A DNA stretch of 61,813 nt, filler included, from Chthonomonadaceae bacterium (lineage in GTDB: Bacteria; Armatimonadota; Chthonomonadetes; Chthonomonadales; Chthonomonadaceae): NCBI GenBank assembly GCA_035650735.1. It is 3 parts of 3 records of this genome, joined end to end, with 100 filler letters (N's around TTAATTAATTAA, not from the genome) between each part and the next. Parts side by side here need not be neighbours in the genome. Positions count along the whole stretch, not along the records: positions 54,553 to 61,813 come from DASRGZ010000070.1; 2 more parts are not named here. One strand, 5' to 3'. The position numbers and the translations under genes are program-made. Each line of letters opens with the position of its first letter. Positions within the stretch are counted from its first letter, which is position 1. The notes below the pieces were generated by a model that did not search any database, was not told where the DNA came from, and saw nothing but the letters and a program-made list of their open reading frames with translations. Shown here piece after piece: positions 1 through 61,813 of the stretch.

Positions 1-132
1 GCGATCGGCCAGACCTTCAACCCGCGTAACCGGGCTGTTCTGGTCGCGTTGCTGCGCGGCCTGATCAATCCGACGGAGCTGGCGCGCGAGGCTCGCGCTC
101 TGAACGACTGGCTGGCTGCCAACCGGCATTAA
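1..132 (+). CDS. 3' end of a gene entering from the left edge, product unknown
   Basis: Open frame AIGQTFNPRNRAVLVALLRG...AANRH* with GC-rich codon bias, stop TAA at 130-132. Confidence 0.55.
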   Translation, partial: AIGQTFNPRNRAVLVALLRGLINPTELAREARALNDWLAANRH

Positions 133-165
133 GCGCGCCGAACAAACCCTCGGGCGCCGATCCTC

Positions 166-960
166 TTATGCCCGCCGCCACACGCGGTCCCACCATCCTG
201 GTTTCTTCCGCTCCTCTGCGGGCGCAGCCGGTATTTCTACGCTCGGTTCCGGACTCTGCGCTGCGGCGGGCGTTTCGCCTGCCGGCGCTTCCTTCTCCGC
301 GCCTGGCTCGGGAGCTTCTTCTGGCTCCGAAGTTTCGGCGGGCTGGTCGGCACGCATACGTGCCAACTCCATGAGCACCGACTCCGCGCCCTGGCGCACC
401 GCTGCCTCTGGCGCATCAAGCATCTGCTGGCATAACTCGGCTATGTCCGGAAGCGCGTACTCCAGATGAAGGTTGGCGTCACGGTAGTTCACAGCGCGCA
501 GCGCCTGCACTATCTGGAGCTTCTGGGCCGCCGTGAGGTAGTCGGCGCTCAGGACTTTGTGCGCCAGCGTGTGGGCATCGCCCAGCCCGGCTAAGAGCTC
601 CGCGGCGCGGGAGCGTTCCTCCCACTCTCCGGAGACCACTGCCTGGCTCAATCGCGGCACGGCGCGCAGATCGCCCATCTCCCCCAGGGCGACAGCAGCA
701 TAGTAGCTGGCAGCCGGGTCCCCTTCCTCCAGCGTCTGCAACAATGCTGCCACGGCGGGCGCACCGATCTCAACCAGGGCGACCGCCGCCCACGAGCGAA
801 CAAACTTGTCTTGATCTGTCAGGGCGCGGATCAAGGGCCCTACCGCGCGCTCCTCTCGAAGCTTGCCCAACTCGTAGGCAGCGCGCGAGCGCACGTCTCT
901 GCGGGGGTCTTCCAACGCCTGGATCAAGTCCTCGATAGGGTCCGATTGCGGAGTATTCAT
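166..960 (-). CDS. HEAT/PBS-lyase repeat protein
   Basis: Repeated LxxALxD...VRxxAAxALG motifs; low-complexity Pro/Glu C-terminal tail; GGAGG RBS. Confidence 0.85.
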   Translation of the reverse strand: MNTPQSDPIEDLIQALEDPRRDVRSRAAYELGKLREERAVGPLIRALTDQDKFVRSWAAVALVEIGAPAVAALLQTLEEGDPAASYYAAVALGEMGDLRAVPRLSQAVVSGEWEERSRAAELLAGLGDAHTLAHKVLSADYLTAAQKLQIVQALRAVNYRDANLHLEYALPDIAELCQQMLDAPEAAVRQGAESVLMELARMRADQPAETSEPEEAPEPGAEKEAPAGETPAAAQSPEPSVEIPAAPAEERKKPGWWDRVWRRA

Positions 961-1029
961 GGGCGAACACCTCCGACTGAAAGCATCTTCTTTGCCTAGC
1001 CGCGCGCAGGCTCGGCCATGTGCCCGTCG

Positions 1030-1797
1030 TTAGCCCGCACCTTTCCCGATCCCCAGGTTCCGGGCGTGAAAGGCGATAGCTTCCTGAACGTGGGTGTCCC
1101 AGTAGGCCCAGTCATGCGCGCCGGGGAACTCGGCGTATTCGTGCGGGTAGCCGATCTGATCCAGGTAGGCGTGCAGTGCGCGGTTGTCCTCGATCAGGAA
1201 GTCTTCCGTGCCGCAATCAATGCGCAGGGCGGGCCGTTTCTCCGAAGCCAGCTTCTCGGCCAGGGCGAAGATGTCGTCCGGGCCGCCGACCGGATTTTCG
1301 CCGACGATGCGGCGGAACTCCGTGTTCCAAGGGTTCTCAGAATCGGGCGGCAGTGGCCTGTGGGCAAAGCAGAGCGCCCCCGAATGGCTGACGGCGGAGC
1401 AAAAGAGATCGGGATACTTCAGCGCCAGCTTGGCCGCGCCGTAGCCGCCCATCGAAAGCCCGCCGATGCAGCGGCCCTCGCGCGCCGCCTTTGTGTGAAA
1501 CATCTTATCCACGTAGTTGACCAGGTCGCGGACAATGGCCGTCTCCCACGCCATGCCCTCTTTCGCGTCGCAATAGAAGCCCCGTCCGCCGTCGGGCATC
1601 ACCACGATCAGCGGCAAATCCTGGACGTAGCGCTCGATGCTGGTGCGCCGCTGCCAGATGGTGTGGTCGTCGGAGAGGCCGTGCAGCAGGTAGAACGTGG
1701 CGAACGGCCCTTCGTGATCGCCTTCCGGCAGGATAATATCGGCGGCAGTCGCCTTCTGCAGCGCCTTGCTGAAGTACTTCAATTCACAAAAAGCCAT
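1030..1797 (-). CDS. Esterase family alpha/beta hydrolase (tributyrin esterase / S-formylglutathione hydrolase-like)
   Basis: YLLHGLSDD, GLSMGG nucleophile elbow, DCGTED, GAHDW; AAGGAGG RBS before MAFCEL. Confidence 0.9.
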   Translation of the reverse strand: MAFCELKYFSKALQKATAADIILPEGDHEGPFATFYLLHGLSDDHTIWQRRTSIERYVQDLPLIVVMPDGGRGFYCDAKEGMAWETAIVRDLVNYVDKMFHTKAAREGRCIGGLSMGGYGAAKLALKYPDLFCSAVSHSGALCFAHRPLPPDSENPWNTEFRRIVGENPVGGPDDIFALAEKLASEKRPALRIDCGTEDFLIEDNRALHAYLDQIGYPHEYAEFPGAHDWAYWDTHVQEAIAFHARNLGIGKGAG

Positions 1798-2147
1798 CTC
1801 GAAACGTTGCCTCCTTGAATTCAAAAAGCTCTACCCTATCCTGCCTGGGAGCAACCGCTTGATCGCCCATCCCGCCGTGTTTTTGCGTCTTCCCGTTGCT
1901 CGCCCAAAACACTAGGCTGTCCCCTCGCCTGCTTCTTCTTCCTGGGCAGCGGCCCGCAACAGTTCCTGGGGCGGTGTGGGAGCGGCATCCTGCGCCGCCC
2001 GCAAGCTGGTTCGCAGCCACTGAAGCAGTTGGGTCCACATGAATTGTTTCTTTCTTCCAGCGGGCGCAATAGAGGTGGCGATCCTGAAAGCAGAGGCTTC
2101 CAGGTCGCCACCGTGGAATCACCGCAGGGCAGGCAGGCTTCTAACGC

Positions 2148-3086
2148 TCAGGACTGGGTGGGCGTGCCGCCAGCCGGGCGCGACGCGGCAACAGCGGCAG
2201 GATAAGTGCCGAGGGCCGGCTGTTCGCCGCCATCGTCCGCAGCGCTCAGAGCGGCGGTCGTCTCCGCAGCCGGCAGGGAGGAGGCCGACGGAGCGGCGGT
2301 CTCTGCTTTCGTCTCCTCTGCCTTGGAATTAGCGCGCTTTGCCATCTCGATAAACGGGGTCAGCAGGTCAATCGGCACGGGCAGAATGGTCATGCTGCTG
2401 CGCTCCGAGGCGATCTCGCGCATGGATTGCAGGTAGCGCAGTTGCAGCGCCGCCGGCTCCTTGCTCATCGTGGCTGCCGCCTGTGTCAACCGCTGCGCCG
2501 CCTGGTACTCGCCTTCGGCATTGATGACCTTGGCCCGCTTGTCGCGCTCGGCCTCGGCCTGCGCCGCCATCGCCCGCTTCATCGTCTCCGGCAGCGAGAC
2601 ATCGCGCACCTCGACGGCCGTGACCTTGACGCCATAGGGTTCCGTCTGCTGATCAATCACGTCCTGGAGATGCTGGTTGATGCGCTCACGTTGCGAGAGC
2701 AATTCGTCCAGTTCCGCTTGGCCGATGGTGCTGCGCAGGGTGGTCTGGGCGATGAGCGAGGTCGTGCGCATGTAGTTCTCGATGTTGAGAATGGCCGCGC
2801 GCGGGTCTACCACATAGAACAGCACGATGGCGTCCACCGTCACCGGCACATTGTCGCGGGTCATCATCTCCTGGCGCGGCACGTCGAGGGTGACGATGCG
2901 CGTATCTACCCGGTAGGCGCGGTCAATCCCGAAGGGCAGCAGGAAGATCGGCCCCGGCCCGGTCATGCGCTGGAACTTGCCAAGCCGCAGCACGACGGCG
3001 CGCTCCCAGTTCGCCAGCACCTTAAACGTCGAAGAGACAAAGATCACGGCGAACATCGCCGCAATAGCCGCGTAAATCCACTCCAT
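2148..3086 (-). CDS. SPFH/band-7 (slipin/stomatin) family protein
   Basis: N-terminal TM helix, ERAVVLRLG, TRDNV, AQTTLRS, AEAER..RAKVI.AEGE, ALQLRYLQ; RBS before MEWIY. Confidence 0.92.
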   Translation of the reverse strand: MEWIYAAIAAMFAVIFVSSTFKVLANWERAVVLRLGKFQRMTGPGPIFLLPFGIDRAYRVDTRIVTLDVPRQEMMTRDNVPVTVDAIVLFYVVDPRAAILNIENYMRTTSLIAQTTLRSTIGQAELDELLSQRERINQHLQDVIDQQTEPYGVKVTAVEVRDVSLPETMKRAMAAQAEAERDKRAKVINAEGEYQAAQRLTQAAATMSKEPAALQLRYLQSMREIASERSSMTILPVPIDLLTPFIEMAKRANSKAEETKAETAAPSASSLPAAETTAALSAADDGGEQPALGTYPAAVAASRPAGGTPTQS

Positions 3087-3368
3087 TTTGGGCCTCCTTC
3101 GTACCCACATCCCGTGAGAACATCCAGGGCGCTTTCTGACGACGTCACTACACAGTTCGGCAGGCTCCAGGCAGTTTCCTATCACCGAGAGAGGACTTTC
3201 ATAATACATTACGGTAAGCGGCTGTGACGGGTGTCAGAGGGTGGTGCATTGCCGGCACGCATGGCGTTTGCCCGGAAGCAAAGGAGCAACAACAAACCCC
3301 TCTTCCTTCGCGTGGAAGAGGGGCCGGGTATGAAGACCGTGTTGCCGCCTGTCCGCTGCAAGCCATTG

Positions 3369-3746
3369 TCAGGCCGATTGCCTATGCACGGTGTAAGGCT
3401 GGATGAGTACTTCCGCTGGAATGCCTAAACCGTTGTGTAGGCGGCGGATCATCTCAATCGTTAGGGCACGCCGTCGGTTCAGCACCTCGGCTACACGGGC
3501 ACGGCTGCCAAGGTAAGGTTCCAGGTCACGGCGTGTCAGGCCCCGACTTTCTAAGTGATAGAGCAAGGCTTCGATAGGATCGGGAGGGAGAACCGGATAG
3601 TGCTTGCGTTCGTAGGCTTCCACCAGCGTTGTCAACACTTCCAGACGGTCGCCCTCGGGAGTGTCGGGTTGAGCTTCAAAGAGAGCCTCAATCTCCTTTA
3701 ACACCTGCTCATACTCGGCTTCTGTTTTGATGGGGCGTAGGGACAT
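3369..3746 (-). CDS. higA: HigA-like HTH antitoxin / transcriptional regulator
   Basis: PIKTEAEYE...LEVLTTLVEAYE...PDPIEAL...VAEVLNRRRALTIEMIRRLHNGLGIPAEVLI is typical HigA; GAGGAG RBS. Confidence 0.85.
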   Translation of the reverse strand: MSLRPIKTEAEYEQVLKEIEALFEAQPDTPEGDRLEVLTTLVEAYERKHYPVLPPDPIEALLYHLESRGLTRRDLEPYLGSRARVAEVLNRRRALTIEMIRRLHNGLGIPAEVLIQPYTVHRQSA

Positions 3747-3756
3747 CGCCAACTCC

Positions 3757-3957
3757 TCAAATGGTTTCTGCATCTATCTGCTCAGAGGTCGTCTTGCCCT
3801 TAACGAGGAATGAAATATTTTGGTTGGCGAGCGCTTCCAGAGCGGCCTCAGGCACCAGATGCTCTCCAGACTTTAACACGCGACCGGAAAAACGGCCTAG
3901 CAGGAAGGCCAGAGCGCGCTTCTCCGTATCGCGGTCGGGAAACGTGATTGTTACCAT
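3757..3957 (-). CDS. Small hypothetical protein ending in a HigB-like tail (IDAETI)
   Basis: 66 aa ORF with AAGGA RBS sitting in the toxin position upstream of higA. Confidence 0.65.
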   Translation of the reverse strand: MVTITFPDRDTEKRALAFLLGRFSGRVLKSGEHLVPEAALEALANQNISFLVKGKTTSEQIDAETI

Positions 3958-4012
3958 ATCAAGTTATCCTTATCTCAGGCCGTTGTTTTTGTCCTGGCCT
4001 GCGGGTGGAGAT

Positions 4013-4369
4013 CTACCTGAGGCGCGTCCGGCGTATACAGCCACGAACTGCCCCATAACGGTCGGCAGCATAACTCAGATCCGTAACTCCTCGTTCTCTC
4101 GCTTGAGAGCCTTCATCCAGAGTGAATAGACGGCTGGTAAAGCCGTAGATGCGTTCCAGCATGGCTAGAGCCATCCCCTTGATGGAAGCGAACATTGTCT
4201 CTGTCTCTGCTTGAAGTGCCTGCGTTTCCGCCTTAAGTGTTGCAATCTCCTTCTGATCGCGCTTCATTTGCGCCAGAGCCTGGTCAATCTCAGCGAAAAG
4301 CTGCAAGATGGCTCCGTCCACGTCGGCAGGCAGTTGAGCCGCAGAGGCAGAAGGAACAGTATCGTTCAT
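4013..4369 (-). CDS. Hypothetical coiled-coil protein, C-terminus possibly frameshifted
   Basis: GAGGAGG RBS; heptad-like N-terminal half; atypical C-terminal half. Confidence 0.45.
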   Translation of the reverse strand: MNDTVPSASAAQLPADVDGAILQLFAEIDQALAQMKRDQKEIATLKAETQALQAETETMFASIKGMALAMLERIYGFTSRLFTLDEGSQARERGVTDLSYAADRYGAVRGCIRRTRLR

Positions 4370-4647
4370 GGCTTCGGTCCTCCTCTTCTCATTATATCAT
4401 AACTCACTGCCTGGACCGCCCTGGTTGTTCGGATACAGGTCACTGCCCATGTCGAGAACGCCTAACAATCCCAAAATGGTCCTGCCGCCTCGCCGGATAA
4501 TGGCTGGAACTTTCCTTCGGGTCACTTTTGCCTCTTTAGCACCGTATAATTTACCGACAGCCATATTCTTGCAGGAAATGCATTCTCTCTGTCGAAAATA
4601 GCGCCTGTTACGATTTGGTTCTGCCGCACGCGCCCGCGGAGGTCGTC

Positions 4648-7431
4648 ATGCCTGCTGTTTCCTCAGGCCGCACTCTGCCGACCGGAACCGTCACCTTTCT
4701 CTTCACCGATATTGAGGGCAGCACCCAACTCTGGGAACAACGCCCGGAGGCTATGAGTGCGGCCCTGGCCCATCATGACGCCCTCCTGAATCACGCTATC
4801 GAAGACCATAACGGCTCTGTCTTCAAAAAGGGAGGCGATGCCTTCTGCGCCGTCTTTGCGACCGCTTCCGAAGCGCTGGCGGCGGCTCTGGCGGCGCAGA
4901 TCGCCCTGCACCATCCCCAGGCGCAGGCTGCTTCCGCCGATACGGGCCTGACCTTACGGGTACGCATGGCCCTGCACACGGGCACGGCGGAACAGCGCGA
5001 CGAGGACTACTTCGGCCCCGCGCTCAATCGGGTCGCACGCCTGTTGGCTGCCGGGCATGGCGGGCAGGTGCTCGTTTCAGAAGCCACGCAAGGGCTGGTT
5101 CAGGGTTCCTTGCCGTCCGGGGCCAGCCTGAAAGACCTGGGCGAACATCGGCTCAAAGACCTGGAGCGCGCCGAGCGGATTTTTCAACTGCTGCACCCCG
5201 ACCTACCCGCCGACTTCCCCCCACTCCGCTCGCTGGATGCGTTCCGGCATAACCTACCCATACAGTTGACCAGTTTCATCGGGCGGGAAACGGAAATCCT
5301 CAATATCAAAAAGCGACTCAAAGCAAAACGAATGCTGACGCTGACGGGTATCGGCGGTTGTGGCAAGACGCGCCTGGCCCTTCAGGTCGCCGCCGAGGTC
5401 GTGGAAGAGTATCCGGATGGCGTCTGGCTGGTGGAGTTGGCGGCGCTGACCGATCCGACGCTCGTGCCGCAGCAGGTCGCCACGGTGCTTGGAGTGAAGG
5501 AAGCGCCGGGCCGTCCGTTGCCGGATACGCTGGCGGAAGCCCTCAAGCCCCGGCATATGCTGCTACTGCTGGACAATTGCGAGCATCTGAAAGAGGCGTG
5601 CTCCCTGCTGGCGGATACCTTGCTGCGCGCTGCTCCCGGTTTACAGATCCTTGCCACCAGCCGGGCGGTACTGAGCGTACCGGGAGAGACTACCTACCGC
5701 GTGCCCTGCCTGGATATTCCGCCCGATCCTGAGCAATTGCCCTCTCTCGACACGTTCAGGGAATACGAGGCAGTACGCCTGTTTGTCGAACATGCCACTT
5801 CCGTAGAGCCTACTTTTGCCATTACCGCGCAGAACGCGCCTGCGCTGGCACGCATCTGCCAGCTTCTGGACGGCATTCCGCTGGCCATCGAATTAGCGGC
5901 ATCGCGCGTGCGCGCCCTGCCGGTGGAACGGATCGCCCAACGCCTGGAGCATCACTTTGATCTGCTCTCGCACGGCGCTTTCAGGGCGCTGCCCCGCCAG
6001 AAGACCCTGCGCGCGACCATAGATTGGAGCTATAACCTGCTCGACGAGCCGGAACGCACTCTGCTGCGCGGCCTGGCCGTGTTTGCAGGCGGGTGGTCGC
6101 TGGAAGCGGCGGAGGCCGTTTGCGCGGGCGAGAGAATCGAGGATTGGCAGGTGCTGGACTTGCTGACGCAATTAGTGGACGAGTCGCTGGTGATCTATCA
6201 GGAGCAGGCAGGACGTGAGCGCTATCGCCTACTGGAGACCGTACGCAAATATGCTCTGGACAAGCTAGAAGCGGCAGGCGAAGCCGACCAGGTGCGCAGC
6301 CGCCATCTGGAGTATTTCCTGGGCCTGGCCGAAGAAGCAGAATCGAAACTCCGCGGCCCAGAGCAAGCCGACTGGCTCAAGCGGCTGGAATCCGAACACG
6401 ACAATCTGCGGGCGGCGCTGAAGTGGCCTGTCCATAGCGAGATGCGCCTGCGCCTGGCGAGCGCGCTCTGGCGGTTCTGGGCGACACACGGCTATTTCAG
6501 CGAGGGGCGCAGTTGGCTGGAAGGCGCGCTCTCTCGCAGCGAAGGCATCTCAGAGAGCGTGCGCGCCAAGGCCCTTAACGGCGCAGGCGTCCTCGCCACC
6601 AGGCAGGCAGACCATGCTACGGCGCGTTCGTTATTAGAACAGAGTCTGGCGATACGCCGCCAACTGGAGGATATTCGCGGCGTCGCCGAGGCACTCAACA
6701 ATTTGGGAATTGTGCTGCGTGATCAAGGCGACTACGCAGCCGCTCAAGCTTGCTATGAGGAGAGCCTGGCAAAGTGCCGAACGCAGGACGATAAGTGGAT
6801 GCTAGCAGCCGTGCTCAATAATATGGGTTCTCTGGCACTCGACCAGCACGAGTATACACAGGCGCGTTCCTGCTATGAAGAGAGCTTGGCCTTCTATAAA
6901 GAACTGGGCGATACCGTCAATATCGCAAGCACTTCCAACAATCTAGCGGTTATCACCTTTGGACTTGGAGACTACGCCCAAGCACGTCGTTTTTTTCAGC
7001 AAAGCCTGGCTTCGTTTCGTGAGCTAGGAAACAGATGGGCCGAAGCGATCACGTTGACCAATCTGGCTAGCGCTGTGATGAAGCTGGACGAGCCGTGTGC
7101 AGCAGAGTCGCTTTTCCTGGAAAGTCTCCGTATACGGTCTGCCGTGGGAGATAAAAGTGGTATGGCCTATCCGCTTATGGGTCTGGCAAACGTGGCGGAA
7201 ATTCAGAAGGACTATCCGCGTGCCGTGCAACTGCTGGCTGCCGCTGAAACCGTCCGCGATACCTTTGGTGTTGTCCTCTCTCCTTCTCAATGGGCAGAGT
7301 ATATCCAGGAATGGGAAGCCTTACGCGCTAAGCTGACCGAGGAGGATTTTAAGACGAGTTGGGAGCGAGGAAAAGCAATGACACTCGAAGAAATCCTTTC
7401 ATTGGCATCTCAGAACACGAACAAGGCATAG
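4648..7431 (+). CDS. Class III adenylate/guanylate cyclase - STAND NTPase - TPR protein
   Basis: TFLFTDIEGST...GDAF cyclase; GIGGCGKTRL Walker A, LLLLDNCEH Walker B, GIPLAIEL; C-terminal TPRs (ALNNLG); GGAGG RBS. Confidence 0.93.
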   Translation: MPAVSSGRTLPTGTVTFLFTDIEGSTQLWEQRPEAMSAALAHHDALLNHAIEDHNGSVFKKGGDAFCAVFATASEALAAALAAQIALHHPQAQAASADTGLTLRVRMALHTGTAEQRDEDYFGPALNRVARLLAAGHGGQVLVSEATQGLVQGSLPSGASLKDLGEHRLKDLERAERIFQLLHPDLPADFPPLRSLDAFRHNLPIQLTSFIGRETEILNIKKRLKAKRMLTLTGIGGCGKTRLALQVAAEVVEEYPDGVWLVELAALTDPTLVPQQVATVLGVKEAPGRPLPDTLAEALKPRHMLLLLDNCEHLKEACSLLADTLLRAAPGLQILATSRAVLSVPGETTYRVPCLDIPPDPEQLPSLDTFREYEAVRLFVEHATSVEPTFAITAQNAPALARICQLLDGIPLAIELAASRVRALPVERIAQRLEHHFDLLSHGAFRALPRQKTLRATIDWSYNLLDEPERTLLRGLAVFAGGWSLEAAEAVCAGERIEDWQVLDLLTQLVDESLVIYQEQAGRERYRLLETVRKYALDKLEAAGEADQVRSRHLEYFLGLAEEAESKLRGPEQADWLKRLESEHDNLRAALKWPVHSEMRLRLASALWRFWATHGYFSEGRSWLEGALSRSEGISESVRAKALNGAGVLATRQADHATARSLLEQSLAIRRQLEDIRGVAEALNNLGIVLRDQGDYAAAQACYEESLAKCRTQDDKWMLAAVLNNMGSLALDQHEYTQARSCYEESLAFYKELGDTVNIASTSNNLAVITFGLGDYAQARRFFQQSLASFRELGNRWAEAITLTNLASAVMKLDEPCAAESLFLESLRIRSAVGDKSGMAYPLMGLANVAEIQKDYPRAVQLLAAAETVRDTFGVVLSPSQWAEYIQEWEALRAKLTEEDFKTSWERGKAMTLEEILSLASQNTNKA

Positions 7432-7471
7432 TTCACGTGACGATGGATAGCATACTGAAGGAGGAGCAGCC

Positions 7472-8062
7472 ATGCGTTTCCAGACGACAGCCAGGACTTT
7501 TGTCCGGTCCCGAAGTTTCCTTTTGCTGCTATTAGCTTCTATCCTTGTGCTTGTTGGGTTCGCTGTCTATGCCAAGCCACCTACGCCTAAAACTTCGCAT
7601 AAGAAGCTCGTACAATCTAGAACTCGCAATAAACGGCGTAGATTTGCCAGACTAGTGCCGCCTGTTATTCCGCTTCAAACTATTCCTATCTCCGTTAAGC
7701 GGAGCGGTCCGGTACTACGTGCAGCAGATGACGACGAGGACCCAGATGTGCATAAGAGGACCGGAGCAATCTATAGTATCAATATTCTGTCCTCTTCGAT
7801 GGATCCTAACAATAAGTCCGTGGTGGTCGCCTTTGATACGGTAGACTGCACGCTCGCAGCCGTTCAAGGTGGAAACTGTACAGTTCATCAAATCGGGAAT
7901 GATTGGGTGTTGACGGTTAGTCGAATAAACCCCAATAAGCCAGTAACCAACATAAAGTTCAAACTTACACCAACAGCAACAGCAACAGAACCTGCAACCC
8001 TCTATGTCGTCGGCAAACGTGATTTTGTCTACGCTAGCATTTCCTTCAGAGCGATGAACTAA
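7472..8062 (+). CDS. Hypothetical exported protein, lower GC than the backbone
   Basis: AAGGAGG RBS; signal peptide-like N-terminus (LLLLLASILVLVGFAVYA); beta-rich C-terminus with a Cys pair. Confidence 0.7.
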   Translation: MRFQTTARTFVRSRSFLLLLLASILVLVGFAVYAKPPTPKTSHKKLVQSRTRNKRRRFARLVPPVIPLQTIPISVKRSGPVLRAADDDEDPDVHKRTGAIYSINILSSSMDPNNKSVVVAFDTVDCTLAAVQGGNCTVHQIGNDWVLTVSRINPNKPVTNIKFKLTPTATATEPATLYVVGKRDFVYASISFRAMN

Positions 8063-8235
8063 TTGATTGCCTGTCCGAGTAAGCCTACAGCCTGCACCTG
8101 ATGTAGTGTCCAGTCCTGTTTATACCAGGGCTGGACGTTCTTGGGGTTGAAACCAGTCGACTCGCCTCGGAGGAATGCGTCTCCTCTCTGTGGAAAAGGG
8201 ACCCAAAGCCACCCCACAGAAAGGAATCGCGCCCC

Positions 8236-9954
8236 ATGCCTGAGGACATCCGCTTCGATACCTACTACCCGTATGCCGAACTCACCGAGCGCCTGCAAAG
8301 CCTGGTCGCCGCCCATCCCAACCTGCTGGGCATCGAAAGCATCGGTAAGAGCTATGAGGGGCGCGATGTCTGGTGCGTGACCGCCACTAACTTCGCCACC
8401 GGCCCCGCCGAGGAGAAGCCTGCCTTCTGGACCGACGGCAACATCCACGCCACCGAAGTCTCGGCCTCCTCGGCCTGCCTCTACCTGCTGCACAAGCTCG
8501 CCACGCAGTACGGCCAGGATGCCGACGTGACTCGCGCGCTGGATACCCGCGCCTTCTATGTCGTGCCGCGCGTCAACCCGGACGGCGCGGAGCTCTACTT
8601 TGCCGAAAAGCCCAGGTATATCCGCTCCAGCACGCGGCCCTACCCCTACGACGAGGAGCCGCTGGAAGGCTTGAAGCAGGAGGACATAGATGGCGACGGG
8701 CGGCTGCTCCAGATGCGCATCCAAGACCCGAACGGCCCCTGGAAGCCGCATCCCGAACACCCACGCCTGCTGGTGCGCCGCGACCCCACCGAGACGGGCG
8801 GAACCTACTACCGCCTGCTGCCCGAAGGCATCCTGGAGAACTGGGACGGCCTCACGCTCACCGTGCAGCGCAACAAGGAGGGCCTGGACCTCAATCGCAA
8901 CTTCCCGGCCCACTGGCGGCAGGAGCATGAGCAGCACGGTGCAGGGCCGTTTCCCGGCAGCGAGCCGGAGGTCTACAACCTGGTGAAGTTCATCACCGCG
9001 CACCCGAACATCACCGGCGGCATCACCTTCCATACCTACAGCGGCGTGCTGCTCCGGCCCTACGGCACGCAGGCCGACGATACCATGCCCGCCGAAGACC
9101 TCTGGACGTTCCAGGCCATCGGCAAGAAGGGCACCGAGATCACCGGCTACCCCAACGTCAGCGTCTTCCATGACTTCCGCTACCACCCGAAAGAGGTCAT
9201 CACCGGCGTCTTTGACGACTGGATGTACGACCACCTGGGCGTTTACGCCTGGACGGTCGAGATCTGGTCGCCGCAGCGGCAGGCGGGCCTGACGGAAGGC
9301 TTTGACGGCAACACCAAGCCAGGCTCCTTCAAATTCATTGACTGGTACCGTGACCATCCCATCGAAGACGACCTGAAGTTGCTGGAGTGGGCGGATAAAG
9401 ATCTGGACGGCCAGGGGTACGTGGAGTGGTATCCCTTCGAGCACCCGCAGCTTGGCCCGGTGGAACTGGGCGGCTGGAATGCGCTCTACGCCTTTCGCAA
9501 CCCGCCCCCACCGTTTTTGGAGAAAGAGATCGCGCCGCTGGCCGATTGGGTTCTCTGGCACGCCCTGATCTCTCCCAAGCTGGAGATTTACCGGGCGGAG
9601 GCGGAGCCGCTGGGCGATGGAACGTATCTGGTGCGGCTGGTCGTGGACAATACGGGGTGGCTGCCGACCTATATCAGCAAGAAGGCGCTGGAAAAGAAGG
9701 TCGTGCGGGAGGTCGTGGCCGAGATCGAGTTGCCTGAGGGCGCGACCCTGGAGAGCGGCAAGGCGCGCGTAGAGATCGGCCAGTTGGAGGGTCGCGCCTA
9801 TAAAAGCCCCACGCCCTACGGCTGGGCCGCCGACCCAACCGCCGAGCGCGCCAAAGTCGAGTGGGTCCTCCGCGCGCAGCCGGGAGGCACGGTTAAGCTC
9901 ACCGCCCGCCACGAGCGCGCCGGAACCATCCGGGCCGAGGTGCCCTTGCGCTAA
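8236..9954 (+). CDS. M14 family zinc carboxypeptidase
   Basis: IGKSYEGR, GNIHATE (HxxE), NPDG, DLNRNF, SEPE, TFHTYSG motifs. Confidence 0.93.
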   Translation: MPEDIRFDTYYPYAELTERLQSLVAAHPNLLGIESIGKSYEGRDVWCVTATNFATGPAEEKPAFWTDGNIHATEVSASSACLYLLHKLATQYGQDADVTRALDTRAFYVVPRVNPDGAELYFAEKPRYIRSSTRPYPYDEEPLEGLKQEDIDGDGRLLQMRIQDPNGPWKPHPEHPRLLVRRDPTETGGTYYRLLPEGILENWDGLTLTVQRNKEGLDLNRNFPAHWRQEHEQHGAGPFPGSEPEVYNLVKFITAHPNITGGITFHTYSGVLLRPYGTQADDTMPAEDLWTFQAIGKKGTEITGYPNVSVFHDFRYHPKEVITGVFDDWMYDHLGVYAWTVEIWSPQRQAGLTEGFDGNTKPGSFKFIDWYRDHPIEDDLKLLEWADKDLDGQGYVEWYPFEHPQLGPVELGGWNALYAFRNPPPPFLEKEIAPLADWVLWHALISPKLEIYRAEAEPLGDGTYLVRLVVDNTGWLPTYISKKALEKKVVREVVAEIELPEGATLESGKARVEIGQLEGRAYKSPTPYGWAADPTAERAKVEWVLRAQPGGTVKLTARHERAGTIRAEVPLR

Positions 9955-9975
9955 GAGTGTCTACGGTAATTGCTG

Positions 9976-10165
9976 GCAGCCCACCCCTAAAGGGATGGGC
10001 TGTGTCGCTAGGCGGAGGCGCGAACCGTTGAGCGCCGATCCTTGCAGTCGGCAAGCCCGCTCAAGCGGGCTGCCAGAGGTTGGTTTGTCCTCTTCAGGGG
10101 TTACCAGAAGGGAGAGCCCCCTTCAGGGGGCTTGCCGCCTACAGCCCGGTCCTTTAGGGCCGGGC
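9976..10165. repeat. Inverted pair of REP-like palindromes; the left arm carries a 46-bp micro-element (10003-10048)
   Basis: gcccacccctaaagggatgggctg..cggcaagccc is mirrored by gggcttgccgcctacagcccggtcctttagggccgggc. Confidence 0.8.
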
Positions 10166-10214
10166 GCAGTCCGGCCCTCGCTATTGTTGAGAGCGCCGGT
10201 ATGAGGATAGCGTT

Positions 10215-10703
10215 CTAGGCCGGCTCAAAGAGAGCGGCTAAATTGCCTGTGGTGGCCCAGGCTTTCTCAAAACTGGAGCGTGGAATGCTTTGATTCGGCC
10301 CCTGATAGGGATGAGGATCATGGACGGCAACGTCAGGGTCATCTATCCTCACGACCACAACGGCATGACCGCAATCATAGCTCCAAGAAGGCAGCGGCCC
10401 TGTTTGCAAAAAGACGATGGGCACGCAATTACCGGCCAGGGAAACCGTCAAGTCGGCTAGATCGCAAGGGCCAATGGTCAGGCGGAGAGGGCGTTGGGCG
10501 CGGACGGCCAGCTTCGTCGCCAGGCGGGCCACATTGGCTGCCGGGGTTTCCAGCAGTGGCTTAGTCTCCAAAATCCGCCGCAGCTCTTTTTCTTGCATAC
10601 GGACGCCGTAGTGTTCCAGCATCATCCGCGCGCAGGCAGGCACGCACGAGTAGTCCTTCTCCTGCGGATAGTAGGGTATCACTAGCCTCGCAGACTGCGG
10701 CAA
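10215..10703 (-). CDS. Peptidase C39-like (papain-fold) protein
   Basis: QEKDYSCVPAC (Gln/Cys), GHAVVV (His), VHDP (Asp). Confidence 0.85.
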   Translation of the reverse strand: MPQSARLVIPYYPQEKDYSCVPACARMMLEHYGVRMQEKELRRILETKPLLETPAANVARLATKLAVRAQRPLRLTIGPCDLADLTVSLAGNCVPIVFLQTGPLPSWSYDCGHAVVVVRIDDPDVAVHDPHPYQGPNQSIPRSSFEKAWATTGNLAALFEPA

Positions 10704-10975
10704 TTGGCTCGTATCTCCTTTAGCGTGTTTCTGCTTAGCTTTAGCTCACCCGTCTCGGCATTGACGCGAATCGTGCCGACCTCCATCGGACGATAATCAT
10801 GCATTCGCGAGGTCAGAAGGACAGGCACCATCCAATCCGCTTCGCCCTCAGAATGCACCGGTTCGCCGGCGCGCAACTGGTTGCCGAGCGCCAGAATCAG
10901 AAATTGAGTCACTCTGGTCTGTATGGCGGCGACTTCGTTATTCGGCTGTGGATTCCTTGACCCTTCGGTTGGCAT
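10682..10975 (-). CDS. Small hypothetical protein coupled to the C39-like gene
   Basis: 97 aa, W.VPV....VG.I.VNAETGE pattern; overlaps the start of the peptidase gene. Confidence 0.7.
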   Translation of the reverse strand: MPTEGSRNPQPNNEVAAIQTRVTQFLILALGNQLRAGEPVHSEGEADWMVPVLLTSRMHDYRPMEVGTIRVNAETGELKLSRNTLKEIRANCRSLRG

Positions 10976-10988
10976 TCTGCTCTTCCCT

Positions 10989-12086
10989 TTACAGGCCCAT
11001 TTCCAGGCCCTCCTGTTGCAAGGCCTTTCGGTATTGTTCCGCTTCTCCAGTTACGTCTACGAGCCTTAAATCCGCAAAGTTCACGGAGGCGGCCATTCCC
11101 GGCGGAAGCAAGCTGCCGATCCTGGTATTGCCTCCGAATGCAGGCCCTGACAACTCTTCTAGCCTGTCTTGATACCGCTTCAGAATCTGGGACAGGTAAT
11201 CCTTTTTGATTTTATCTCGCTCCGAAGCCAGGTACTCCGGGTCCGTCTCAAGGAGCGCGTTGCCCTGGCCCCACAGGTTCAACGCCTCGCCTTTGATCTG
11301 ACCTTTGCGCTTCGTCCCGGCTATATACAATTTATCCAGCTTGCTCAGGGCTTCTCGATACCTGTGGCACCAGGTCGCCTGCGAATTGACGCCGCGATGG
11401 GGATCGAGAGAGATACGATAGATCACATAGGTGTAGGGAACAGACTTGCCATCGTAGCGAAGCTGGTCTCCTTCGACCGTCAGTTTCGTATCCTCGATCT
11501 GGTCCAGCCGATCATTATCGTCGGAGGCGGAGATTAAAATCAGCCAGCCGCTGCACAGCGCGTTCCCCGCGCCGGCACTATTAGGAGCCGCCGCGCCGGT
11601 GGCGGGCGCGCCGCCGTTCGCGTCAGGCCCCTGGCTGAGTATCCCGGAATAGGTCGCCTCCAGCCGCTTTGTGGCGGCGTCGCCGCTGAACAACTTCTTG
11701 ACTAGGCGCGTGACGGTTACGATCTCGCCGAGCGCGGCGGGAGCGAGCTGCAAGGGCTTGCGGAACTCGTCGCTGTTAAGCATATCCAGCGCCGCTTGGA
11801 GCCCATCGCTTTGAATCGCGGCTATCTCCGCACGAAGCTCCAGTCCATCCGCATCGGCGGGCAGTTTTACGGCAATATTTCGGCCAATCGGCAGGTGAAA
11901 AGGATGTCCGACTCTAATTCTGCTGGTGTCTTGAATGGTAGCGGCGGTAACGGGATTGTTGCCGTGTTGATGAATCACTTCGGATTTCAAGGTGATCCGG
12001 TCGCTGCCTCCAAAACGCCTTTGCCACCAATTACCGCTTGTGTGGTATTGAGCCGCCTGCAGCACAATGCTGACATAGCCGCTCAT
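10989..12086 (-). CDS. Hypothetical protein (~365 aa)
   Basis: Long ORF; AAGGA RBS precedes MSGYVSIVL at 12086, so the longer track start is probably spurious. Confidence 0.7.
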   Translation of the reverse strand: MSGYVSIVLQAAQYHTSGNWWQRRFGGSDRITLKSEVIHQHGNNPVTAATIQDTSRIRVGHPFHLPIGRNIAVKLPADADGLELRAEIAAIQSDGLQAALDMLNSDEFRKPLQLAPAALGEIVTVTRLVKKLFSGDAATKRLEATYSGILSQGPDANGGAPATGAAAPNSAGAGNALCSGWLILISASDDNDRLDQIEDTKLTVEGDQLRYDGKSVPYTYVIYRISLDPHRGVNSQATWCHRYREALSKLDKLYIAGTKRKGQIKGEALNLWGQGNALLETDPEYLASERDKIKKDYLSQILKRYQDRLEELSGPAFGGNTRIGSLLPPGMAASVNFADLRLVDVTGEAEQYRKALQQEGLEMGL

Positions 12087-12173
12087 TTTCCTTATCTGGT
12101 GGGCCGCCGCGTCATCCGTGCCCGCTGCCGATTTCCAGATTCGTCTTGTGCCTAGCATTCCCAACCTCCAGGT

Positions 12174-12273
12174 CCTCCAGGGAAAGCGTAGCTTACGATG
12201 GGATTCTTGTCGGCCTCGCCTGGAAAGGGTTGTGACCAAAAGCCTCCAGGGAAAGCGTAGCTTACGATGGGAT
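12174..12273. repeat. 31-bp perfect direct repeat flanking a unique 38-bp insert
   Basis: cctccagggaaagcgtagcttacgatgggat at 12174-12204 and 12243-12273. Confidence 0.9.
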
Positions 12274-12434
12274 ACCGTTGCCGAATTCATTTGGGCCATC
12301 TCAACATGAGACTTCACTGTCTGCTTTGAGATAGACGCACAAACTCGAACTCCAACCGATTTTGAATTCAGCAACGGTATCCGATGGTTTTTGAATCATA
12401 ACATAGAGTTCGCCCGCCGTCAAGATTGGCTGAT

Positions 12435-12622
12435 GCGGCAGGCTAAACCCTGCCGCTGTGGGGCGCTGCCAGGGTCGGCGCTGCAATGGTTCGCGCCACT
12501 GCCAGGGTCGGGCCTGCAATGGACTGCCAGGGTCGGCAGGGTTAGGGCCCCTGCCTCCGCCTTGCCACAGCCCTCCGCCTTGCGACACCTAGCGAGGCCC
12601 GCTGCCTGCCTGCGCAGGCAGA
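12435..12622. repeat. REP-like palindrome cluster (CGGCAGGCTAAACCCTGCCG family) holding three nested micro-elements at 12465-12595
   Basis: Same arms recur at 14713, 30136 and 36955; three left ends and three right ends in nested order. Confidence 0.85.
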
Positions 12623-12681
12623 AGACCCGGTAAGAATATCAAAGGTTATTAGCCGCTCTATGGGATTTGAAGGAGCAAAGC

Positions 12682-14706
12682 ATGGGCCGTTCCCTCCTCG
12701 ACAGAGTAAGCCAGGTCGCGCTGTTGTGCGCGCTGATGCTGGGCATCCTGGGGCCGCTCCGGGCGCAGAGCGCCGAGGAGCCGCCGAATTCGCTGATGAT
12801 GAAGACCGACCTGCTGGTTGTGACGGCGCACCCGGACGACGAGGGCATGATGGCGGCGACGATGGCCCGCTATGCCGATCAGGGCAAGGTCGTTTCGCTG
12901 GTTACCTGCACGCACGGCGAGGGCGGCGGCAACGGCACGGGCAAGGAGTATGGGGTTTCGCTGGGCATCATCCGCGAGGCGGAGCTGCGCCGCTGCCTGG
13001 GGATGCTGGGCGTGAAGTACCTCTACTTCCTCAACCAGCCGGACTGGGCCTATACCGAGAGCGTGCAGGCGACGCTGGCCCGCTGGGGCCATGATGAATC
13101 GCTCAAGCGGCTGGTGCGCCTGGTCCGCATTCTGCGCCCGGAAGTCGTCTGTACGATGGACCCGGCGCCGGTCGGGGGACAGCACGGGCACCATCAGGCG
13201 GCGGGACGCCTGGCGACGGAAGCGTTTGAGGCGGCGGCCAACCCGCAAGCCTTCCCGGAACTCATCCATGAGGAGGGGCTTTCTCCCTGGCGTATCCGCA
13301 AGCTCTACTGGGTCACTTACGGCGAGAGCGCCTCCCTCAAGCTCCCGACCGACGGCGTGGCGCAGGGAGCGCTGGCCAGCGCCTCTCCTGGCAAGACCTA
13401 TGCGCAGATCGCCCTGGACGCTGAAAGCAGTCACCGCAGCCAGGGCTTCGATAAGTTTCTGGCCATGATGGCGCAGCCCGGCCAGCGCCCGCCCACGCGG
13501 CCTGAGAGCTTCCTGCTGGTCAAGTCGCGCGTGCCCGTCAACCCGGCAGCCGAGAAAGACCTGTTCGACGGCATCGCGGGCGCGAACGTGGAGAGCCAGG
13601 AGGCGCAGCACGATATTCTGGCCGCCTCCCTGACGCCGGCAAACGCGGGGCCATCCTCTGCGCCGCCCGTCGAGGCACGGATTCAGCCGAGCCAGCCCGT
13701 CCGCAACTACCGCGATTGGCTTGCCGCCAACGGCATCGCCCGGCTGATGGCCCGCCTGCCCGCGCACGTTCCGGTCACGCAGGGCGCCGCTTCACCCGTC
13801 GTCGTGGAGGTCATCAACCACACGGATACCGCTCAGGCGGGCCAGGTCGCGCTCCAGGCGCCCGCAGGCTGGAACGTGGACGCCGCCACAAAGCCCTATC
13901 AGGTGGGGCCGCACGGCACGGCAGCTATCCCCTTCCGCATCGCCGTTCCTGCCGACGCCAAAACGCAGAGCTACGACGTGATCGCCCGCATCGCCGGCGC
14001 GTCGGAGACCGCTGGCGATATCGGCCAGCTTGACTCGCTGCCGCAACTGGTCGTTGCGAAGTTGGGGCATTCTCTGCCGGTAGATGCCGATGTGACCAAG
14101 TGGGAGCGGGCGGGCGTGCAGCCGATGGCTATCCCGCCGACCAACCTGGTCCAGGGCGAGGTCAAAGGGCCGCAGGAATGCAGTGGGCGCTTCTTTGTCG
14201 GCTATACGCCGGAGGGGCTTCAGGTGCTGGTAGACGTGACGGATAACACTGTCGTTGCCAACATCGCTCCTGACGATATTCGCGGCCACTGGCGCACCAC
14301 CAGTACCGAAATCTGCATTGACCCGACCCCGCGCTCCGAGAACACCTTCGGCGCTTTCAAGCTCGGCATCTTCCCGCAGGACATTACCGGCCACGTCCGC
14401 GCCGCCCGCGACGCCGACGCCAACCCCGGCCCGGTGGAGGAAAAGGACCCCGGCATTCAACTTGCCTCCCAAAGGACCCCGACCGGCTATATCGTGGAGG
14501 CTCGCATTCCCTGGACGTCGCTGGGCAGCAGGCCAGCCTTCCACCCCCATTCGGGCCGTCCTCTGGGCTTTAACGTGATTCTCTACCATGCGGGGAAGAA
14601 GGAGGCGCGCGTCGGGGAGGACGTGGGCAAATCGCGCCTGGCCTGGTCGTTCTGGCCGGGCGTGCCGGGCCGGCCCATCGTCTGGGGCACCGCCATTTTG
14701 CAATAA
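12682..14706 (+). CDS. Exported PIG-L family deacetylase with NEW3/Ig-like and CBM9-like domains
   Basis: Signal peptide; AHPDDE, T.GEGG, REAEL, HGHH; APAGW-type domain; C-terminal GY.VEARIPW and LGFNV sugar-binding motifs. Confidence 0.88.
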   Translation: MGRSLLDRVSQVALLCALMLGILGPLRAQSAEEPPNSLMMKTDLLVVTAHPDDEGMMAATMARYADQGKVVSLVTCTHGEGGGNGTGKEYGVSLGIIREAELRRCLGMLGVKYLYFLNQPDWAYTESVQATLARWGHDESLKRLVRLVRILRPEVVCTMDPAPVGGQHGHHQAAGRLATEAFEAAANPQAFPELIHEEGLSPWRIRKLYWVTYGESASLKLPTDGVAQGALASASPGKTYAQIALDAESSHRSQGFDKFLAMMAQPGQRPPTRPESFLLVKSRVPVNPAAEKDLFDGIAGANVESQEAQHDILAASLTPANAGPSSAPPVEARIQPSQPVRNYRDWLAANGIARLMARLPAHVPVTQGAASPVVVEVINHTDTAQAGQVALQAPAGWNVDAATKPYQVGPHGTAAIPFRIAVPADAKTQSYDVIARIAGASETAGDIGQLDSLPQLVVAKLGHSLPVDADVTKWERAGVQPMAIPPTNLVQGEVKGPQECSGRFFVGYTPEGLQVLVDVTDNTVVANIAPDDIRGHWRTTSTEICIDPTPRSENTFGAFKLGIFPQDITGHVRAARDADANPGPVEEKDPGIQLASQRTPTGYIVEARIPWTSLGSRPAFHPHSGRPLGFNVILYHAGKKEARVGEDVGKSRLAWSFWPGVPGRPIVWGTAILQ

Positions 14707-14712
14707 CTCGCC

Positions 14713-14970
14713 CGGCAGGCTAAACCCTGCCGCTAGGGGGCGCACAGCGCCCGTCGCCCACCTACGTGGGCGAAACGTTCTGCCTGCGCAGGCAGGCAGC
14801 GGGCCTCGCTAGGTGTCGCAAGGCGGAGGCAGGGGCCGTAACCCTGCCGACCCTGGCAGTCCATTGCAGGCCCGCCCCTGGCAGCCTCAGCAGGCCTCGC
14901 TAGGCGGAGGCGCAAACCATTGCAGCGCCGCCCCTTGCAGCGCCCCACAGCGGCAGGGTTTAGCCTGCCG
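14713..14970. repeat. REP-like cluster with inverted CGGCAGGCTAAACCCTGCCG ends and micro-elements at 14806-14940
   Basis: Terminal inverted palindromes; internal gcccacctacgtgggc and ctgcctgcgcaggcag hairpins. Confidence 0.85.
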
Positions 14971-14997
14971 CATTAACCAGAGAGGAGAAGCTTGAAC

Positions 14998-15846
14998 ATG
15001 CCGAAACGGTATATTCTGTGCATCGGGGCGCACCCCGACGATAACGAACTGAGCGTGGGCGGCACGGCGGCGAAGCTGCGGGCGCGCGGCGACGAGGTAC
15101 GGTTCGTCTCCGTGACCAACGGCGACAAGGGACATTTCTATGAGGAGTACAAGGCCGACCCCTCGAAGCTGGCAGCGCGCCGCCAGCAGGAGGCGCAGAA
15201 CGCGGCGGCGGTCATCGGGGCCAGCTATCAGACGCTCGGCGTGCACGATGGCGAAGTCTACGTGGACCTGCCGACCACCGAGGCGATGGTCCGCTGCATC
15301 CGCTCCTTCGGCGAGCCGGGCAAAGGGCCGGATCTGGTGCTGCTCAACCGTCCGGTGGACTATCACCGCGACCACCGCTATACCGCCCAGCTCGTCCTGG
15401 ACGCGACCTATATGCTGACCGTGCCGCTGATGTGCCCCGACACGCGCCACCTCGACCGGATGCCCGTCTTCGCCTACTGGTACGACGATTTCCGCGACCT
15501 CGTCCCCTTCCGCGCCGACATTGCCGTTCCCATTGATGATGTAATAGAGCAGAAGATTGACATGGCCTGCGCGCATGTCTCGCAGGTGTTCGAGTGGCTG
15601 CCCTACAACGCCGGAAGGCTCGATCAAGTTCCGCCGGAAAGCGACCGGTCAGGCCGTCGTGAGATGATCGCCAAAAACGTCCGGACGCGCGGAGAGCACC
15701 GCCGCAACCAGGTGAGCCAGACGCTGGCGGAGTGGTTTGGCTCGATTGATGCCCGCTACGCCGAAGCCTTCCAGATTTGCGAGTACGGGCGCATTCCCGA
15801 CAGAGGCGAACTGCGCGAACTCTTCCCTATGACCTGGATAGCCTGA
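14998..15846 (+). CDS. PIG-L family deacetylase
   Basis: GAHPDD, VTNGDKG, RRQQEA, YHRDH motifs. Confidence 0.9.
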   Translation: MPKRYILCIGAHPDDNELSVGGTAAKLRARGDEVRFVSVTNGDKGHFYEEYKADPSKLAARRQQEAQNAAAVIGASYQTLGVHDGEVYVDLPTTEAMVRCIRSFGEPGKGPDLVLLNRPVDYHRDHRYTAQLVLDATYMLTVPLMCPDTRHLDRMPVFAYWYDDFRDLVPFRADIAVPIDDVIEQKIDMACAHVSQVFEWLPYNAGRLDQVPPESDRSGRREMIAKNVRTRGEHRRNQVSQTLAEWFGSIDARYAEAFQICEYGRIPDRGELRELFPMTWIA

Positions 15847-15902
15847 CAACTCCCCTACGGAGCGCCGGGCATTGAAAATACCTGGCTCAGGGCAGATAGA
15901 TC

Positions 15903-16220
15903 CCACCCCCGGCCCCTCTCCTTCGCAAGGAGGGGGGAGCGGCCCCCACCCCCTGTCCCACTGCCAGGGTCGGCGCTCAACGGTTCGCGCCTCCGCCTGG
16001 CGATCCCCAAGAACAGGGACGGGGGGACCCGGCTTCTCATCGCCCCTCTCCTTGTGAAGGAGAGGGGATTAGGGGGTGAGGTCTGTTTCCCCCTCTCCCG
16101 CAGCGTGGCTCGCCAGGCGGAGGGCTGTGGCCAGGTGTGGCTAGGCGGAGGCACGGGCCTCGCAAGGCAGAGGGCCCAACCATGGCAGACCCGACCCTGG
16201 CAGTAGGCCGGGGTGAGGTC
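15903..16220. repeat. Cluster of CCCCTCTCC..GGAGAGGGG palindromes with micro-elements at 15960-16005 and 16110-16204
   Basis: Same palindrome family also at ~3297, ~36905, ~56643 and ~59578; lies between convergent genes. Confidence 0.8.
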
Positions 16221-16261
16221 AGCGTCCGCCAGGACGCTTGGCCGTAGGTCACATAGACGGG

Positions 16262-17980
16262 TCATTCATGGCCCGTCTGTCTGGAAGCGGACTGCCTAGC
16301 TTTGCCTCCGCCCCAGGCTTTCTGTGCCCATACGTCCATGGCATCGTACTTGTCCTCCCAGGTCGTGTACATTGCGCCCACGATGCCGGGAATGCCTCTG
16401 GTGTTGCGAAGCCACTGGGCAATGGCGGAGCCGTCTTCATCGCCATCATAGTAACCGGAAAGGATCTGCCTGAGTCCTCGGTCGGCGAAGAACCGGCAGT
16501 TCTTGCCCATCAGGCTGCCATACCAGTTGACGATGCCGATGCCCTTATCCAACCCCTTCCAGGAGCCTTTGAGGGAGCCGTTCACCGCGTAATAATGATC
16601 TACCGCGTTATGGTAGGGGTCAAACATATCGCTCCAGACCCATATCTCCGCATCCGGGCGAATCTTGCGGATGATCTGAGCCGCCTTGTGGACGTTCCAG
16701 GCCAGCAGTTGGCCGGGCGTCATGTGCTTGCTCTGGCAGAGAGCGCACTGGTTGATCACCCGCAGCTCGTCGTGGGACATGAAGAAGGCCGCCGGGTGGA
16801 GCAGCGCGTTGGCCCGCCGGACCTCTTCCTCCCAGTCGGCGAAAATTTTCGGCTCGCTCAGGCAGCTTGTCACCCGATCCTCGTAGATGATGAGGGGATG
16901 ATAGTAGCTCACCCGCAGCCGCTCGCCCTCGGCAATGCGCGTGTTGGCGGTCAGCTTGATGGCCGGCGGCGTGTGATAGGCGTGCCACGGGTGCAGTTGG
17001 GGATCGATGATCGGCTCGTAGTCGCGCCCTTCCTGGTAGGTCGTGCCGTTCTCCCCGCGCACCGTGACCGGACACCCAGGCCGGCGCAGCACGTTGACCA
17101 AGCCGATCTCCTCGACGTTGAGATCGTCCCACCACAGCTTCCCTTCCTTGCCGGACCAGGAGCCGAGGTAGAGCATGGCGTCGGTATGGTCGAGGCTGTT
17201 GAAAACCAGGTCGTAGTGCGTCCAGTCCTGCGTCCGCTCGGTGTGGAAGGTCTGGAAGCTGATGCCATTCTGCGAGTCGGCGGTGAGCACCTTGACTTCG
17301 GGCTCGACTCCGGCGAGGTTTTCGGATTTGACCCAGAAAGAGATGCGGTACTGGCGATACGGCTGAAGCTTGAGAGGCTGGGCAAGACGGCAGTGCTGAT
17401 ACTGGTTTTTCCCGATGTTCTCCATGCGCAGCGAAGTCTTACCGCTATGGGTAACCTCGTGATCGGCGAAGGTGGTTACGCCCTCATCATCCTGGAGCGA
17501 CCAGCCGTTGAAGTGGTTGCCGGTCACGTTCTCAAAATCGCCGTTGATCACCCGGGTCGGGTTATCAGGCTGGAAGGTGGCCGTTCCGTCGTGGGCGACA
17601 AACAGGGCATCCCTGGAGAGCACGCCCTCGACGTAGTTGCGATCATGGGCGCCGCCCATGACGATGACGATCAGATCGAGGCCGTATTTGCGCGCGGCCT
17701 GCCGCAGTTGGGCCGCTTTGGACGCCGCAATGTTGTACGAGAAGGCGACCCCATTGTACCCGTCCGCCTTTGCGCGGGGAAAGCGGGCGATCATGCGATC
17801 TACTTCCTTTGGATCGCTCATATCCCGCCACACGAAGAGCCAACGCTTTTGCAGGCCCGGCTGCGACCTGGCGGCGGTCGGCCTGGAAGTCGGTTTCGGC
17901 GCGGCCCATGCGCCGCCGAAGAGGAGTGCGCTCATAAGCAAGACAAGCAGCCCCTTGAGCGCGGTACGTAGAGGAATCAT
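16262..17980 (-). CDS. Exported glycoside hydrolase (GH20-like TIM barrel with inserted CBM4/9-like domain)
   Basis: Signal peptide; NGDFE..GW and YRISFWVK CBM motifs; FMSHDE catalytic-like pair; WSDM; GAMYTTW. Confidence 0.75.
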   Translation of the reverse strand: MIPLRTALKGLLVLLMSALLFGGAWAAPKPTSRPTAARSQPGLQKRWLFVWRDMSDPKEVDRMIARFPRAKADGYNGVAFSYNIAASKAAQLRQAARKYGLDLIVIVMGGAHDRNYVEGVLSRDALFVAHDGTATFQPDNPTRVINGDFENVTGNHFNGWSLQDDEGVTTFADHEVTHSGKTSLRMENIGKNQYQHCRLAQPLKLQPYRQYRISFWVKSENLAGVEPEVKVLTADSQNGISFQTFHTERTQDWTHYDLVFNSLDHTDAMLYLGSWSGKEGKLWWDDLNVEEIGLVNVLRRPGCPVTVRGENGTTYQEGRDYEPIIDPQLHPWHAYHTPPAIKLTANTRIAEGERLRVSYYHPLIIYEDRVTSCLSEPKIFADWEEEVRRANALLHPAAFFMSHDELRVINQCALCQSKHMTPGQLLAWNVHKAAQIIRKIRPDAEIWVWSDMFDPYHNAVDHYYAVNGSLKGSWKGLDKGIGIVNWYGSLMGKNCRFFADRGLRQILSGYYDGDEDGSAIAQWLRNTRGIPGIVGAMYTTWEDKYDAMDVWAQKAWGGGKARQSASRQTGHE

Positions 17981-18246
17981 GCCGTACCTACCTGAAGGTG
18001 GAATTGGCACGGAGAGGCCCGTGCCTGTAGCCTGAAGGCCGGTTTGCTGATTCCGCACTACTTCTCCAGACTCCTGCCTGAAGGAGATAATTCTGAAGCT
18101 GCAAATCGCTCTTAGCCGCTGCTGCCGGAGGGGGTGCTATGGCTCAGCACCAGGAATTCAGTGTGAGCCACATCACGGCTCAGCGCCGTATTCTCTATCG
18201 AAAGGGGCTGTCCGACAGCGCGGCCCGTCCTTCCTGGAGGTCAACT

Positions 18247-18522
18247 ATGAGCCAGCGGATGCACATTCGCGTTCGGGGCCGGGTACAGGGGGTTTCCTTT
18301 CGGGCCTACACGCAGCAGGTGGCCGCTTCCCTGGGCGTGCGGGGCTATGTCCGCAACCTGGCCAACGGGGATGTGGAGATAGTTGCCGAGGGAGAAACCC
18401 AACAACTTGAACGACTGCTTGCATGGGCACGCCGGGGACCGCCCGCCGCCGAGGTAGAGGAAGTCCAGGTGGAACGGAGCGAGCCGACCAACGCCTTCCG
18501 GGACTTCGCCATCCGCTACTGA
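18247..18522 (+). CDS. acyP: Acylphosphatase
   Basis: VRGRVQGVSFR, GYVRNLANGDVE, GPPAA signatures; GGAGG RBS. Confidence 0.95.
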   Translation: MSQRMHIRVRGRVQGVSFRAYTQQVAASLGVRGYVRNLANGDVEIVAEGETQQLERLLAWARRGPPAAEVEEVQVERSEPTNAFRDFAIRY

Positions 18523-18694
18523 GCGCGCGGAAATTCTCTGTTTGCTCCGGTCTGGGGGCTGGCAGCAGAGATCCAGGTGGCGGCTTGAGGAAGCGCAAAC
18601 GCCCGCTGTGAACGCCATTGGGCACTCTACAGCGGGCGTTCGGTTCAGAGCAACGGCCCGTGCGAGACTCTACCTGGCAAGGCCCGCGCCTCGC

Positions 18695-19261
18695 TCAGTG
18701 AGACCAGACCGATGCCTTCATGGTCCACAGGCTGTGCGGGTACTTCTGGCTGAGCTCTGTGGCGACCTGGCCCAGTACCGTGTGGTCACTTGTTGCCTTG
18801 TAGTGGCTGACGCCCCGCCAGTAGATCGCCTCTGGGACGCAGAGCGCATCCGAGTAGCGTTGGACTATCTCCGCGTACCGTCGCTCCGCCTCGTCCCACT
18901 GCTTGGCCATAAACGCCACGCGCGCCAGGCCCATTTCCAGTTCGGCCCGGAACGCCTGCCTGGGCAGGTAGCCCTCGATCCGCCTCCTTTCCACGCCTTT
19001 CGGGTCCATGACGAGCACGGTCGGCGTCCAGTTCACATCGAAGCGATGGAAGAGAGCCGGGTGCTCCTTGATGTTGACGGTGAAGGGAACAAAGTTCTCG
19101 TTGATAAAATTCGCTGTCGCCTCGTCGCCATAGGATTCGGCTTCCAGCCGAACGCATCCGCCTCAGGCGGGAGCGGCGCTGAAGTCCAGGAGAACGGACT
19201 TGTTGCCCGACCTGGCCTCGGCAAGCGCCTCATCCACATTTTGCCTCCATTGCACTGCCAT
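18695..19261 (-). CDS. Thioredoxin-fold + TPR selenoprotein (UxxC), 188 aa
   Basis: AAGGAGG RBS; MAVQW...LLDFSAAPA-TGA(19165-19163)-GGC reads in frame into WTPT and a TPR-like C-terminus; SECIS-like hairpin directly 3' of the UGA. Confidence 0.88.
19133..19162 (-). promoter_or_regulatory. Bacterial SECIS element
   Basis: After UGA: ggc-gga-tgcg-ttcggct-GGA-agccgaa-tcc; the G-starting apical loop is 17 nt from the UGA. Confidence 0.75.
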
Positions 19262-19597
19262 TGTCGTGATCCTCCTTGTGTCGGCTAAGTGTTCGGTTAG
19301 AGTTCACAATGGATGGTTGCTCCTAAAAGATACGGGGCCTTATTCGAAGCGTTCCCATGGATGGCCCACTCTGGCAATCTAGCTATGGACGACGTTGCTT
19401 TGGGCCACATTGCTCCATAGGCAGGCTTGATTGATGACTCTGAGAGAATTCTAAGATGGCTATAATGACTTTCTGTGATAGATTCATTCTGATTGATTTG
19501 CTACTTCAGAGACAGAATGCAAAAGAGCAAAGCAAGCGAAGTGAACCTTTAGGGCCTGGAGGCGTACCGGACCGATCCCAAACTACAGGAGGATGCC

Positions 19598-20396
19598 ATG
19601 AGTAAGCCTATCGTCCGTCTGGCTGCCGGGGCTCCGCTGGGATGCGCTGTGGTTGGTGCCCTCACACGGGCGGACAACATACAAAAAGACCTGCGCACTG
19701 GCTGGACCTGGGATTTCTCTGCGGAGAATTCCGACCTCGTCGCCACGGGCCGCAACCCTTACTTTAGCCTCGAACCCGGCTCTGTCGCGGTGCTGGAAGA
19801 CGGAGATATGCACCTTACTATCACGGTCACGGATCAGACCAAAGTAGTTGATGGAGTTGTGTGTCGCGTAGTCGAGGACAAGGAGAGCAAAGGCGGCAAA
19901 GTGAGCGAGGTCTCGCACAACTACTTTGCTCTCAGCAGGCGGACCAACAGTATTTAACCCAAGTTGCTACCTAGGAACACGTTTGAGAGAGAATCGCTCT
20001 GGAAACCGGCTTTTGCATCACCGTTTGCCTTCTCGAAGAGGCAAGGTAGCAACTTGAGTTATTTACTATTTCGGGGAAGATGTGGGTGGCGCCTGGCTCT
20101 CGGGCGCGAAGGGAGCCCATTTTGGCCTGATGATGCCGGGTCTGCCCCTGGTCAGAGCCAGATTTTACCAGGAAATGGCTCCCGGTGTAGCGATGGACCG
20201 TTGTGAAATCGTGAGTGTCGGGGAGACGGTAAAGACTCCGGCGGGCGAGTTCAAGAACTGCTTGAAAACCGAGGAGACGACTCCGTTGGAGCCGAATACC
20301 AAAGAGTACAAATACTACGCCCCGGGCGTCGGCCTGGTGCAAGAAGGATCGCTGAAGCTGGTCAAGTACGTCAAGCCCGAAGATGCTAGGAAGTAG
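19598..20396 (+). pseudogene. Exported hypothetical protein interrupted by a MITE
   Basis: Removing 19957-20065 restores one frame ...RRTNSIYYFGEDVGGAW..., joining ORFs 19598-19957 and 20082-20396. Confidence 0.88.
19957..20059. mobile_element. 103-bp MITE (IS982-like ACCC end)
   Basis: TIR acccaagttgctacct / aggtagcaacttgagt (15/16 match); 6-bp target duplication TATTTA at 19951-19956 and 20060-20065. Confidence 0.9.
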
Positions 20397-20435
20397 AGTT
20401 GGCCGGTTCTGGAAGAAGAATGGAGGTTGACATCC

Positions 20436-21133
20436 ATGAGCGCTCGATCCCCGCGAAGTTCTGCTTTCACCCTCATCGAACTGCTCATCGTCATCGCGGT
20501 TATCGCCATTCTCGCAGCCCTTCTGTTCCCGGTCTTCTCGCGCGCTCGTGATAAGGCGCGGCAAGCCTCCTGCATGTCCAACGAAAAACAGATCGCGCTG
20601 GCAGCCGCCCTCTACATCCAGGACTATGACGAGCGCTACCCGTTAGGCCATGTTCCCGTCGCGGACCCCCTGACTACGTTCGATGGAGGTGGCGATTATG
20701 AACCTCATTTCATCGAGCTACTGCGTCCCTATATCAAGAACAGCCGGAACCAGGGCGTGTGGCGCTGGCCCAGTGATCCCTCGCCTCGACTCAACAAGGA
20801 AGGCGACCATACGGAATTCCACGTCTCCTATTCAGTGAATGGCTGGTTTGAATACGGGCAGCCGATAGCTCAGGTGGAGACGCCTGCCGCCAAGGTGTAT
20901 GTAGTCGAGCCTACCGATGATGACCATTTCCACTGGTGGGAAATGGGACGCAAAAAGTGAGCGATCCCTTTCCTTCTGTGGAGGAACTGCCTGTGAAGTT
21001 ACTGACCGAGCAGGTGGCGAGGACCCGCCACAGTGACGGAGCCAACTACTTGTTTGCAGACTGGCATGTGAAGTGGGCGCACTTTTCAACGCTGTGGGGA
21101 ACAACTCGCGACACCAATGCCTTCTGGCCCTGA
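20436..21133 (+). pseudogene. Prepilin-type N-methylation / DUF1559 (H-X9-DG) protein, frameshifted
   Basis: [36 protein letters not shown]; frame break in an A5 run near 20953-20957; C-terminal RHSDGANYLFADWHVK in another frame. Confidence 0.8.
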
Positions 21134-21152
21134 CGGGCCTTCTTTCGCCGCC

Positions 21153-21818
21153 ATGAACATTCTCATCGTGGAAGATGAATCGGGAGTCGCACGCTTGCTC
21201 AAGCAGGCAGTCAGCGAAGCCGGATATGACACAGAAACTGTTGATGACGGATGGGCCGCCGTGGAGAGAGCCTCCACAGGACAGTTTGATCTCATTCTAT
21301 TGGATGTCATGCTGCCGGGAATAGACGGCTATACTGTCTGCCGGCGACTAAGACAGGCGCACCTGCTTACTCCCATTCTCATCATAACTGCGAAAGATAC
21401 GGAGGCGGATAAGATCGAGGGATTGGATAGCGGAGCGGACGACTATATCGTAAAGCCGTTTCAATTGGGCGAACTGCTGGCCCGAATACGCGCGCTCTTA
21501 CGCCGCAGCACCTTGCCCTCTACGTCGCTGCGCATTGCCGACCTCACGCTTGATCCCGTTACCCGCCAGGCTTCGCGAGGCGGCAAGACGATCTATCTGT
21601 CCTCTACCGAATATACTTTGTTGGAGTACCTGATGCGTCATGCAGGCCATGTACTCAGGCGCGAGGATATTCTGCAGCACGTCTGGCAGTACGACTTTGG
21701 AGGCAACGACAACGTGCTGGACGTGTACATCAGCTACCTGCGCGCTAAGATAGACAAGGGCCGCGCACCGGCTCTCATCCACACGGTGCGGGGCGTCGGC
21801 TTTCGTATGGGCGAGTAG
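21153..21818 (+). CDS. OmpR-family response regulator
   Basis: ILIVEDE, LLDVMLP, GADDYIVKPF, winged-helix VLDVYISYLR.K, IHTVRGVGF. Confidence 0.95.
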   Translation: MNILIVEDESGVARLLKQAVSEAGYDTETVDDGWAAVERASTGQFDLILLDVMLPGIDGYTVCRRLRQAHLLTPILIITAKDTEADKIEGLDSGADDYIVKPFQLGELLARIRALLRRSTLPSTSLRIADLTLDPVTRQASRGGKTIYLSSTEYTLLEYLMRHAGHVLRREDILQHVWQYDFGGNDNVLDVYISYLRAKIDKGRAPALIHTVRGVGFRMGE

Positions 21819-21827
21819 GAGTCGGCC

Positions 21828-23177
21828 ATGCCTCTGAACTCCATACGCAGCCGCATGACGCTGGCGTTTGCGTGCTCCACGGCACTGCTGATGTTCTTAG
21901 CCTGTGGCGTCCTGACCTGGTATGCCTGGCACGCAGCGGAGCAGAATGCGCGTACCCTTCTGCTGGCGGCCACTCAGAAAATCTATGATGATCTCACCGA
22001 CGATGAGCATCAAGTGCCTGTTTTCGCCCTTGTAGGTGAAGAAGAGGAGATGTTGGGGCCTAACAACATGGCTCTGCTCGTTGTAGACGCGCGAGGCCAT
22101 GTCATTGCTCAGTCCCGACGCGACATTCCGGCCTGGCCCCACCCTCGGCAGGACGACTGGCGGCTGCAAACTTTGCCTTTCGGCTCCTATACCATTGTCA
22201 TTGGGCTTCCCTGGCGCGCAACCGGGCAGGCGCTCTACCATCAAGCGATTCTCTTGTTCCTCCTGAGCCTCGTCGTCACCATAGCCGCCGCTTTGGGAGC
22301 CTGGCTGCTGGTAGGGCGCACGCTCTCCCCCATTACGGCCTTGTCGAGGCAGGCGCAAACCGCTTCCGCAGAAAATCTGCATCTCCGGCTCAATGCGCCC
22401 TCTGAGGACGCCGAGATCGCCGAATTGGTCTCTACGCTGAACGGACTACTCAGACGCATCGCAGATACCGTTGCGGTAAAAGAGCGGTTTCATGCGGCAG
22501 CTTCCCATGAATTGCGTACGCCTCTGCAAGTCCTGTCAGGCCATCTTGAATTAGCCTTAAATCGAGAGCGCTCTAACGAGGAATATCGCCGGTTTATTGA
22601 GGAAGCGAACACTCATTCGCAGAGGCTGGTTGCCCTGACGCGCGATCTTCTGCTTCTCCATCAACTGGATTCGGCCCAACCCACCCTAAAAACGGAGGTC
22701 CACCTGGCAGACATCTGCGAGCGCGTCCTGAGATCGCTAACTCCCTTGATCCGGGAACGCGCTCTCCACATGCATACGGAGTTACCAGAGGACGCGATTA
22801 TCGAAGCCGCGCCCACCCATGCCGAGATGTTGGTGCGCAACCTGATGGAAAACGCAGTGAAATACGCGACGCCAGGGGGCCATATCCGCATCTGTCTGTG
22901 GACCTGCCCAGACCGAATGGAACTTACCATCTACAATGAATGTGCGCCTTTGGCGTCAAGAGACCTCGACAGATTGTTTGAGCCGTTCTATCGCCCGGAT
23001 GCAGCGCGCAACTCCGATACAGGTGGCACAGGCTTGGGCCTGGCGATCTGTAAAGCCATTGCTGAGGCCAACGGATGGAAATTAACGCTGCGGCAAGCGC
23101 AGGGCGGTATAGAAGCCTCCGTTGTGTTGAGCGTCCCTTCAGAACAAACGCAGACTCAATCAGAAACCCGGTATTGA
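21828..23177 (+). CDS. Sensor histidine kinase (HAMP, HisKA, HATPase)
   Basis: Two TM helices, ASHELRTPL, NLMENAVKY, FEPFYR, GTGLGLAI. Confidence 0.95.
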   Translation: MPLNSIRSRMTLAFACSTALLMFLACGVLTWYAWHAAEQNARTLLLAATQKIYDDLTDDEHQVPVFALVGEEEEMLGPNNMALLVVDARGHVIAQSRRDIPAWPHPRQDDWRLQTLPFGSYTIVIGLPWRATGQALYHQAILLFLLSLVVTIAAALGAWLLVGRTLSPITALSRQAQTASAENLHLRLNAPSEDAEIAELVSTLNGLLRRIADTVAVKERFHAAASHELRTPLQVLSGHLELALNRERSNEEYRRFIEEANTHSQRLVALTRDLLLLHQLDSAQPTLKTEVHLADICERVLRSLTPLIRERALHMHTELPEDAIIEAAPTHAEMLVRNLMENAVKYATPGGHIRICLWTCPDRMELTIYNECAPLASRDLDRLFEPFYRPDAARNSDTGGTGLGLAICKAIAEANGWKLTLRQAQGGIEASVVLSVPSEQTQTQSETRY

Positions 23178-23222
23178 CGACACCCGGATCGAATTGGGCA
23201 GCCCTTCAGAACAAACGTAGAC
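23127..23222. repeat. Degenerate 29-bp direct repeat around a 38-bp insert
   Basis: ttgagcgtcccttcagaacaaacgcagac (23127-23155) versus ttgggcagcccttcagaacaaacgtagac (23194-23222), 25/29 identical. Confidence 0.7.
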
Positions 23223-23327
23223 CCCTGCGAACACAAAGGAGGACAGAGAAAGAATAGACCACAGCACAAGCAAGCCAAAATGAAGCGCATTATGTCTTCA
23301 ACATGGACCCAGAAAGGGAAGATTACG

Positions 23328-23870
23328 ATGAGACGATTCCTTTGCTTTCTAGTGGGAATGGGATGGGTGCTTTCGAGCGGAAGCGCCTTATTAGCGCAGG
23401 AGACACCGGGGTACCACCAGATCGGCAAACTCACTCTCGGCGGCATGGGCTTTTGGGACTACCTGACGTGCGATAGCGCCGCCCATCGGCTCTATGTTAC
23501 GCACGGCACGCACGTAATGGTACTAGATACGCTCAAAGAGGCGGTCGTCGGAGACATCCCCAACACGCCGGGCGTACATGGCGTGGCGATTGCCCCCAGG
23601 CTGCATCGCGGGTTTATCAGCAATGGAGGCGATAATACGGTCACCGTCTTTGATACGAAGAGCCTCAAGGAGATAGAGCGCGTCCCTGTCGGAACGCGCC
23701 CGGATGCCATCCTCTTCGATCCTGCTTCAAATCGCGTGTTCACCTTTAATGGCGGCAGCCACGACGCCACCGCCATTGACGCGGCCAGCACGAAGGTCGT
23801 AGGGACCGTTCCCCTGGAGGGTCGCCCGGAGTTCGCCGTCGCCGACGGCAAGGGAGAGGTCTTCGTCAAT
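23328..23870 (+). CDS. YncE-like beta-propeller protein, truncated by contig end
   Basis: Signal peptide; WDYL..D...RLYVTH, GVHGVA, VGTRPDAI repeats. Confidence 0.85.
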
Positions 23871-23970
23871 NNNNNNNNNNNNNNNNNNNNNNNNNNNNNN
23901 NNNNNNNNNNNNNNTTAATTAATTAANNNNNNNNNNNNNNNNNNNNNNNNNNNNNNNNNNNNNNNNNNNN
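23871..23970. other. Artificial contig linker
   Basis: N-run / TTAATTAATTAA (stop codons in all frames) / N-run. Confidence 0.97.
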
Positions 23971-25023
23971 GGCGGCGGTGCCGGTCACTCCGGCCACGCC
24001 CAGCCGTGAAGCCAGCGCCCTGGCAAAGCCTTCGACCTCGCTGGCGCGCACCGGCTCCCGGTGGTCGGCCATGGCGCCGGTAATGGTAGGCGTGCTCTCC
24101 ACCACGTACAGGCGGTTCATGGCCGCGTTGGCGGGCTGATCGGGGGCGATGTCCTTGCTGCGAATGCGCCGCCGGGAGGCAAAATCGCGGGCGTAGCGGA
24201 CGCTGCCGGGCATGGTCAACAGGAAATCGGCGTCGAGGGAGACGATCCGGTCCGCCTTATCGAAGCGGTAGATCGTGTTAACCGGACGGCCAAAGGTCAG
24301 CATCGCGCCGTTGTGGGCGTTGTCGCGCGCCATCGGCTCGTACTGGTGCCACTTGGCGGCGGGGAACTGGCGGCGCAGCGCATCCAGTTGGTCTCTGAGC
24401 GTCGGCGAGATCACCGTCTCGGTCAGGATCCGCAGGCCCGCGCCGCCGCTGGCGCGCTGGGTGGCGAGCGCCGTGATCGCGTCGCGCAGGAACGCATCCC
24501 AGGAGCTGATCTCGTTGGCCACGCGGACGTTGCTGAGCACTGTCTGCGCGCGGTCGGGATCGTAGAGGTCCAGGACGGAAGCCTGCGCAAAGGCGTTGGT
24601 GGCCCCGAGCGAGTTGGGATGGTCGGGGTTGCCCTCCACCTTGGTAGGACGGCCCTCGTTGTCGCGCACCAGCAGGCCGATGGCGTCCCCACTGAGCGGC
24701 ATCACCGTCGCGTAGTATTGCGGTCGGCCCAGCACGCGGTCCTCAGGCTCCTTGACGTAGGGCACGATCTTTTCCTGGGGCAGATAACGGCATCCCGACA
24801 GGCCGGCCATCGCCAGCGAGGCGCCCATCAGGGTCAGGAACTGTCGCCGGTCCAGTTGCAGCAGCGTGGACCGGTTGGGAAACTCGTCCTCCAGAAACTT
24901 CTGGAATTCAGGGGTTTCGGCCAGTTCTTCCAGGCTGCGCCAGTACTGGGGGCCCTGCTTGCTGGCAAGGCGCTCCCGGAGGGCCGCAATATCCATAGGT
25001 TGTCCGTTTTGATTGTCCATCAT
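23971..25023 (-). CDS. actB: Alternative complex III subunit ActB (TAT molybdopterin-oxidoreductase-like), truncated by contig end
   Basis: YWRSLEEL, RRQFL TAT motif, EGRPTKVEGNPDHP, QASVLDLYDPDR. Confidence 0.9.
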
Positions 25024-25063
25024 ACTTCACACCTGCCCGCCATTCGGAAGACGCAACCGCTCG

Positions 25064-25804
25064 TCAGCGATGACATACCCAGCAGTCGGTAAGCTGGGCC
25101 TTGTTGACATGGTATTTTGCCAGGAGCCGCCTGCCCTCTTCGAGTTCTGCCGGCGTGCGCTGGTAATCTCCGCCTTCGGCCAGGGCCGCCTCTTCGGGGG
25201 TCAATTCCTCGCCACGCTGGAGCTTGCGGTAGAGAGTGAACTCCTGCGTGTTATCCCGCACGTAGTTTTCCGGGTGGCGGTGGCAGTTCAGACACCAGGC
25301 CATGAAGAACGGCTTCCCCTTGTACATCAACTGCATCGTCTGCACCGGCCCGTGGCAGTAGTTGCAGTTGATGCCCCGATTGACGTGAATGCTGTGATTG
25401 AAATAGACGAACTCCGGCACTTTATTGAGCCGGTTCCAGCCGGTTTCACCGTAGGCGTTGCGGATCGGGGTGTTGGTGGCGTAGCTGTCGCGGATCGGTT
25501 CCAGAAGGGGACTGTTGGTCCAGATCTGAGAGTGGCAGGACATACAGGTATGTACCGGGGGAACGCCAGCGTTAGCGGATTTCTCGACGTTGGTATGGCA
25601 GTACCGGCAGTCAATGCCGAGCTCATTGACATGGTGCTCGTGGCTAAAGGGCACGGGCTGGTCTACAGGGACCTTGGCTTTGGTGCCGTAGGAGGAGCGG
25701 GTAATTGCGGAGGCGACTCCGATGAGGGCCACGGGAAAAATCAGGCCGCAGAGCACACTCACCCTGGAGACCGTGTTCATGCTGGGATGGAAAACCTGAG
25801 CCAT
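25064..25804 (-). CDS. actA: Alternative complex III pentaheme cytochrome c ActA
   Basis: QPVPFSHEHH and five CxxCH motifs; immediately upstream of actB. Confidence 0.92.
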   Translation of the reverse strand: MAQVFHPSMNTVSRVSVLCGLIFPVALIGVASAITRSSYGTKAKVPVDQPVPFSHEHHVNELGIDCRYCHTNVEKSANAGVPPVHTCMSCHSQIWTNSPLLEPIRDSYATNTPIRNAYGETGWNRLNKVPEFVYFNHSIHVNRGINCNYCHGPVQTMQLMYKGKPFFMAWCLNCHRHPENYVRDNTQEFTLYRKLQRGEELTPEEAALAEGGDYQRTPAELEEGRRLLAKYHVNKAQLTDCWVCHR

Positions 25805-26125
25805 CGACGCACTCCATCTAGAAACATCAGTATAGTGAAGGGCGCTTGCATCGGAACGACAGGCGGGCTATTTTGTGCTTTTTTTCACGAGCCAACCCAG
25901 AGACACACAGCACGGTGAGCCTCTGTTGTCAGAGTACTCTGGTTTGGCTTATCAAGTCAAGCATCTGGCTATAACTTGGTTGACTCCCTGCCTGCAATCC
26001 GTTCGTTACTCCCCGGCTTGCGCGCCTCTAGACCCATCAAGCCGACGAACAGCCTGTATTATGACACAAGCCGCCCGCTTAAAGCAAGCATAGGCCGATA
26101 TTTTTACCTGGCACCCGGCACGGTA

Positions 26126-27961
26126 TTAAAGCCAAAGCCGCCTATCCACGGCCATCATCAGAAACAGCAGCGCCAGATAGACCATCGAGTAATGGAACAG
26201 AGCGACCGCGTGCGGGCGGTCGGGCTGCTGGTAGAGCTGGAGGCTGCGCAGCAGCAGCACCGCGTTGAGCAGCACGGCGGCGCCAAAATAGAGCCAGTGA
26301 ACCTCACCCTGCGCCAGAGGCAATACCGAGATCACGGCGGTCAGGATGGCGTAGAGGCCGATCTGCATCACCGTGATCCGCTCGCCCAGCACCACCGGCA
26401 GCATCGGAATGCCGGCGCGGGCGTAATCGTCCTTGATTAAGAGGGCCAGCGCCCAGAAATGCACCGGCGTCCAGACAAAGATAATGGCGAACAGATACCA
26501 GGCCAGGGGACTCAGGTGCCCGGTCACGGCGGCATAGCCCACCAGCGGCGGGAAGGAGCCTGCCGCCCCACCGATGACGATGTTGTGCCAGGTGCGCCGC
26601 TTGAGCACCAGCGTGTAGATGATGACGTAGAAGACCAGCCCGGCCAGCGCCAGCATCGCCGCCAGCAGGTTCGCCGCGCCCCACAGCAGCGTGAACGAGC
26701 CGACCGCCAGCGCAAAGGCAAAGCAGAGCGCGCTGCGGGAGGAGATGTTCTGCGTCACGGTCGGGCGGCGCGCCGTCCGCTGCATTCGCCCATCAATGTC
26801 CCGGTCTATGACCATGTTGATGGCGTTGGCCGCGCCCGCCGCCATATAGCCGCCGACGGCGACCGCCAGCAGCAGCCACAGGCCCGGTCGTCCCGCGATG
26901 AACATGGCTGTCAGCGTGGTAAACAGGAGCAGGCTGATGACGCGCGGCTTGGTCAGCGCCAGGTAGTCCTTCCAGGAGGCTACGCCGGCCCCGGCGTGGT
27001 GCGAGACGGCCTCGTCGGGAACCGGTTCCCCACCCCCGATCTCGACCTGCGGCACGTCCTCGGCCAGCGCCGTCGCCGCCACCAGCACCAGGTTGATCCA
27101 GAGCAGGTAGGCAAACAGCAGGTGAACCAGCTGCATCCAGACCGGCGCCAGCAGCTTGACGTTGAGCAGGCCCAGGCTGATCTCGACCAGAAACAGCGCG
27201 CCGATGCCCCGCGCAAACCGGCGCGTGAGCGGCGAGGGCCGCAGGTAGCTGACCAGCCCCGCGATCAGCAGCAGGTAGAGGCCGACCGACATCGCGATCA
27301 GCGGGTGCAGGGGACGCAGCCGCACCAGGAAGTGGGCGGTCGGCGAGAAGTCCTGCCGCAGCCCCTCGATCACGCTGCTGGAGGGGAAGAGCGTATCGCC
27401 CAGGGCGGTCACGGCCCCGCTGACGCCCAGCACCAGCGCGCCCAGCAGGCCCAGCCCCAGCGCCCAGAGCACCGCGCCCTGCCCGCGCAGCCGCAGCCCG
27501 CGCACGCCCGAGCTCCACAGGGCCGTCAGCGTCAGCGAGGCCAGCAGCAGGAACGTGTTGATCAGGTGCGCCGAGATCGCCACGGCCCGATAGGCCGAGG
27601 CGTTGTGCTCGACCAGCTTATAGAGGACCAGCCCGGCCCCAATTAACGATTCGGTGAAGGTAAAGAGCAGAATGAGCTTAATGCCAGCGCGCACCGGATG
27701 CCCTTTGGGGTAGGCGCGAAACGCCCAGACGGCCAGCCATGCCGCCAGGAGAATGGCTAATCCAACGGAGAGACGGTGAGTAAACTCGATCAGGGTTTTG
27801 ATTTGTTCCGGCCTAGGCACCACCTCGCCGTTGCAGAGCGGCCAGTGGTTGCCGCACCCGGCCCCGGAGCCGGTAGCCCGGACATAAGCGCCCCAGAGAC
27901 TGACGCCGACATTGTAAATCAGCAGGCTCCAGGCGCCATATTGGAACCGCGTTCTGTTCAT
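26126..27961 (-). CDS. ctaB: Fused heme A synthase-like (CtaA/COX15) and heme O synthase (CtaB/CyoE)
   Basis: GAGC..HWPLC and EFTHR in the N-terminal half; [33 protein letters not shown] in the C-terminal half. Confidence 0.9.
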
Positions 27962-28638
27962 GGTATCTCCATGACGGCTCCCCATCTGGTAAACCAGGGG
28001 GCTTTCGGGGATTTGCGCCCATGCTGTGCCGCCTCACAGCGAATGGGTTATGCTGGCATCATTGTACCCCACAGTCCCGGATTTTCGTGCGGCAGCCAGA
28101 GCAAGCGCCTCTTCTTCTCATCGTTAATGTGCTCGGTTGGCATAAGGAGAGGGAAAATCGGCTGATGCGTTAGCCCTGGCGGGAGCAGGGCGCGTTCTCC
28201 GTTGGGCTGGCCAGGGTTCGCCGCTACCCAGCCGACTTGCGAGCATCTTGCCTACTTTACGTAGCGCGCTCCAAACCGTTCCCGCCTTCGGGGAAAGCGA
28301 AATCGGAGAACAATGAAAGGCAGAGAGCCGTCAAAATGAGGAGCCTTAGAATTAAAACAGGGTACGAGTGCTGTATTCTCCATTCGATGAATACACTCTT
28401 CGTATAGCTTGCTAATATTCCTGGTGGCTCCCTTGATGAGTCGAGATAGAAGAACGCCGAACAAAGCCTGCTTTGCGCGGCAGTTCCATCTCAAATAGGC
28501 TAACAGGGAGCCGCTGGGGTTCATAGGGGATCGGGAGGCAGCTTTCCGCCTGCTAGGCCTTTGGCACGCCTGGATTTTTGCACGGCTGACTTTTCCGTAT
28601 ACCGAGCAAACTGCCCCGATGCTTATTGAATGTAGGAT

Positions 28639-30111
28639 ATGGAACAGACTGCGGGGATTATGATAGATCGGCCTCTGAGAATTCTGATTGCTGACGACGA
28701 TGAGCGGGCTCGTAGGGCCGCGCATCAGGCACTGCGTGCCGCCGGAATACAGGCCGAAATTCAGGAGGCCCCGGATTGCGCTTCGACGTTGGCGGCGCTC
28801 CGGCGGCAGGCGTTCGATTGCGCCTGCCTGGATTACCAGTTCCCGGATGGCGATGGAGCGTTGGTGCTGCGTGAGGTGCGGAAGGCAGAGATACACATAC
28901 CTATTATTATGCTGATCGGGAATAGAGAGGAATTGCGGGCGGTCGAGTGGATGAAGGCAGGCGCCTCGGACTATCTTCCCAAGTCCCGGCTCACCCCGGA
29001 GAGCCTGGCCCAGAGCCTGCGCAGCGTCCTGCGCCTCCATGAGGCCCAGATGCGGGCCCGGCAGGCGGAGGAGGCCCTGCGCGCCAATAGGCAGTGGCTT
29101 TCTACCATCCTGCGCAGTATCGGTAATGCCGTGATCGCTACCGACACCGTGGAACGGGTCCTCTTTATGAACCCGATGGCTGAAACGCTGACGGGCTGGA
29201 AACAGCAGGAGGCGGTGGGCAGGCCCCTGCGCGAGGTTTTTGTAATCCTCTCCGAGAAGACTCGCGTGCGGATCGAGACGCCGATAACGCGGATGCTGCG
29301 TGACGGCAGCCATATCAAGATAGACGAGCCCGTTCTCCTGGTGGCCCGCAACGGCACGGAAACGCCGATTGAGGGCAGCGGCACGCCCGTCTGCAATGAG
29401 AACAGGGAAAGCATCGGGGTCGCGCTTATCTTTCGCGACATCAGCGGCGACAAAGCGGCCGAAGCGGCGCTCCTGAAGCAGCGGGGCGACCTCGCGGCTC
29501 TGAACGCGCGTCTGATAGCGGAAGTGCAGGAGACCCAACATCGCGTCAAGAACAACCTGCATCTCCTCTCGTCTATCGTAGAGATGCAGACGATGAAGGG
29601 CCGCGACAGTGTTCCGGTTCAGGATCTCAAGCAGGTAGCCCGGCACATCCACAGCCTGGCCTTTGTCCACGACATCCTGACTCAGCAGGCCCGGGAGGGC
29701 TGCCACGAACACTATATCTCGTCCCTGGCGATTATGGAGCGCCTACAGCCGATTCTCCAATCGCAGGCGGGCAGCCGACGGCTGCGGTTCGATATGGAGG
29801 ACGTGCGCCTGTCGGCGCGGCAGGGCACGGCGTTCCCCATCGTGCTGACCGAGCTGGTCAGCAACGCCCTCAAGTATGGGAAAAGCGAGGTTCTCGTCCG
29901 GTTGGCTGCCAAGGGCGCGAGCGCCGCCATGCTGGAAGTTTGCGACGATGGGCCGGGCTTCCCCACCTCTTTTGACCCGGCGCGCGATGCCAATTCCGGC
30001 CTGGAACTGGTGCAGTATCTGAGCCGCTGGAACCTGGGAGGGCAGGTGGAGTATCAAAACCGGCCTGGCGGCGGCGCGCGGGTGCACATCACCCTGCCCC
30101 TGCCTCAGTGA
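28639..30111 (+). CDS. Receiver-PAS-HisKA_2 (HWE-like) histidine kinase
   Basis: ILIADDD receiver; PAS NPMAETLTGW; HRVKNNL H-box; ELVSNALKY, DDGPGF. Confidence 0.92.
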   Translation: MEQTAGIMIDRPLRILIADDDERARRAAHQALRAAGIQAEIQEAPDCASTLAALRRQAFDCACLDYQFPDGDGALVLREVRKAEIHIPIIMLIGNREELRAVEWMKAGASDYLPKSRLTPESLAQSLRSVLRLHEAQMRARQAEEALRANRQWLSTILRSIGNAVIATDTVERVLFMNPMAETLTGWKQQEAVGRPLREVFVILSEKTRVRIETPITRMLRDGSHIKIDEPVLLVARNGTETPIEGSGTPVCNENRESIGVALIFRDISGDKAAEAALLKQRGDLAALNARLIAEVQETQHRVKNNLHLLSSIVEMQTMKGRDSVPVQDLKQVARHIHSLAFVHDILTQQAREGCHEHYISSLAIMERLQPILQSQAGSRRLRFDMEDVRLSARQGTAFPIVLTELVSNALKYGKSEVLVRLAAKGASAAMLEVCDDGPGFPTSFDPARDANSGLELVQYLSRWNLGGQVEYQNRPGGGARVHITLPLPQ

Positions 30112-30135
30112 ATGCTTCGCTTACTGCTCCTGCCT

Positions 30136-30480
30136 GCGGCAGGCTAAACCCTGCCGCTGTGGGGCGCAAAGCGCCCGTCGCCCACCTACGTGGGCGAGGC
30201 TTTCTGCCTGCGTAAGCAGGCAGCAGGGCTACCCATAGAGAGGGATGGGGACGATCCGGGGCTCATTAGATCCTCTGCCCGCGTAGGTAGGCAGCAGGCC
30301 TCGCTCGGCGGAGGGTTGTCGCAAGGCGGAGCCGTGTCGCAAGGTGTCGCAAGGCGGAGGCAAGGGCCGTAACCTTGCCGCCCCTGGCAGTGGGGCGAAC
30401 CATGGCAGCCCCGACCCTGGCAGTCCATTGCAGCGCCGACCCTTGCAGTAGGCCCCACAGCGGCAGGGTTTAGCCTGCCG
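30136..30480. repeat. REP-like cluster with four nested micro-element left ends (30301-30449) and a 28-bp duplication around a 43-bp insert (30203-30301)
   Basis: Same arms as the 14713 copy; the right arm overlaps the murB stop codon. Confidence 0.85.
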
Positions 30481-31483
30481 GATAAGCCCCCCACTCCCCG
30501 ATATAGAGCACCTCCTCTTCCAGCCGCACGCCAAAACGCTCCCAGACGCGCGCCTTGACCGTTTCGGCCACCTGGCGGATGTCGGCGGCGGTGGCGCAGC
30601 CCAGATTGACAATGAAATTAGCGTGCTTGGGCGAGATGGCCGCCCCGCCGATGGTCAGCCCCTTGCAGCCGCAGGCTTCGGAAAGATAGGCGGTGGGCAC
30701 GACGCCGGCCTGCTTCATCGGCTCCGGCAGGTTGGGCAGGCTCTCGGCCAGCGCGCGGTCGTAGACGTTCTTGAAGAAGCTGCCCGCCGATGGCAGCCAG
30801 GGCTGCTTGCGGATGCGCTGCACCTGAATATCGCGGGCTTTGAGGCGGATCTGGGCCTTGGGCGCGGGCGTCAGGCGCAGGGTCACGCCGATTAACGTCG
30901 CCGGGCGGCTGACCGAACGGCGCAGGCGGCTGTCCCGATAGGAGAACTCCATCCATTCGGGCGAGACCCGCTTGCGCACGCCGCCCTCCACCGCCTCGAC
31001 CTCCACCACCAGGTCACAGATATTGGCCCGATAGGCGCCCGCGTTGGAGACCAGAGCGCCCCCCACCGTCCCCGGAATGCCGACGGCGAACTCCAGGCCG
31101 GAGAGGCCGGCCTCCATCGTCTTGACGAAGAGGCGCATGAAGTTGTACCCGGCATCCACGCGGGTCAAGGGGCCGATCTGGGCCTGCTGGCAGGCGTTAC
31201 GGAGAACCAGGCCGCGCACGCCCGCATCGCTGACACAGACGTTGCTGCCCTCGCCCAGGATAAAGTGAGGCAGGTCGAAACTCTGCGCTAAGGCGGCGAT
31301 TTCGGCCAGGGCGTCCGCGTCGGTGGCGTTATAAAAGTAGTCGGCGGGGCCGCCCACGCGCAGCGTCGTGTAGCAGCGCAGCGGCTCCTGGCGGCGCATG
31401 GCGGCGCGGATGGAGGGAGAGAGCAGCGGCAGAGCCTCCGCCCAGGTCTGCGGCGGCGTGGAAAGCGTTTGGCTGGTTTGCAT
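30470..31483 (-). CDS. murB: UDP-N-acetylenolpyruvoylglucosamine reductase
   Basis: [57 protein letters not shown]. Confidence 0.96.
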
Positions 31484-31552
31484 ATTGCCCTAGTGTAGCA
31501 CGTGCAGGAAAGCCGGTCAAGATAGGCTTCCGGTTAGAGCCGAATCTTCTGC

Positions 31553-31903
31553 CTACCCATTGTGGGGTCGGGGGAACAGGCTGCCCACGCCGGCCCCCAC
31601 GCAGGCGCCCAGGAAGGCCGGAATCAGCGCCAGGAAGGTAGCAAACACGTTGGGCTGGACTGGATAAGGGGGCCTGTATCCGACCGCAAGGGCCAGGCCA
31701 TGGAGCAGAGGGATCCCCCCGCCGATGAGAGCGCCCCAGAGCCACGCCCCTTTCGGCCAGAGTATCCCCATGAGACCCGTAAAGACCAGGATGCACAGGA
31801 CCGCAGGCTGCACCTCGCGCGCGTTCAGGTCTACCAGACCTGCTGCCAGCCCCAATAGGATAGCCAGGGATATTGGCAAGAGTGTTATCTGGAGATTGCG
31901 CAA
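31553..31903 (-). CDS. Small membrane protein
   Basis: Four hydrophobic segments; AAGGAG RBS; overlaps the upstream gene end. Confidence 0.7.
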   Translation of the reverse strand: MRNLQITLLPISLAILLGLAAGLVDLNAREVQPAVLCILVFTGLMGILWPKGAWLWGALIGGGIPLLHGLALAVGYRPPYPVQPNVFATFLALIPAFLGACVGAGVGSLFPRPHNG

Positions 31904-32370
31904 CGGTTTGCTCCTTTCTGCCTCTCTTCATCCGGCAGGATTTTGACCAGTATCTGGCGACCTTCGCGGGGGCCATCGAACTCGCAGAAGGCCACATCCT
32001 GCCAGCGGCCCAGATGCAGCCGGCCTCCCTGAATATCGAGCACGACGGATTGATTGGTCAGCAACTGGCGCACGTGGCTTGGCGCGTTAAAGCGATCTTC
32101 CACGCAGGCCCCGCTAGGATGGAGGGCGCAGGTGTGCTTATAGCGGTGCCCATCGCTCTCCACCCAGGCCATCAGGACATCCAGGAAATCCTCGCAGAGG
32201 TTGGGCTCGCTTGTCTCCTGCACCATCAAGCCCAGGGTTGTGTGCATCGAGTAGGCCAGGAGCGTGCCGTTGTCCACGCCGCTCTGCGCGATCAGCGCAT
32301 TCAGCTCCGGCGTGATAGTCCGTATTTGCGAGCGGGCCGTCGTATCATAGGTTAAGATGCGCTTAAACAT
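31885..32370 (-). CDS. yjbQ: YjbQ/UPF0047 family protein
   Basis: HTT.GL...E, Y.H, NAPSH, LGRWQ...FCEFDGPR motifs. Confidence 0.88.
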   Translation of the reverse strand: MFKRILTYDTTARSQIRTITPELNALIAQSGVDNGTLLAYSMHTTLGLMVQETSEPNLCEDFLDVLMAWVESDGHRYKHTCALHPSGACVEDRFNAPSHVRQLLTNQSVVLDIQGGRLHLGRWQDVAFCEFDGPREGRQILVKILPDEERQKGANRCAISR

Positions 32371-32479
32371 GATGCTTGTATCCTTCCTTTCCAGAGGAGT
32401 ATCGTGATGGGCGCACGCCGCCACCTTAGTTGCATTGATAGCTAACCGCCCTGCGTGCCTCCGCAAGCCGGGCTGTAAA

Positions 32480-33163
32480 CTACTCTACCGCGGCGCCGGT
32501 CCGCCAGGCTTCCCTCTGTGCGGGCCGCAGGAGCCGGAGCGAGAGCACCAGGAGCGCCGGCATAGCGACCAGCACCGGAAACCAGACGGGGCCGTACCAG
32601 GCTAGGGGAATCAGAAAATAGATGTCCGTATCCAGCAGGCTGCGCGGAAAGCCGATCCAGAGGGCGAGGTAGAGATAGTAGGTCAAATCCCAGACGGCAA
32701 AGGTAAAGCCGAACAGGCCCCATCTCTCGCGCTGGCTGCGCCCTGCCGCCCAGGCGGCGCTGAACAGCAGCAAAAGGGTGGCGGCTTCCCGCGTAAGCTC
32801 GATCTGTAGGACTCCCTGCCGCGCCAGCTCCCTTAGAATTCCTGCCGAATGGAACGCCAGCCCACGCGCCGTCCAGATCTCCCGGTAATCGAGGCCAGGC
32901 GCCATTCCGGTCGCCCGACGCAAATAGATCACCGTGACTGCCTCCAGGCAACCGAAGGCCGCTGCGAAGATCACCCACCAGCAGAGTCGCGGCCCAGGCA
33001 AGGCCCGCTCTGCACGTTCTACCCTGTTTGTTTCCGCCACTATCTTCCTCACGGGTCTATTACCGTAAGAGTCAACTGCCGCTGCCTGAGGGCGCACGGC
33101 TTGCATTTCCTCGTAATACGAGAAAGAGGACTTACCATCACGGGAAAGTACTTTGCCCAGCAA
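32480..33163 (-). CDS. Membrane hypothetical protein (start uncertain)
   Basis: FG.LEA..VIYLR, E..REAATL, WDL.YY, DI.FLIP..W.GPV pattern of a multi-TM family. Confidence 0.75.
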   Translation of the reverse strand: MLGKVLSRDGKSSFSYYEEMQAVRPQAAAVDSYGNRPVRKIVAETNRVERAERALPGPRLCWWVIFAAAFGCLEAVTVIYLRRATGMAPGLDYREIWTARGLAFHSAGILRELARQGVLQIELTREAATLLLLFSAAWAAGRSQRERWGLFGFTFAVWDLTYYLYLALWIGFPRSLLDTDIYFLIPLAWYGPVWFPVLVAMPALLVLSLRLLRPAQREAWRTGAAVE

Positions 33164-33255
33164 AGTATCTTGCGCCTATTGTACGCTAGAACGCTGTTGC
33201 GTGTCAAGAACTTTTTCTTGCCGCTTGCAACAGAGGAAAAAAGAGACGGGCCGTC

Positions 33256-34467
33256 TCATCGGATGGCAAGCGCAACCGCACCGACCACTGCGCCCCCCAG
33301 TATCAGCCAGGCAGAGTTGACCTTAAAGCGCAGCAGCAAGACAGCACTGAGGATGGCAAGCACGACGGTTAGAGCGTCGCGGAGCGCATCACGGCCTAAT
33401 TGCCAGGTTATCGCGGCCATCAGAGCCAGAGCCGCCACATTCACCCCATCGAGAAAGGCGGCGGCCAGCGCGGTCTGGCGCAGCCGGGGAAGAATCCGTG
33501 CGCTTAGGGCGACAAAGAGAAAGGCGGGCAGGAACATCCCCAACGTGGCGACAAACGCGCCCTTCGGCCCTGCCATCACGTACCCGATGAAGGTCGCCGT
33601 CGTGAACACCGGCCCCGGCGTTACCTGCCCTACTGCAACGGCATCGAGGAGCTGCGCGGAGGTCAGCCACCCACGCTGCGTCACCAGTTCCGAGCGGAGA
33701 AAGGCCAGCAGGACGTAGCCGCTGCCGTAGACGACCGAGCCGAGCTTGAGGAAGACGAGAAAGAGGAGCGGCATATCCTGACGCTGGGAACCTACCGCGT
33801 ACCTGCCGAGCAGCCAGGGAGCGACCGCCAAGACGGAGAGGGCGAGCAACAGGCCGAGCAAAGGCGTAAGTCCCTCCATTTGTCGCTCGACCAGCCACTT
33901 CTCGCCAACCAGAACCAGCCCTGCGCCAAACAGTATCAGCAGCGGACTGACGCCCGCGAACGCGGCGACCGCCGCCACCAATCCGACGCCGACCAGAAAC
34001 CGTGTCTTGAGCGCGGTCTTGCCCAATCCCCAGAGAGCCTGCACGATGACAGCGATCACGACCGGCTTGACCCCGTAGAGGACGCCCAGCACGGCGGGCA
34101 GGCGACCGAACCGCACGTAGGCCCAGGCAATCAGGGAGACGAGGAGCGCGGCAGGCAGAATGAAGCACGTTCCGGCCAGTATCAGTCCTGCCCAGCGCGC
34201 CCGCAGGAAGCCGATGTAGATGGCAACCTCGGTCGAGCTAGGGCCGGGAATGAGGTTGGCGGCCCCGATGAGGTCAAGGAATTGCGCTTCCGTCAGCCAC
34301 TTTCTGCGTTCCACCACCTCCTGACGCATGAGCGCAATATGCGCGGCTGGACCACCGAAGGCCGTGAGGCCCAGCCGCAGGAACAGGGCCGCTAACTCCC
34401 ATAGGGAGGTGACTTCCTGCGCGGAGTAAGCTTTCGCTTCTTCACGTTGCACGCCTGGTCGCGGCAT
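33256..34467 (-). CDS. chrA: Chromate efflux transporter (long-chain CHR)
   Basis: LGLTAFGGP, IPGPSSTE and second repeat GSVVYGSGY, GQVTPGP. Confidence 0.93.
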   Translation of the reverse strand: MPRPGVQREEAKAYSAQEVTSLWELAALFLRLGLTAFGGPAAHIALMRQEVVERRKWLTEAQFLDLIGAANLIPGPSSTEVAIYIGFLRARWAGLILAGTCFILPAALLVSLIAWAYVRFGRLPAVLGVLYGVKPVVIAVIVQALWGLGKTALKTRFLVGVGLVAAVAAFAGVSPLLILFGAGLVLVGEKWLVERQMEGLTPLLGLLLALSVLAVAPWLLGRYAVGSQRQDMPLLFLVFLKLGSVVYGSGYVLLAFLRSELVTQRGWLTSAQLLDAVAVGQVTPGPVFTTATFIGYVMAGPKGAFVATLGMFLPAFLFVALSARILPRLRQTALAAAFLDGVNVAALALMAAITWQLGRDALRDALTVVLAILSAVLLLRFKVNSAWLILGGAVVGAVALAIR

Positions 34468-34475
34468 AGCTTACC

Positions 34476-34898
34476 CTATTGGCCGGTATGCGAACGCAAG
34501 AGCGCCGAGAACAGCGCCGCCACCCGTTGCCCGACCATCTCCTGGAAGACCTCACGCCCAACGGAGTGCGCGTGCTTCAGATGGGAATTCAACCACTCAA
34601 AACGCGGCGTTTCGCGCGAGCTGAGGCGGTGGGTCAGCTCTTCGGGCAGCGCGGCGGCGATATCGGTGATGGCAGCGCAGGCATCCAGGACGATGTCTTC
34701 GCCGTCCCAGTAGGCCACTTGACCGCGCGGCATCCCGGCATCCAGCAGCGGCGGGCCGCCATGCCGTTCACACAGATACCACCGATACCACGCTTCCGGG
34801 CGTAAGCGTCCGCCCGTGATCTCCTGAACCATCCTCTCGGCGCAATAAGCGGCCTCCCGCTCCACCAGATGTTTGCGCGGCATATCCTCCTTGCTCAT
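34476..34898 (-). CDS. Hypothetical protein, ImmA/IrrE-like with a degenerate metal motif
   Basis: Follows the HTH gene; ALPEELTH plus a downstream E resembles HExxH...E. Confidence 0.55.
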   Translation of the reverse strand: MSKEDMPRKHLVEREAAYCAERMVQEITGGRLRPEAWYRWYLCERHGGPPLLDAGMPRGQVAYWDGEDIVLDACAAITDIAAALPEELTHRLSSRETPRFEWLNSHLKHAHSVGREVFQEMVGQRVAALFSALLRSHTGQ

Positions 34899-34929
34899 AG
34901 GCCCGCCTTTCTTGTCTACATTCCTGGCG

Positions 34930-35424
34930 CTATGATGATGATTGCCCGTCGGCGCCTGTTCTTTCCGGCGCTCCCTCGCGTTCCAGCCGTTCCAGGAATG
35001 CCTCGATCAACTCGGCATCCTGGCGCAGCCTCGCTTTCCACAGGTTACGCTCGCGTCCCGGCGGCATCCTGGCCAGCGCCCGTCCCAGGCGGCCCAGCCA
35101 TTCGCGCTCGTCCGGCTCCATCTCCTCCAGACTGGCCGCTTCCGTAAGGGCCGATGGGGGCTTGGGAGCGGGCCGCATCTCCGCTTCCTCCGGCACAAAC
35201 CCGGCCAGAAGCAGCAGCCGGTTGGCATCCTCGCCCAGGCCGCGCGCAAAGCGGCGGATCGTCTCCGGAGTGCGCGCATTGCCCTTGGCCAGCTCACCAA
35301 TCGTCGCCGGGGACAGCCCGGTCAGCCGCTCCGCCTGACGATAGGACATTCGCTTGCCATTGACACCGTGACGCTCCAGGATCTCGTTAATTGCCCTCTG
35401 CAAAGCCGGGCGTGCTTGTGCCAT
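34930..35424 (-). CDS. XRE-family HTH regulator
   Basis: MSYRQAERLTGLSPATIGELAKG...PETIRRFARGLG...LLLLAG. Confidence 0.8.
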   Translation of the reverse strand: MAQARPALQRAINEILERHGVNGKRMSYRQAERLTGLSPATIGELAKGNARTPETIRRFARGLGEDANRLLLLAGFVPEEAEMRPAPKPPSALTEAASLEEMEPDEREWLGRLGRALARMPPGRERNLWKARLRQDAELIEAFLERLEREGAPERTGADGQSSS

Positions 35425-35699
35425 CGAAGCAGGGCCTCCGATCCCATGCCGACGCTCGCCGCCGCAGAACAGGCCGACGTATCGCGATTATAACATATCG
35501 CCGGGGGTGCCGCAAGCTGTCAAATCCGGCAGGCGGCAAAGGGAAAAGCTCCACGTCGGGCATACTGCGCTGTTCCTTCTTCTTCCTTCCGTCATTATCC
35601 CTAAACGGAGCGGCAAAGGAGAATCTTCCAAGCCCGGCGTAATTAGGGGCAGTCCTACCGTACACGATGAGATAGAAGAGGCGAAAGAGGCGGAGCGAG

Positions 35700-36134
35700 T
35701 TGCAGGCAAATTTCGTCTATCATGGCCTGTTTTTGGCGCTGGTGGCGGCGCTGATGCTGGCTGCCGTCAACCGCTGGGCGCGCACTCCAGAGACGCACCC
35801 GGAGCGTGGGGCGCGCGGTGCTATGGCCTGCCTGCTGGCTGTGGCGCTGATCGGCCATATCGGCGTGCTGGCGCGTAATCGCTTCCCGGAGGGGTCGCCC
35901 GGCTTCTGGCTGGGCACCGCCGCGCTCCTGCCGGTGGCCGGAGCCGCGCTCTTTCTGATCGGGAGCCTGCTGCACTTTTATCGCCGTTCCCATTCCGTTC
36001 CTGGACGCCCGCCGATGGCAAGCAAAGCGTCGTCCTCGCCTGAGACACAAAGCACGCTGCCGCAGGCCCCCACTACCGCCGTGCCGCGCCCGCAAACGCC
36101 GCCTGCCTCCGAGACGCAGCCCGATAAGCAATGA
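35700..36134 (+). CDS. Small membrane protein
   Basis: Three TM segments; ATGA overlap with the next gene. Confidence 0.6.
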   Translation: MQANFVYHGLFLALVAALMLAAVNRWARTPETHPERGARGAMACLLAVALIGHIGVLARNRFPEGSPGFWLGTAALLPVAGAALFLIGSLLHFYRRSHSVPGRPPMASKASSSPETQSTLPQAPTTAVPRPQTPPASETQPDKQ

Positions 36135-38320
36135 AATACGCAGATACCTGGGAAACCTCCGCATGGCGAGCCAACGGCAGCAAAGCCGAGAACACCCGAC
36201 AGGCGCCTGCAGCCTCCCCGGCGCCAGTCCGGCTGCCGTTCTGGGTGATGGCTCTGGCGTTGGTTCTCCTTTCGATGCTGCTGTTGGCTGGCGGATTGGC
36301 GGGCGGCGAGGTGAGCGATGATCACGATCTGCTGCACTCCCCCGCAACGCGCGGCTGTGACACGAACCCTGCCGCGTGCTTCCTGCACCCCCAGTTTGGC
36401 CTGTACTATCGGCCTCTGATGGCGGCGTCGTTTGCCCTTGGGGTCGCCGCGCACGGCACACGCCCGTTGCTCTTCCATATCGAGAACCTGATCCTGCACG
36501 CCGCCGACGTTGCGCTGGTCTTCTGGCTGTTCCGGCTGTGGTTCCGGCGGGAGGCGCCTGCGCTGTTGGCGGGCCTGCTCTTCGCCCTGCATCCGCTGCA
36601 TGTCGGGGCTACCGCCTTTATCGGCGGGCGCACGGACGGCCTGGCCCTGTTCTTTGCGGCCTGGTTTGCCATTGGACTGCTGCGCGCGCGGCAGGCAGAG
36701 GAGAGCGCAGACGCCTCCCGAAGGATGCGTTGGGGCTGGCTTATCGTATCACTGCTCGGCTTTACCGGAGCCGTCTTTAGCAAGGAGCAATGCCTCCCTC
36801 TCGTGCTGCTCGTTCCCCTGTTCTGGCAGTACGCTATCGCCCGCACCTCCGGCCCCCTCCTTCTAAAGGAAAGGAGAGAGGAGAAGCCTTGTTCTCCCCT
36901 CATCCCCGTCCCTTCTCCCTCCAAGGGAGAAGGGAGACGAGAAGCCAACATTATCCCTGCCTGCGTAGGCAGGCAGAGGGCCGCAGGCCCCACAGCGGCA
37001 GGGTTTAGTCTGCCGGATGGGGGGTTAGGTCCACCGAGTCAGGGACAGATTCGGGGGAGTCGTTGGGAAGCCTGGATGCTGCTCTACGGCGTTCCTGTCC
37101 TCCTCTACCTCGCCGCAGCGCGCCGCCTCGTTCCGGCGAGCGCCTTCGCCCCTGTGCCCTGGAGCGCCGCGCTGCATACGGAAATGGTCGGGCGCACGAT
37201 CTGGTACTACGCGAAAGTCCTGGGCTTTCCGACCGTCGGCGCTCTGCATCTGTCCACGCTCGGCCCCTGGGAGACGCCGCAGCGGACCGTCGCCCTGCTC
37301 GGCGCGCTCTGCGGCGGGCTCTGGCTGGCGCTGCTCTGGCGACTCTGGCCGAACCGTACGCTGCGCGCGCTGGCGCTCTGGACGATGCTGACTCTGCTTC
37401 CCTGTCTGAACCTGATCCAGGTTCCCTCCCAGCCTATTGCCTCGTACCGCGCCCTGCTGCCGCTGCTGGGCCTGGCGGGGCTGGCCGGATATGGCTTTGC
37501 CGCAGCATGGCCATTCTGGCGTCTTCCGGACTGCGCGCGCCCTCCAGGGGCGCATCCCTCCCTTCGGATCACGCGCGGCGGCAGGCCGCAGACGAGCGCG
37601 GGAAAGCGTGAGGTGATGGCAACGCTTGCCGGATGCCTGCTGCTCGGTTTTACCTGGGTGACGCTGGCGGATGTTCCTAACTGGCGCAGCGACCTGACCC
37701 TCATGCGCGTCGAGTTCACGGCAGACCCGAACTTCCTCCCGGCTCTGGCCGGGCTGGCAAACGCCTTGCACGAGAACGGACAGAACGCCGAGGCGCTGGC
37801 CGCCTACGACCGCGCTCTGGAATGGCTGCTGCCGGGAACGCGCACGGAAGCCGAGCGTGCCGCGCTAGGCCGCTCCCCGGCAACACAAAGGCGCCTTCAG
37901 AGCGCTAGCGGCCCGCACTGGAACCTTGCGGAGTTCATCACCGTCATGGCACGCGGGCGCGGCGGCGTGCGGCAGGCGCTCGGAATGTGGGAAGGGGCGG
38001 CAGAAGATTATCGCTTAGCGCTCGCCTTCCAGCCCGAAGACGATATGGTACGGGATGCGCTGGCGGCCTGCTATCTCGCGCAGGGAAACCTCGCCGCCGC
38101 CGAAGCGCTGCTGCGTGATCTGGCCGCCCGCGCGCCCAGCGCCTACCGCCTGGCGCAATTAGGCTATATCTACGCCCGGCAGGGCCGATGGGCGCAATCC
38201 CGCAGCGTGCTGGAACTAGCTCAGGCACGTTTCCCTCGCGATCCGATCACCCTGGCAAGCCGTCCGCTTTATGAGGAGACAATGCGACAGGCCAGCGACT
38301 CTTTTTGGCGCGATAAATAG
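36131..38320 (+). CDS. TMTC-like GT-C glycosyltransferase with C-terminal TPRs, carrying in-frame repeat insertions
   Basis: DD motif, YYRPL, FALHPLH, GRTD, SKE; TPRs after W.SD..L. Confidence 0.8.
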   Translation: MKYADTWETSAWRANGSKAENTRQAPAASPAPVRLPFWVMALALVLLSMLLLAGGLAGGEVSDDHDLLHSPATRGCDTNPAACFLHPQFGLYYRPLMAASFALGVAAHGTRPLLFHIENLILHAADVALVFWLFRLWFRREAPALLAGLLFALHPLHVGATAFIGGRTDGLALFFAAWFAIGLLRARQAEESADASRRMRWGWLIVSLLGFTGAVFSKEQCLPLVLLVPLFWQYAIARTSGPLLLKERREEKPCSPLIPVPSPSKGEGRREANIIPACVGRQRAAGPTAAGFSLPDGGLGPPSQGQIRGSRWEAWMLLYGVPVLLYLAAARRLVPASAFAPVPWSAALHTEMVGRTIWYYAKVLGFPTVGALHLSTLGPWETPQRTVALLGALCGGLWLALLWRLWPNRTLRALALWTMLTLLPCLNLIQVPSQPIASYRALLPLLGLAGLAGYGFAAAWPFWRLPDCARPPGAHPSLRITRGGRPQTSAGKREVMATLAGCLLLGFTWVTLADVPNWRSDLTLMRVEFTADPNFLPALAGLANALHENGQNAEALAAYDRALEWLLPGTRTEAERAALGRSPATQRRLQSASGPHWNLAEFITVMARGRGGVRQALGMWEGAAEDYRLALAFQPEDDMVRDALAACYLAQGNLAAAEALLRDLAARAPSAYRLAQLGYIYARQGRWAQSRSVLELAQARFPRDPITLASRPLYEETMRQASDSFWRDK

Positions 38321-38333
38321 AACCATTTGCTTG

Positions 38334-38362
38334 TTGACAAATATTATCCACTATGCTACACT
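38334..38362 (+). promoter_or_regulatory. Sigma70-type promoter for rimI
   Basis: TTGACA-17 bp-TACACT with an extended -10 TG. Confidence 0.7.
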
Positions 38363-38406
38363 CTTAACCATACTCCTGCTGTTGTGCGCTAAGAGAAAGA
38401 AGCAAC

Positions 38407-38943
38407 ATGGCTATCCTTGTGGACCCGGTCTCCATTGAACCGATGCGGCGCACCGATCTTGAAGCCGTCCACCGCATAGACAAACGCTGCTATCCGACGC
38501 CCTGGCTGCCCACCGCCTATCTGACGGAGCTCTCTAACCGCGCCGCTTGTTATCTGGTGGCCCGAATCGGCCAGGAGGTCGTCGGCTTTGGAGGCCAGTG
38601 GGTTATCGCCGACGAGGCCCATATCACCACCCTGGCCGTAGACCCGGACCACCGACGCCGCAAGATCGGGGAGCGCCTGCTGCTGGCTCTGCTGGAAGAG
38701 GCGATACTGCAAGGCGCCTCTCGCGCCACCCTGGAGGTGCGTGAGGGCAATCGCGTCGCCCAGGGCCTTTATCGCAAGTACGGCTTCCGGGAGGCCGCTA
38801 TCCGCAAGAACTACTACACGGACAACGGCGAGAACGCGATTGTCATGTGGGCCGATGAGATCAATTCTTCCGACTACCAGCAACGCCTGCGCGAGCTCCG
38901 TCACCAGCTCTATGAGGCCTATCAGGAGCAGCGCCTGCGCTAG
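38407..38943 (+). CDS. rimI: Ribosomal protein S18 alanine N-acetyltransferase
   Basis: DEAHITTLAV....RRRKIG, TLEVREGN..AQ.LY.KYGF, RKNYY.DNGENA.VM. Confidence 0.93.
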   Translation: MAILVDPVSIEPMRRTDLEAVHRIDKRCYPTPWLPTAYLTELSNRAACYLVARIGQEVVGFGGQWVIADEAHITTLAVDPDHRRRKIGERLLLALLEEAILQGASRATLEVREGNRVAQGLYRKYGFREAAIRKNYYTDNGENAIVMWADEINSSDYQQRLRELRHQLYEAYQEQRLR

Positions 38944-38952
38944 AGAAAAACC

Positions 38953-39204
38953 TCAACAGGATGAACAGGATTTGGCAGGATTAGGTAATCGCTCCCAACG
39001 GTGTGGACGTACCTCCTCAGCAGCAGGCTGCGTGAGATTGATCCACACGGCTGGGAGTGTCTACCCAGGATTAAACAGGATCTCTAAAACCCACCCAACC
39101 AACCGAATACCTATGCCTCTGAACTTCAAATTGACTACAAGGCTTCTATCTCTAGCTCTTGTCTTCATCCTGTAAATCCTGAAAAATCCTGTTCATCCTG
39201 TTGA
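38953..39204. repeat. Element bounded by 21-bp perfect inverted repeats built from CAGGAT units
   Basis: tcaacaggatgaacaggattt (38953-38973) / aaatcctgttcatcctgttga (39184-39204), with further CAGGAT copies inside. Confidence 0.8.
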
Positions 39205-39244
39205 AAGGTAGTTTGTGGACCGACCTTCTGGGCGTAATCCCCTC

Positions 39245-39273
39245 TTGACGGCAAGCTACTTGTCGTGTAAACT
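39245..39273 (+). promoter_or_regulatory. Sigma70 promoter of the tRNA pair
   Basis: TTGACG-17 bp-TAAACT followed by a GC-rich discriminator. Confidence 0.75.
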
Positions 39274-39287
39274 ATAGAGGCGCGTTC

Positions 39288-39358
39288 GCGGGAGTAGCTT
39301 AATGGTAAAGCTCCTGCCTTCCAAGCAGGTGACGCGAGTTCGATTCTCGTCTCCCGCT
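39288..39358 (+). tRNA. tRNA-Gly(TCC)
   Basis: GCGGGAG/CTCCCGC acceptor stem; anticodon arm cctgc-ctTCCaa-gcagg; GTTCGATT T-loop. Confidence 0.95.
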
Positions 39359-39367
39359 TCCATGAAT

Positions 39368-39440
39368 GCCTCCGTAGCTCAGCGGATAGAGCATCCGCCT
39401 TCTAAGCGGACGGTCGCAAGTTCGATCCTTGCCGGAGGCG
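39368..39440 (+). tRNA. tRNA-Arg(TCT), probable integration site
   Basis: GCCTCCG/CGGAGGC acceptor stem; anticodon arm tccgc-ctTCTaa-gcgga; GTTCGATC T-loop. Confidence 0.95.
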
Positions 39441-39550
39441 CGGCCTTCTCATTGGGCATCTTCAAACTACAGACTCTAACCCGCCAGATAAAAGAACAAA
39501 GGCTCTAAGTCGGCAGCTTCATCACTTCGATCACACAGAGGAGAAGAGAG

Positions 39551-40555
39551 ATGAAGCTGTCCGACGTTATGAACGATTACCTGGCATCCCTCAAGCACGA
39601 ACAGGGCGCGGCCCGCTCCACATGCAACTGCTACGCCTCCTGGCTGCACCATTTCCACCGCTGGCTTACACTCAACGGCTATGGTGACGACCCCGATCTG
39701 GATGCCTTCAACACCCCCGTACTGCGGAAGTTCCTGTACTACCTATCCGGTGAACGCAAGCAGCGCCCGCGCACGATCAGAGGCGCGTTCTTGCCCTTAA
39801 AAGGATTGGCCCGGTTCCTCCTCTCCAACGGCGTTCTCGTAGAAAACCCGGTGGCCTCGATCCAGTTGCCCAAGAAGGATGCCGCCGTAAGGCTGACCGT
39901 CTCAGATGAAGAGGTGCGTGCCCTGCTGGACGGCTGCGAAAAGCAGCGCAATCCCAAGCAGGTTGCCCTGGCCCGCGCCCTCTTTCACGTGCTGATCTAT
40001 GGCGGGCTGCGCCGCCAAGAACTGCTAGACCTGCGCCTGGGTGATGTAGATGCGAAGGAGGGCCGTATCTACATCCGGTCGGGCAAGGGTTCCAAAAGCC
40101 GCACGATCTACGTCCCTGCCGCCTGTATCCACGCCGTTCAGGAGTGGTTGACCTTCCGCCCGAAGGACTGCCTGCATAACTTCTTGTTCGCTTTTGACAG
40201 GCGACGACGGCTGCACGGCAACGGCCTGATGACTATCTTCGAGGCGGTCACGGCGGCGGCTGGACTACGCGGAGCGCCCAACGTCCGCCCCCATGCGCTG
40301 AGACATTGGCGCGCGACCGACCTGTTGAAGTCGGGTGCAGATTTGCGTTCCATCCAGGCGTTTCTCGGCCATGCGGCCCTCTCGGTCACGCAGGCGTATC
40401 TGCACACGGACGAAGAACGCTGCCGTGCGCTGGCTGACCTGTCGGCGCTACAGCAGCCCCAGGCAAAATCGGTATCGGCTCTCGCGCCGAACCTTACCGT
40501 CGTGGGGCAGCAACCAGAACGTCAGCTAGAGCGGCGTCGGCGCATCCCGCGCTAG
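39551..40555 (+). CDS. Tyrosine recombinase/integrase
   Basis: GLRRQEL (R), GKG (K), HALRH, LGH, TQAY catalytic residues; N-terminal SAM-like domain. Confidence 0.95.
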   Translation: MKLSDVMNDYLASLKHEQGAARSTCNCYASWLHHFHRWLTLNGYGDDPDLDAFNTPVLRKFLYYLSGERKQRPRTIRGAFLPLKGLARFLLSNGVLVENPVASIQLPKKDAAVRLTVSDEEVRALLDGCEKQRNPKQVALARALFHVLIYGGLRRQELLDLRLGDVDAKEGRIYIRSGKGSKSRTIYVPAACIHAVQEWLTFRPKDCLHNFLFAFDRRRRLHGNGLMTIFEAVTAAAGLRGAPNVRPHALRHWRATDLLKSGADLRSIQAFLGHAALSVTQAYLHTDEERCRALADLSALQQPQAKSVSALAPNLTVVGQQPERQLERRRRIPR

Positions 40556-40573
40556 GCTTTAGGCGGGTAGACG

Positions 40574-40605
40574 AAAAGCCCCAGGGGTCACTCTTCTGGG
40601 GCTTG
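40574..40605. terminator. Intrinsic terminator-like hairpin after the integrase
   Basis: aagccccag-loop-ctggggctt. Confidence 0.65.
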
Positions 40606-40698
40606 TGCTTGTGCCAGCGTATCGGTCAGCTTGACCGGGAATGGTTGCGAGGCTCATTGCGTAGTATAAATAGATACCAACGGGAGGAATAGGACACT

Positions 40699-40896
40699 TT
40701 GCGCACAAAGAAGACACTGTTGACCATCCGAGAGACGATGGAGAAACTGAGCGTGAGCAGAAGCACCCTGCATCGCTTAGCGGCGAGTGGCGAGTTGCCC
40801 TGCTGCCACATCGGGCGGGCAGTGCGCTTTCACAAGGATGTCATAGACAGCTTCCTCGGACGGCTGATGCAGCAAGAGGCTGAGCAGAAAAGCTGA
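40699..40896 (+). CDS. Excisionase-like HTH (HTH_17)
   Basis: LLTIRETMEKLSVSRSTLHRLAASGELPCCHIGRAVRF; GGAGG RBS, TTG start. Confidence 0.85.
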   Translation: MRTKKTLLTIRETMEKLSVSRSTLHRLAASGELPCCHIGRAVRFHKDVIDSFLGRLMQQEAEQKS

Positions 40897-41418
40897 CATC
40901 CCCGAAACAGTGGAACAAATGGAACAAATCAGGGCAAATAAACGACGTATCATTGAGACACATTCAGACCTCTGGTGAGACCACCAGCGTCGCTCCTACA
41001 CCACAAATCGCACCCCGAAGTGCGATTTCCTCATGCCCCGATGCAAAAACGTTTTTCCGTATGGGTCATCCTGTGATATAGCGTCCCTGCTATGCCATCA
41101 GCGACCTTTGGTTGCTGAGTTTCTGTTAATGGGCGAAAATGACGATGGCCCATTCACTGTTACCAGCAGTGAATGGGCCAAAGATGGAGTGTGTGGTATA
41201 CCCAACTCCTGCCTCGATTGGAGACGTGGCAGGAGTTATTATATCACACACGCTATGTTTCGTCAATTCCGCCCGCCTCTATTTGGCAGGTGAGATGACA
41301 TTTTTTGCCTTCCCGCCGTCCCCGCAATGCGCGGGGCGTTTCGGGGCGCTGTCGCATATCTCACCAGCCGCGACAAGCGCCCTTTTTTTTACAAGGGCGC
41401 GGCGGAGAAACAAAACAC

Positions 41419-41664
41419 GTGTGTGATCAAACAACCGTTTGCAAACTGTGTGATGATGAGACGGGCGCGCTGGTGCGCGTCACGTTCGGGCGTTGGCGGC
41501 TGTATGGCGTCATCGTTTTTGCCACATTCAACGGTATTGGTATCAGTTGGCCCCGGCGCGTTTACGACCAGGCGCGCAACCGCTGGAGGATGATTGATAC
41601 CGTTCCGCCTGATGTTCTCCAGGCGGCGGAGAGGGCGCTGCGCGGAGAGGGAGGGTTGGCGTAA
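41419..41664 (+). CDS. Small protein, possibly SpoVG-like nucleic-acid binding
   Basis: VRVTFG.WRLYGVIV....GIGISWPRR pattern resembles SpoVG; TAATG coupling to the primase gene. Confidence 0.5.
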   Translation: MCDQTTVCKLCDDETGALVRVTFGRWRLYGVIVFATFNGIGISWPRRVYDQARNRWRMIDTVPPDVLQAAERALRGEGGLA

Positions 41665-44543
41665 TGGTGCCCTCCATCCCCTGCAACCCCGACGCCCTCC
41701 CCCACGAGATGCGCAGCTATCCGCAGTGGGTGTGCTGGAAGCTGCTGCCGCCTGAGAAGGAGGGCGACAAGCCGCGTAAAATCCCTTACAATCCCCGAAC
41801 CGGCAAATGCGCCGACCCCTCCGATCCCTCAACCGGAGGGACGTTTGCCGATGCCGTCGCCGCTTACCGGCGCGGAGGCTACGCCGGGGTCGGCTTCATC
41901 TTCGGCCCCGACGATCCCTTCATCGGCGGTGATATTGACGCCTGCCGCGATCCCCAGAACGGCCAGATCACCCTGGAAGCCCAGGCTTTCATTATCCTGG
42001 CCGACACCTATACCGAGGTCAGCCCAAGCGGCACCGGCGTCAAGTTCATCGGCAAGGGCCAGAAGATCGGCCCGGCCTGCAAGCGCGGCAACTTCGAGAT
42101 GTACGACAAGGGGCGATTCTTCACCCTCACCGGCTGCCATGTCCCTGGCACGCCCATGACCACAGAGGTGAGGCAGGAGGAGTTCGCCGGGCTGTACCAC
42201 GCCTGGTTCCCGCAGGAGGAGAAGCCGGAGAAACCGCCTCGACAGCCGCATACCACACCCCCCTGTGACCTTCTGCCCGATGACGGCGCGCTGCTGGAGA
42301 AAATCCGGCAAAGCGGCCAGGGGGCCAAGTTCTGCGCCCTCTTCGACCAGGGCGATCTTTCTGGCTACGGCAACGACGCAAGCCGGGCGGATGCGGCGCT
42401 CTGCTGTATCCTGGCCTATTGGACGCAGAAAGATGCCGAGCGCATGGATCGCCTCTTCCGGCGCTCGACGCTTATGCGCGACAAGTGGGACGAGAGACGC
42501 GGCACCCAGACCTACGGCCAGCGCACGATCCAGAATGCGATTGAGAGAACGACGCGCGTTTATGAGCCAGGAGTCAAGTCCGATGAGGCTGTCGGGGCAG
42601 GTGAAGACGCCCTGCCCACGCCGGAACCGCCTGCCGAGGAACCGGCCAGCGCGTTGACTAAAGAGGCATGGCTGAAGCGGGGCAAGCGGCTGCACGCCTG
42701 GTTGAACGAATGCAAGGAGACCTTCTATTGGCTGGCGGCGGACTGGTATAACGCCAAAGTCAAGAATCTGCCTTTTGGGCAGCGGGATAAATACGTGCGG
42801 ACGATTTTCGGCGATGTCCTGGCCCGGCAGATACACAATTGGGCCACTGTCGCCACGCACTGGGCGGAAGAAGAGCGCCAATACGACTTGCCGTTCTGGC
42901 TGCATACCGAACTGGCAACGCAGCCGCAGGAGAAGCGGACGCAGTACATGGAGGCGTTCCGTAAATCCGGCTTCCGGCGTGAGGAGTTACGCGCCTGGTT
43001 GGGCATCAAGCCATTGCAGAAGCGGCGGAAATGGTGGCAGATCGTTAAGCAGGATGTGCCCGACTCGATTGGAGTGAAGTTGGCGATGGCGCTGGAGTGC
43101 GACCCGGCCAAAACGCTGAAGCGGCTGGAAGTGGCCCTGGGCCTGAATGTCTACGACCCCGACGCCGCGCCCATTGAGTACCAGACGGACACAGAGTTGG
43201 TGGGGGAGGCGCAGGCCCATGTCGGCGGCCTGGCGCAAGCGTGCGCAGAGGCTCAAAACGCGGCAAAAACGGGCTTAGCGAACGTCCATATACTGGACGC
43301 CCAAAACGGCGATTTTGAGATGGAAAACGCCTCAAATCCGGCTTCTAATTTTCACGCCGGCGTGAAAATTGACGCCTCAGAACAGGCTCCTCCAGCAACG
43401 CAAAAAACACCGTATATACCCCCCTGTGATCACATATATAAGGAAACTTCCCCCCGCGTGGAGGCCGACCCTTTCGGCGATGATACGGATGACACTCCGC
43501 CCGCCACACCCTCGCCACCGATCCCTGGCCCTCCGCCACCGCCCTCGGTGGGGATCGTCGTGACGTTGACGAATGAGCAGCTAGAACGCGCCGAAAAGTT
43601 CGCCCAGGAGCGCAAACGCGGTCACGACCACTGCCGCCGTCGTGTTGAGGATAAGGGCAGCGACCAAGCCAACCTCCAGGCCGACCGGGTTGGCATGAAG
43701 GCGGAGGTGGGCCTGGTGGAATCCCTTGAGGCCAACGACCTGCATCCCGAAGGCTGGATACCTCTGGCTGACCATGCCCCCAATGGGCCGGATTTCGCTC
43801 TCGCCGGGACGCCGTTTAATGTCAAGTGCGCTCGCCCCGGCTCCCGCTTCATCTACGTCAATGAGGCGCAAAGGCTGAGGCAGGAGGGCAAGGGGGGGTA
43901 TTGCTGGCCGGTTGCCCTTCTGGATGAGCACCGCCTCCTCCTCTATAAGCCCGTTCCCTGGGCAGAGGTCGCCAAGTGGACGCTGATTACCGGCAGGGGC
44001 AGTTCGCCGTTCCGCTCCGTAGAACTCGACAAGCTGGAACCCCTCTGCAATCTGGCTGACATCCGGGCGCTGCTCCACCGCGCCGACGACGCTAACCAGG
44101 ATGCGTTGCCCTCGCCCCCTACTGAGGCTGATGGCGATCCACGCACCGCCGATGTCCCTGGTGATACATCCGGCGATGTTCACGATGGCGGCGATGGTGA
44201 GGAGGAGGCCGAACCCTGCGTCTACTGCCAGCAAGGGCGTGCGATCTATCCGCGCGGCTCCTGCGCACCCACGATCTGCGCCGGTTGTTGGGCGGATCGC
44301 CAAGAGAGCAACGCCCGTGAGCGGGCCGACAACGCGGAGGAGCGGCAGACGACCTTACCCACTGATGGCACAGAGGACGCTTACGAAGGGGCAGATGATG
44401 GCCCCTTCTCCTGGGCGGGCCTCATCGAAGAAGGGACTGAACCGTCCCGGCCTGTACCCCGCGTGCCCAAGATCAAGCGCCTGGAAATCGCATGGCGCTC
44501 TGGCTCGCGCAACAAGGCCAGGACATCCCTGACGCCCCGATGA
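41664..44543 (+). CDS. AEP primase-polymerase (NrS-1-like PrimPol + helix bundle) with an atypical C-terminal region
   Basis: PQWVCWK..KIPYNP, GDID, TEVSPSGTG, EMYD..RFFTLTG; D.S.AD.ALC..LAYW...MDRLFR.S.LMR.KW; no Walker A motif found. Confidence 0.85.
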   Translation: MVPSIPCNPDALPHEMRSYPQWVCWKLLPPEKEGDKPRKIPYNPRTGKCADPSDPSTGGTFADAVAAYRRGGYAGVGFIFGPDDPFIGGDIDACRDPQNGQITLEAQAFIILADTYTEVSPSGTGVKFIGKGQKIGPACKRGNFEMYDKGRFFTLTGCHVPGTPMTTEVRQEEFAGLYHAWFPQEEKPEKPPRQPHTTPPCDLLPDDGALLEKIRQSGQGAKFCALFDQGDLSGYGNDASRADAALCCILAYWTQKDAERMDRLFRRSTLMRDKWDERRGTQTYGQRTIQNAIERTTRVYEPGVKSDEAVGAGEDALPTPEPPAEEPASALTKEAWLKRGKRLHAWLNECKETFYWLAADWYNAKVKNLPFGQRDKYVRTIFGDVLARQIHNWATVATHWAEEERQYDLPFWLHTELATQPQEKRTQYMEAFRKSGFRREELRAWLGIKPLQKRRKWWQIVKQDVPDSIGVKLAMALECDPAKTLKRLEVALGLNVYDPDAAPIEYQTDTELVGEAQAHVGGLAQACAEAQNAAKTGLANVHILDAQNGDFEMENASNPASNFHAGVKIDASEQAPPATQKTPYIPPCDHIYKETSPRVEADPFGDDTDDTPPATPSPPIPGPPPPPSVGIVVTLTNEQLERAEKFAQERKRGHDHCRRRVEDKGSDQANLQADRVGMKAEVGLVESLEANDLHPEGWIPLADHAPNGPDFALAGTPFNVKCARPGSRFIYVNEAQRLRQEGKGGYCWPVALLDEHRLLLYKPVPWAEVAKWTLITGRGSSPFRSVELDKLEPLCNLADIRALLHRADDANQDALPSPPTEADGDPRTADVPGDTSGDVHDGGDGEEEAEPCVYCQQGRAIYPRGSCAPTICAGCWADRQESNARERADNAEERQTTLPTDGTEDAYEGADDGPFSWAGLIEEGTEPSRPVPRVPKIKRLEIAWRSGSRNKARTSLTPR

Positions 44544-44683
44544 CACGCTCAGGGCCGTGCCGCGACGCACGCCCAACCTTTCGTGTGAAGGCAGGCCATG
44601 ATGCCTTCCGGCGTTCGCAGGAGACGCTGGTGATCTTTGCCTAATCCACATTCTGCGTGGTGGCATCCAGATGTTGGCTATCT

Positions 44684-44887
44684 CTATGAATGCGGTGTAA
44701 ATGGGCCAATGCGATATTGCCGGATACGTGAAAAAGCCTTGATCTCAATTAAGTCAATTGTTGGATCGCCGCCTAAATCTCTGGCCGTGTCCATGTCCTT
44801 CTGCAAGACATGGACGATGCCAACACCATCAACTTGATACTCACCCGGCTCCTCAACGTCTCCGAGATCACTCCAACGGCACTGCAT
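44684..44887 (-). CDS. Small hypothetical protein (element cargo)
   Basis: AAGGAGG RBS; 67 aa with globular composition. Confidence 0.65.
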   Translation of the reverse strand: MQCRWSDLGDVEEPGEYQVDGVGIVHVLQKDMDTARDLGGDPTIDLIEIKAFSRIRQYRIGPFTPHS

Positions 44888-45108
44888 AAGCTACCTCCTT
44901 TTTGTGCTCGACAGTTATCCCAACCGACGACTACCGTTGCTTCTCTAGAGACGACGCTGCAACCAGGCAGAAAGTGTCGCGCCGCTCGGCAAGTTTTTTT
45001 CGGGATTATGGCAGCCACACAAAAGCCCTGCCTCTCTGTAGACCAGAGGCCGGGCATTCGCCATCATTAACAGCGTTGATCATTGGGTTCCCGCTCAGCG
45101 GTGTTCCT

Positions 45109-45152
45109 ACAAACAAGCCCTGCTCTGTGCTGTGCGAGCAGGGCTTGTTTGT
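45109..45152. terminator. 17-bp-stem hairpin, bidirectional terminator-like
   Basis: acaaacaagccctgctc-10 nt-gagcagggcttgtttgt. Confidence 0.6.
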
Positions 45153-45627
45153 CTATGGTTGGCTGCCTCAGTGCGGCTCTTGATAGGAATAAAGGCGTTC
45201 TGGCAGATAGGGAGGGAACCTCCCTGTCAGGCTTCTCGTCTCTAAGCAAATTCTGGGCAAGGAACCGCCATGCAGTCAACCGGAAAAGTCTCTAGCCGGT
45301 GTCCTAACTGTGGCCGACAGCTTCGACGATGGGCCTGGCGCTGCTATGCCTGCCCCTGGAAAAGACGGCTGTCTCCCCTGCTGCTCACCTTACTGGCCGT
45401 GCTGGTCTGGCTGCTGGTGGCCCTGATACACCATCGCTAAGCCCCTATAACCTCCTAACCGTGCTCAGCCATCACAGACAGGATTGCCAGGGCTTCCTAC
45501 TGCTTGCGCATTATTTCTCAAATTAGCGGAACGTTTTCTGCCAGCCCACGTCTTCTGCCTGAGTTCTGAGACAGAGGCTTTCTTTGGAAGCACTCTGCCG
45601 GAAACTGAAACACACAAAGGGAAATCA

Positions 45628-45894
45628 ATGGACATCTTAGACACTCAACCCAAGACCATGCCCCGCACTGACCATCGCGAAGGGCCGGTGGCGCGCACGA
45701 TTGAACAACAGACGGCCAAGCTGCCCTCGGATACCTTCCTCTGGGCTGCTTTAGGCTCGATTGGCGTCTCCCTTATCTTCAAGATGATGGACAAGGATGA
45801 GACGGCCAACTTCATCGGTCAGTGGGCACCCACCCTTCTGGTTCTGGGTCTCTATAACAAGCTGGTCAAGCTGGAAGGCTCGGAGGGGGCCTAA
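45628..45894 (+). CDS. Small membrane hypothetical protein (element cargo)
   Basis: HREG.VAR.IE.QTAKLPSD.FLWAA...FIGQWAPT.L.LGLYNKLVK pattern with two hydrophobic segments. Confidence 0.75.
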   Translation: MDILDTQPKTMPRTDHREGPVARTIEQQTAKLPSDTFLWAALGSIGVSLIFKMMDKDETANFIGQWAPTLLVLGLYNKLVKLEGSEGA

Positions 45895-46554
45895 ACGGTT
45901 GGCCTCCTGCGCGTTCTCAGCATTCCTGGGGCACAGGGCCGATTCTGAGGGCGCGCACTGGAATGCATTCCTGCTGCCTGGAGCGAGGGCTGGAAGTCTG
46001 TGTCTCCAGCCCTCGCTCTTTGGAATAAGTCCACCTGGAAGATGCCGGGGGCGCTATGGGTTTCCTTTGCCGGTGGCAAGCATGTGAGGGAACCGAGGAG
46101 GCCGCGTTCCCGTCATAGCGAGGCCATCATCGTCCATGATGGTACCAGGGAGGCATAGCCCCGGACGGCTTTCTGCCTCCCTGCTCATTCAGCCCCCGTC
46201 CGTGCCTATCGCTAAACCCGTTAAGCACACTCCGCCTACTCCATCCGTCAGGCGACCTTGCCCGACTCCTTCGCGCTGCCGCGCGTCTCTTGCAACTCTT
46301 CATCGGTTTCTCCGTTTCGATAGCTATCTGCGCCAACTGATTACGTGCGCAGGCCCCTGAGAAAGTGCAGACACCGCCTGCACAATTTGACCCCTTGACC
46401 TCGGTTAAGCCCCTCCTACCCCCCCCCTCCTGTGTTCGCCTTCTGAGGCTGCTAGAAGGAGTCGCGCGACTCCTTGTTACGCTGGCTCCCGCCCGGCATA
46501 AAGATAGGCAGAAGAGGCAACGGTCTCTTTGTTACCGTGATCGGGAGGTCAAAT

Positions 46555-46758
46555 ATGCAGACGCAAGCACCGCAGAAGCTGCTGCTCGACATTGAGACGG
46601 CGGCAGAGAAGCTGTCTCTGAGCCGCAGCCACGTCTATCGGCTGGTAGCCGAAGGGCGGCTGCCGGTGGTGGTCATCGGCAGGAATCGCCGCATCCCGGC
46701 GATGGCGCTGGAACAATTCGTCGAGGAACGGTTGCAACCCAGTCGGGAGGTCAAGTAG
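46555..46758 (+). CDS. Second excisionase-like HTH (HTH_17)
   Basis: LLLDIETAAEKLSLSRSHVYRLVAEGRLPVVVIGRNRRI; GGAGG RBS. Confidence 0.85.
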   Translation: MQTQAPQKLLLDIETAAEKLSLSRSHVYRLVAEGRLPVVVIGRNRRIPAMALEQFVEERLQPSREVK

Positions 46759-47040
46759 ATGAGCATGGCAACTTTGCTTCAAAACGATGCCAAAGCCACC
46801 GATGCCGTACTTGCCGCGCAAGCAAAATGCCAGCGTGTCCGCTACGACGTGGAGGACGCACTGCGAACCGGTGACGCCTCGGCTCTTGCCGCCGTCCGAA
46901 ACCGCATTGGCGCTGATTGCTTGCATTTTGCCATTGCCAACACCCGCCAGGAGGTCGCCGGTATCGGCTTCGACCGCCGATCTGCTCTACGCGGGCTGCC
47001 GTCAGCAAGCCAGCGGATGGATACCCCGCTTACAGTGTGA
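46759..47040 (+). CDS. Hypothetical protein
   Basis: Abuts the previous stop codon; GGAGG RBS. Confidence 0.6.
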   Translation: MSMATLLQNDAKATDAVLAAQAKCQRVRYDVEDALRTGDASALAAVRNRIGADCLHFAIANTRQEVAGIGFDRRSALRGLPSASQRMDTPLTV

Positions 47041-47047
47041 CCTGGAG

Positions 47048-47278
47048 ATGGTAGAGGCCGCTGTCACCAGAGCAAGACGGGCTAGGGCCGTCCTCTTGGC
47101 CTGGCTGGAGAGCAACCTGCCCTACTGGCTCGGTGATGCTGACAGCCTGCGCCCGGTGGACGGCAAGAAGGTTTACTACCAGCCGATTGGCGGCGGGCCA
47201 GCGCAGCCGGTGGGCGACGCCAACGCGGCTCTTGCAGATTGGGTTCTACGCGGAGGGCCGACCTGGCTTGCCCGATAA
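47048..47278 (+). CDS. Hypothetical protein
   Basis: Fills the operon gap; start uncertain. Confidence 0.5.
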   Translation: MVEAAVTRARRARAVLLAWLESNLPYWLGDADSLRPVDGKKVYYQPIGGGPAQPVGDANAALADWVLRGGPTWLAR

Positions 47279-47298
47279 CTTATGGAGGATAGACACAA

Positions 47299-47574
47299 AT
47301 GAGCAGATTTGACCAAGCCTACAAACGCTTCAAAGAGCGCAAGAAGCTAGAGAAAGCGGCGGCTATGCAGAAAGCCCTCACGTCCGCGCCTCCGCCCTCC
47401 CCCTACGTGCCGCGCCAGCAAGCGACCCACTTGATGGATCGCCTTGTCAAGCTGCGCGAGAGCGGCCAGCAGGTACCTTTCGACAGCCGGGACGTGCAGC
47501 AGGCAAACGCAGGCTGGTTGACGCGCGAACGCTATACGCATCTTGATGGCCTGGCGAAAGCGTTGGGCGGCTAG
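47299..47574 (+). CDS. Hypothetical protein
   Basis: GGAGG RBS; 91 aa. Confidence 0.7.
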   Translation: MSRFDQAYKRFKERKKLEKAAAMQKALTSAPPPSPYVPRQQATHLMDRLVKLRESGQQVPFDSRDVQQANAGWLTRERYTHLDGLAKALGG

Positions 47575-47595
47575 GCGAGTAAGGAGGCCAAAAAC

Positions 47596-48192
47596 TTGAC
47601 TAATTTTGACGCTTCCCGCCCTGGCCCGAAGCTGCCTCCTGCTGCCAGGAAGTTGATCCGGCAGCGCCTCATCGCCGGAGACAGCAACGATCAGATACAG
47701 GCGGCGCTGGAGAAAGAGGGCTATCCGCGCGTCTCCCGGCAGGCGCTCCACCGCTATCGCCAGTCGCGCAAGGTGCAGGAGGCCCTGGCTATGATGGACA
47801 TAGAGAGCGTGCAGTGCGGGTTGGCCCTGCGCGCACGGCGCATCATGGCGTTGGCGCAGCACGCCCAAGATTTGTGGCAGCGCATGACCGGCAGGGTGGT
47901 AGGCTTTGAGGACATGCCCCGCCTGCCCGCCGATAAACTGAGCCTCGTTCTGCTTGGCCGCGAGTTTCGCGCTACCCTGGAGGCTATCTCCAAGCTGGTG
48001 GACACCCCTGCGGCACGTCCTGGACTCTTCTCGGCATCGTCCACGCCCGCCGACGAAGCGCCCGATACCATAGAACCCGCCCTGGATCGCACCTTCGTCA
48101 TCGGGCAGCTTAACGACGCGCTGGAGAAATTTTTGGAAAGACACGAGCGGGAGCAGGCGCAGGCGCAAGAGCAGGCCGGGGGCGAAGGCTGA
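47596..48192 (+). CDS. Terminase small subunit-like HTH protein (Mu gp27/DUF3486- or DUF2280-like)
   Basis: KLP...R..I...L..G.S..QI...L...GY..VSRQALHRY N-terminal HTH followed by helical REFRATLEAISK; AAGGAGG RBS. Confidence 0.55.
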   Translation: MTNFDASRPGPKLPPAARKLIRQRLIAGDSNDQIQAALEKEGYPRVSRQALHRYRQSRKVQEALAMMDIESVQCGLALRARRIMALAQHAQDLWQRMTGRVVGFEDMPRLPADKLSLVLLGREFRATLEAISKLVDTPAARPGLFSASSTPADEAPDTIEPALDRTFVIGQLNDALEKFLERHEREQAQAQEQAGGEG

Positions 48193-49067
48193 TGCTCTCC
48201 TACCGCCCTGTCCGGCGCTTTCTTGTGCTCATCAAGGCCATCCAACCGCCCTCGGCCAGCCCGCCAGGAGAATACATTCACAGGCGTGTCGGCGGTCGGA
48301 TTTACTTCACCAACGAGGGCGAAAGCCTCTTCCGGCCTCTCTTTCAAGGAACGGGGGCCTTTGTCCCTGCCCGCTCCGTCGTTGCATGGCAAAACATCCT
48401 CCAGAACCTTCTGGAGCAGCCAGCCATGCAGGCCGACCTAATCACCGCAGGCCGGATGCGCCGCCTGTATGATGCCATCGAGGCGGCGCATCGGCACACT
48501 GGGCACCAGGGCATTACCCTGATCATGCCCGATACGCGCCTGAAGGAAATCAAAAACACCGTTAGGCATGAGGGCATCCATTTGGCCCTCTGGCAGCTTC
48601 GAGAGGCAGAGGCCGAGCATCGGCAGATGATGACGGCCCTGCACGATCATTTGCAAGCGCATCCCCTGATGCCCAAAGTCACGACCAAGCTAAGGGATGT
48701 CGGGTATCCCGACAATCCTTTCACTCTGGCCCATGAGACCGCCGCTTACGTGGGTGGCGGCGAGCATCGCCTGTTAGGGTTGACCGACGAGGAGGGCGAG
48801 CAGTTGCGCCGTCATCTAGTGGTCGGGCTGCACCAACTCGTGGGCGATCCCGATAAGGTCTACCGCCTCTTTACTCACAGCATCGGCCCACCGAAGGAGA
48901 CTATTCATGAGTACAGACAAAACCCGGAAGCCTTCATTGCCGCCGCTCAGCCCGGAGCAGCGCCGGTTGGCCGCCTGGAACCTGCGGGCGCTAGTGCTGG
49001 CCTACAAGCTGAGCGGGCCAGCGGGCTACGACCGGGCGCACAGTCATCTGTTCCCCCATCGGACTGA
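48192..49067 (+). CDS. Zincin-like metallopeptidase-motif protein
   Basis: TVRHEGIH (HExxH) and a downstream HETAAY third-ligand motif. Confidence 0.6.
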   Translation: MLSYRPVRRFLVLIKAIQPPSASPPGEYIHRRVGGRIYFTNEGESLFRPLFQGTGAFVPARSVVAWQNILQNLLEQPAMQADLITAGRMRRLYDAIEAAHRHTGHQGITLIMPDTRLKEIKNTVRHEGIHLALWQLREAEAEHRQMMTALHDHLQAHPLMPKVTTKLRDVGYPDNPFTLAHETAAYVGGGEHRLLGLTDEEGEQLRRHLVVGLHQLVGDPDKVYRLFTHSIGPPKETIHEYRQNPEAFIAAAQPGAAPVGRLEPAGASAGLQAERASGLRPGAQSSVPPSD

Positions 49068-49095
49068 CCCCAGGGCGGACAGCGAGAAACACTAA
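48907..49095 (+). CDS. Small hypothetical protein
   Basis: AAGGAG RBS; overlaps the low-complexity tail of the previous ORF. Confidence 0.5.
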   Translation: MSTDKTRKPSLPPLSPEQRRLAAWNLRALVLAYKLSGPAGYDRAHSHLFPHRTDPRADSEKH

Positions 49096-49120
49096 ACAAG
49101 AACAAAAGGGAGGAGGGACG

Positions 49121-49639
49121 ATGAACACGAGAACCGCACAGACGACCGTTCATATCTACACGGATGAGGACGGCAACGAGGGCTTCCTGCCGGAAGAGGG
49201 CGACATCCAGGAGGCCCGCCGGGTGATCGCTGAGTTGCGCCAAGAGGCCCAAGCCATCCCGGAGACCACAGAGAAGGACAGGTCGCGCAAGCAGAGAGCC
49301 TTGCGGTGGATAGCGGCAGGAGAGAGGATGCTTGTCTCCATGCAGGCCACGCGAGACCGCTGGCTGCCCCATGCGGTGGAGTTGACCTTCACGCTGAAAC
49401 TGCCCACCCAGGAGGCGTTGGAGGCGGCGATCCGGGCCTCCACCTGGACAAGCCGGGACGGCTCCTTAACCTGTGTAGACGACCTGGCGCTCTCGCAGCG
49501 CCTTCTTCCTCACTCCCTTGCGAACATGACCCCGGAGGAGGTCGAGGGTCTGGACTATCCTCTGGGTTGCGTCCTCTGGCAGCGGCTGCGGCGTCTCCTG
49601 CCCACCATCACCCCGCTTCTGCCCCAGGACGCCGTGTAG
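49121..49639 (+). CDS. Tail assembly chaperone-like protein, paralogue 1
   Basis: Aligns by eye along its length with 49665-50219 (LP.E.D, ATR.R.LPHA..TF.LK.P, MTP.EV..L, LW..L). Confidence 0.55.
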   Translation: MNTRTAQTTVHIYTDEDGNEGFLPEEGDIQEARRVIAELRQEAQAIPETTEKDRSRKQRALRWIAAGERMLVSMQATRDRWLPHAVELTFTLKLPTQEALEAAIRASTWTSRDGSLTCVDDLALSQRLLPHSLANMTPEEVEGLDYPLGCVLWQRLRRLLPTITPLLPQDAV

Positions 49640-49664
49640 AACCATCACAGAGGAGGATATACGC

Positions 49665-50219
49665 ATGTCCAGCATTCGCCAGATCAAAGTTACGTTGACT
49701 ATCTTCGCCGACGAGCGCACCGGCGCGGAGTACATCTTGCCCGACGAGGCGGATTTCGCCGAAGAGGAGGCCCGCCTGGAGGCGCTGGAGGCCGAGGCCA
49801 ACGGCTGGCTGGCCTCCAAGCACAAGCCGACCCAGGCCAGGGGCAAGGCGCAGATGGAGGCCGTCGAAGGGATGCGGGCCGCCTTAGCCCGCCAGAGGGC
49901 CACGCGGGAGAGGCTGCTGCCCCATGCCCAGAAGCGCACCTTCATTCTCAAAAAGCCCAACTACGGCGCTTACCTGGAGGCCGAGAACGCCGCCAAGCAG
50001 CTTAACCAGGAAACCGGCGACGTGACGGTTGACCAGAGCCTGCTGATGCAGCACCTACTCCCGACCTCTATCGAGGGCATGACCCCGGCGGAGGTCAACG
50101 ACCTGGCCCCCAACGTCGTCCGCCATCTGTGGGGCAAGTTGTACGGGGCCATCTGGCCGGATCGAGGCCGCCTCCCTTTCTCGTGCTGGCCGTCCGAGAC
50201 GCCCTTGACGGACGGCTAA
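49665..50219 (+). CDS. Tail assembly chaperone (gpG-like), paralogue 2
   Basis: GAGGAGG RBS; in-frame C CCT TTC slippery heptamer at 50174-50180; upstream of the tape-measure-like gene. Confidence 0.65.
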   Translation: MSSIRQIKVTLTIFADERTGAEYILPDEADFAEEEARLEALEAEANGWLASKHKPTQARGKAQMEAVEGMRAALARQRATRERLLPHAQKRTFILKKPNYGAYLEAENAAKQLNQETGDVTVDQSLLMQHLLPTSIEGMTPAEVNDLAPNVVRHLWGKLYGAIWPDRGRLPFSCWPSETPLTDG

Positions 50220-50392
50220 ACAACTACGACCGCCTGCTCTACGAGGCCCAGGTCTACCTGGTGTGGCGGCAGACAGGGCAGTTGCCAGCGGCTACTATCT
50301 ACGACCTGCCCTGCGATCTGGTCTTGACGCTCTCGGCCATCCACAGCGACGTTGAGGCTGAGGGTGCCGAGCACGCGGCCCGACAGGATTAG
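50174..50392 (+). CDS. -1 frameshift extension (gpGT-like)
   Basis: ORF 50129-50392 is in the -1 frame, lacks an obvious RBS, and contains W..TGQLP...IYDLP. Confidence 0.6.
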   Translation, partial: PFLVLAVRDALDGRLNNYDRLLYEAQVYLVWRQTGQLPAATIYDLPCDLVLTLSAIHSDVEAEGAEHAARQD

Positions 50393-50616
50393 AACGTAGG
50401 CAGCTTGCCCTGGCTGGCTGCCTCTGGTGTCAGGCCAAAGCCGAAGTAAGCGATCAAAAACACCAGGATGCCAATGGCAAGAATGATCCAAAAGGTAAGC
50501 ATGGCGCTTTTGGGAGTAGCGCGTCCATAGCGCCGATCTGCATTGTAGAGGTAGGCATCCAGCGCCAGCCTCTCCAGGTTGTCTTTGCCGGGATCGTGCT
50601 GCTGTCCATCCAACAT
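50389..50616 (-). CDS. Small single-TM protein on the opposite strand between chaperone and tape measure genes
   Basis: AAGGAG RBS; MLTFWIILAIGILVFLIAYFGFG TM helix. Confidence 0.6.
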   Translation of the reverse strand: MLDGQQHDPGKDNLERLALDAYLYNADRRYGRATPKSAMLTFWIILAIGILVFLIAYFGFGLTPEAASQGKLPTF

Positions 50617-50659
50617 ATCCGTTCTCCTTCTGCTCGCTTATGGTGAGAGTCTAACACAA

Positions 50660-53650
50660 ATGCCACCTAATAATCAACTCAATAACACAATTAGAGACGC
50701 GATAAACGACCTGACGGATTCAGCGGCAGAGTTTCGCCGCCTGCGTGATACGCTCCGCACCATCAACGACCGTTTCGGCGGGGCCAGGTCTTCTGATCCC
50801 CTCTCCTACAGCGCCGTGCCCACCGCCTCCAATGGGGGCATACGCGGCGACATCGCCGCCTGGCAGCAGTACGACGTGCAGCGGGTCGTTGGCGAACAGG
50901 TCTCCCGACTCTTCGTGGGTATCACCGATGTCTATCTCACCCAAATGCGCCAGATAGCTGCCTCCCCATCACTCTCCACCATGCAGATGGCCGCGATTCA
51001 GTCGCAGGCGACAGGCGGCTACTACGGCGCGACCTTACCGGCCATTGGGACGGCAGTGGGCGCAGGAATCGGGGCGCTGTTGGGGAATCCGTTCTATGGA
51101 GCCGCTGCCGGTAATGCGCTTGGCAGCCTCGCCGGGGGCTACCTTAACAATATCTACAACTACCAGGCTACCATCCAGCAGCAGCTAGGTGTCAGCCAGC
51201 AGCTTGCCTCTCAGATCGGTTATCTGCGCGGCAGCACAGGGGCGGGCGTCCTGGGCCAAGCCTACTTCAATGCAACTCTCGCCCGCCAGCCTATCGCCAA
51301 TCAGGTCGGCGATCTCTACGCCCTGGCTATCTCCAACCCTGTGTTCCGAAGCCTCCCGCCCGACGCCTTCACGCAGTTGTACGCTGCGACCGCAAGCGCT
51401 GACTTCCCCGAAGGCAATCCGGGCCTGATGGCCCTGCGCTTGCAGGGGGGCCTCTCCATTGCGCAGCTTTATCCCCAGCACCAGGGCGGCACGGATGCCT
51501 ACCAGCGGTTTCTGGGTTCTGCCCGCATCCGTACCGATCCGAACCCGGAGTCGCCGGAGGACTGGTGGGCCAAAACCCTGGGTCATGGGCGTAGAAATCT
51601 TGTGCCAGGTGGGACGTGGGAGAAAGTGCGCGCCTATGACATCGCCCACTACTATCCCCGCACCATACAGGTCTCCGAGCGCGTGCCCGGCGACTACGAC
51701 CCCTACATGGCCGCTCTCTTCGGCGACACCACCGCCTTCAACCAGGCGCTAAGCGACTTCCCCGCTCAGGCCCAGGCCCTCGGCTTAGCACGCGAGGAGT
51801 ACGTCATGCAGGGGCAGATGACCGCCCTGACCGCTAGGATCGCCGGTGCCGACGTAGCTTCGTACCAGGCCCTCCTGGCGGGCGGCACCAACCTACAGGG
51901 CCTGCGCCAAGCCGGGGCCTATGCCCTCTCGGAGTTGAACCTGTCGGCTCAGGCCCCATTGGCCCGCTTGCAGAACCTCCAGCGCCGGTTCAATCCCAAC
52001 AACCTGCCCCTGCAAGAGTTGGCCCTGACCAATCCCACCGCCGCCAACGCCCTCGCCGAGGCGCAGCAGGAGTACGGCGGACGGCAGATGGCCGCCGCCC
52101 TGTTTGGCCGTGAGAACACCTTCCAGCAGATCGGCATGGTACAAACCCACCTCCAAGCCATCGGTATCAAGGGTGAAGTCGGGGTGCAGCAGGCCCTCTT
52201 CGGCGGCAACCTGGAGACTATCGCCGGAGCCTATCAGCAGCAAGTCCTCAACGCCCAACAGGCCCAAGCCTCCTACCTGGCCCTCTCCAAGCTGCCGGGG
52301 CTGTCGGAGGCCCAGAGGGAGTTGTACGGCGGGCTGGCGGGTCAGGCAGGCTACCAGGCCAATACTCTGCTCCCGATGACCGGCGAGTTAAGCCGCTTCT
52401 CGCTGGTGCAGTCGGGGATCGAGGCGCAGCGGGCCTACGCCGGGGCGCAGGTGGCTTATGGGGCCGCTTATGGCACGGCAGGGGCCGTCTACCAGGGCCA
52501 CCAGGGCGAGATCGCCGCCTTGCAGCAAGACCTTTCCAACCTCTGGCAGACCATCACCTCCGGCAAGTTGGGCGCGCAGGAGTTGAACCGAGCCTGGGCG
52601 CAACTCAACGACACTCAGAGGCGGCTGGTGGAGTCCAGCGCCCGCGCGGTAGACGAGTACAACCGCATCCAGAACACGGTGGCCGACCTGGGGCGGGGCA
52701 TCACCGGCACGCGAGCCGAACGGGCCTTCCTGACCGGCAGGGGAGGGATAGAGGGGTTAGGCTACGTGCAGGCCGACATCGGCGCGGCCAGGGAGGTCGC
52801 CAGCACCCGCTACCAGTCCTTGCTCAATGTCTACAACGACATCAAGCAGAACAACCCCGGCCTCACCGACGCGGAGATACTTAAGAACCCGCGTTACCTG
52901 GAGGCGCTTCACCAGTACGAGCAGGCGCAGACGGGGGTGGCGGCCTCTATTCTAAACCAAGCCAGCGTGCCCTTTGCCGCTGGTGAGGAGAACCGCTACC
53001 GGCAGGCCCAGTTTACCGCCGATGTCCTGCAATCTCTGCCGGGCGCTTACGGCAACCTGCGGGGGGCGCTCCAGGGCGTGTATACCGGCAGCCAGAACCG
53101 GGTAGCGCAGCTTCAGCAGATGAAGGCGCAGGCGCTGGAAGGGATCACCGATCCGGGCCAGCGCGACGAGATCGCCCTGCGCTTCGATGAGCGTATCCGC
53201 CAGGAGACCATGACGGGCGTGCGCGCGTTCAATCAGCTTAGCTACGGGTGGGAGGCACGGCTCATCAGCAACGTCATGGGCGCGTCTGGTAACTTCTCCG
53301 GCGTCGGCAACCGCTTCTCCTACATGGCCTCGGTCTTAGGCGGCGTGACCAATCCCCACTTTGGCGCAAACGCCTCGCAGCTTCCCTTCTTCTTAGAGCA
53401 GGCCGGATACGCGGGTTCTCTCGCAGGCGCTACCGGCACGCCCCAGGGCTTTGCGGCGACGGCCTTAGCGGGTCAGGGCCAGCGCCAGATGCCGGTGCAG
53501 GAGCATCATATCACCGTCACGCTGGAGTGGCCGGATGGCAGCCAGGCCGGGCAATTCACCCTCAACACGGGCAAGGGCGGCGGCAACGTCATGGGCCAGT
53601 TTGAGGACATGGCCAACCGCTTCGTCCTCCAGAACCAGGGGAACAATTAA
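50660..53650 (+). CDS. Tape-measure-like protein (~996 aa)
   Basis: Ala/Gln/Gly-rich and helical; N-terminal coiled coil; glycine-zipper GTAVGAGIGALLG..GAAAGNALG; C-terminal ITVTLEWPDG strand; follows the G/GT pair. Confidence 0.65.
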   Translation: MPPNNQLNNTIRDAINDLTDSAAEFRRLRDTLRTINDRFGGARSSDPLSYSAVPTASNGGIRGDIAAWQQYDVQRVVGEQVSRLFVGITDVYLTQMRQIAASPSLSTMQMAAIQSQATGGYYGATLPAIGTAVGAGIGALLGNPFYGAAAGNALGSLAGGYLNNIYNYQATIQQQLGVSQQLASQIGYLRGSTGAGVLGQAYFNATLARQPIANQVGDLYALAISNPVFRSLPPDAFTQLYAATASADFPEGNPGLMALRLQGGLSIAQLYPQHQGGTDAYQRFLGSARIRTDPNPESPEDWWAKTLGHGRRNLVPGGTWEKVRAYDIAHYYPRTIQVSERVPGDYDPYMAALFGDTTAFNQALSDFPAQAQALGLAREEYVMQGQMTALTARIAGADVASYQALLAGGTNLQGLRQAGAYALSELNLSAQAPLARLQNLQRRFNPNNLPLQELALTNPTAANALAEAQQEYGGRQMAAALFGRENTFQQIGMVQTHLQAIGIKGEVGVQQALFGGNLETIAGAYQQQVLNAQQAQASYLALSKLPGLSEAQRELYGGLAGQAGYQANTLLPMTGELSRFSLVQSGIEAQRAYAGAQVAYGAAYGTAGAVYQGHQGEIAALQQDLSNLWQTITSGKLGAQELNRAWAQLNDTQRRLVESSARAVDEYNRIQNTVADLGRGITGTRAERAFLTGRGGIEGLGYVQADIGAAREVASTRYQSLLNVYNDIKQNNPGLTDAEILKNPRYLEALHQYEQAQTGVAASILNQASVPFAAGEENRYRQAQFTADVLQSLPGAYGNLRGALQGVYTGSQNRVAQLQQMKAQALEGITDPGQRDEIALRFDERIRQETMTGVRAFNQLSYGWEARLISNVMGASGNFSGVGNRFSYMASVLGGVTNPHFGANASQLPFFLEQAGYAGSLAGATGTPQGFAATALAGQGQRQMPVQEHHITVTLEWPDGSQAGQFTLNTGKGGGNVMGQFEDMANRFVLQNQGNN

Positions 53651-53715
53651 CCAAGCTATCGCACCGACCTGTCGCTGAGGCTCTTCTCTCCTTCCCCTCT
53701 CCGGCAGGCGCAGAA

Positions 53716-53750
53716 AAGGCCCGGAAGGTTCCCTCCTCCCTCCGGGCCTT
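53716..53750. terminator. Hairpin closing the tape-measure operon
   Basis: aaggcccgga...tccgggcctt 10-bp stem between convergent genes. Confidence 0.55.
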
Positions 53751-53779
53751 ACTGTCATGGATGATATAGTCACAGTGAT

Positions 53780-54140
53780 GGGGCGGGGGATGGGCTTGAT
53801 GGGCAAGTCGGCGGGTTGAGTTTGAGAAGCGGCTTGGGATGCTGCTTTGCCAGGTTTCTTGCTGTTTTGCTTCTTGCCGGATCGCTTCTTGGCAGGCTGT
53901 TTTCGGCCTTTGGTGTCCGTGCGAGTTTCGGTGTTCGGAATTTCCGAACGTCGCACCATATCCTGTCTAATGGTCTCTACCGTATGGTCATCCACCTGAA
54001 ACGCTTTAGCGATTTGCAGATTGGGTTTATCCGGCGTCTCTCTAAGCTGTGCTGCAATCAACTCCCGCCTCTGTTCCCGCGTCAAGTGCCTACGGTTGAG
54101 GTTGAGATTGCGGATGTGCAGCCGATGCTCTGCTTCAGTA
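53780..54140 (-). pseudogene. Fragment of a ParB-associated HTH protein (limits approximate)
   Basis: NLNRRHLTREQRRELIA..L...P...N.QIAK..QVD..TV..IR, with no ParB domain upstream. Confidence 0.55.
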
Positions 54141-54189
54141 CACAGGAGAAAGGCCCGGTAGCCAAAACCAACTACCGGGCCTTTGTGCT

Positions 54190-54390
54190 CTACGGATCGG
54201 TTTGCTTCTCTGCGGCTCCCTTCCTGGCTTTGCCCTTCTTCTGTGTCGGTACGTCGGTGGCTTGTTCGGCCTTTGGTCTGCCGCGCCGCACCCAGTCCGC
54301 CGTGACCTCGCAGAACGTCTTGACTCCGGGCAAACAGGCGTAGTCGCGGCAGTGGGGGCTTTGGCAGAGAGGGCAGGTGAATAACGACAA
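54190..54390 (-). CDS. Small Cys-rich hypothetical protein
   Basis: CPLC..HC...C.......C, basic tail. Confidence 0.4.
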   Translation of the reverse strand: MSLFTCPLCQSPHCRDYACLPGVKTFCEVTADWVRRGRPKAEQATDVPTQKKGKARKGAAEKQTDP

Positions 54391-54452
54391 ATAGATTTCC
54401 GCCCAAACGACAATTAGAACTCCCGCTGGCTTGCAGCGAATAGACTTGTTCC

Positions 54453-54552
54453 NNNNNNNNNNNNNNNNNNNNNNNNNNNNNNNNNNNNNNNNNNNNTTAA
54501 TTAATTAANNNNNNNNNNNNNNNNNNNNNNNNNNNNNNNNNNNNNNNNNNNN
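54453..54552. other. Artificial contig linker
   Basis: N-run / TTAATTAATTAA / N-run. Confidence 0.97.
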
Positions 54553-54782
54553 CTTCCCGCAGCGGGTAGTCGCGTTGGGGAGCGTCTTGGGTCATCAGGG
54601 TCAGGTAAGGGGCCACAAAGGCCCATTCGTCATCAGAGACATCACTGGGATAGGGCTTGCGAGTAGACATACGTACCCATACTGCTTACAAGCGACGCGG
54701 CGCCAGCGCCTCGCCGACCTGGGACAGCTTAAGACATACGTACCCATACTGCTTACAAGCCCCCAAAGTTCATAACACGCTC
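54553..54782 (-). mobile_element. Left end of an IS5-family element; transposase N-terminus at 54670-54553
   Basis: [23 protein letters not shown]; candidate end GAGCGTGTTATGAA preceded by CTA. Confidence 0.85.
54665..54760. repeat. 29-bp perfect direct repeat flanking a unique 38-bp insert
   Basis: agacatacgtacccatactgcttacaagc at 54665-54693 and 54732-54760. Confidence 0.92.
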
Positions 54783-54924
54783 TAGCCAGACTCCCCGCCG
54801 ATGAAAGCGCCCGACCGCGCCATATGGTCGGTTCGACTGCCGTATCCCTGGCGAATAGGTTGTGCAAATGCGTGCGCCCCTCCTGCCACCTAGAACCATA
54901 AGGCCAGTAGACATCTGTCAAGGC

Positions 54925-55200
54925 CATTAGTCGGTAGCTAGCCTCCGGCCAGCCTCAGCGTTGCACTGGGTGTGCCTGGTGGCATTAGCCGGTAGCTAGC
55001 CTCCGGCCAGAAGAGGTCAATCAGAACTTCACGGGAATGGACCTGGGAAGATAGTAGACCAGGTAGGCGAGCAGGCCCGCGACCTTCTGGGTCTTGAAGC
55101 GGGTGAGGGGCAGGTTGCCATTCTGGGCGTGCAGCCCCCCGAACAGGTGGATCCGCCAGGTTGGGTAAGCATGGGCAGGTTCACTTTCTAGCCGACGCAT
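54925..55200 (-). pseudogene. SARP/BTAD-type regulator N-terminal remnant containing a 28-bp duplication and 30-bp insert (54925-55010)
   Basis: WRIHLFGGL......TRFKTQKVAGLLAYL then frameshifted LIDLFWPE. Confidence 0.7.
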
Positions 55201-55342
55201 AACGATCGTGGACGATTTTCCTTCCCGGCAATATCTTTCGACGATAGTCTATTCTGGAAGGCTTACGGAAGTCTAAAAAGATGGCCGTTGGGCCATAACG
55301 AGAGAACGTGAGCGATAGGTAATAGAGAATGGTTCTCTTATA

Positions 55343-56468
55343 GATGTCTCAAATAGATGTCATATAATGGAGGAATGGCAAGTCGTCACTTTCAACTCAC
55401 CCAAGAGCAGGCCAACGAGTTACAGGCCGCTTACCTGTATTGCCAGGATGCCGCTACCAAAACACGCTATCAAGCGGTTCGGCTCTATGGCGTGGGCTAT
55501 CCGGTCGTCCAGATCATGGACATCACCGGCGCCAGTCGCACCAGTCTGATGGACTGGTGTCGGCTCTATCGAAAGAAAGGACTCCTCGGTCTGGTAGACC
55601 ATCGCGTCGGGGGCAATAGCGCCAAGCTCAGTGCCGAGCAGATCGAAGCCATCCAGAACCAACTGCATCGCTACACCCCCGCTCAACGCCTGGGCCAAGA
55701 GTTCTGCGTCGGCGACGGGCAGTTCTGGACGATTGCTGATCTGAAGCGGCTGGTGCAGCAGGAGTATGGAGTGCTCTACCAGAGCCAGAACTCCTACTAT
55801 AACCTGCTCAACAAGTGCGGCTTCTCTTTGCAACGCCCTGCCAAGCAGTACAAGTCGCGCTCCGAAGACAAAGGCATGGCCTTCGAGGAGGCTCTGGAAA
55901 AAAACTCGTAGACACGGCCCAGAACGCCCCTAAAACTGCGATCCTGGCAGGCGAGGAAGCCTCGCTGTATCTGCAAGCCTCCCTGATGCGGGTCTGGTCT
56001 CCGAGGGGACAGACCCCGGTGGTCAAGGTGCATCCGGGGCGGGAGAACACCCATTTCTATGGCGCGCTCAACTTGGCAACGGGCCAAGAAGTCGTGCTGC
56101 GTTCCGACCTGATGCAAGCGGAGGTTTCCGCTCTGTTCTTGCCGCAGGTCTTGAAGACCTATCCCGACCGACCTATCTTGCTGCTGTGGGATCGCGCTCC
56201 CTGGCATCAAGGGGAGGCTATCCGCTCGGTCTTGGCGGCGAACCCGCGTTTAGAGGTTGTGTGGTTGCCGCCGGGTTCGCCGGAGTTGAACCCGCAGGAG
56301 CAGGTCTGGAAAGCCGCGCGAGAAGCAGTGAGCCATAATCACCAGTGCGCGAAACTGTCCGCTTTAGCCGACGCTTTCGAGAAGTATCTGCGGGAAACGA
56401 AGTTTCCCTGTTCACTGCTGGACAAGCACCACTATCCTAACCTCTGTGCGAGGTTTATTTGAGTTGTC
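55343..56468 (+). mobile_element. IS630-family element; transposase in two ORFs (55357-55911, 55815-56462) joined by a -1 frameshift
   Basis: TA-flanked imperfect TIRs gatgtctcaaata / tatttgagttgtc; A AAA AAC at 55899-55905; WDRAPWH and SPELNPQE motifs. Confidence 0.92.
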
Positions 56469-56631
56469 TATTAGTTTAGCGGTTGGGTCGCAAAAGTCAA
56501 TACTTGGCCCGTAGACTCCTGGCAGCGCCGGACCGCTTCGGCTCCGGCGGAAGGAGCGCCATCGCGCAACTCTGCCAGGGCCAAAACTGTCTATAAACCA
56601 TAATCAAGGGGTGAAGAGGGAGCAGAAGCCA

Positions 56632-56792
56632 ACCCTGATTCTCCCCTCTCCCGCAGCGTGTGAGAGAGGGGGACAGGGGGTGAGGGCCTTAACTATCCCA
56701 AGCCGGGTCCCTCCCTTCCCCAGCGAGGTACGAGCGGCTAGGGAAGGGGAGCGGGGTTAGGTGAATCGGGAGAAGGGAATGGGGATGAGGGC
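56632..56792. repeat. CCCCTCTCC..GAGAGGGG / CCCTTCCC..GGGAAGGG palindrome cluster
   Basis: Same family as 15903-16080 and 59566-59657. Confidence 0.7.
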
Positions 56793-56846
56793 TGCGACGT
56801 GCTATAATAGTTCAGATTTAGCCATAATTGGGAGTGTAGGAAATCC

Positions 56847-59561
56847 ATGACAGCCAGCGAATTGCGCCAGAAATATATAGACTTTTTTATCAGCAAGGGA
56901 CACCTGCATCTGCCCGGTGCGCCGCTTATCCCCGTGGACGTGCTTGGCGTCGAGGATAAGACGACGCTGTTTACCTCCGCCGGGATGCAGCAGTTCAAGC
57001 CCTATTTCATCGGCGCGGCCACCCCGCCCAGCACACGCATCGCCACCGTCCAGAAGTGCCTGCGCACGGTGGACATTGACAGCGTCGGCGACTTTTCGCA
57101 CTGCACCTTCTTCGAGATGCTGGGCAACTTCAGCTTCGGCGACTACTTCAAAGCCGAAGTCATTCCCTGGACCTGGGAGTTCCTGACCGAATGGCTCAAG
57201 CTCGATCCCGACCGCCTCTGCGTCACCGTCTTCATTGACGACGACGAGGCCTATGACATCTGGCATCGGGTGGTTGGGCTGCCGGAAGACCGCATCCATC
57301 GGCTGGGTGCGGACAAGAACTTCTGGCCCGCCAACGCCATTGAGGAAGGGCCGGACGGACCATGCGGCCCCTGCTCAGAAATCTTCTATCGCGTCGCGCC
57401 GTTGGAGGAGATGACCACCGATCCCAACCTCTCGCCCACCGAGCGATATCTGGTGGACGATGCGGCGGGCCGCTGGCTGGAGATATGGAACAATGTCTTC
57501 ACCCAGTTCGACCGCAGCCAGGACGCGCACGGTAAGCCGGTGCTGACGCCCCTGCCCAAGAAGAACAACGATACCGGCGCGGGCCTGGACCGCATCGCCT
57601 ACGTCCTCCAGGGCAAGCAGAGCGTCTTCGAGACCGACCTGTTCCTGCCCACGCTGGAGCGGATCGAGGCGCTTTCGGGCAAGAAGTACGGGGGCACGGA
57701 GGGGCCGGCAGACTTCGCGTTTCGGGTCGTGGCCGAGCACACGCGCTCGACCGTCTTCTGCATCGCCGACGGCATCCTACCCTCCAACGAGGGCCGGGGC
57801 TATGTCCTGCGCTATATTATGCGCCGCGCCATCCGCTACGGCAAGATGGTTTTGGGCTTTGAGGCGCCGTTCCTGCACGAAATCGCCCCAGAGATCATCG
57901 CGCAGATGGGCGACTTCTACCCGGAGCTTAAGGAGCGTCGCGAACTGATTTTGCAGACCATTCGCGCGGAGGAGGAGCGCTTCCGCCGCACGCTCGACTA
58001 TGGCATGAACCGCCTGGAGGAGATGCTCTCTTCCGAGGAGGTCCAGAGGTCGAAGGTGCTGCCCGGCAAGGATGTCTTCCAGCTTTACGATACCTACGGC
58101 TTCCCGCTGCGCCTGACGGAGGAGCTCGCGGCGGAGCGCGGTATCGCCGTGGACATGGAAGGCTTTGCGCGCGAGATGGAGGAGCAGCGCCGGCGCTCCC
58201 GCGAGGCCGTCGAGGGCAGAGAGGTCTTCACGGCCCTTAGCTGGGAGGCGGTGCTGGCGGGGCTGCCGCCGACCGACTTCCTGGGCTACACGCAGACCGA
58301 AGCGGAGGCGACCGTGCTCGCCCTGCTGCATGGCGGCGAATCGGTGCAGTTTGCGCGCGCCGGGGACGAGATCACCGTCGTCCTGGACCGCACGCCCTTC
58401 TACGCGGAGGCCGGCGGGCAGGTCGGCGATACCGGCACGCTGACCGCGCCAGCAGGCGACACCACCTGCGCCCTCAGAATCGAGGTCACGGACACCCGGA
58501 AGAACGCGCTCGGCGTCTATCTGCACAGCGCCAGGGTGCTGGAGGGCGAGGTGAGCGTCGGGCAGACGGTGCATGCGGCGGTGGATATGGTACGGCGGCG
58601 CGACATCATGCGCAACCACACGGCCACGCACTTGCTGCAGGCGGCGCTGCGGCAGGTTCTGGGCGGGCACGTGCATCAGAAAGGCTCGCTGGTCGCCCCG
58701 GACCGCCTGCGCTTCGACTTCACCCACACGCAGCCGATGACGGAGGAAGAAAAGAAGCGCGTGGAGGCCATCGTCAACGCCCGCGTCCTCGACGATACGC
58801 CGGTGGTCGTGCATACGGACGTGCCGATTGCCGAGGCGAAGGCGCGCGGCGCGATGGCCCTGTTCGGCGAGAAATACGCCGACCGCGTGCGCATGATCGA
58901 GGTGCCCGGCTTCAGCCTGGAGCTTTGCGGCGGCACGCACCTGGCGCATACGTCGCAGGTCGGACTGTTCAAGATCGTCTCGGAGACGGGCGTGGCGGCG
59001 GGCGTGCGGCGCCTGGAGGCGGTGACGGGCCGGGGCGCGCTCGACTATATCCACCGCGAGGAGGAGGCGCTGGAGCGCGTAGCCTCTCTGCTCAAGGCCG
59101 GCCCGAACGAGGTGGTGACGGCGGCAGAGCGCCTGATCGCGCAGCGGCAGGAGCTGGAACGGCAGAATCGACAGTTGAAGGCGGGCGGCGGCGCGGCGCA
59201 GGGGGCGGAGTTTGTGCCCCAGGATGTTCACGGCGTTCCGGTTGTCGCGCGTCAACTGGAGAACGCGGATGCGGAGACGCTGGCGAATCTGGCCGACCGC
59301 ACCGCGCAGAAGCTCCATTCTGCCGTCATTGTCCTGGGCGCGGCGGTAGACGGCAAAGTGGCCTTCACGGCGAAGGTGACGCCCGACCTGGTGGCGAAGG
59401 GCCTGCACGCGGGCAACCTGGTGCGGGAGGTCGCCAAAATCGCGGGCGGCGGCGGCGGCGGGCGTCCCGACTTTGCGCAGGCGGGCGGACGCGAGGCCGG
59501 TAAGCTCCAGGAGGCGCTGGAGGCCGTGCCGCGCCTGGTCGCAGCGCAGCTGCGCAAGTAG
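56847..59561 (+). CDS. alaS: Alanine--tRNA ligase
   Basis: FTSAGMQQFK, HCTFFEMLGNFSFGDYFK, GPCGPCSE, EIWNNVF, NHTATHLL, ELCGGTH, GGGGGRP. Confidence 0.98.
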   Translation: MTASELRQKYIDFFISKGHLHLPGAPLIPVDVLGVEDKTTLFTSAGMQQFKPYFIGAATPPSTRIATVQKCLRTVDIDSVGDFSHCTFFEMLGNFSFGDYFKAEVIPWTWEFLTEWLKLDPDRLCVTVFIDDDEAYDIWHRVVGLPEDRIHRLGADKNFWPANAIEEGPDGPCGPCSEIFYRVAPLEEMTTDPNLSPTERYLVDDAAGRWLEIWNNVFTQFDRSQDAHGKPVLTPLPKKNNDTGAGLDRIAYVLQGKQSVFETDLFLPTLERIEALSGKKYGGTEGPADFAFRVVAEHTRSTVFCIADGILPSNEGRGYVLRYIMRRAIRYGKMVLGFEAPFLHEIAPEIIAQMGDFYPELKERRELILQTIRAEEERFRRTLDYGMNRLEEMLSSEEVQRSKVLPGKDVFQLYDTYGFPLRLTEELAAERGIAVDMEGFAREMEEQRRRSREAVEGREVFTALSWEAVLAGLPPTDFLGYTQTEAEATVLALLHGGESVQFARAGDEITVVLDRTPFYAEAGGQVGDTGTLTAPAGDTTCALRIEVTDTRKNALGVYLHSARVLEGEVSVGQTVHAAVDMVRRRDIMRNHTATHLLQAALRQVLGGHVHQKGSLVAPDRLRFDFTHTQPMTEEEKKRVEAIVNARVLDDTPVVVHTDVPIAEAKARGAMALFGEKYADRVRMIEVPGFSLELCGGTHLAHTSQVGLFKIVSETGVAAGVRRLEAVTGRGALDYIHREEEALERVASLLKAGPNEVVTAAERLIAQRQELERQNRQLKAGGGAAQGAEFVPQDVHGVPVVARQLENADAETLANLADRTAQKLHSAVIVLGAAVDGKVAFTAKVTPDLVAKGLHAGNLVREVAKIAGGGGGGRPDFAQAGGREAGKLQEALEAVPRLVAAQLRK

Positions 59562-59650
59562 CAGCCTAACCCCCTATCCCCCTTCCCTACAAGGGAAGGG
59601 GGTGACACAAGTGCGTCCCTCACATGGCAGCTTCCCTTCCCTTCCCGGTG

Positions 59651-61813
59651 ATGGGAAAGATAAAACCGGTATCGGTGGCTCGATTCTGGTTTTGTTTCCT
59701 GGCGCTGCTGTGCGCGGCGGCCTGTCGCGCGCAGCCACAGGAACGCGGCGTCTCGCGCCCGCGCGTCGTGCTCGTCTTGTGCGACGCGCTGACCCTCGAC
59801 GACCTGCTTTCCCCGGCCAACCCGCACCTGGCCCATCTGGCGGAGACGGGTGCTCTCGGCGTGATGAACTGCGCCGTCGCCGGGCCGAAGACCCCTGCCG
59901 CCGCCACGTTGATCCTGGCGGCGGGCGCGCACGTTCCCGCCGCGCCCACGGACGAGATGGCGGCAAACGTCTGGGAGGCCGTGCCTGGCGAACGCGGCGA
60001 CGCAGGTGCCGTCTACGCGCGGCGGGTCGGGCCACTGGAGGCCCCGCTGCTGCCAATGCGCCCCGCCGACATCCGGCACCTGGGCCTTGCGCCGCTGGCC
60101 CGGCGCGGGCTGGATTCCGAGCGCCTGGGAGCGGCGCTGGCCGCGGCGAATCCGCCGATCCGCGCCGACGTCTATGGCAACGCGGATGCCGCTGTCTGGG
60201 GCCGACGCGCGGCCCTGCTGACGGTGGATGGGCGGGGCGTGGGCGCGGGCTACGTCGCGCCGCTGCGGGCGCACTCGCAAAGCCCCTTCGGGCTGGCGGA
60301 CGATCCGATCCGGCTGACGCAGGCCGTGCTGGAGTCGGAGGCCGATGTGAGCGTCGTGCAGTTGGGCGACACGGCGCGGGCGGAGGCGGCCCGGCCCTCG
60401 CTTTCCCCCGACGCCTATGGGGCCGCGCGCGCCGCCGCCCTGCGCCGTCTGGACCTGTTTCTCTATCTGCTGACCGCTAAGATGCAGGCCGAGGGTCGGC
60501 AGGCCGACGTGCTCCTGGTTGCGCCGCGTCCGCCTTCCGGGCAGGCCGGAATCCCCTCGGTCTGGAACCGCCTGACGCCCGTTCTCGCCCTGGGGCCTCA
60601 TTTTCCTCCCGGCCTGCTGACCTCCGCCACCACGCGCACGCCTGGCCTGATCGCCAATGTGGACATCGCGCCCACCCTCCTGGCCCTGTTCCGTGCGCCC
60701 GTGCCCGTCATGATGATCGGGCGTCCCGTGCGGTCGGTGGCCTACGCGGAGAACGGGGCGCTGCGAGTCGCCGCCGTCGCCCGCCTGGACTATCTCGCCA
60801 CGCTCAACGGATGCGCCGTCGTGCCTGTCATGGCGCCTATCGCCGTAGCCTGTGTGCTGGTTGTGGTGGGCAGCCTGATCGCGCGCCGGCGGGGTGGGGT
60901 GCGGGCGTCGCGGTGGTTGGGGCCGGGCGTCGTCTTTTTTCTGAACCTGCCCGCCGCGCTGATGCTGGCGCCGCTGCTCGTGCCGCCCACGCTGCTGGAG
61001 TATGGGCTGCGGATCGCGGCCTGGATGGCCGGGCTGACCGCTTTCAGCTACCTGCTGGCGCGGGCGCTGCGCGTGGGGCCGCCTGCCGCCGCCGCGCTGC
61101 TGGGCGTGCTGCTGGTGGCTGGCGATACGCTCCTGGGACAGCCGCTGCTCAAGGATTCGCTGCTGAGCAGCTATCCCCTGTCCGGCATCCGGTATTACGG
61201 CATCGGCAACGAGTATCTGGGGATTGTGATGGGCTTCGCCCTCATGGGCGCGTTTGCCGCGCTGGACGACCGGGGCCTGCGCTTCCCTCCCGACGGTGAC
61301 GGACGCGGGCTGCGCCTGGCGCTGGCTGTCGGCTGGCTCGCGCTGCTGCTGCTGCTGGGCTGGCCGGGACTGGGGGCGAACGCCGGGAGCCTGGCGGCGA
61401 CTGGGGCGGGGTTCGGCCTCGGCGCGGCGATCCTGCACGGCAGGCGCCCGACCGTGCGCCTGGGCCTGCTCTGCATCCTGGCCGGGCTGCTGCTGGCTTT
61501 TGTCTTCGGCGCGCTCGATGCTGCCTTCGCCGGTCAAGGCGCCAGCTCGCATTTCGGCGGCGCGCTCCGAGCGGCGAGCGCCGGGCGCGGCGCGGGCTAC
61601 CTGGCCGAAATCGCCCTCCGCAAAGTCGGCATGAACCTGCGCCTGCTGGTCTCGCTCTGGGTGCTATTAGGGCTGGGGGGCGTGGCGGTGGCGGCGCTGG
61701 CGGTGCGCCGGTTGGGCGGAGAGAGTCTGCGCGCCGTTCTCGCGCAGCGGCCCTGGACGGCGCGCGGATTGATGGCGGCGTTGGCGGCAGCGCTGGCCTC
61801 GCTCGTCTTTAAA
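59651..61813 (+). CDS. Large membrane protein with an N-terminal alkaline-phosphatase-like extracellular region; runs off the window end
   Basis: Frame appears open from MGKIKPV to the edge (not in the ORF track); VVLVLCD, NVDIAPTLL, GIRYYGIGNE and many TM helices. Confidence 0.75.
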   Translation, partial: MGKIKPVSVARFWFCFLALLCAAACRAQPQERGVSRPRVVLVLCDALTLDDLLSPANPHLAHLAETGALGVMNCAVAGPKTPAAATLILAAGAHVPAAPTDEMAANVWEAVPGERGDAGAVYARRVGPLEAPLLPMRPADIRHLGLAPLARRGLDSERLGAALAAANPPIRADVYGNADAAVWGRRAALLTVDGRGVGAGYVAPLRAHSQSPFGLADDPIRLTQAVLESEADVSVVQLGDTARAEAARPSLSPDAYGAARAAALRRLDLFLYLLTAKMQAEGRQADVLLVAPRPPSGQAGIPSVWNRLTPVLALGPHFPPGLLTSATTRTPGLIANVDIAPTLLALFRAPVPVMMIGRPVRSVAYAENGALRVAAVARLDYLATLNGCAVVPVMAPIAVACVLVVVGSLIARRRGGVRASRWLGPGVVFFLNLPAALMLAPLLVPPTLLEYGLRIAAWMAGLTAFSYLLARALRVGPPAAAALLGVLLVAGDTLLGQPLLKDSLLSSYPLSGIRYYGIGNEYLGIVMGFALMGAFAALDDRGLRFPPDGDGRGLRLALAVGWLALLLLLGWPGLGANAGSLAATGAGFGLGAAILHGRRPTVRLGLLCILAGLLLAFVFGALDAAFAGQGASSHFGGALRAASAGRGAGYLAEIALRKVGMNLRLLVSLWVLLGLGGVAVAALAVRRLGGESLRAVLAQRPWTARGLMAALAAALASLVFK

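Follow-up and report, generated by a model that had tools for sequence, protein, structure and literature searches.

The closest described counterparts of the locus reported here are the neo-CRISPR loci of the E. coli type I-E system (Nivala, Shipman and Church 2018, as cited in 10.1101/148544, PMC7054753, PMC11788318 and PMC9456107). In the accounts that these citing papers give, the loci arise as rare events in a laboratory strain in which Cas1-Cas2 is over-produced, aided by IHF-like sites. As for other organisms, the accessible text of 10.1101/148544 reports circumstantial evidence of off-target integration in two further species and calls its commonness in nature unclear. The Cas1-Cas2 of P. 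furiosus carries out full-site off-target integration into plasmids in vitro (PMC6698737). The portion of that paper available to us describes non-CRISPR target sites that resemble the leader-repeat junction and the mid-repeat, cuts about 30 bases apart, and no preference in orientation. HU is presented, in the accessible part of PMC13769266, as a fidelity factor for the Cas1-Cas2 of Thermotoga profunda, a type III-A system studied in vitro whose integrase is error-prone without the DNA-bending protein. Our literature search, which mainly covered freely accessible texts, turned up no description of such events as a fixed natural load across a genome.

Here we analyse a window of 61,813 nucleotides from a Chthonomonadaceae bacterium (GCA_035650735.1), that is, three contigs of the host genome (C48, C49 and C70, where C denotes a contig of the host assembly) joined by N linkers. 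Near the start of the third contig, an IS5 element carries a spacer-sized insert between two copies of a repeat-sized duplication. This unit, and others like it that we call scars, resemble the E. coli neo-CRISPR loci in that spacer-sized DNA outside an array makes up repeat-spacer-repeat units. Unlike those loci, the scars number about 140, are fixed in a wild genome with a Cas4-linked type I-B-like system, fall into three size classes, show signs of purifying selection, and occur in a host in which no HU/IHF family gene was found. Repeat-like target sites and cuts about 30 bases apart are common to the P. furiosus reactions as far as described, but the scars studied here are inherited in the chromosome and have a motif of their own (GG at -3/-2, AAC at 11-13, T19). 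The parallel to Thermotoga is that PF00216 (the HU/IHF family) was not found in 40 of the 41 genomes of the order, host included; it differs from the in vitro type III-A case, as the available text presents it, in that relatives without a PF00216 match have few scars. Repeat and spacer lengths and PAM-flanked donors are shared with canonical CRISPR arrays. Unlike in such arrays, each repeat is local host DNA with no common consensus or ATTGAAAC end, there are normally only two copies, and no cas genes lie alongside. The scar repeats are unrelated to each other and do not form a shared, Cas6-processable repeat; the focal unit is not a canonical CRISPR array.

Results

A 29+38+29 unit inside an IS5 element

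The focal unit consists of two identical 29-mers, 54665-54693 and 54732-54760 (C70:113-208 for the whole unit), with a start-to-start distance of 67 bases and a middle of 38 bases with 74% G+C. This is, base for base, the exact duplication around a 38-bp insert that the initial annotation had described. The left copy carries the first two transposase codons on the minus strand, and the duplication therefore does contain the start codon, as had also been claimed. The parts are as follows.

54553..54670, minus strand: IS5-family transposase, 5' part, 39 codons, ended by the contig edge
54665..54693, no strand: duplicated target copy 1, adjoining the IS5 transposase gene and containing its start codon (minus strand)
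54694..54730, minus strand: 37-base insert, identical to L104:10001-10037 within a host DUF1054 gene; on the minus strand the donor is immediately preceded by CCG
54731..54731, no strand: single junction base, unlike the donor and unlike the base preceding copy 1
54732..54760, no strand: duplicated target copy 2, adjoining the IS5 end
54765..54784, minus strand: IS5 terminal sequence; metagenome contigs diverge at 54784-54785

The divergence at 54784-54785 is what other insertion sites would produce. The transposase is identified by a weak DUF4096 match (E 0.048) and by N-termini that are near-identical in relatives' IS5 copies. Because the assembly contains no second copy of the focal IS5, we compared related copies from other genomes. 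The distance from the IS end to codon 4 is 57-63 bases in all eight of these, versus 123 in the focal element and 56 once the 67-base unit is taken out, and the duplication is absent from all eight rather than native to the family. The unit also differs from a native IS5 end or a transposition footprint: the target duplication of an IS measures 2-4 bases and lies outside the element, whereas this unit lies inside it, duplicates 29 bases and is missing from related copies. In three runs (two that may be the source of this DNA and a third that shares a study with possible sources), the IS body has a depth of 21-26 versus 9-19 at the scar junctions. From these contig depths we infer that an unfilled copy of this exact IS5 exists; none of the contigs listed skips the unit cleanly. 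The scar leaves the transposase reading frame unbroken. Because that frame and its 23 upstream bases are intact and the IS end is merely displaced by 67 bases, the scar is likely near neutral.

Similar scars recur genome-wide at fixed lengths

We scanned the 6.51-Mb genome (224 contigs) for ungapped two-copy repeats with periods of 40-160. Periods of 57-80, with inserts of 26-48 bases, yielded 192 candidates. We removed 42 that lie in multicopy elements, 6 whose repeats are CRISPR-like and 5 with a flank-like insert, which left 139 curated single-copy scars, on 93 contigs. Their density is 5.8 per period between 57 and 80 versus 0.18 at other periods. Because these 139 units compare with 17 over the remaining 97 periods scanned, and with none when a 6-mer-shuffled genome was put through the same scan, a chance origin of the set is excluded. 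The initial annotation had reasoned that a true integration signature should show as a length peak over background, and that inserts might instead prove to be degenerate copies of flanking DNA; the peak is sharp, and only 5 of the 192 inserts resemble their flanks.

The scars come in three sizes: 79 of about 30+37 (29-30-base copies, period 63-70; the main class), 38 of about 37+36 (36-38-base copies, period 70-80) and 7 of 28+33 (period 61-62), with 15 others. There are three size classes rather than the one geometry first described. Within the main class, 58 of the 79 scars have periods of 66-68, and the exact copies fit a mixture of about 36% 29-base and about 64% 30-base duplications. The two copies diverge by 1.8% in the main class and by 1.5% in the 28+33 class. 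Divergence in the 37-base class is 5.0%, which makes this class likely older.

Some units have been multiplied together with the element that contains them. A unit with a 73-base period sits in a repeated element at C40:5612 and 13 other places (14 copies), and some copies of the element are unfilled; smaller multicopy unit families have two or three copies each. Unfilled look-alikes were found for 42 of the 192 candidates, mostly within repeat elements. At a single site among the 139 (C224:43546-43710), an ectopic 29-mer occurs in three copies around two different inserts. This arrangement may represent a second integration at one ectopic site and possibly a newborn array.

The initial annotation had counted five scars in 62 kb. 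Five units are indeed present, but they are spread over three joined contigs. The four besides the focal one all have the geometry given for them, two (23127 and 30203) being weaker at only 86% similarity between copies. They are listed here together with a donor site found in the window.

12174..12273, no strand: scar of 31+38+31, exact copies; passes the genome scan
23127..23222, no strand: probable older scar of 29+38+29, copies 86% alike; below the scan threshold
30203..30301, no strand: possible scar of 28+43+28, copies 86% alike; below the scan threshold; sits in a repeated element
54925..55010, no strand: second scar on C70, 28+30+28, period 58, one mismatch; passes the genome scan
55897..55934, plus strand: donor of the scar at C33:24622, 38/38 bases, CTG directly 5'; IS630-type transposase region

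No donor was found for the scar at 12174..12273, and none in the assembly for that at 54925..55010, whose insert is shorter than those of the main class. The unit at 23127..23222 overlies the 3' end of a histidine kinase gene. The one at 30203..30301 has an unfilled look-alike at C40:27042-27139 (89%) and does not fit the target profile of the main class. On that profile, trained without the window's contigs, the focal site stands at the 99.5th percentile, 12174 at the 99.8th, 54925 at about the 90th, 23127 at about the 88th and 30203 at the 29th. Elsewhere in the window, 39551-53650 is prophage-like (tyrosine integrase, NrS-1 polymerase-like and Mu gp27-like products, a 1023-residue ORF with no Pfam match), and 19950-20065 and 38983-39065 are short elements present at very many genome sites with 97-100% identity.

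Ten inserts match host DNA, mostly beside a PAM-like motif

For nine scar inserts, sharply bounded matches of 33-41 bases lie at distant sites of the assembly. The focal insert matches nothing there, but it appeared in a second context in contigs of three runs, and an exact search led to L104. L104 is host chromosome missing from the bin, because it extends contig C166 (100% identity across 1,370 bases) and includes dnaJ, dnaK and rpoZ. The focal donor is a 37-base match inside the DUF1054 gene and has CCG directly 5' on the minus strand. The early description of the insert as GC-rich was correct, but it is not foreign, since a host gene accounts for 37 of the 38 bases. In total there are ten donors; for 129 of the 139 inserts none was found.

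CCG or CTG lies directly 5' of seven of the ten donors (seven of eight in the main class), is one base off in two and is absent in one; in two of the seven, the G is shared with the duplication. Against a background of 10% this gives P 1e-5 for a motif chosen after looking, or P ~2e-3 by our own estimate once about 200 possible patterns are allowed for. CC-type PAMs have been published for type I-B systems, in the accessible parts of PMC8482600 and PMC8406132. The search for donor loci and a PAM that the initial annotation proposed has yielded donors with a PAM-like motif.

Donors within the assembly account for 9 of 139 scars versus 0 of 79 array spacers, none of which has a protospacer there (P 0.016). 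Array spacer 40 and the focal donor share 16 bases, probably by chance, and two inserts compared with viral contigs gave no match. In three of the ten donor-checked scars (C70:113, C57:1424 and C31:3766), a junction base comes from neither donor nor target. Four of the ten self donors lie on C15, a 43.5-kb contig with ordinary genes including dnaE (corrected P ~1e-4). A replication terminus on C15 was considered but found no support, as the contig shows no skew switch and no dif-like match.

Target sites resemble the leader-repeat junction

An unsupervised fit to 66 main-class sites recovered GG at -3/-2, AAC at 11-13 and T19, with an information content of 7.9 bits versus 3.6-4.8 in five controls. 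In a 30-base register, AAC and T19 coincide with bases of the host repeat itself, and GG at -3/-2 is found in the leader ends of all seven same-Cas1-clade relatives listed. Scored against the host repeat, sites with 30-base copies (n = 28) agree with 5.9 of 12 core bases in register and with 3.0-5.1 in 30 shifted registers. Identity to the whole repeat, at 27 sites, is 37% in register versus 29% off register (maximum 34%). A six-position motif score by shift is circular and was kept out of the evidence. For the 37-base class, only a modest target signal emerged (4.5 versus at most 3.8 of 8 bases). The PAM side relative to target orientation is mixed, the orientation calls themselves being weak (GG 12/24 one way, 9/24 the other way). 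As an amendment to the initial annotation, the sites are non-random and biased to leader-repeat look-alikes.

We also considered that the resident leader-repeat junction might be too poor a target and found little support for this. Read as a 30-mer, the leader-proximal resident repeat has a profile score of 10.6 against 8.2-17.3 in relatives, a comparison that is partly circular because the repeat seeded the profile.

The host CRISPR-Cas system and orphan arrays

The observation that no cas gene lies in the window is accurate, but cas genes do occur in the host genome, on contig C93 only. Their order is cas6, an unassigned gene, cas7, cas5, cas3, cas4, a partial type III module, cas1 and cas2, followed by the array. 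Pfam matches were obtained for Cas6, DevR/Cas7, Cas5, Cas3, Cas4, Cas1 and Cas2. The system appears to be type I-B-like, a subtype that we only infer because the gene at the cas8 position has no Pfam match. Its interference module is apparently complete. The cas1 gene on C93 is intact and the only one found in the assembly; no cas1 that would match the two minor scar classes was found. The array comprises 80 repeats of 29 bases, and 72 of its 79 spacers measure 36-38 bases. Because of these lengths, the first scar size (about 30+37) fits the host array: the main-class duplication of 29-30 bases has the length of a CRISPR repeat (29 in the host, 30 in relatives), and the focal insert of 37-38 bases that of a spacer.

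Several features of the locus may be recorded here. A WYL-WCX regulator precedes cas6 (L238:1469-2479), and the partial type III module between cas4 and cas1 includes a short Cas10 and an APE2256 protein (L003:9435-14258). Cas1 (L003:8250-9428) contains an acidic insertion of 60-80 residues with conserved patches, which is common to Armatimonadota homologues and missing in two aligned outgroup proteins; its closest relatives, in Armatimonadota genomes, are 61-73% identical. The array repeat (L003:2502-7760) is one base shorter than those of all same-Cas1-clade relatives listed, and the resident leader has T at -2 where these have G. An IS21 element (L003:337-2393) adjoins the trailer end of the array.

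Relatives with this Cas1 clade have 30-base repeats. Among relatives there are also I-E arrays with a period of 61 and 37-base arrays with periods of 71-80, corresponding to the two minor scar classes. Elsewhere in the host genome, and without a cas1, lie orphan type I-E-like repeats of period 61 and a single 36-base pair that ends in ATTGAAAC. These mini-arrays, I-E-like or with 36-base repeats, are at C109:6231, C126:9900, C19:53150, C127:3615 and C119:60732; those on C109 and C119 have AGAACCCT-rich flanks or a AGAACCCT-rich spacer, and a spacer on C109 has a match at C91:1275-1308, with AAG. When four genomes were searched by pattern for arrays with 37-base repeats, the yield did not exceed that of the control.

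The excess is specific to the host lineage

Under one filter, with multicopy units included, the host has 180 units in 6.51 Mb, or 27.6 per Mb. In samples from relatives, which were non-random and covered 71-400 kb per genome, a same-genus genome yielded 2 units, each of the 37-base class, within 304 kb. Another 2 came from 2.06 Mb of fourteen further relatives, for which 57 were expected, and the 1.17 Mb from the seven relatives that share the Cas1 clade contained none (32 expected). Another 21 matches, in non-Armatimonadota Cas1 loci, are mostly true array units that pass the filter and were left out. The scar excess is lineage-specific. Because the same-clade relatives have none in the sampled DNA, the type of enzyme alone does not explain the load. 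Because several size classes occur in one lineage, a host property or weak purging would be a likelier source of the excess than a single faulty enzyme.

Two candidate causes were rejected as sufficient. The acidic insertion in Cas1 is clade-wide, yet these relatives have 0 scars in 1.17 Mb. The HU/IHF family, whose profile was detected in 9 of 14 controls, is not found in relatives that nevertheless have few scars; its absence may be permissive at most, and a different nucleoid protein may serve this lineage. Relatives have isolated scar-like units at L112:2388, L261:7703, L269:6757, L070:1247 and L091:5487, one of which crosses the 3' end of a cas1 gene.

Scars are depleted within genes

By our own crude hexamer gene model, 18 of 137 scars lie wholly within predicted genes, versus 75% of random windows. 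Ten of these 18 are in frame (P 0.04), and frameshifting scars split Pfam domains, for example in a zinc dehydrogenase and a DUF362 gene. Gene edges are overlapped by 30 of 144 units, versus 4% of random windows. Selection likely removes most scars in genes.

Discussion

The focal unit very probably originated when Cas1-Cas2, an enzyme read here from its product, integrated a host fragment off-target at a leader-repeat look-alike in IS5. Spacer-like off-target integration by a CRISPR integrase, suspected in the initial annotation, is supported by the geometry, the donors, their motif, the target bias and the unfilled homologues, and the enzyme would most likely be the host's type I-B-like Cas1-Cas2 with Cas4. 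In the mechanism that we propose, Cas4-Cas1-Cas2 would capture a fragment beside CCG/CTG and trim it to 36-38 bases. The integrase would recognise GG just outside the site and the AAC...T motif inside it, and would join the fragment ends to opposite strands, 29-30 bases apart; gap filling would then leave the target duplicated. Because the product likely yields no working crRNA, self-derived inserts would persist. The 28+33 and 37+36 classes are likely the work of integrases of type I-E and of a 37-base-repeat system, neither of which still has a cas1 gene in the assembly.

The alternative that survives best concerns which enzyme wrote the main class. An earlier or mobile Cas1-Cas2 of the same clade, with a 30-base repeat, is a rather unlikely author, and we count its share within that of the best explanation. 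It fits as well because the resident array has 29-base repeats and no G at -2, whereas the main-class scars are mostly of 30 bases with GG at -3/-2, as in relatives' arrays; the other two scar classes are likewise without a matching cas1 in the assembly. Against this, 52 of the 79 main-class pairs are still exact and so recent, the sole cas1 in the assembly is intact, about one third of the scars fit 29 bases, and the leader-proximal repeat, taken as a 30-mer, has a (partly circular) score inside the relatives' range.

We consider it improbable that the scars formed without any CRISPR enzyme, by break repair in which short fragments were captured at staggered breaks and the overhang was duplicated. 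Donors that are ordinary chromosomal DNA, four of ten from one 43.5-kb contig, and junction bases of unknown origin would agree with such repair. To our knowledge, however, break repair produces no fixed geometry, donor motif or repeat-like targets, whereas the scars show a fixed 30+37 geometry together with both of the others. Ku was not found in the host genome or in four relatives, and the PAM and register tests largely refute this explanation.

Equally improbable is an origin as decayed tandem duplications, transposon footprints or native IS5/REP-like parts. The 42 candidates in multicopy elements, the unit with 14 copies and the five flank-like inserts out of 192 speak for it, but multicopy and flank-like candidates were removed before the 139 were counted. 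The curated inserts are no more similar to their flanks than random DNA (median similarity score 9 versus 10), related IS5 copies are without the unit, unfilled copies of repeat elements exist, and distant donor matches with sharp edges were found.

Still less probable is that the scars were selected as working one-spacer arrays or regulatory devices. The enrichment at gene edges and the duplication of a translation start by the focal unit might suggest a function, but edge enrichment is expected if such hits leave the gene intact. Furthermore, the repeats are all different, with a mean identity of 37% to the host repeat, and inserts that match the host's own DNA are retained although its interference module is apparently complete. 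Finally, an assembly or library artefact is scarcely credible even with 224 contigs and five of the eight listed runs as possible sources, since a contig from run X7 (another study, not marked as source) spans 54553-54761 with zero differences, differences between copies are mostly transitions (102/165) and the scars avoid genes.

Returning to off-target integration by Cas1-Cas2, a wider reading is possible, which we advance tentatively. The chromosome may be a dated fossil record of three integrases (the resident I-B-like one, a lost I-E and a lost 37-base-repeat enzyme), each of which would have acted as a genome-wide natural mutator in a lineage without HU/IHF. Its scars would record spacer capture that autoimmunity has not filtered, would break genes, would be multiplied by mobile elements and might be re-used as the start of an array, as at C224:43546.

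Off-target spacer integration has so far been treated as a laboratory effect of over-produced Cas1-Cas2 or as an in vitro reaction. About 140 fixed events in one wild genome would measure the collateral cost of CRISPR adaptation. They would give the target preference of the integrase and its PAM directly from sequence, reveal self-capture of a kind that arrays are unable to retain (in at least 10 of the 139 scars), and suggest how a new array could arise naturally from ordinary DNA. Since scars are nearly absent from close relatives that share the Cas1 clade, comparing these genomes becomes a tractable way to look for the fidelity factor.
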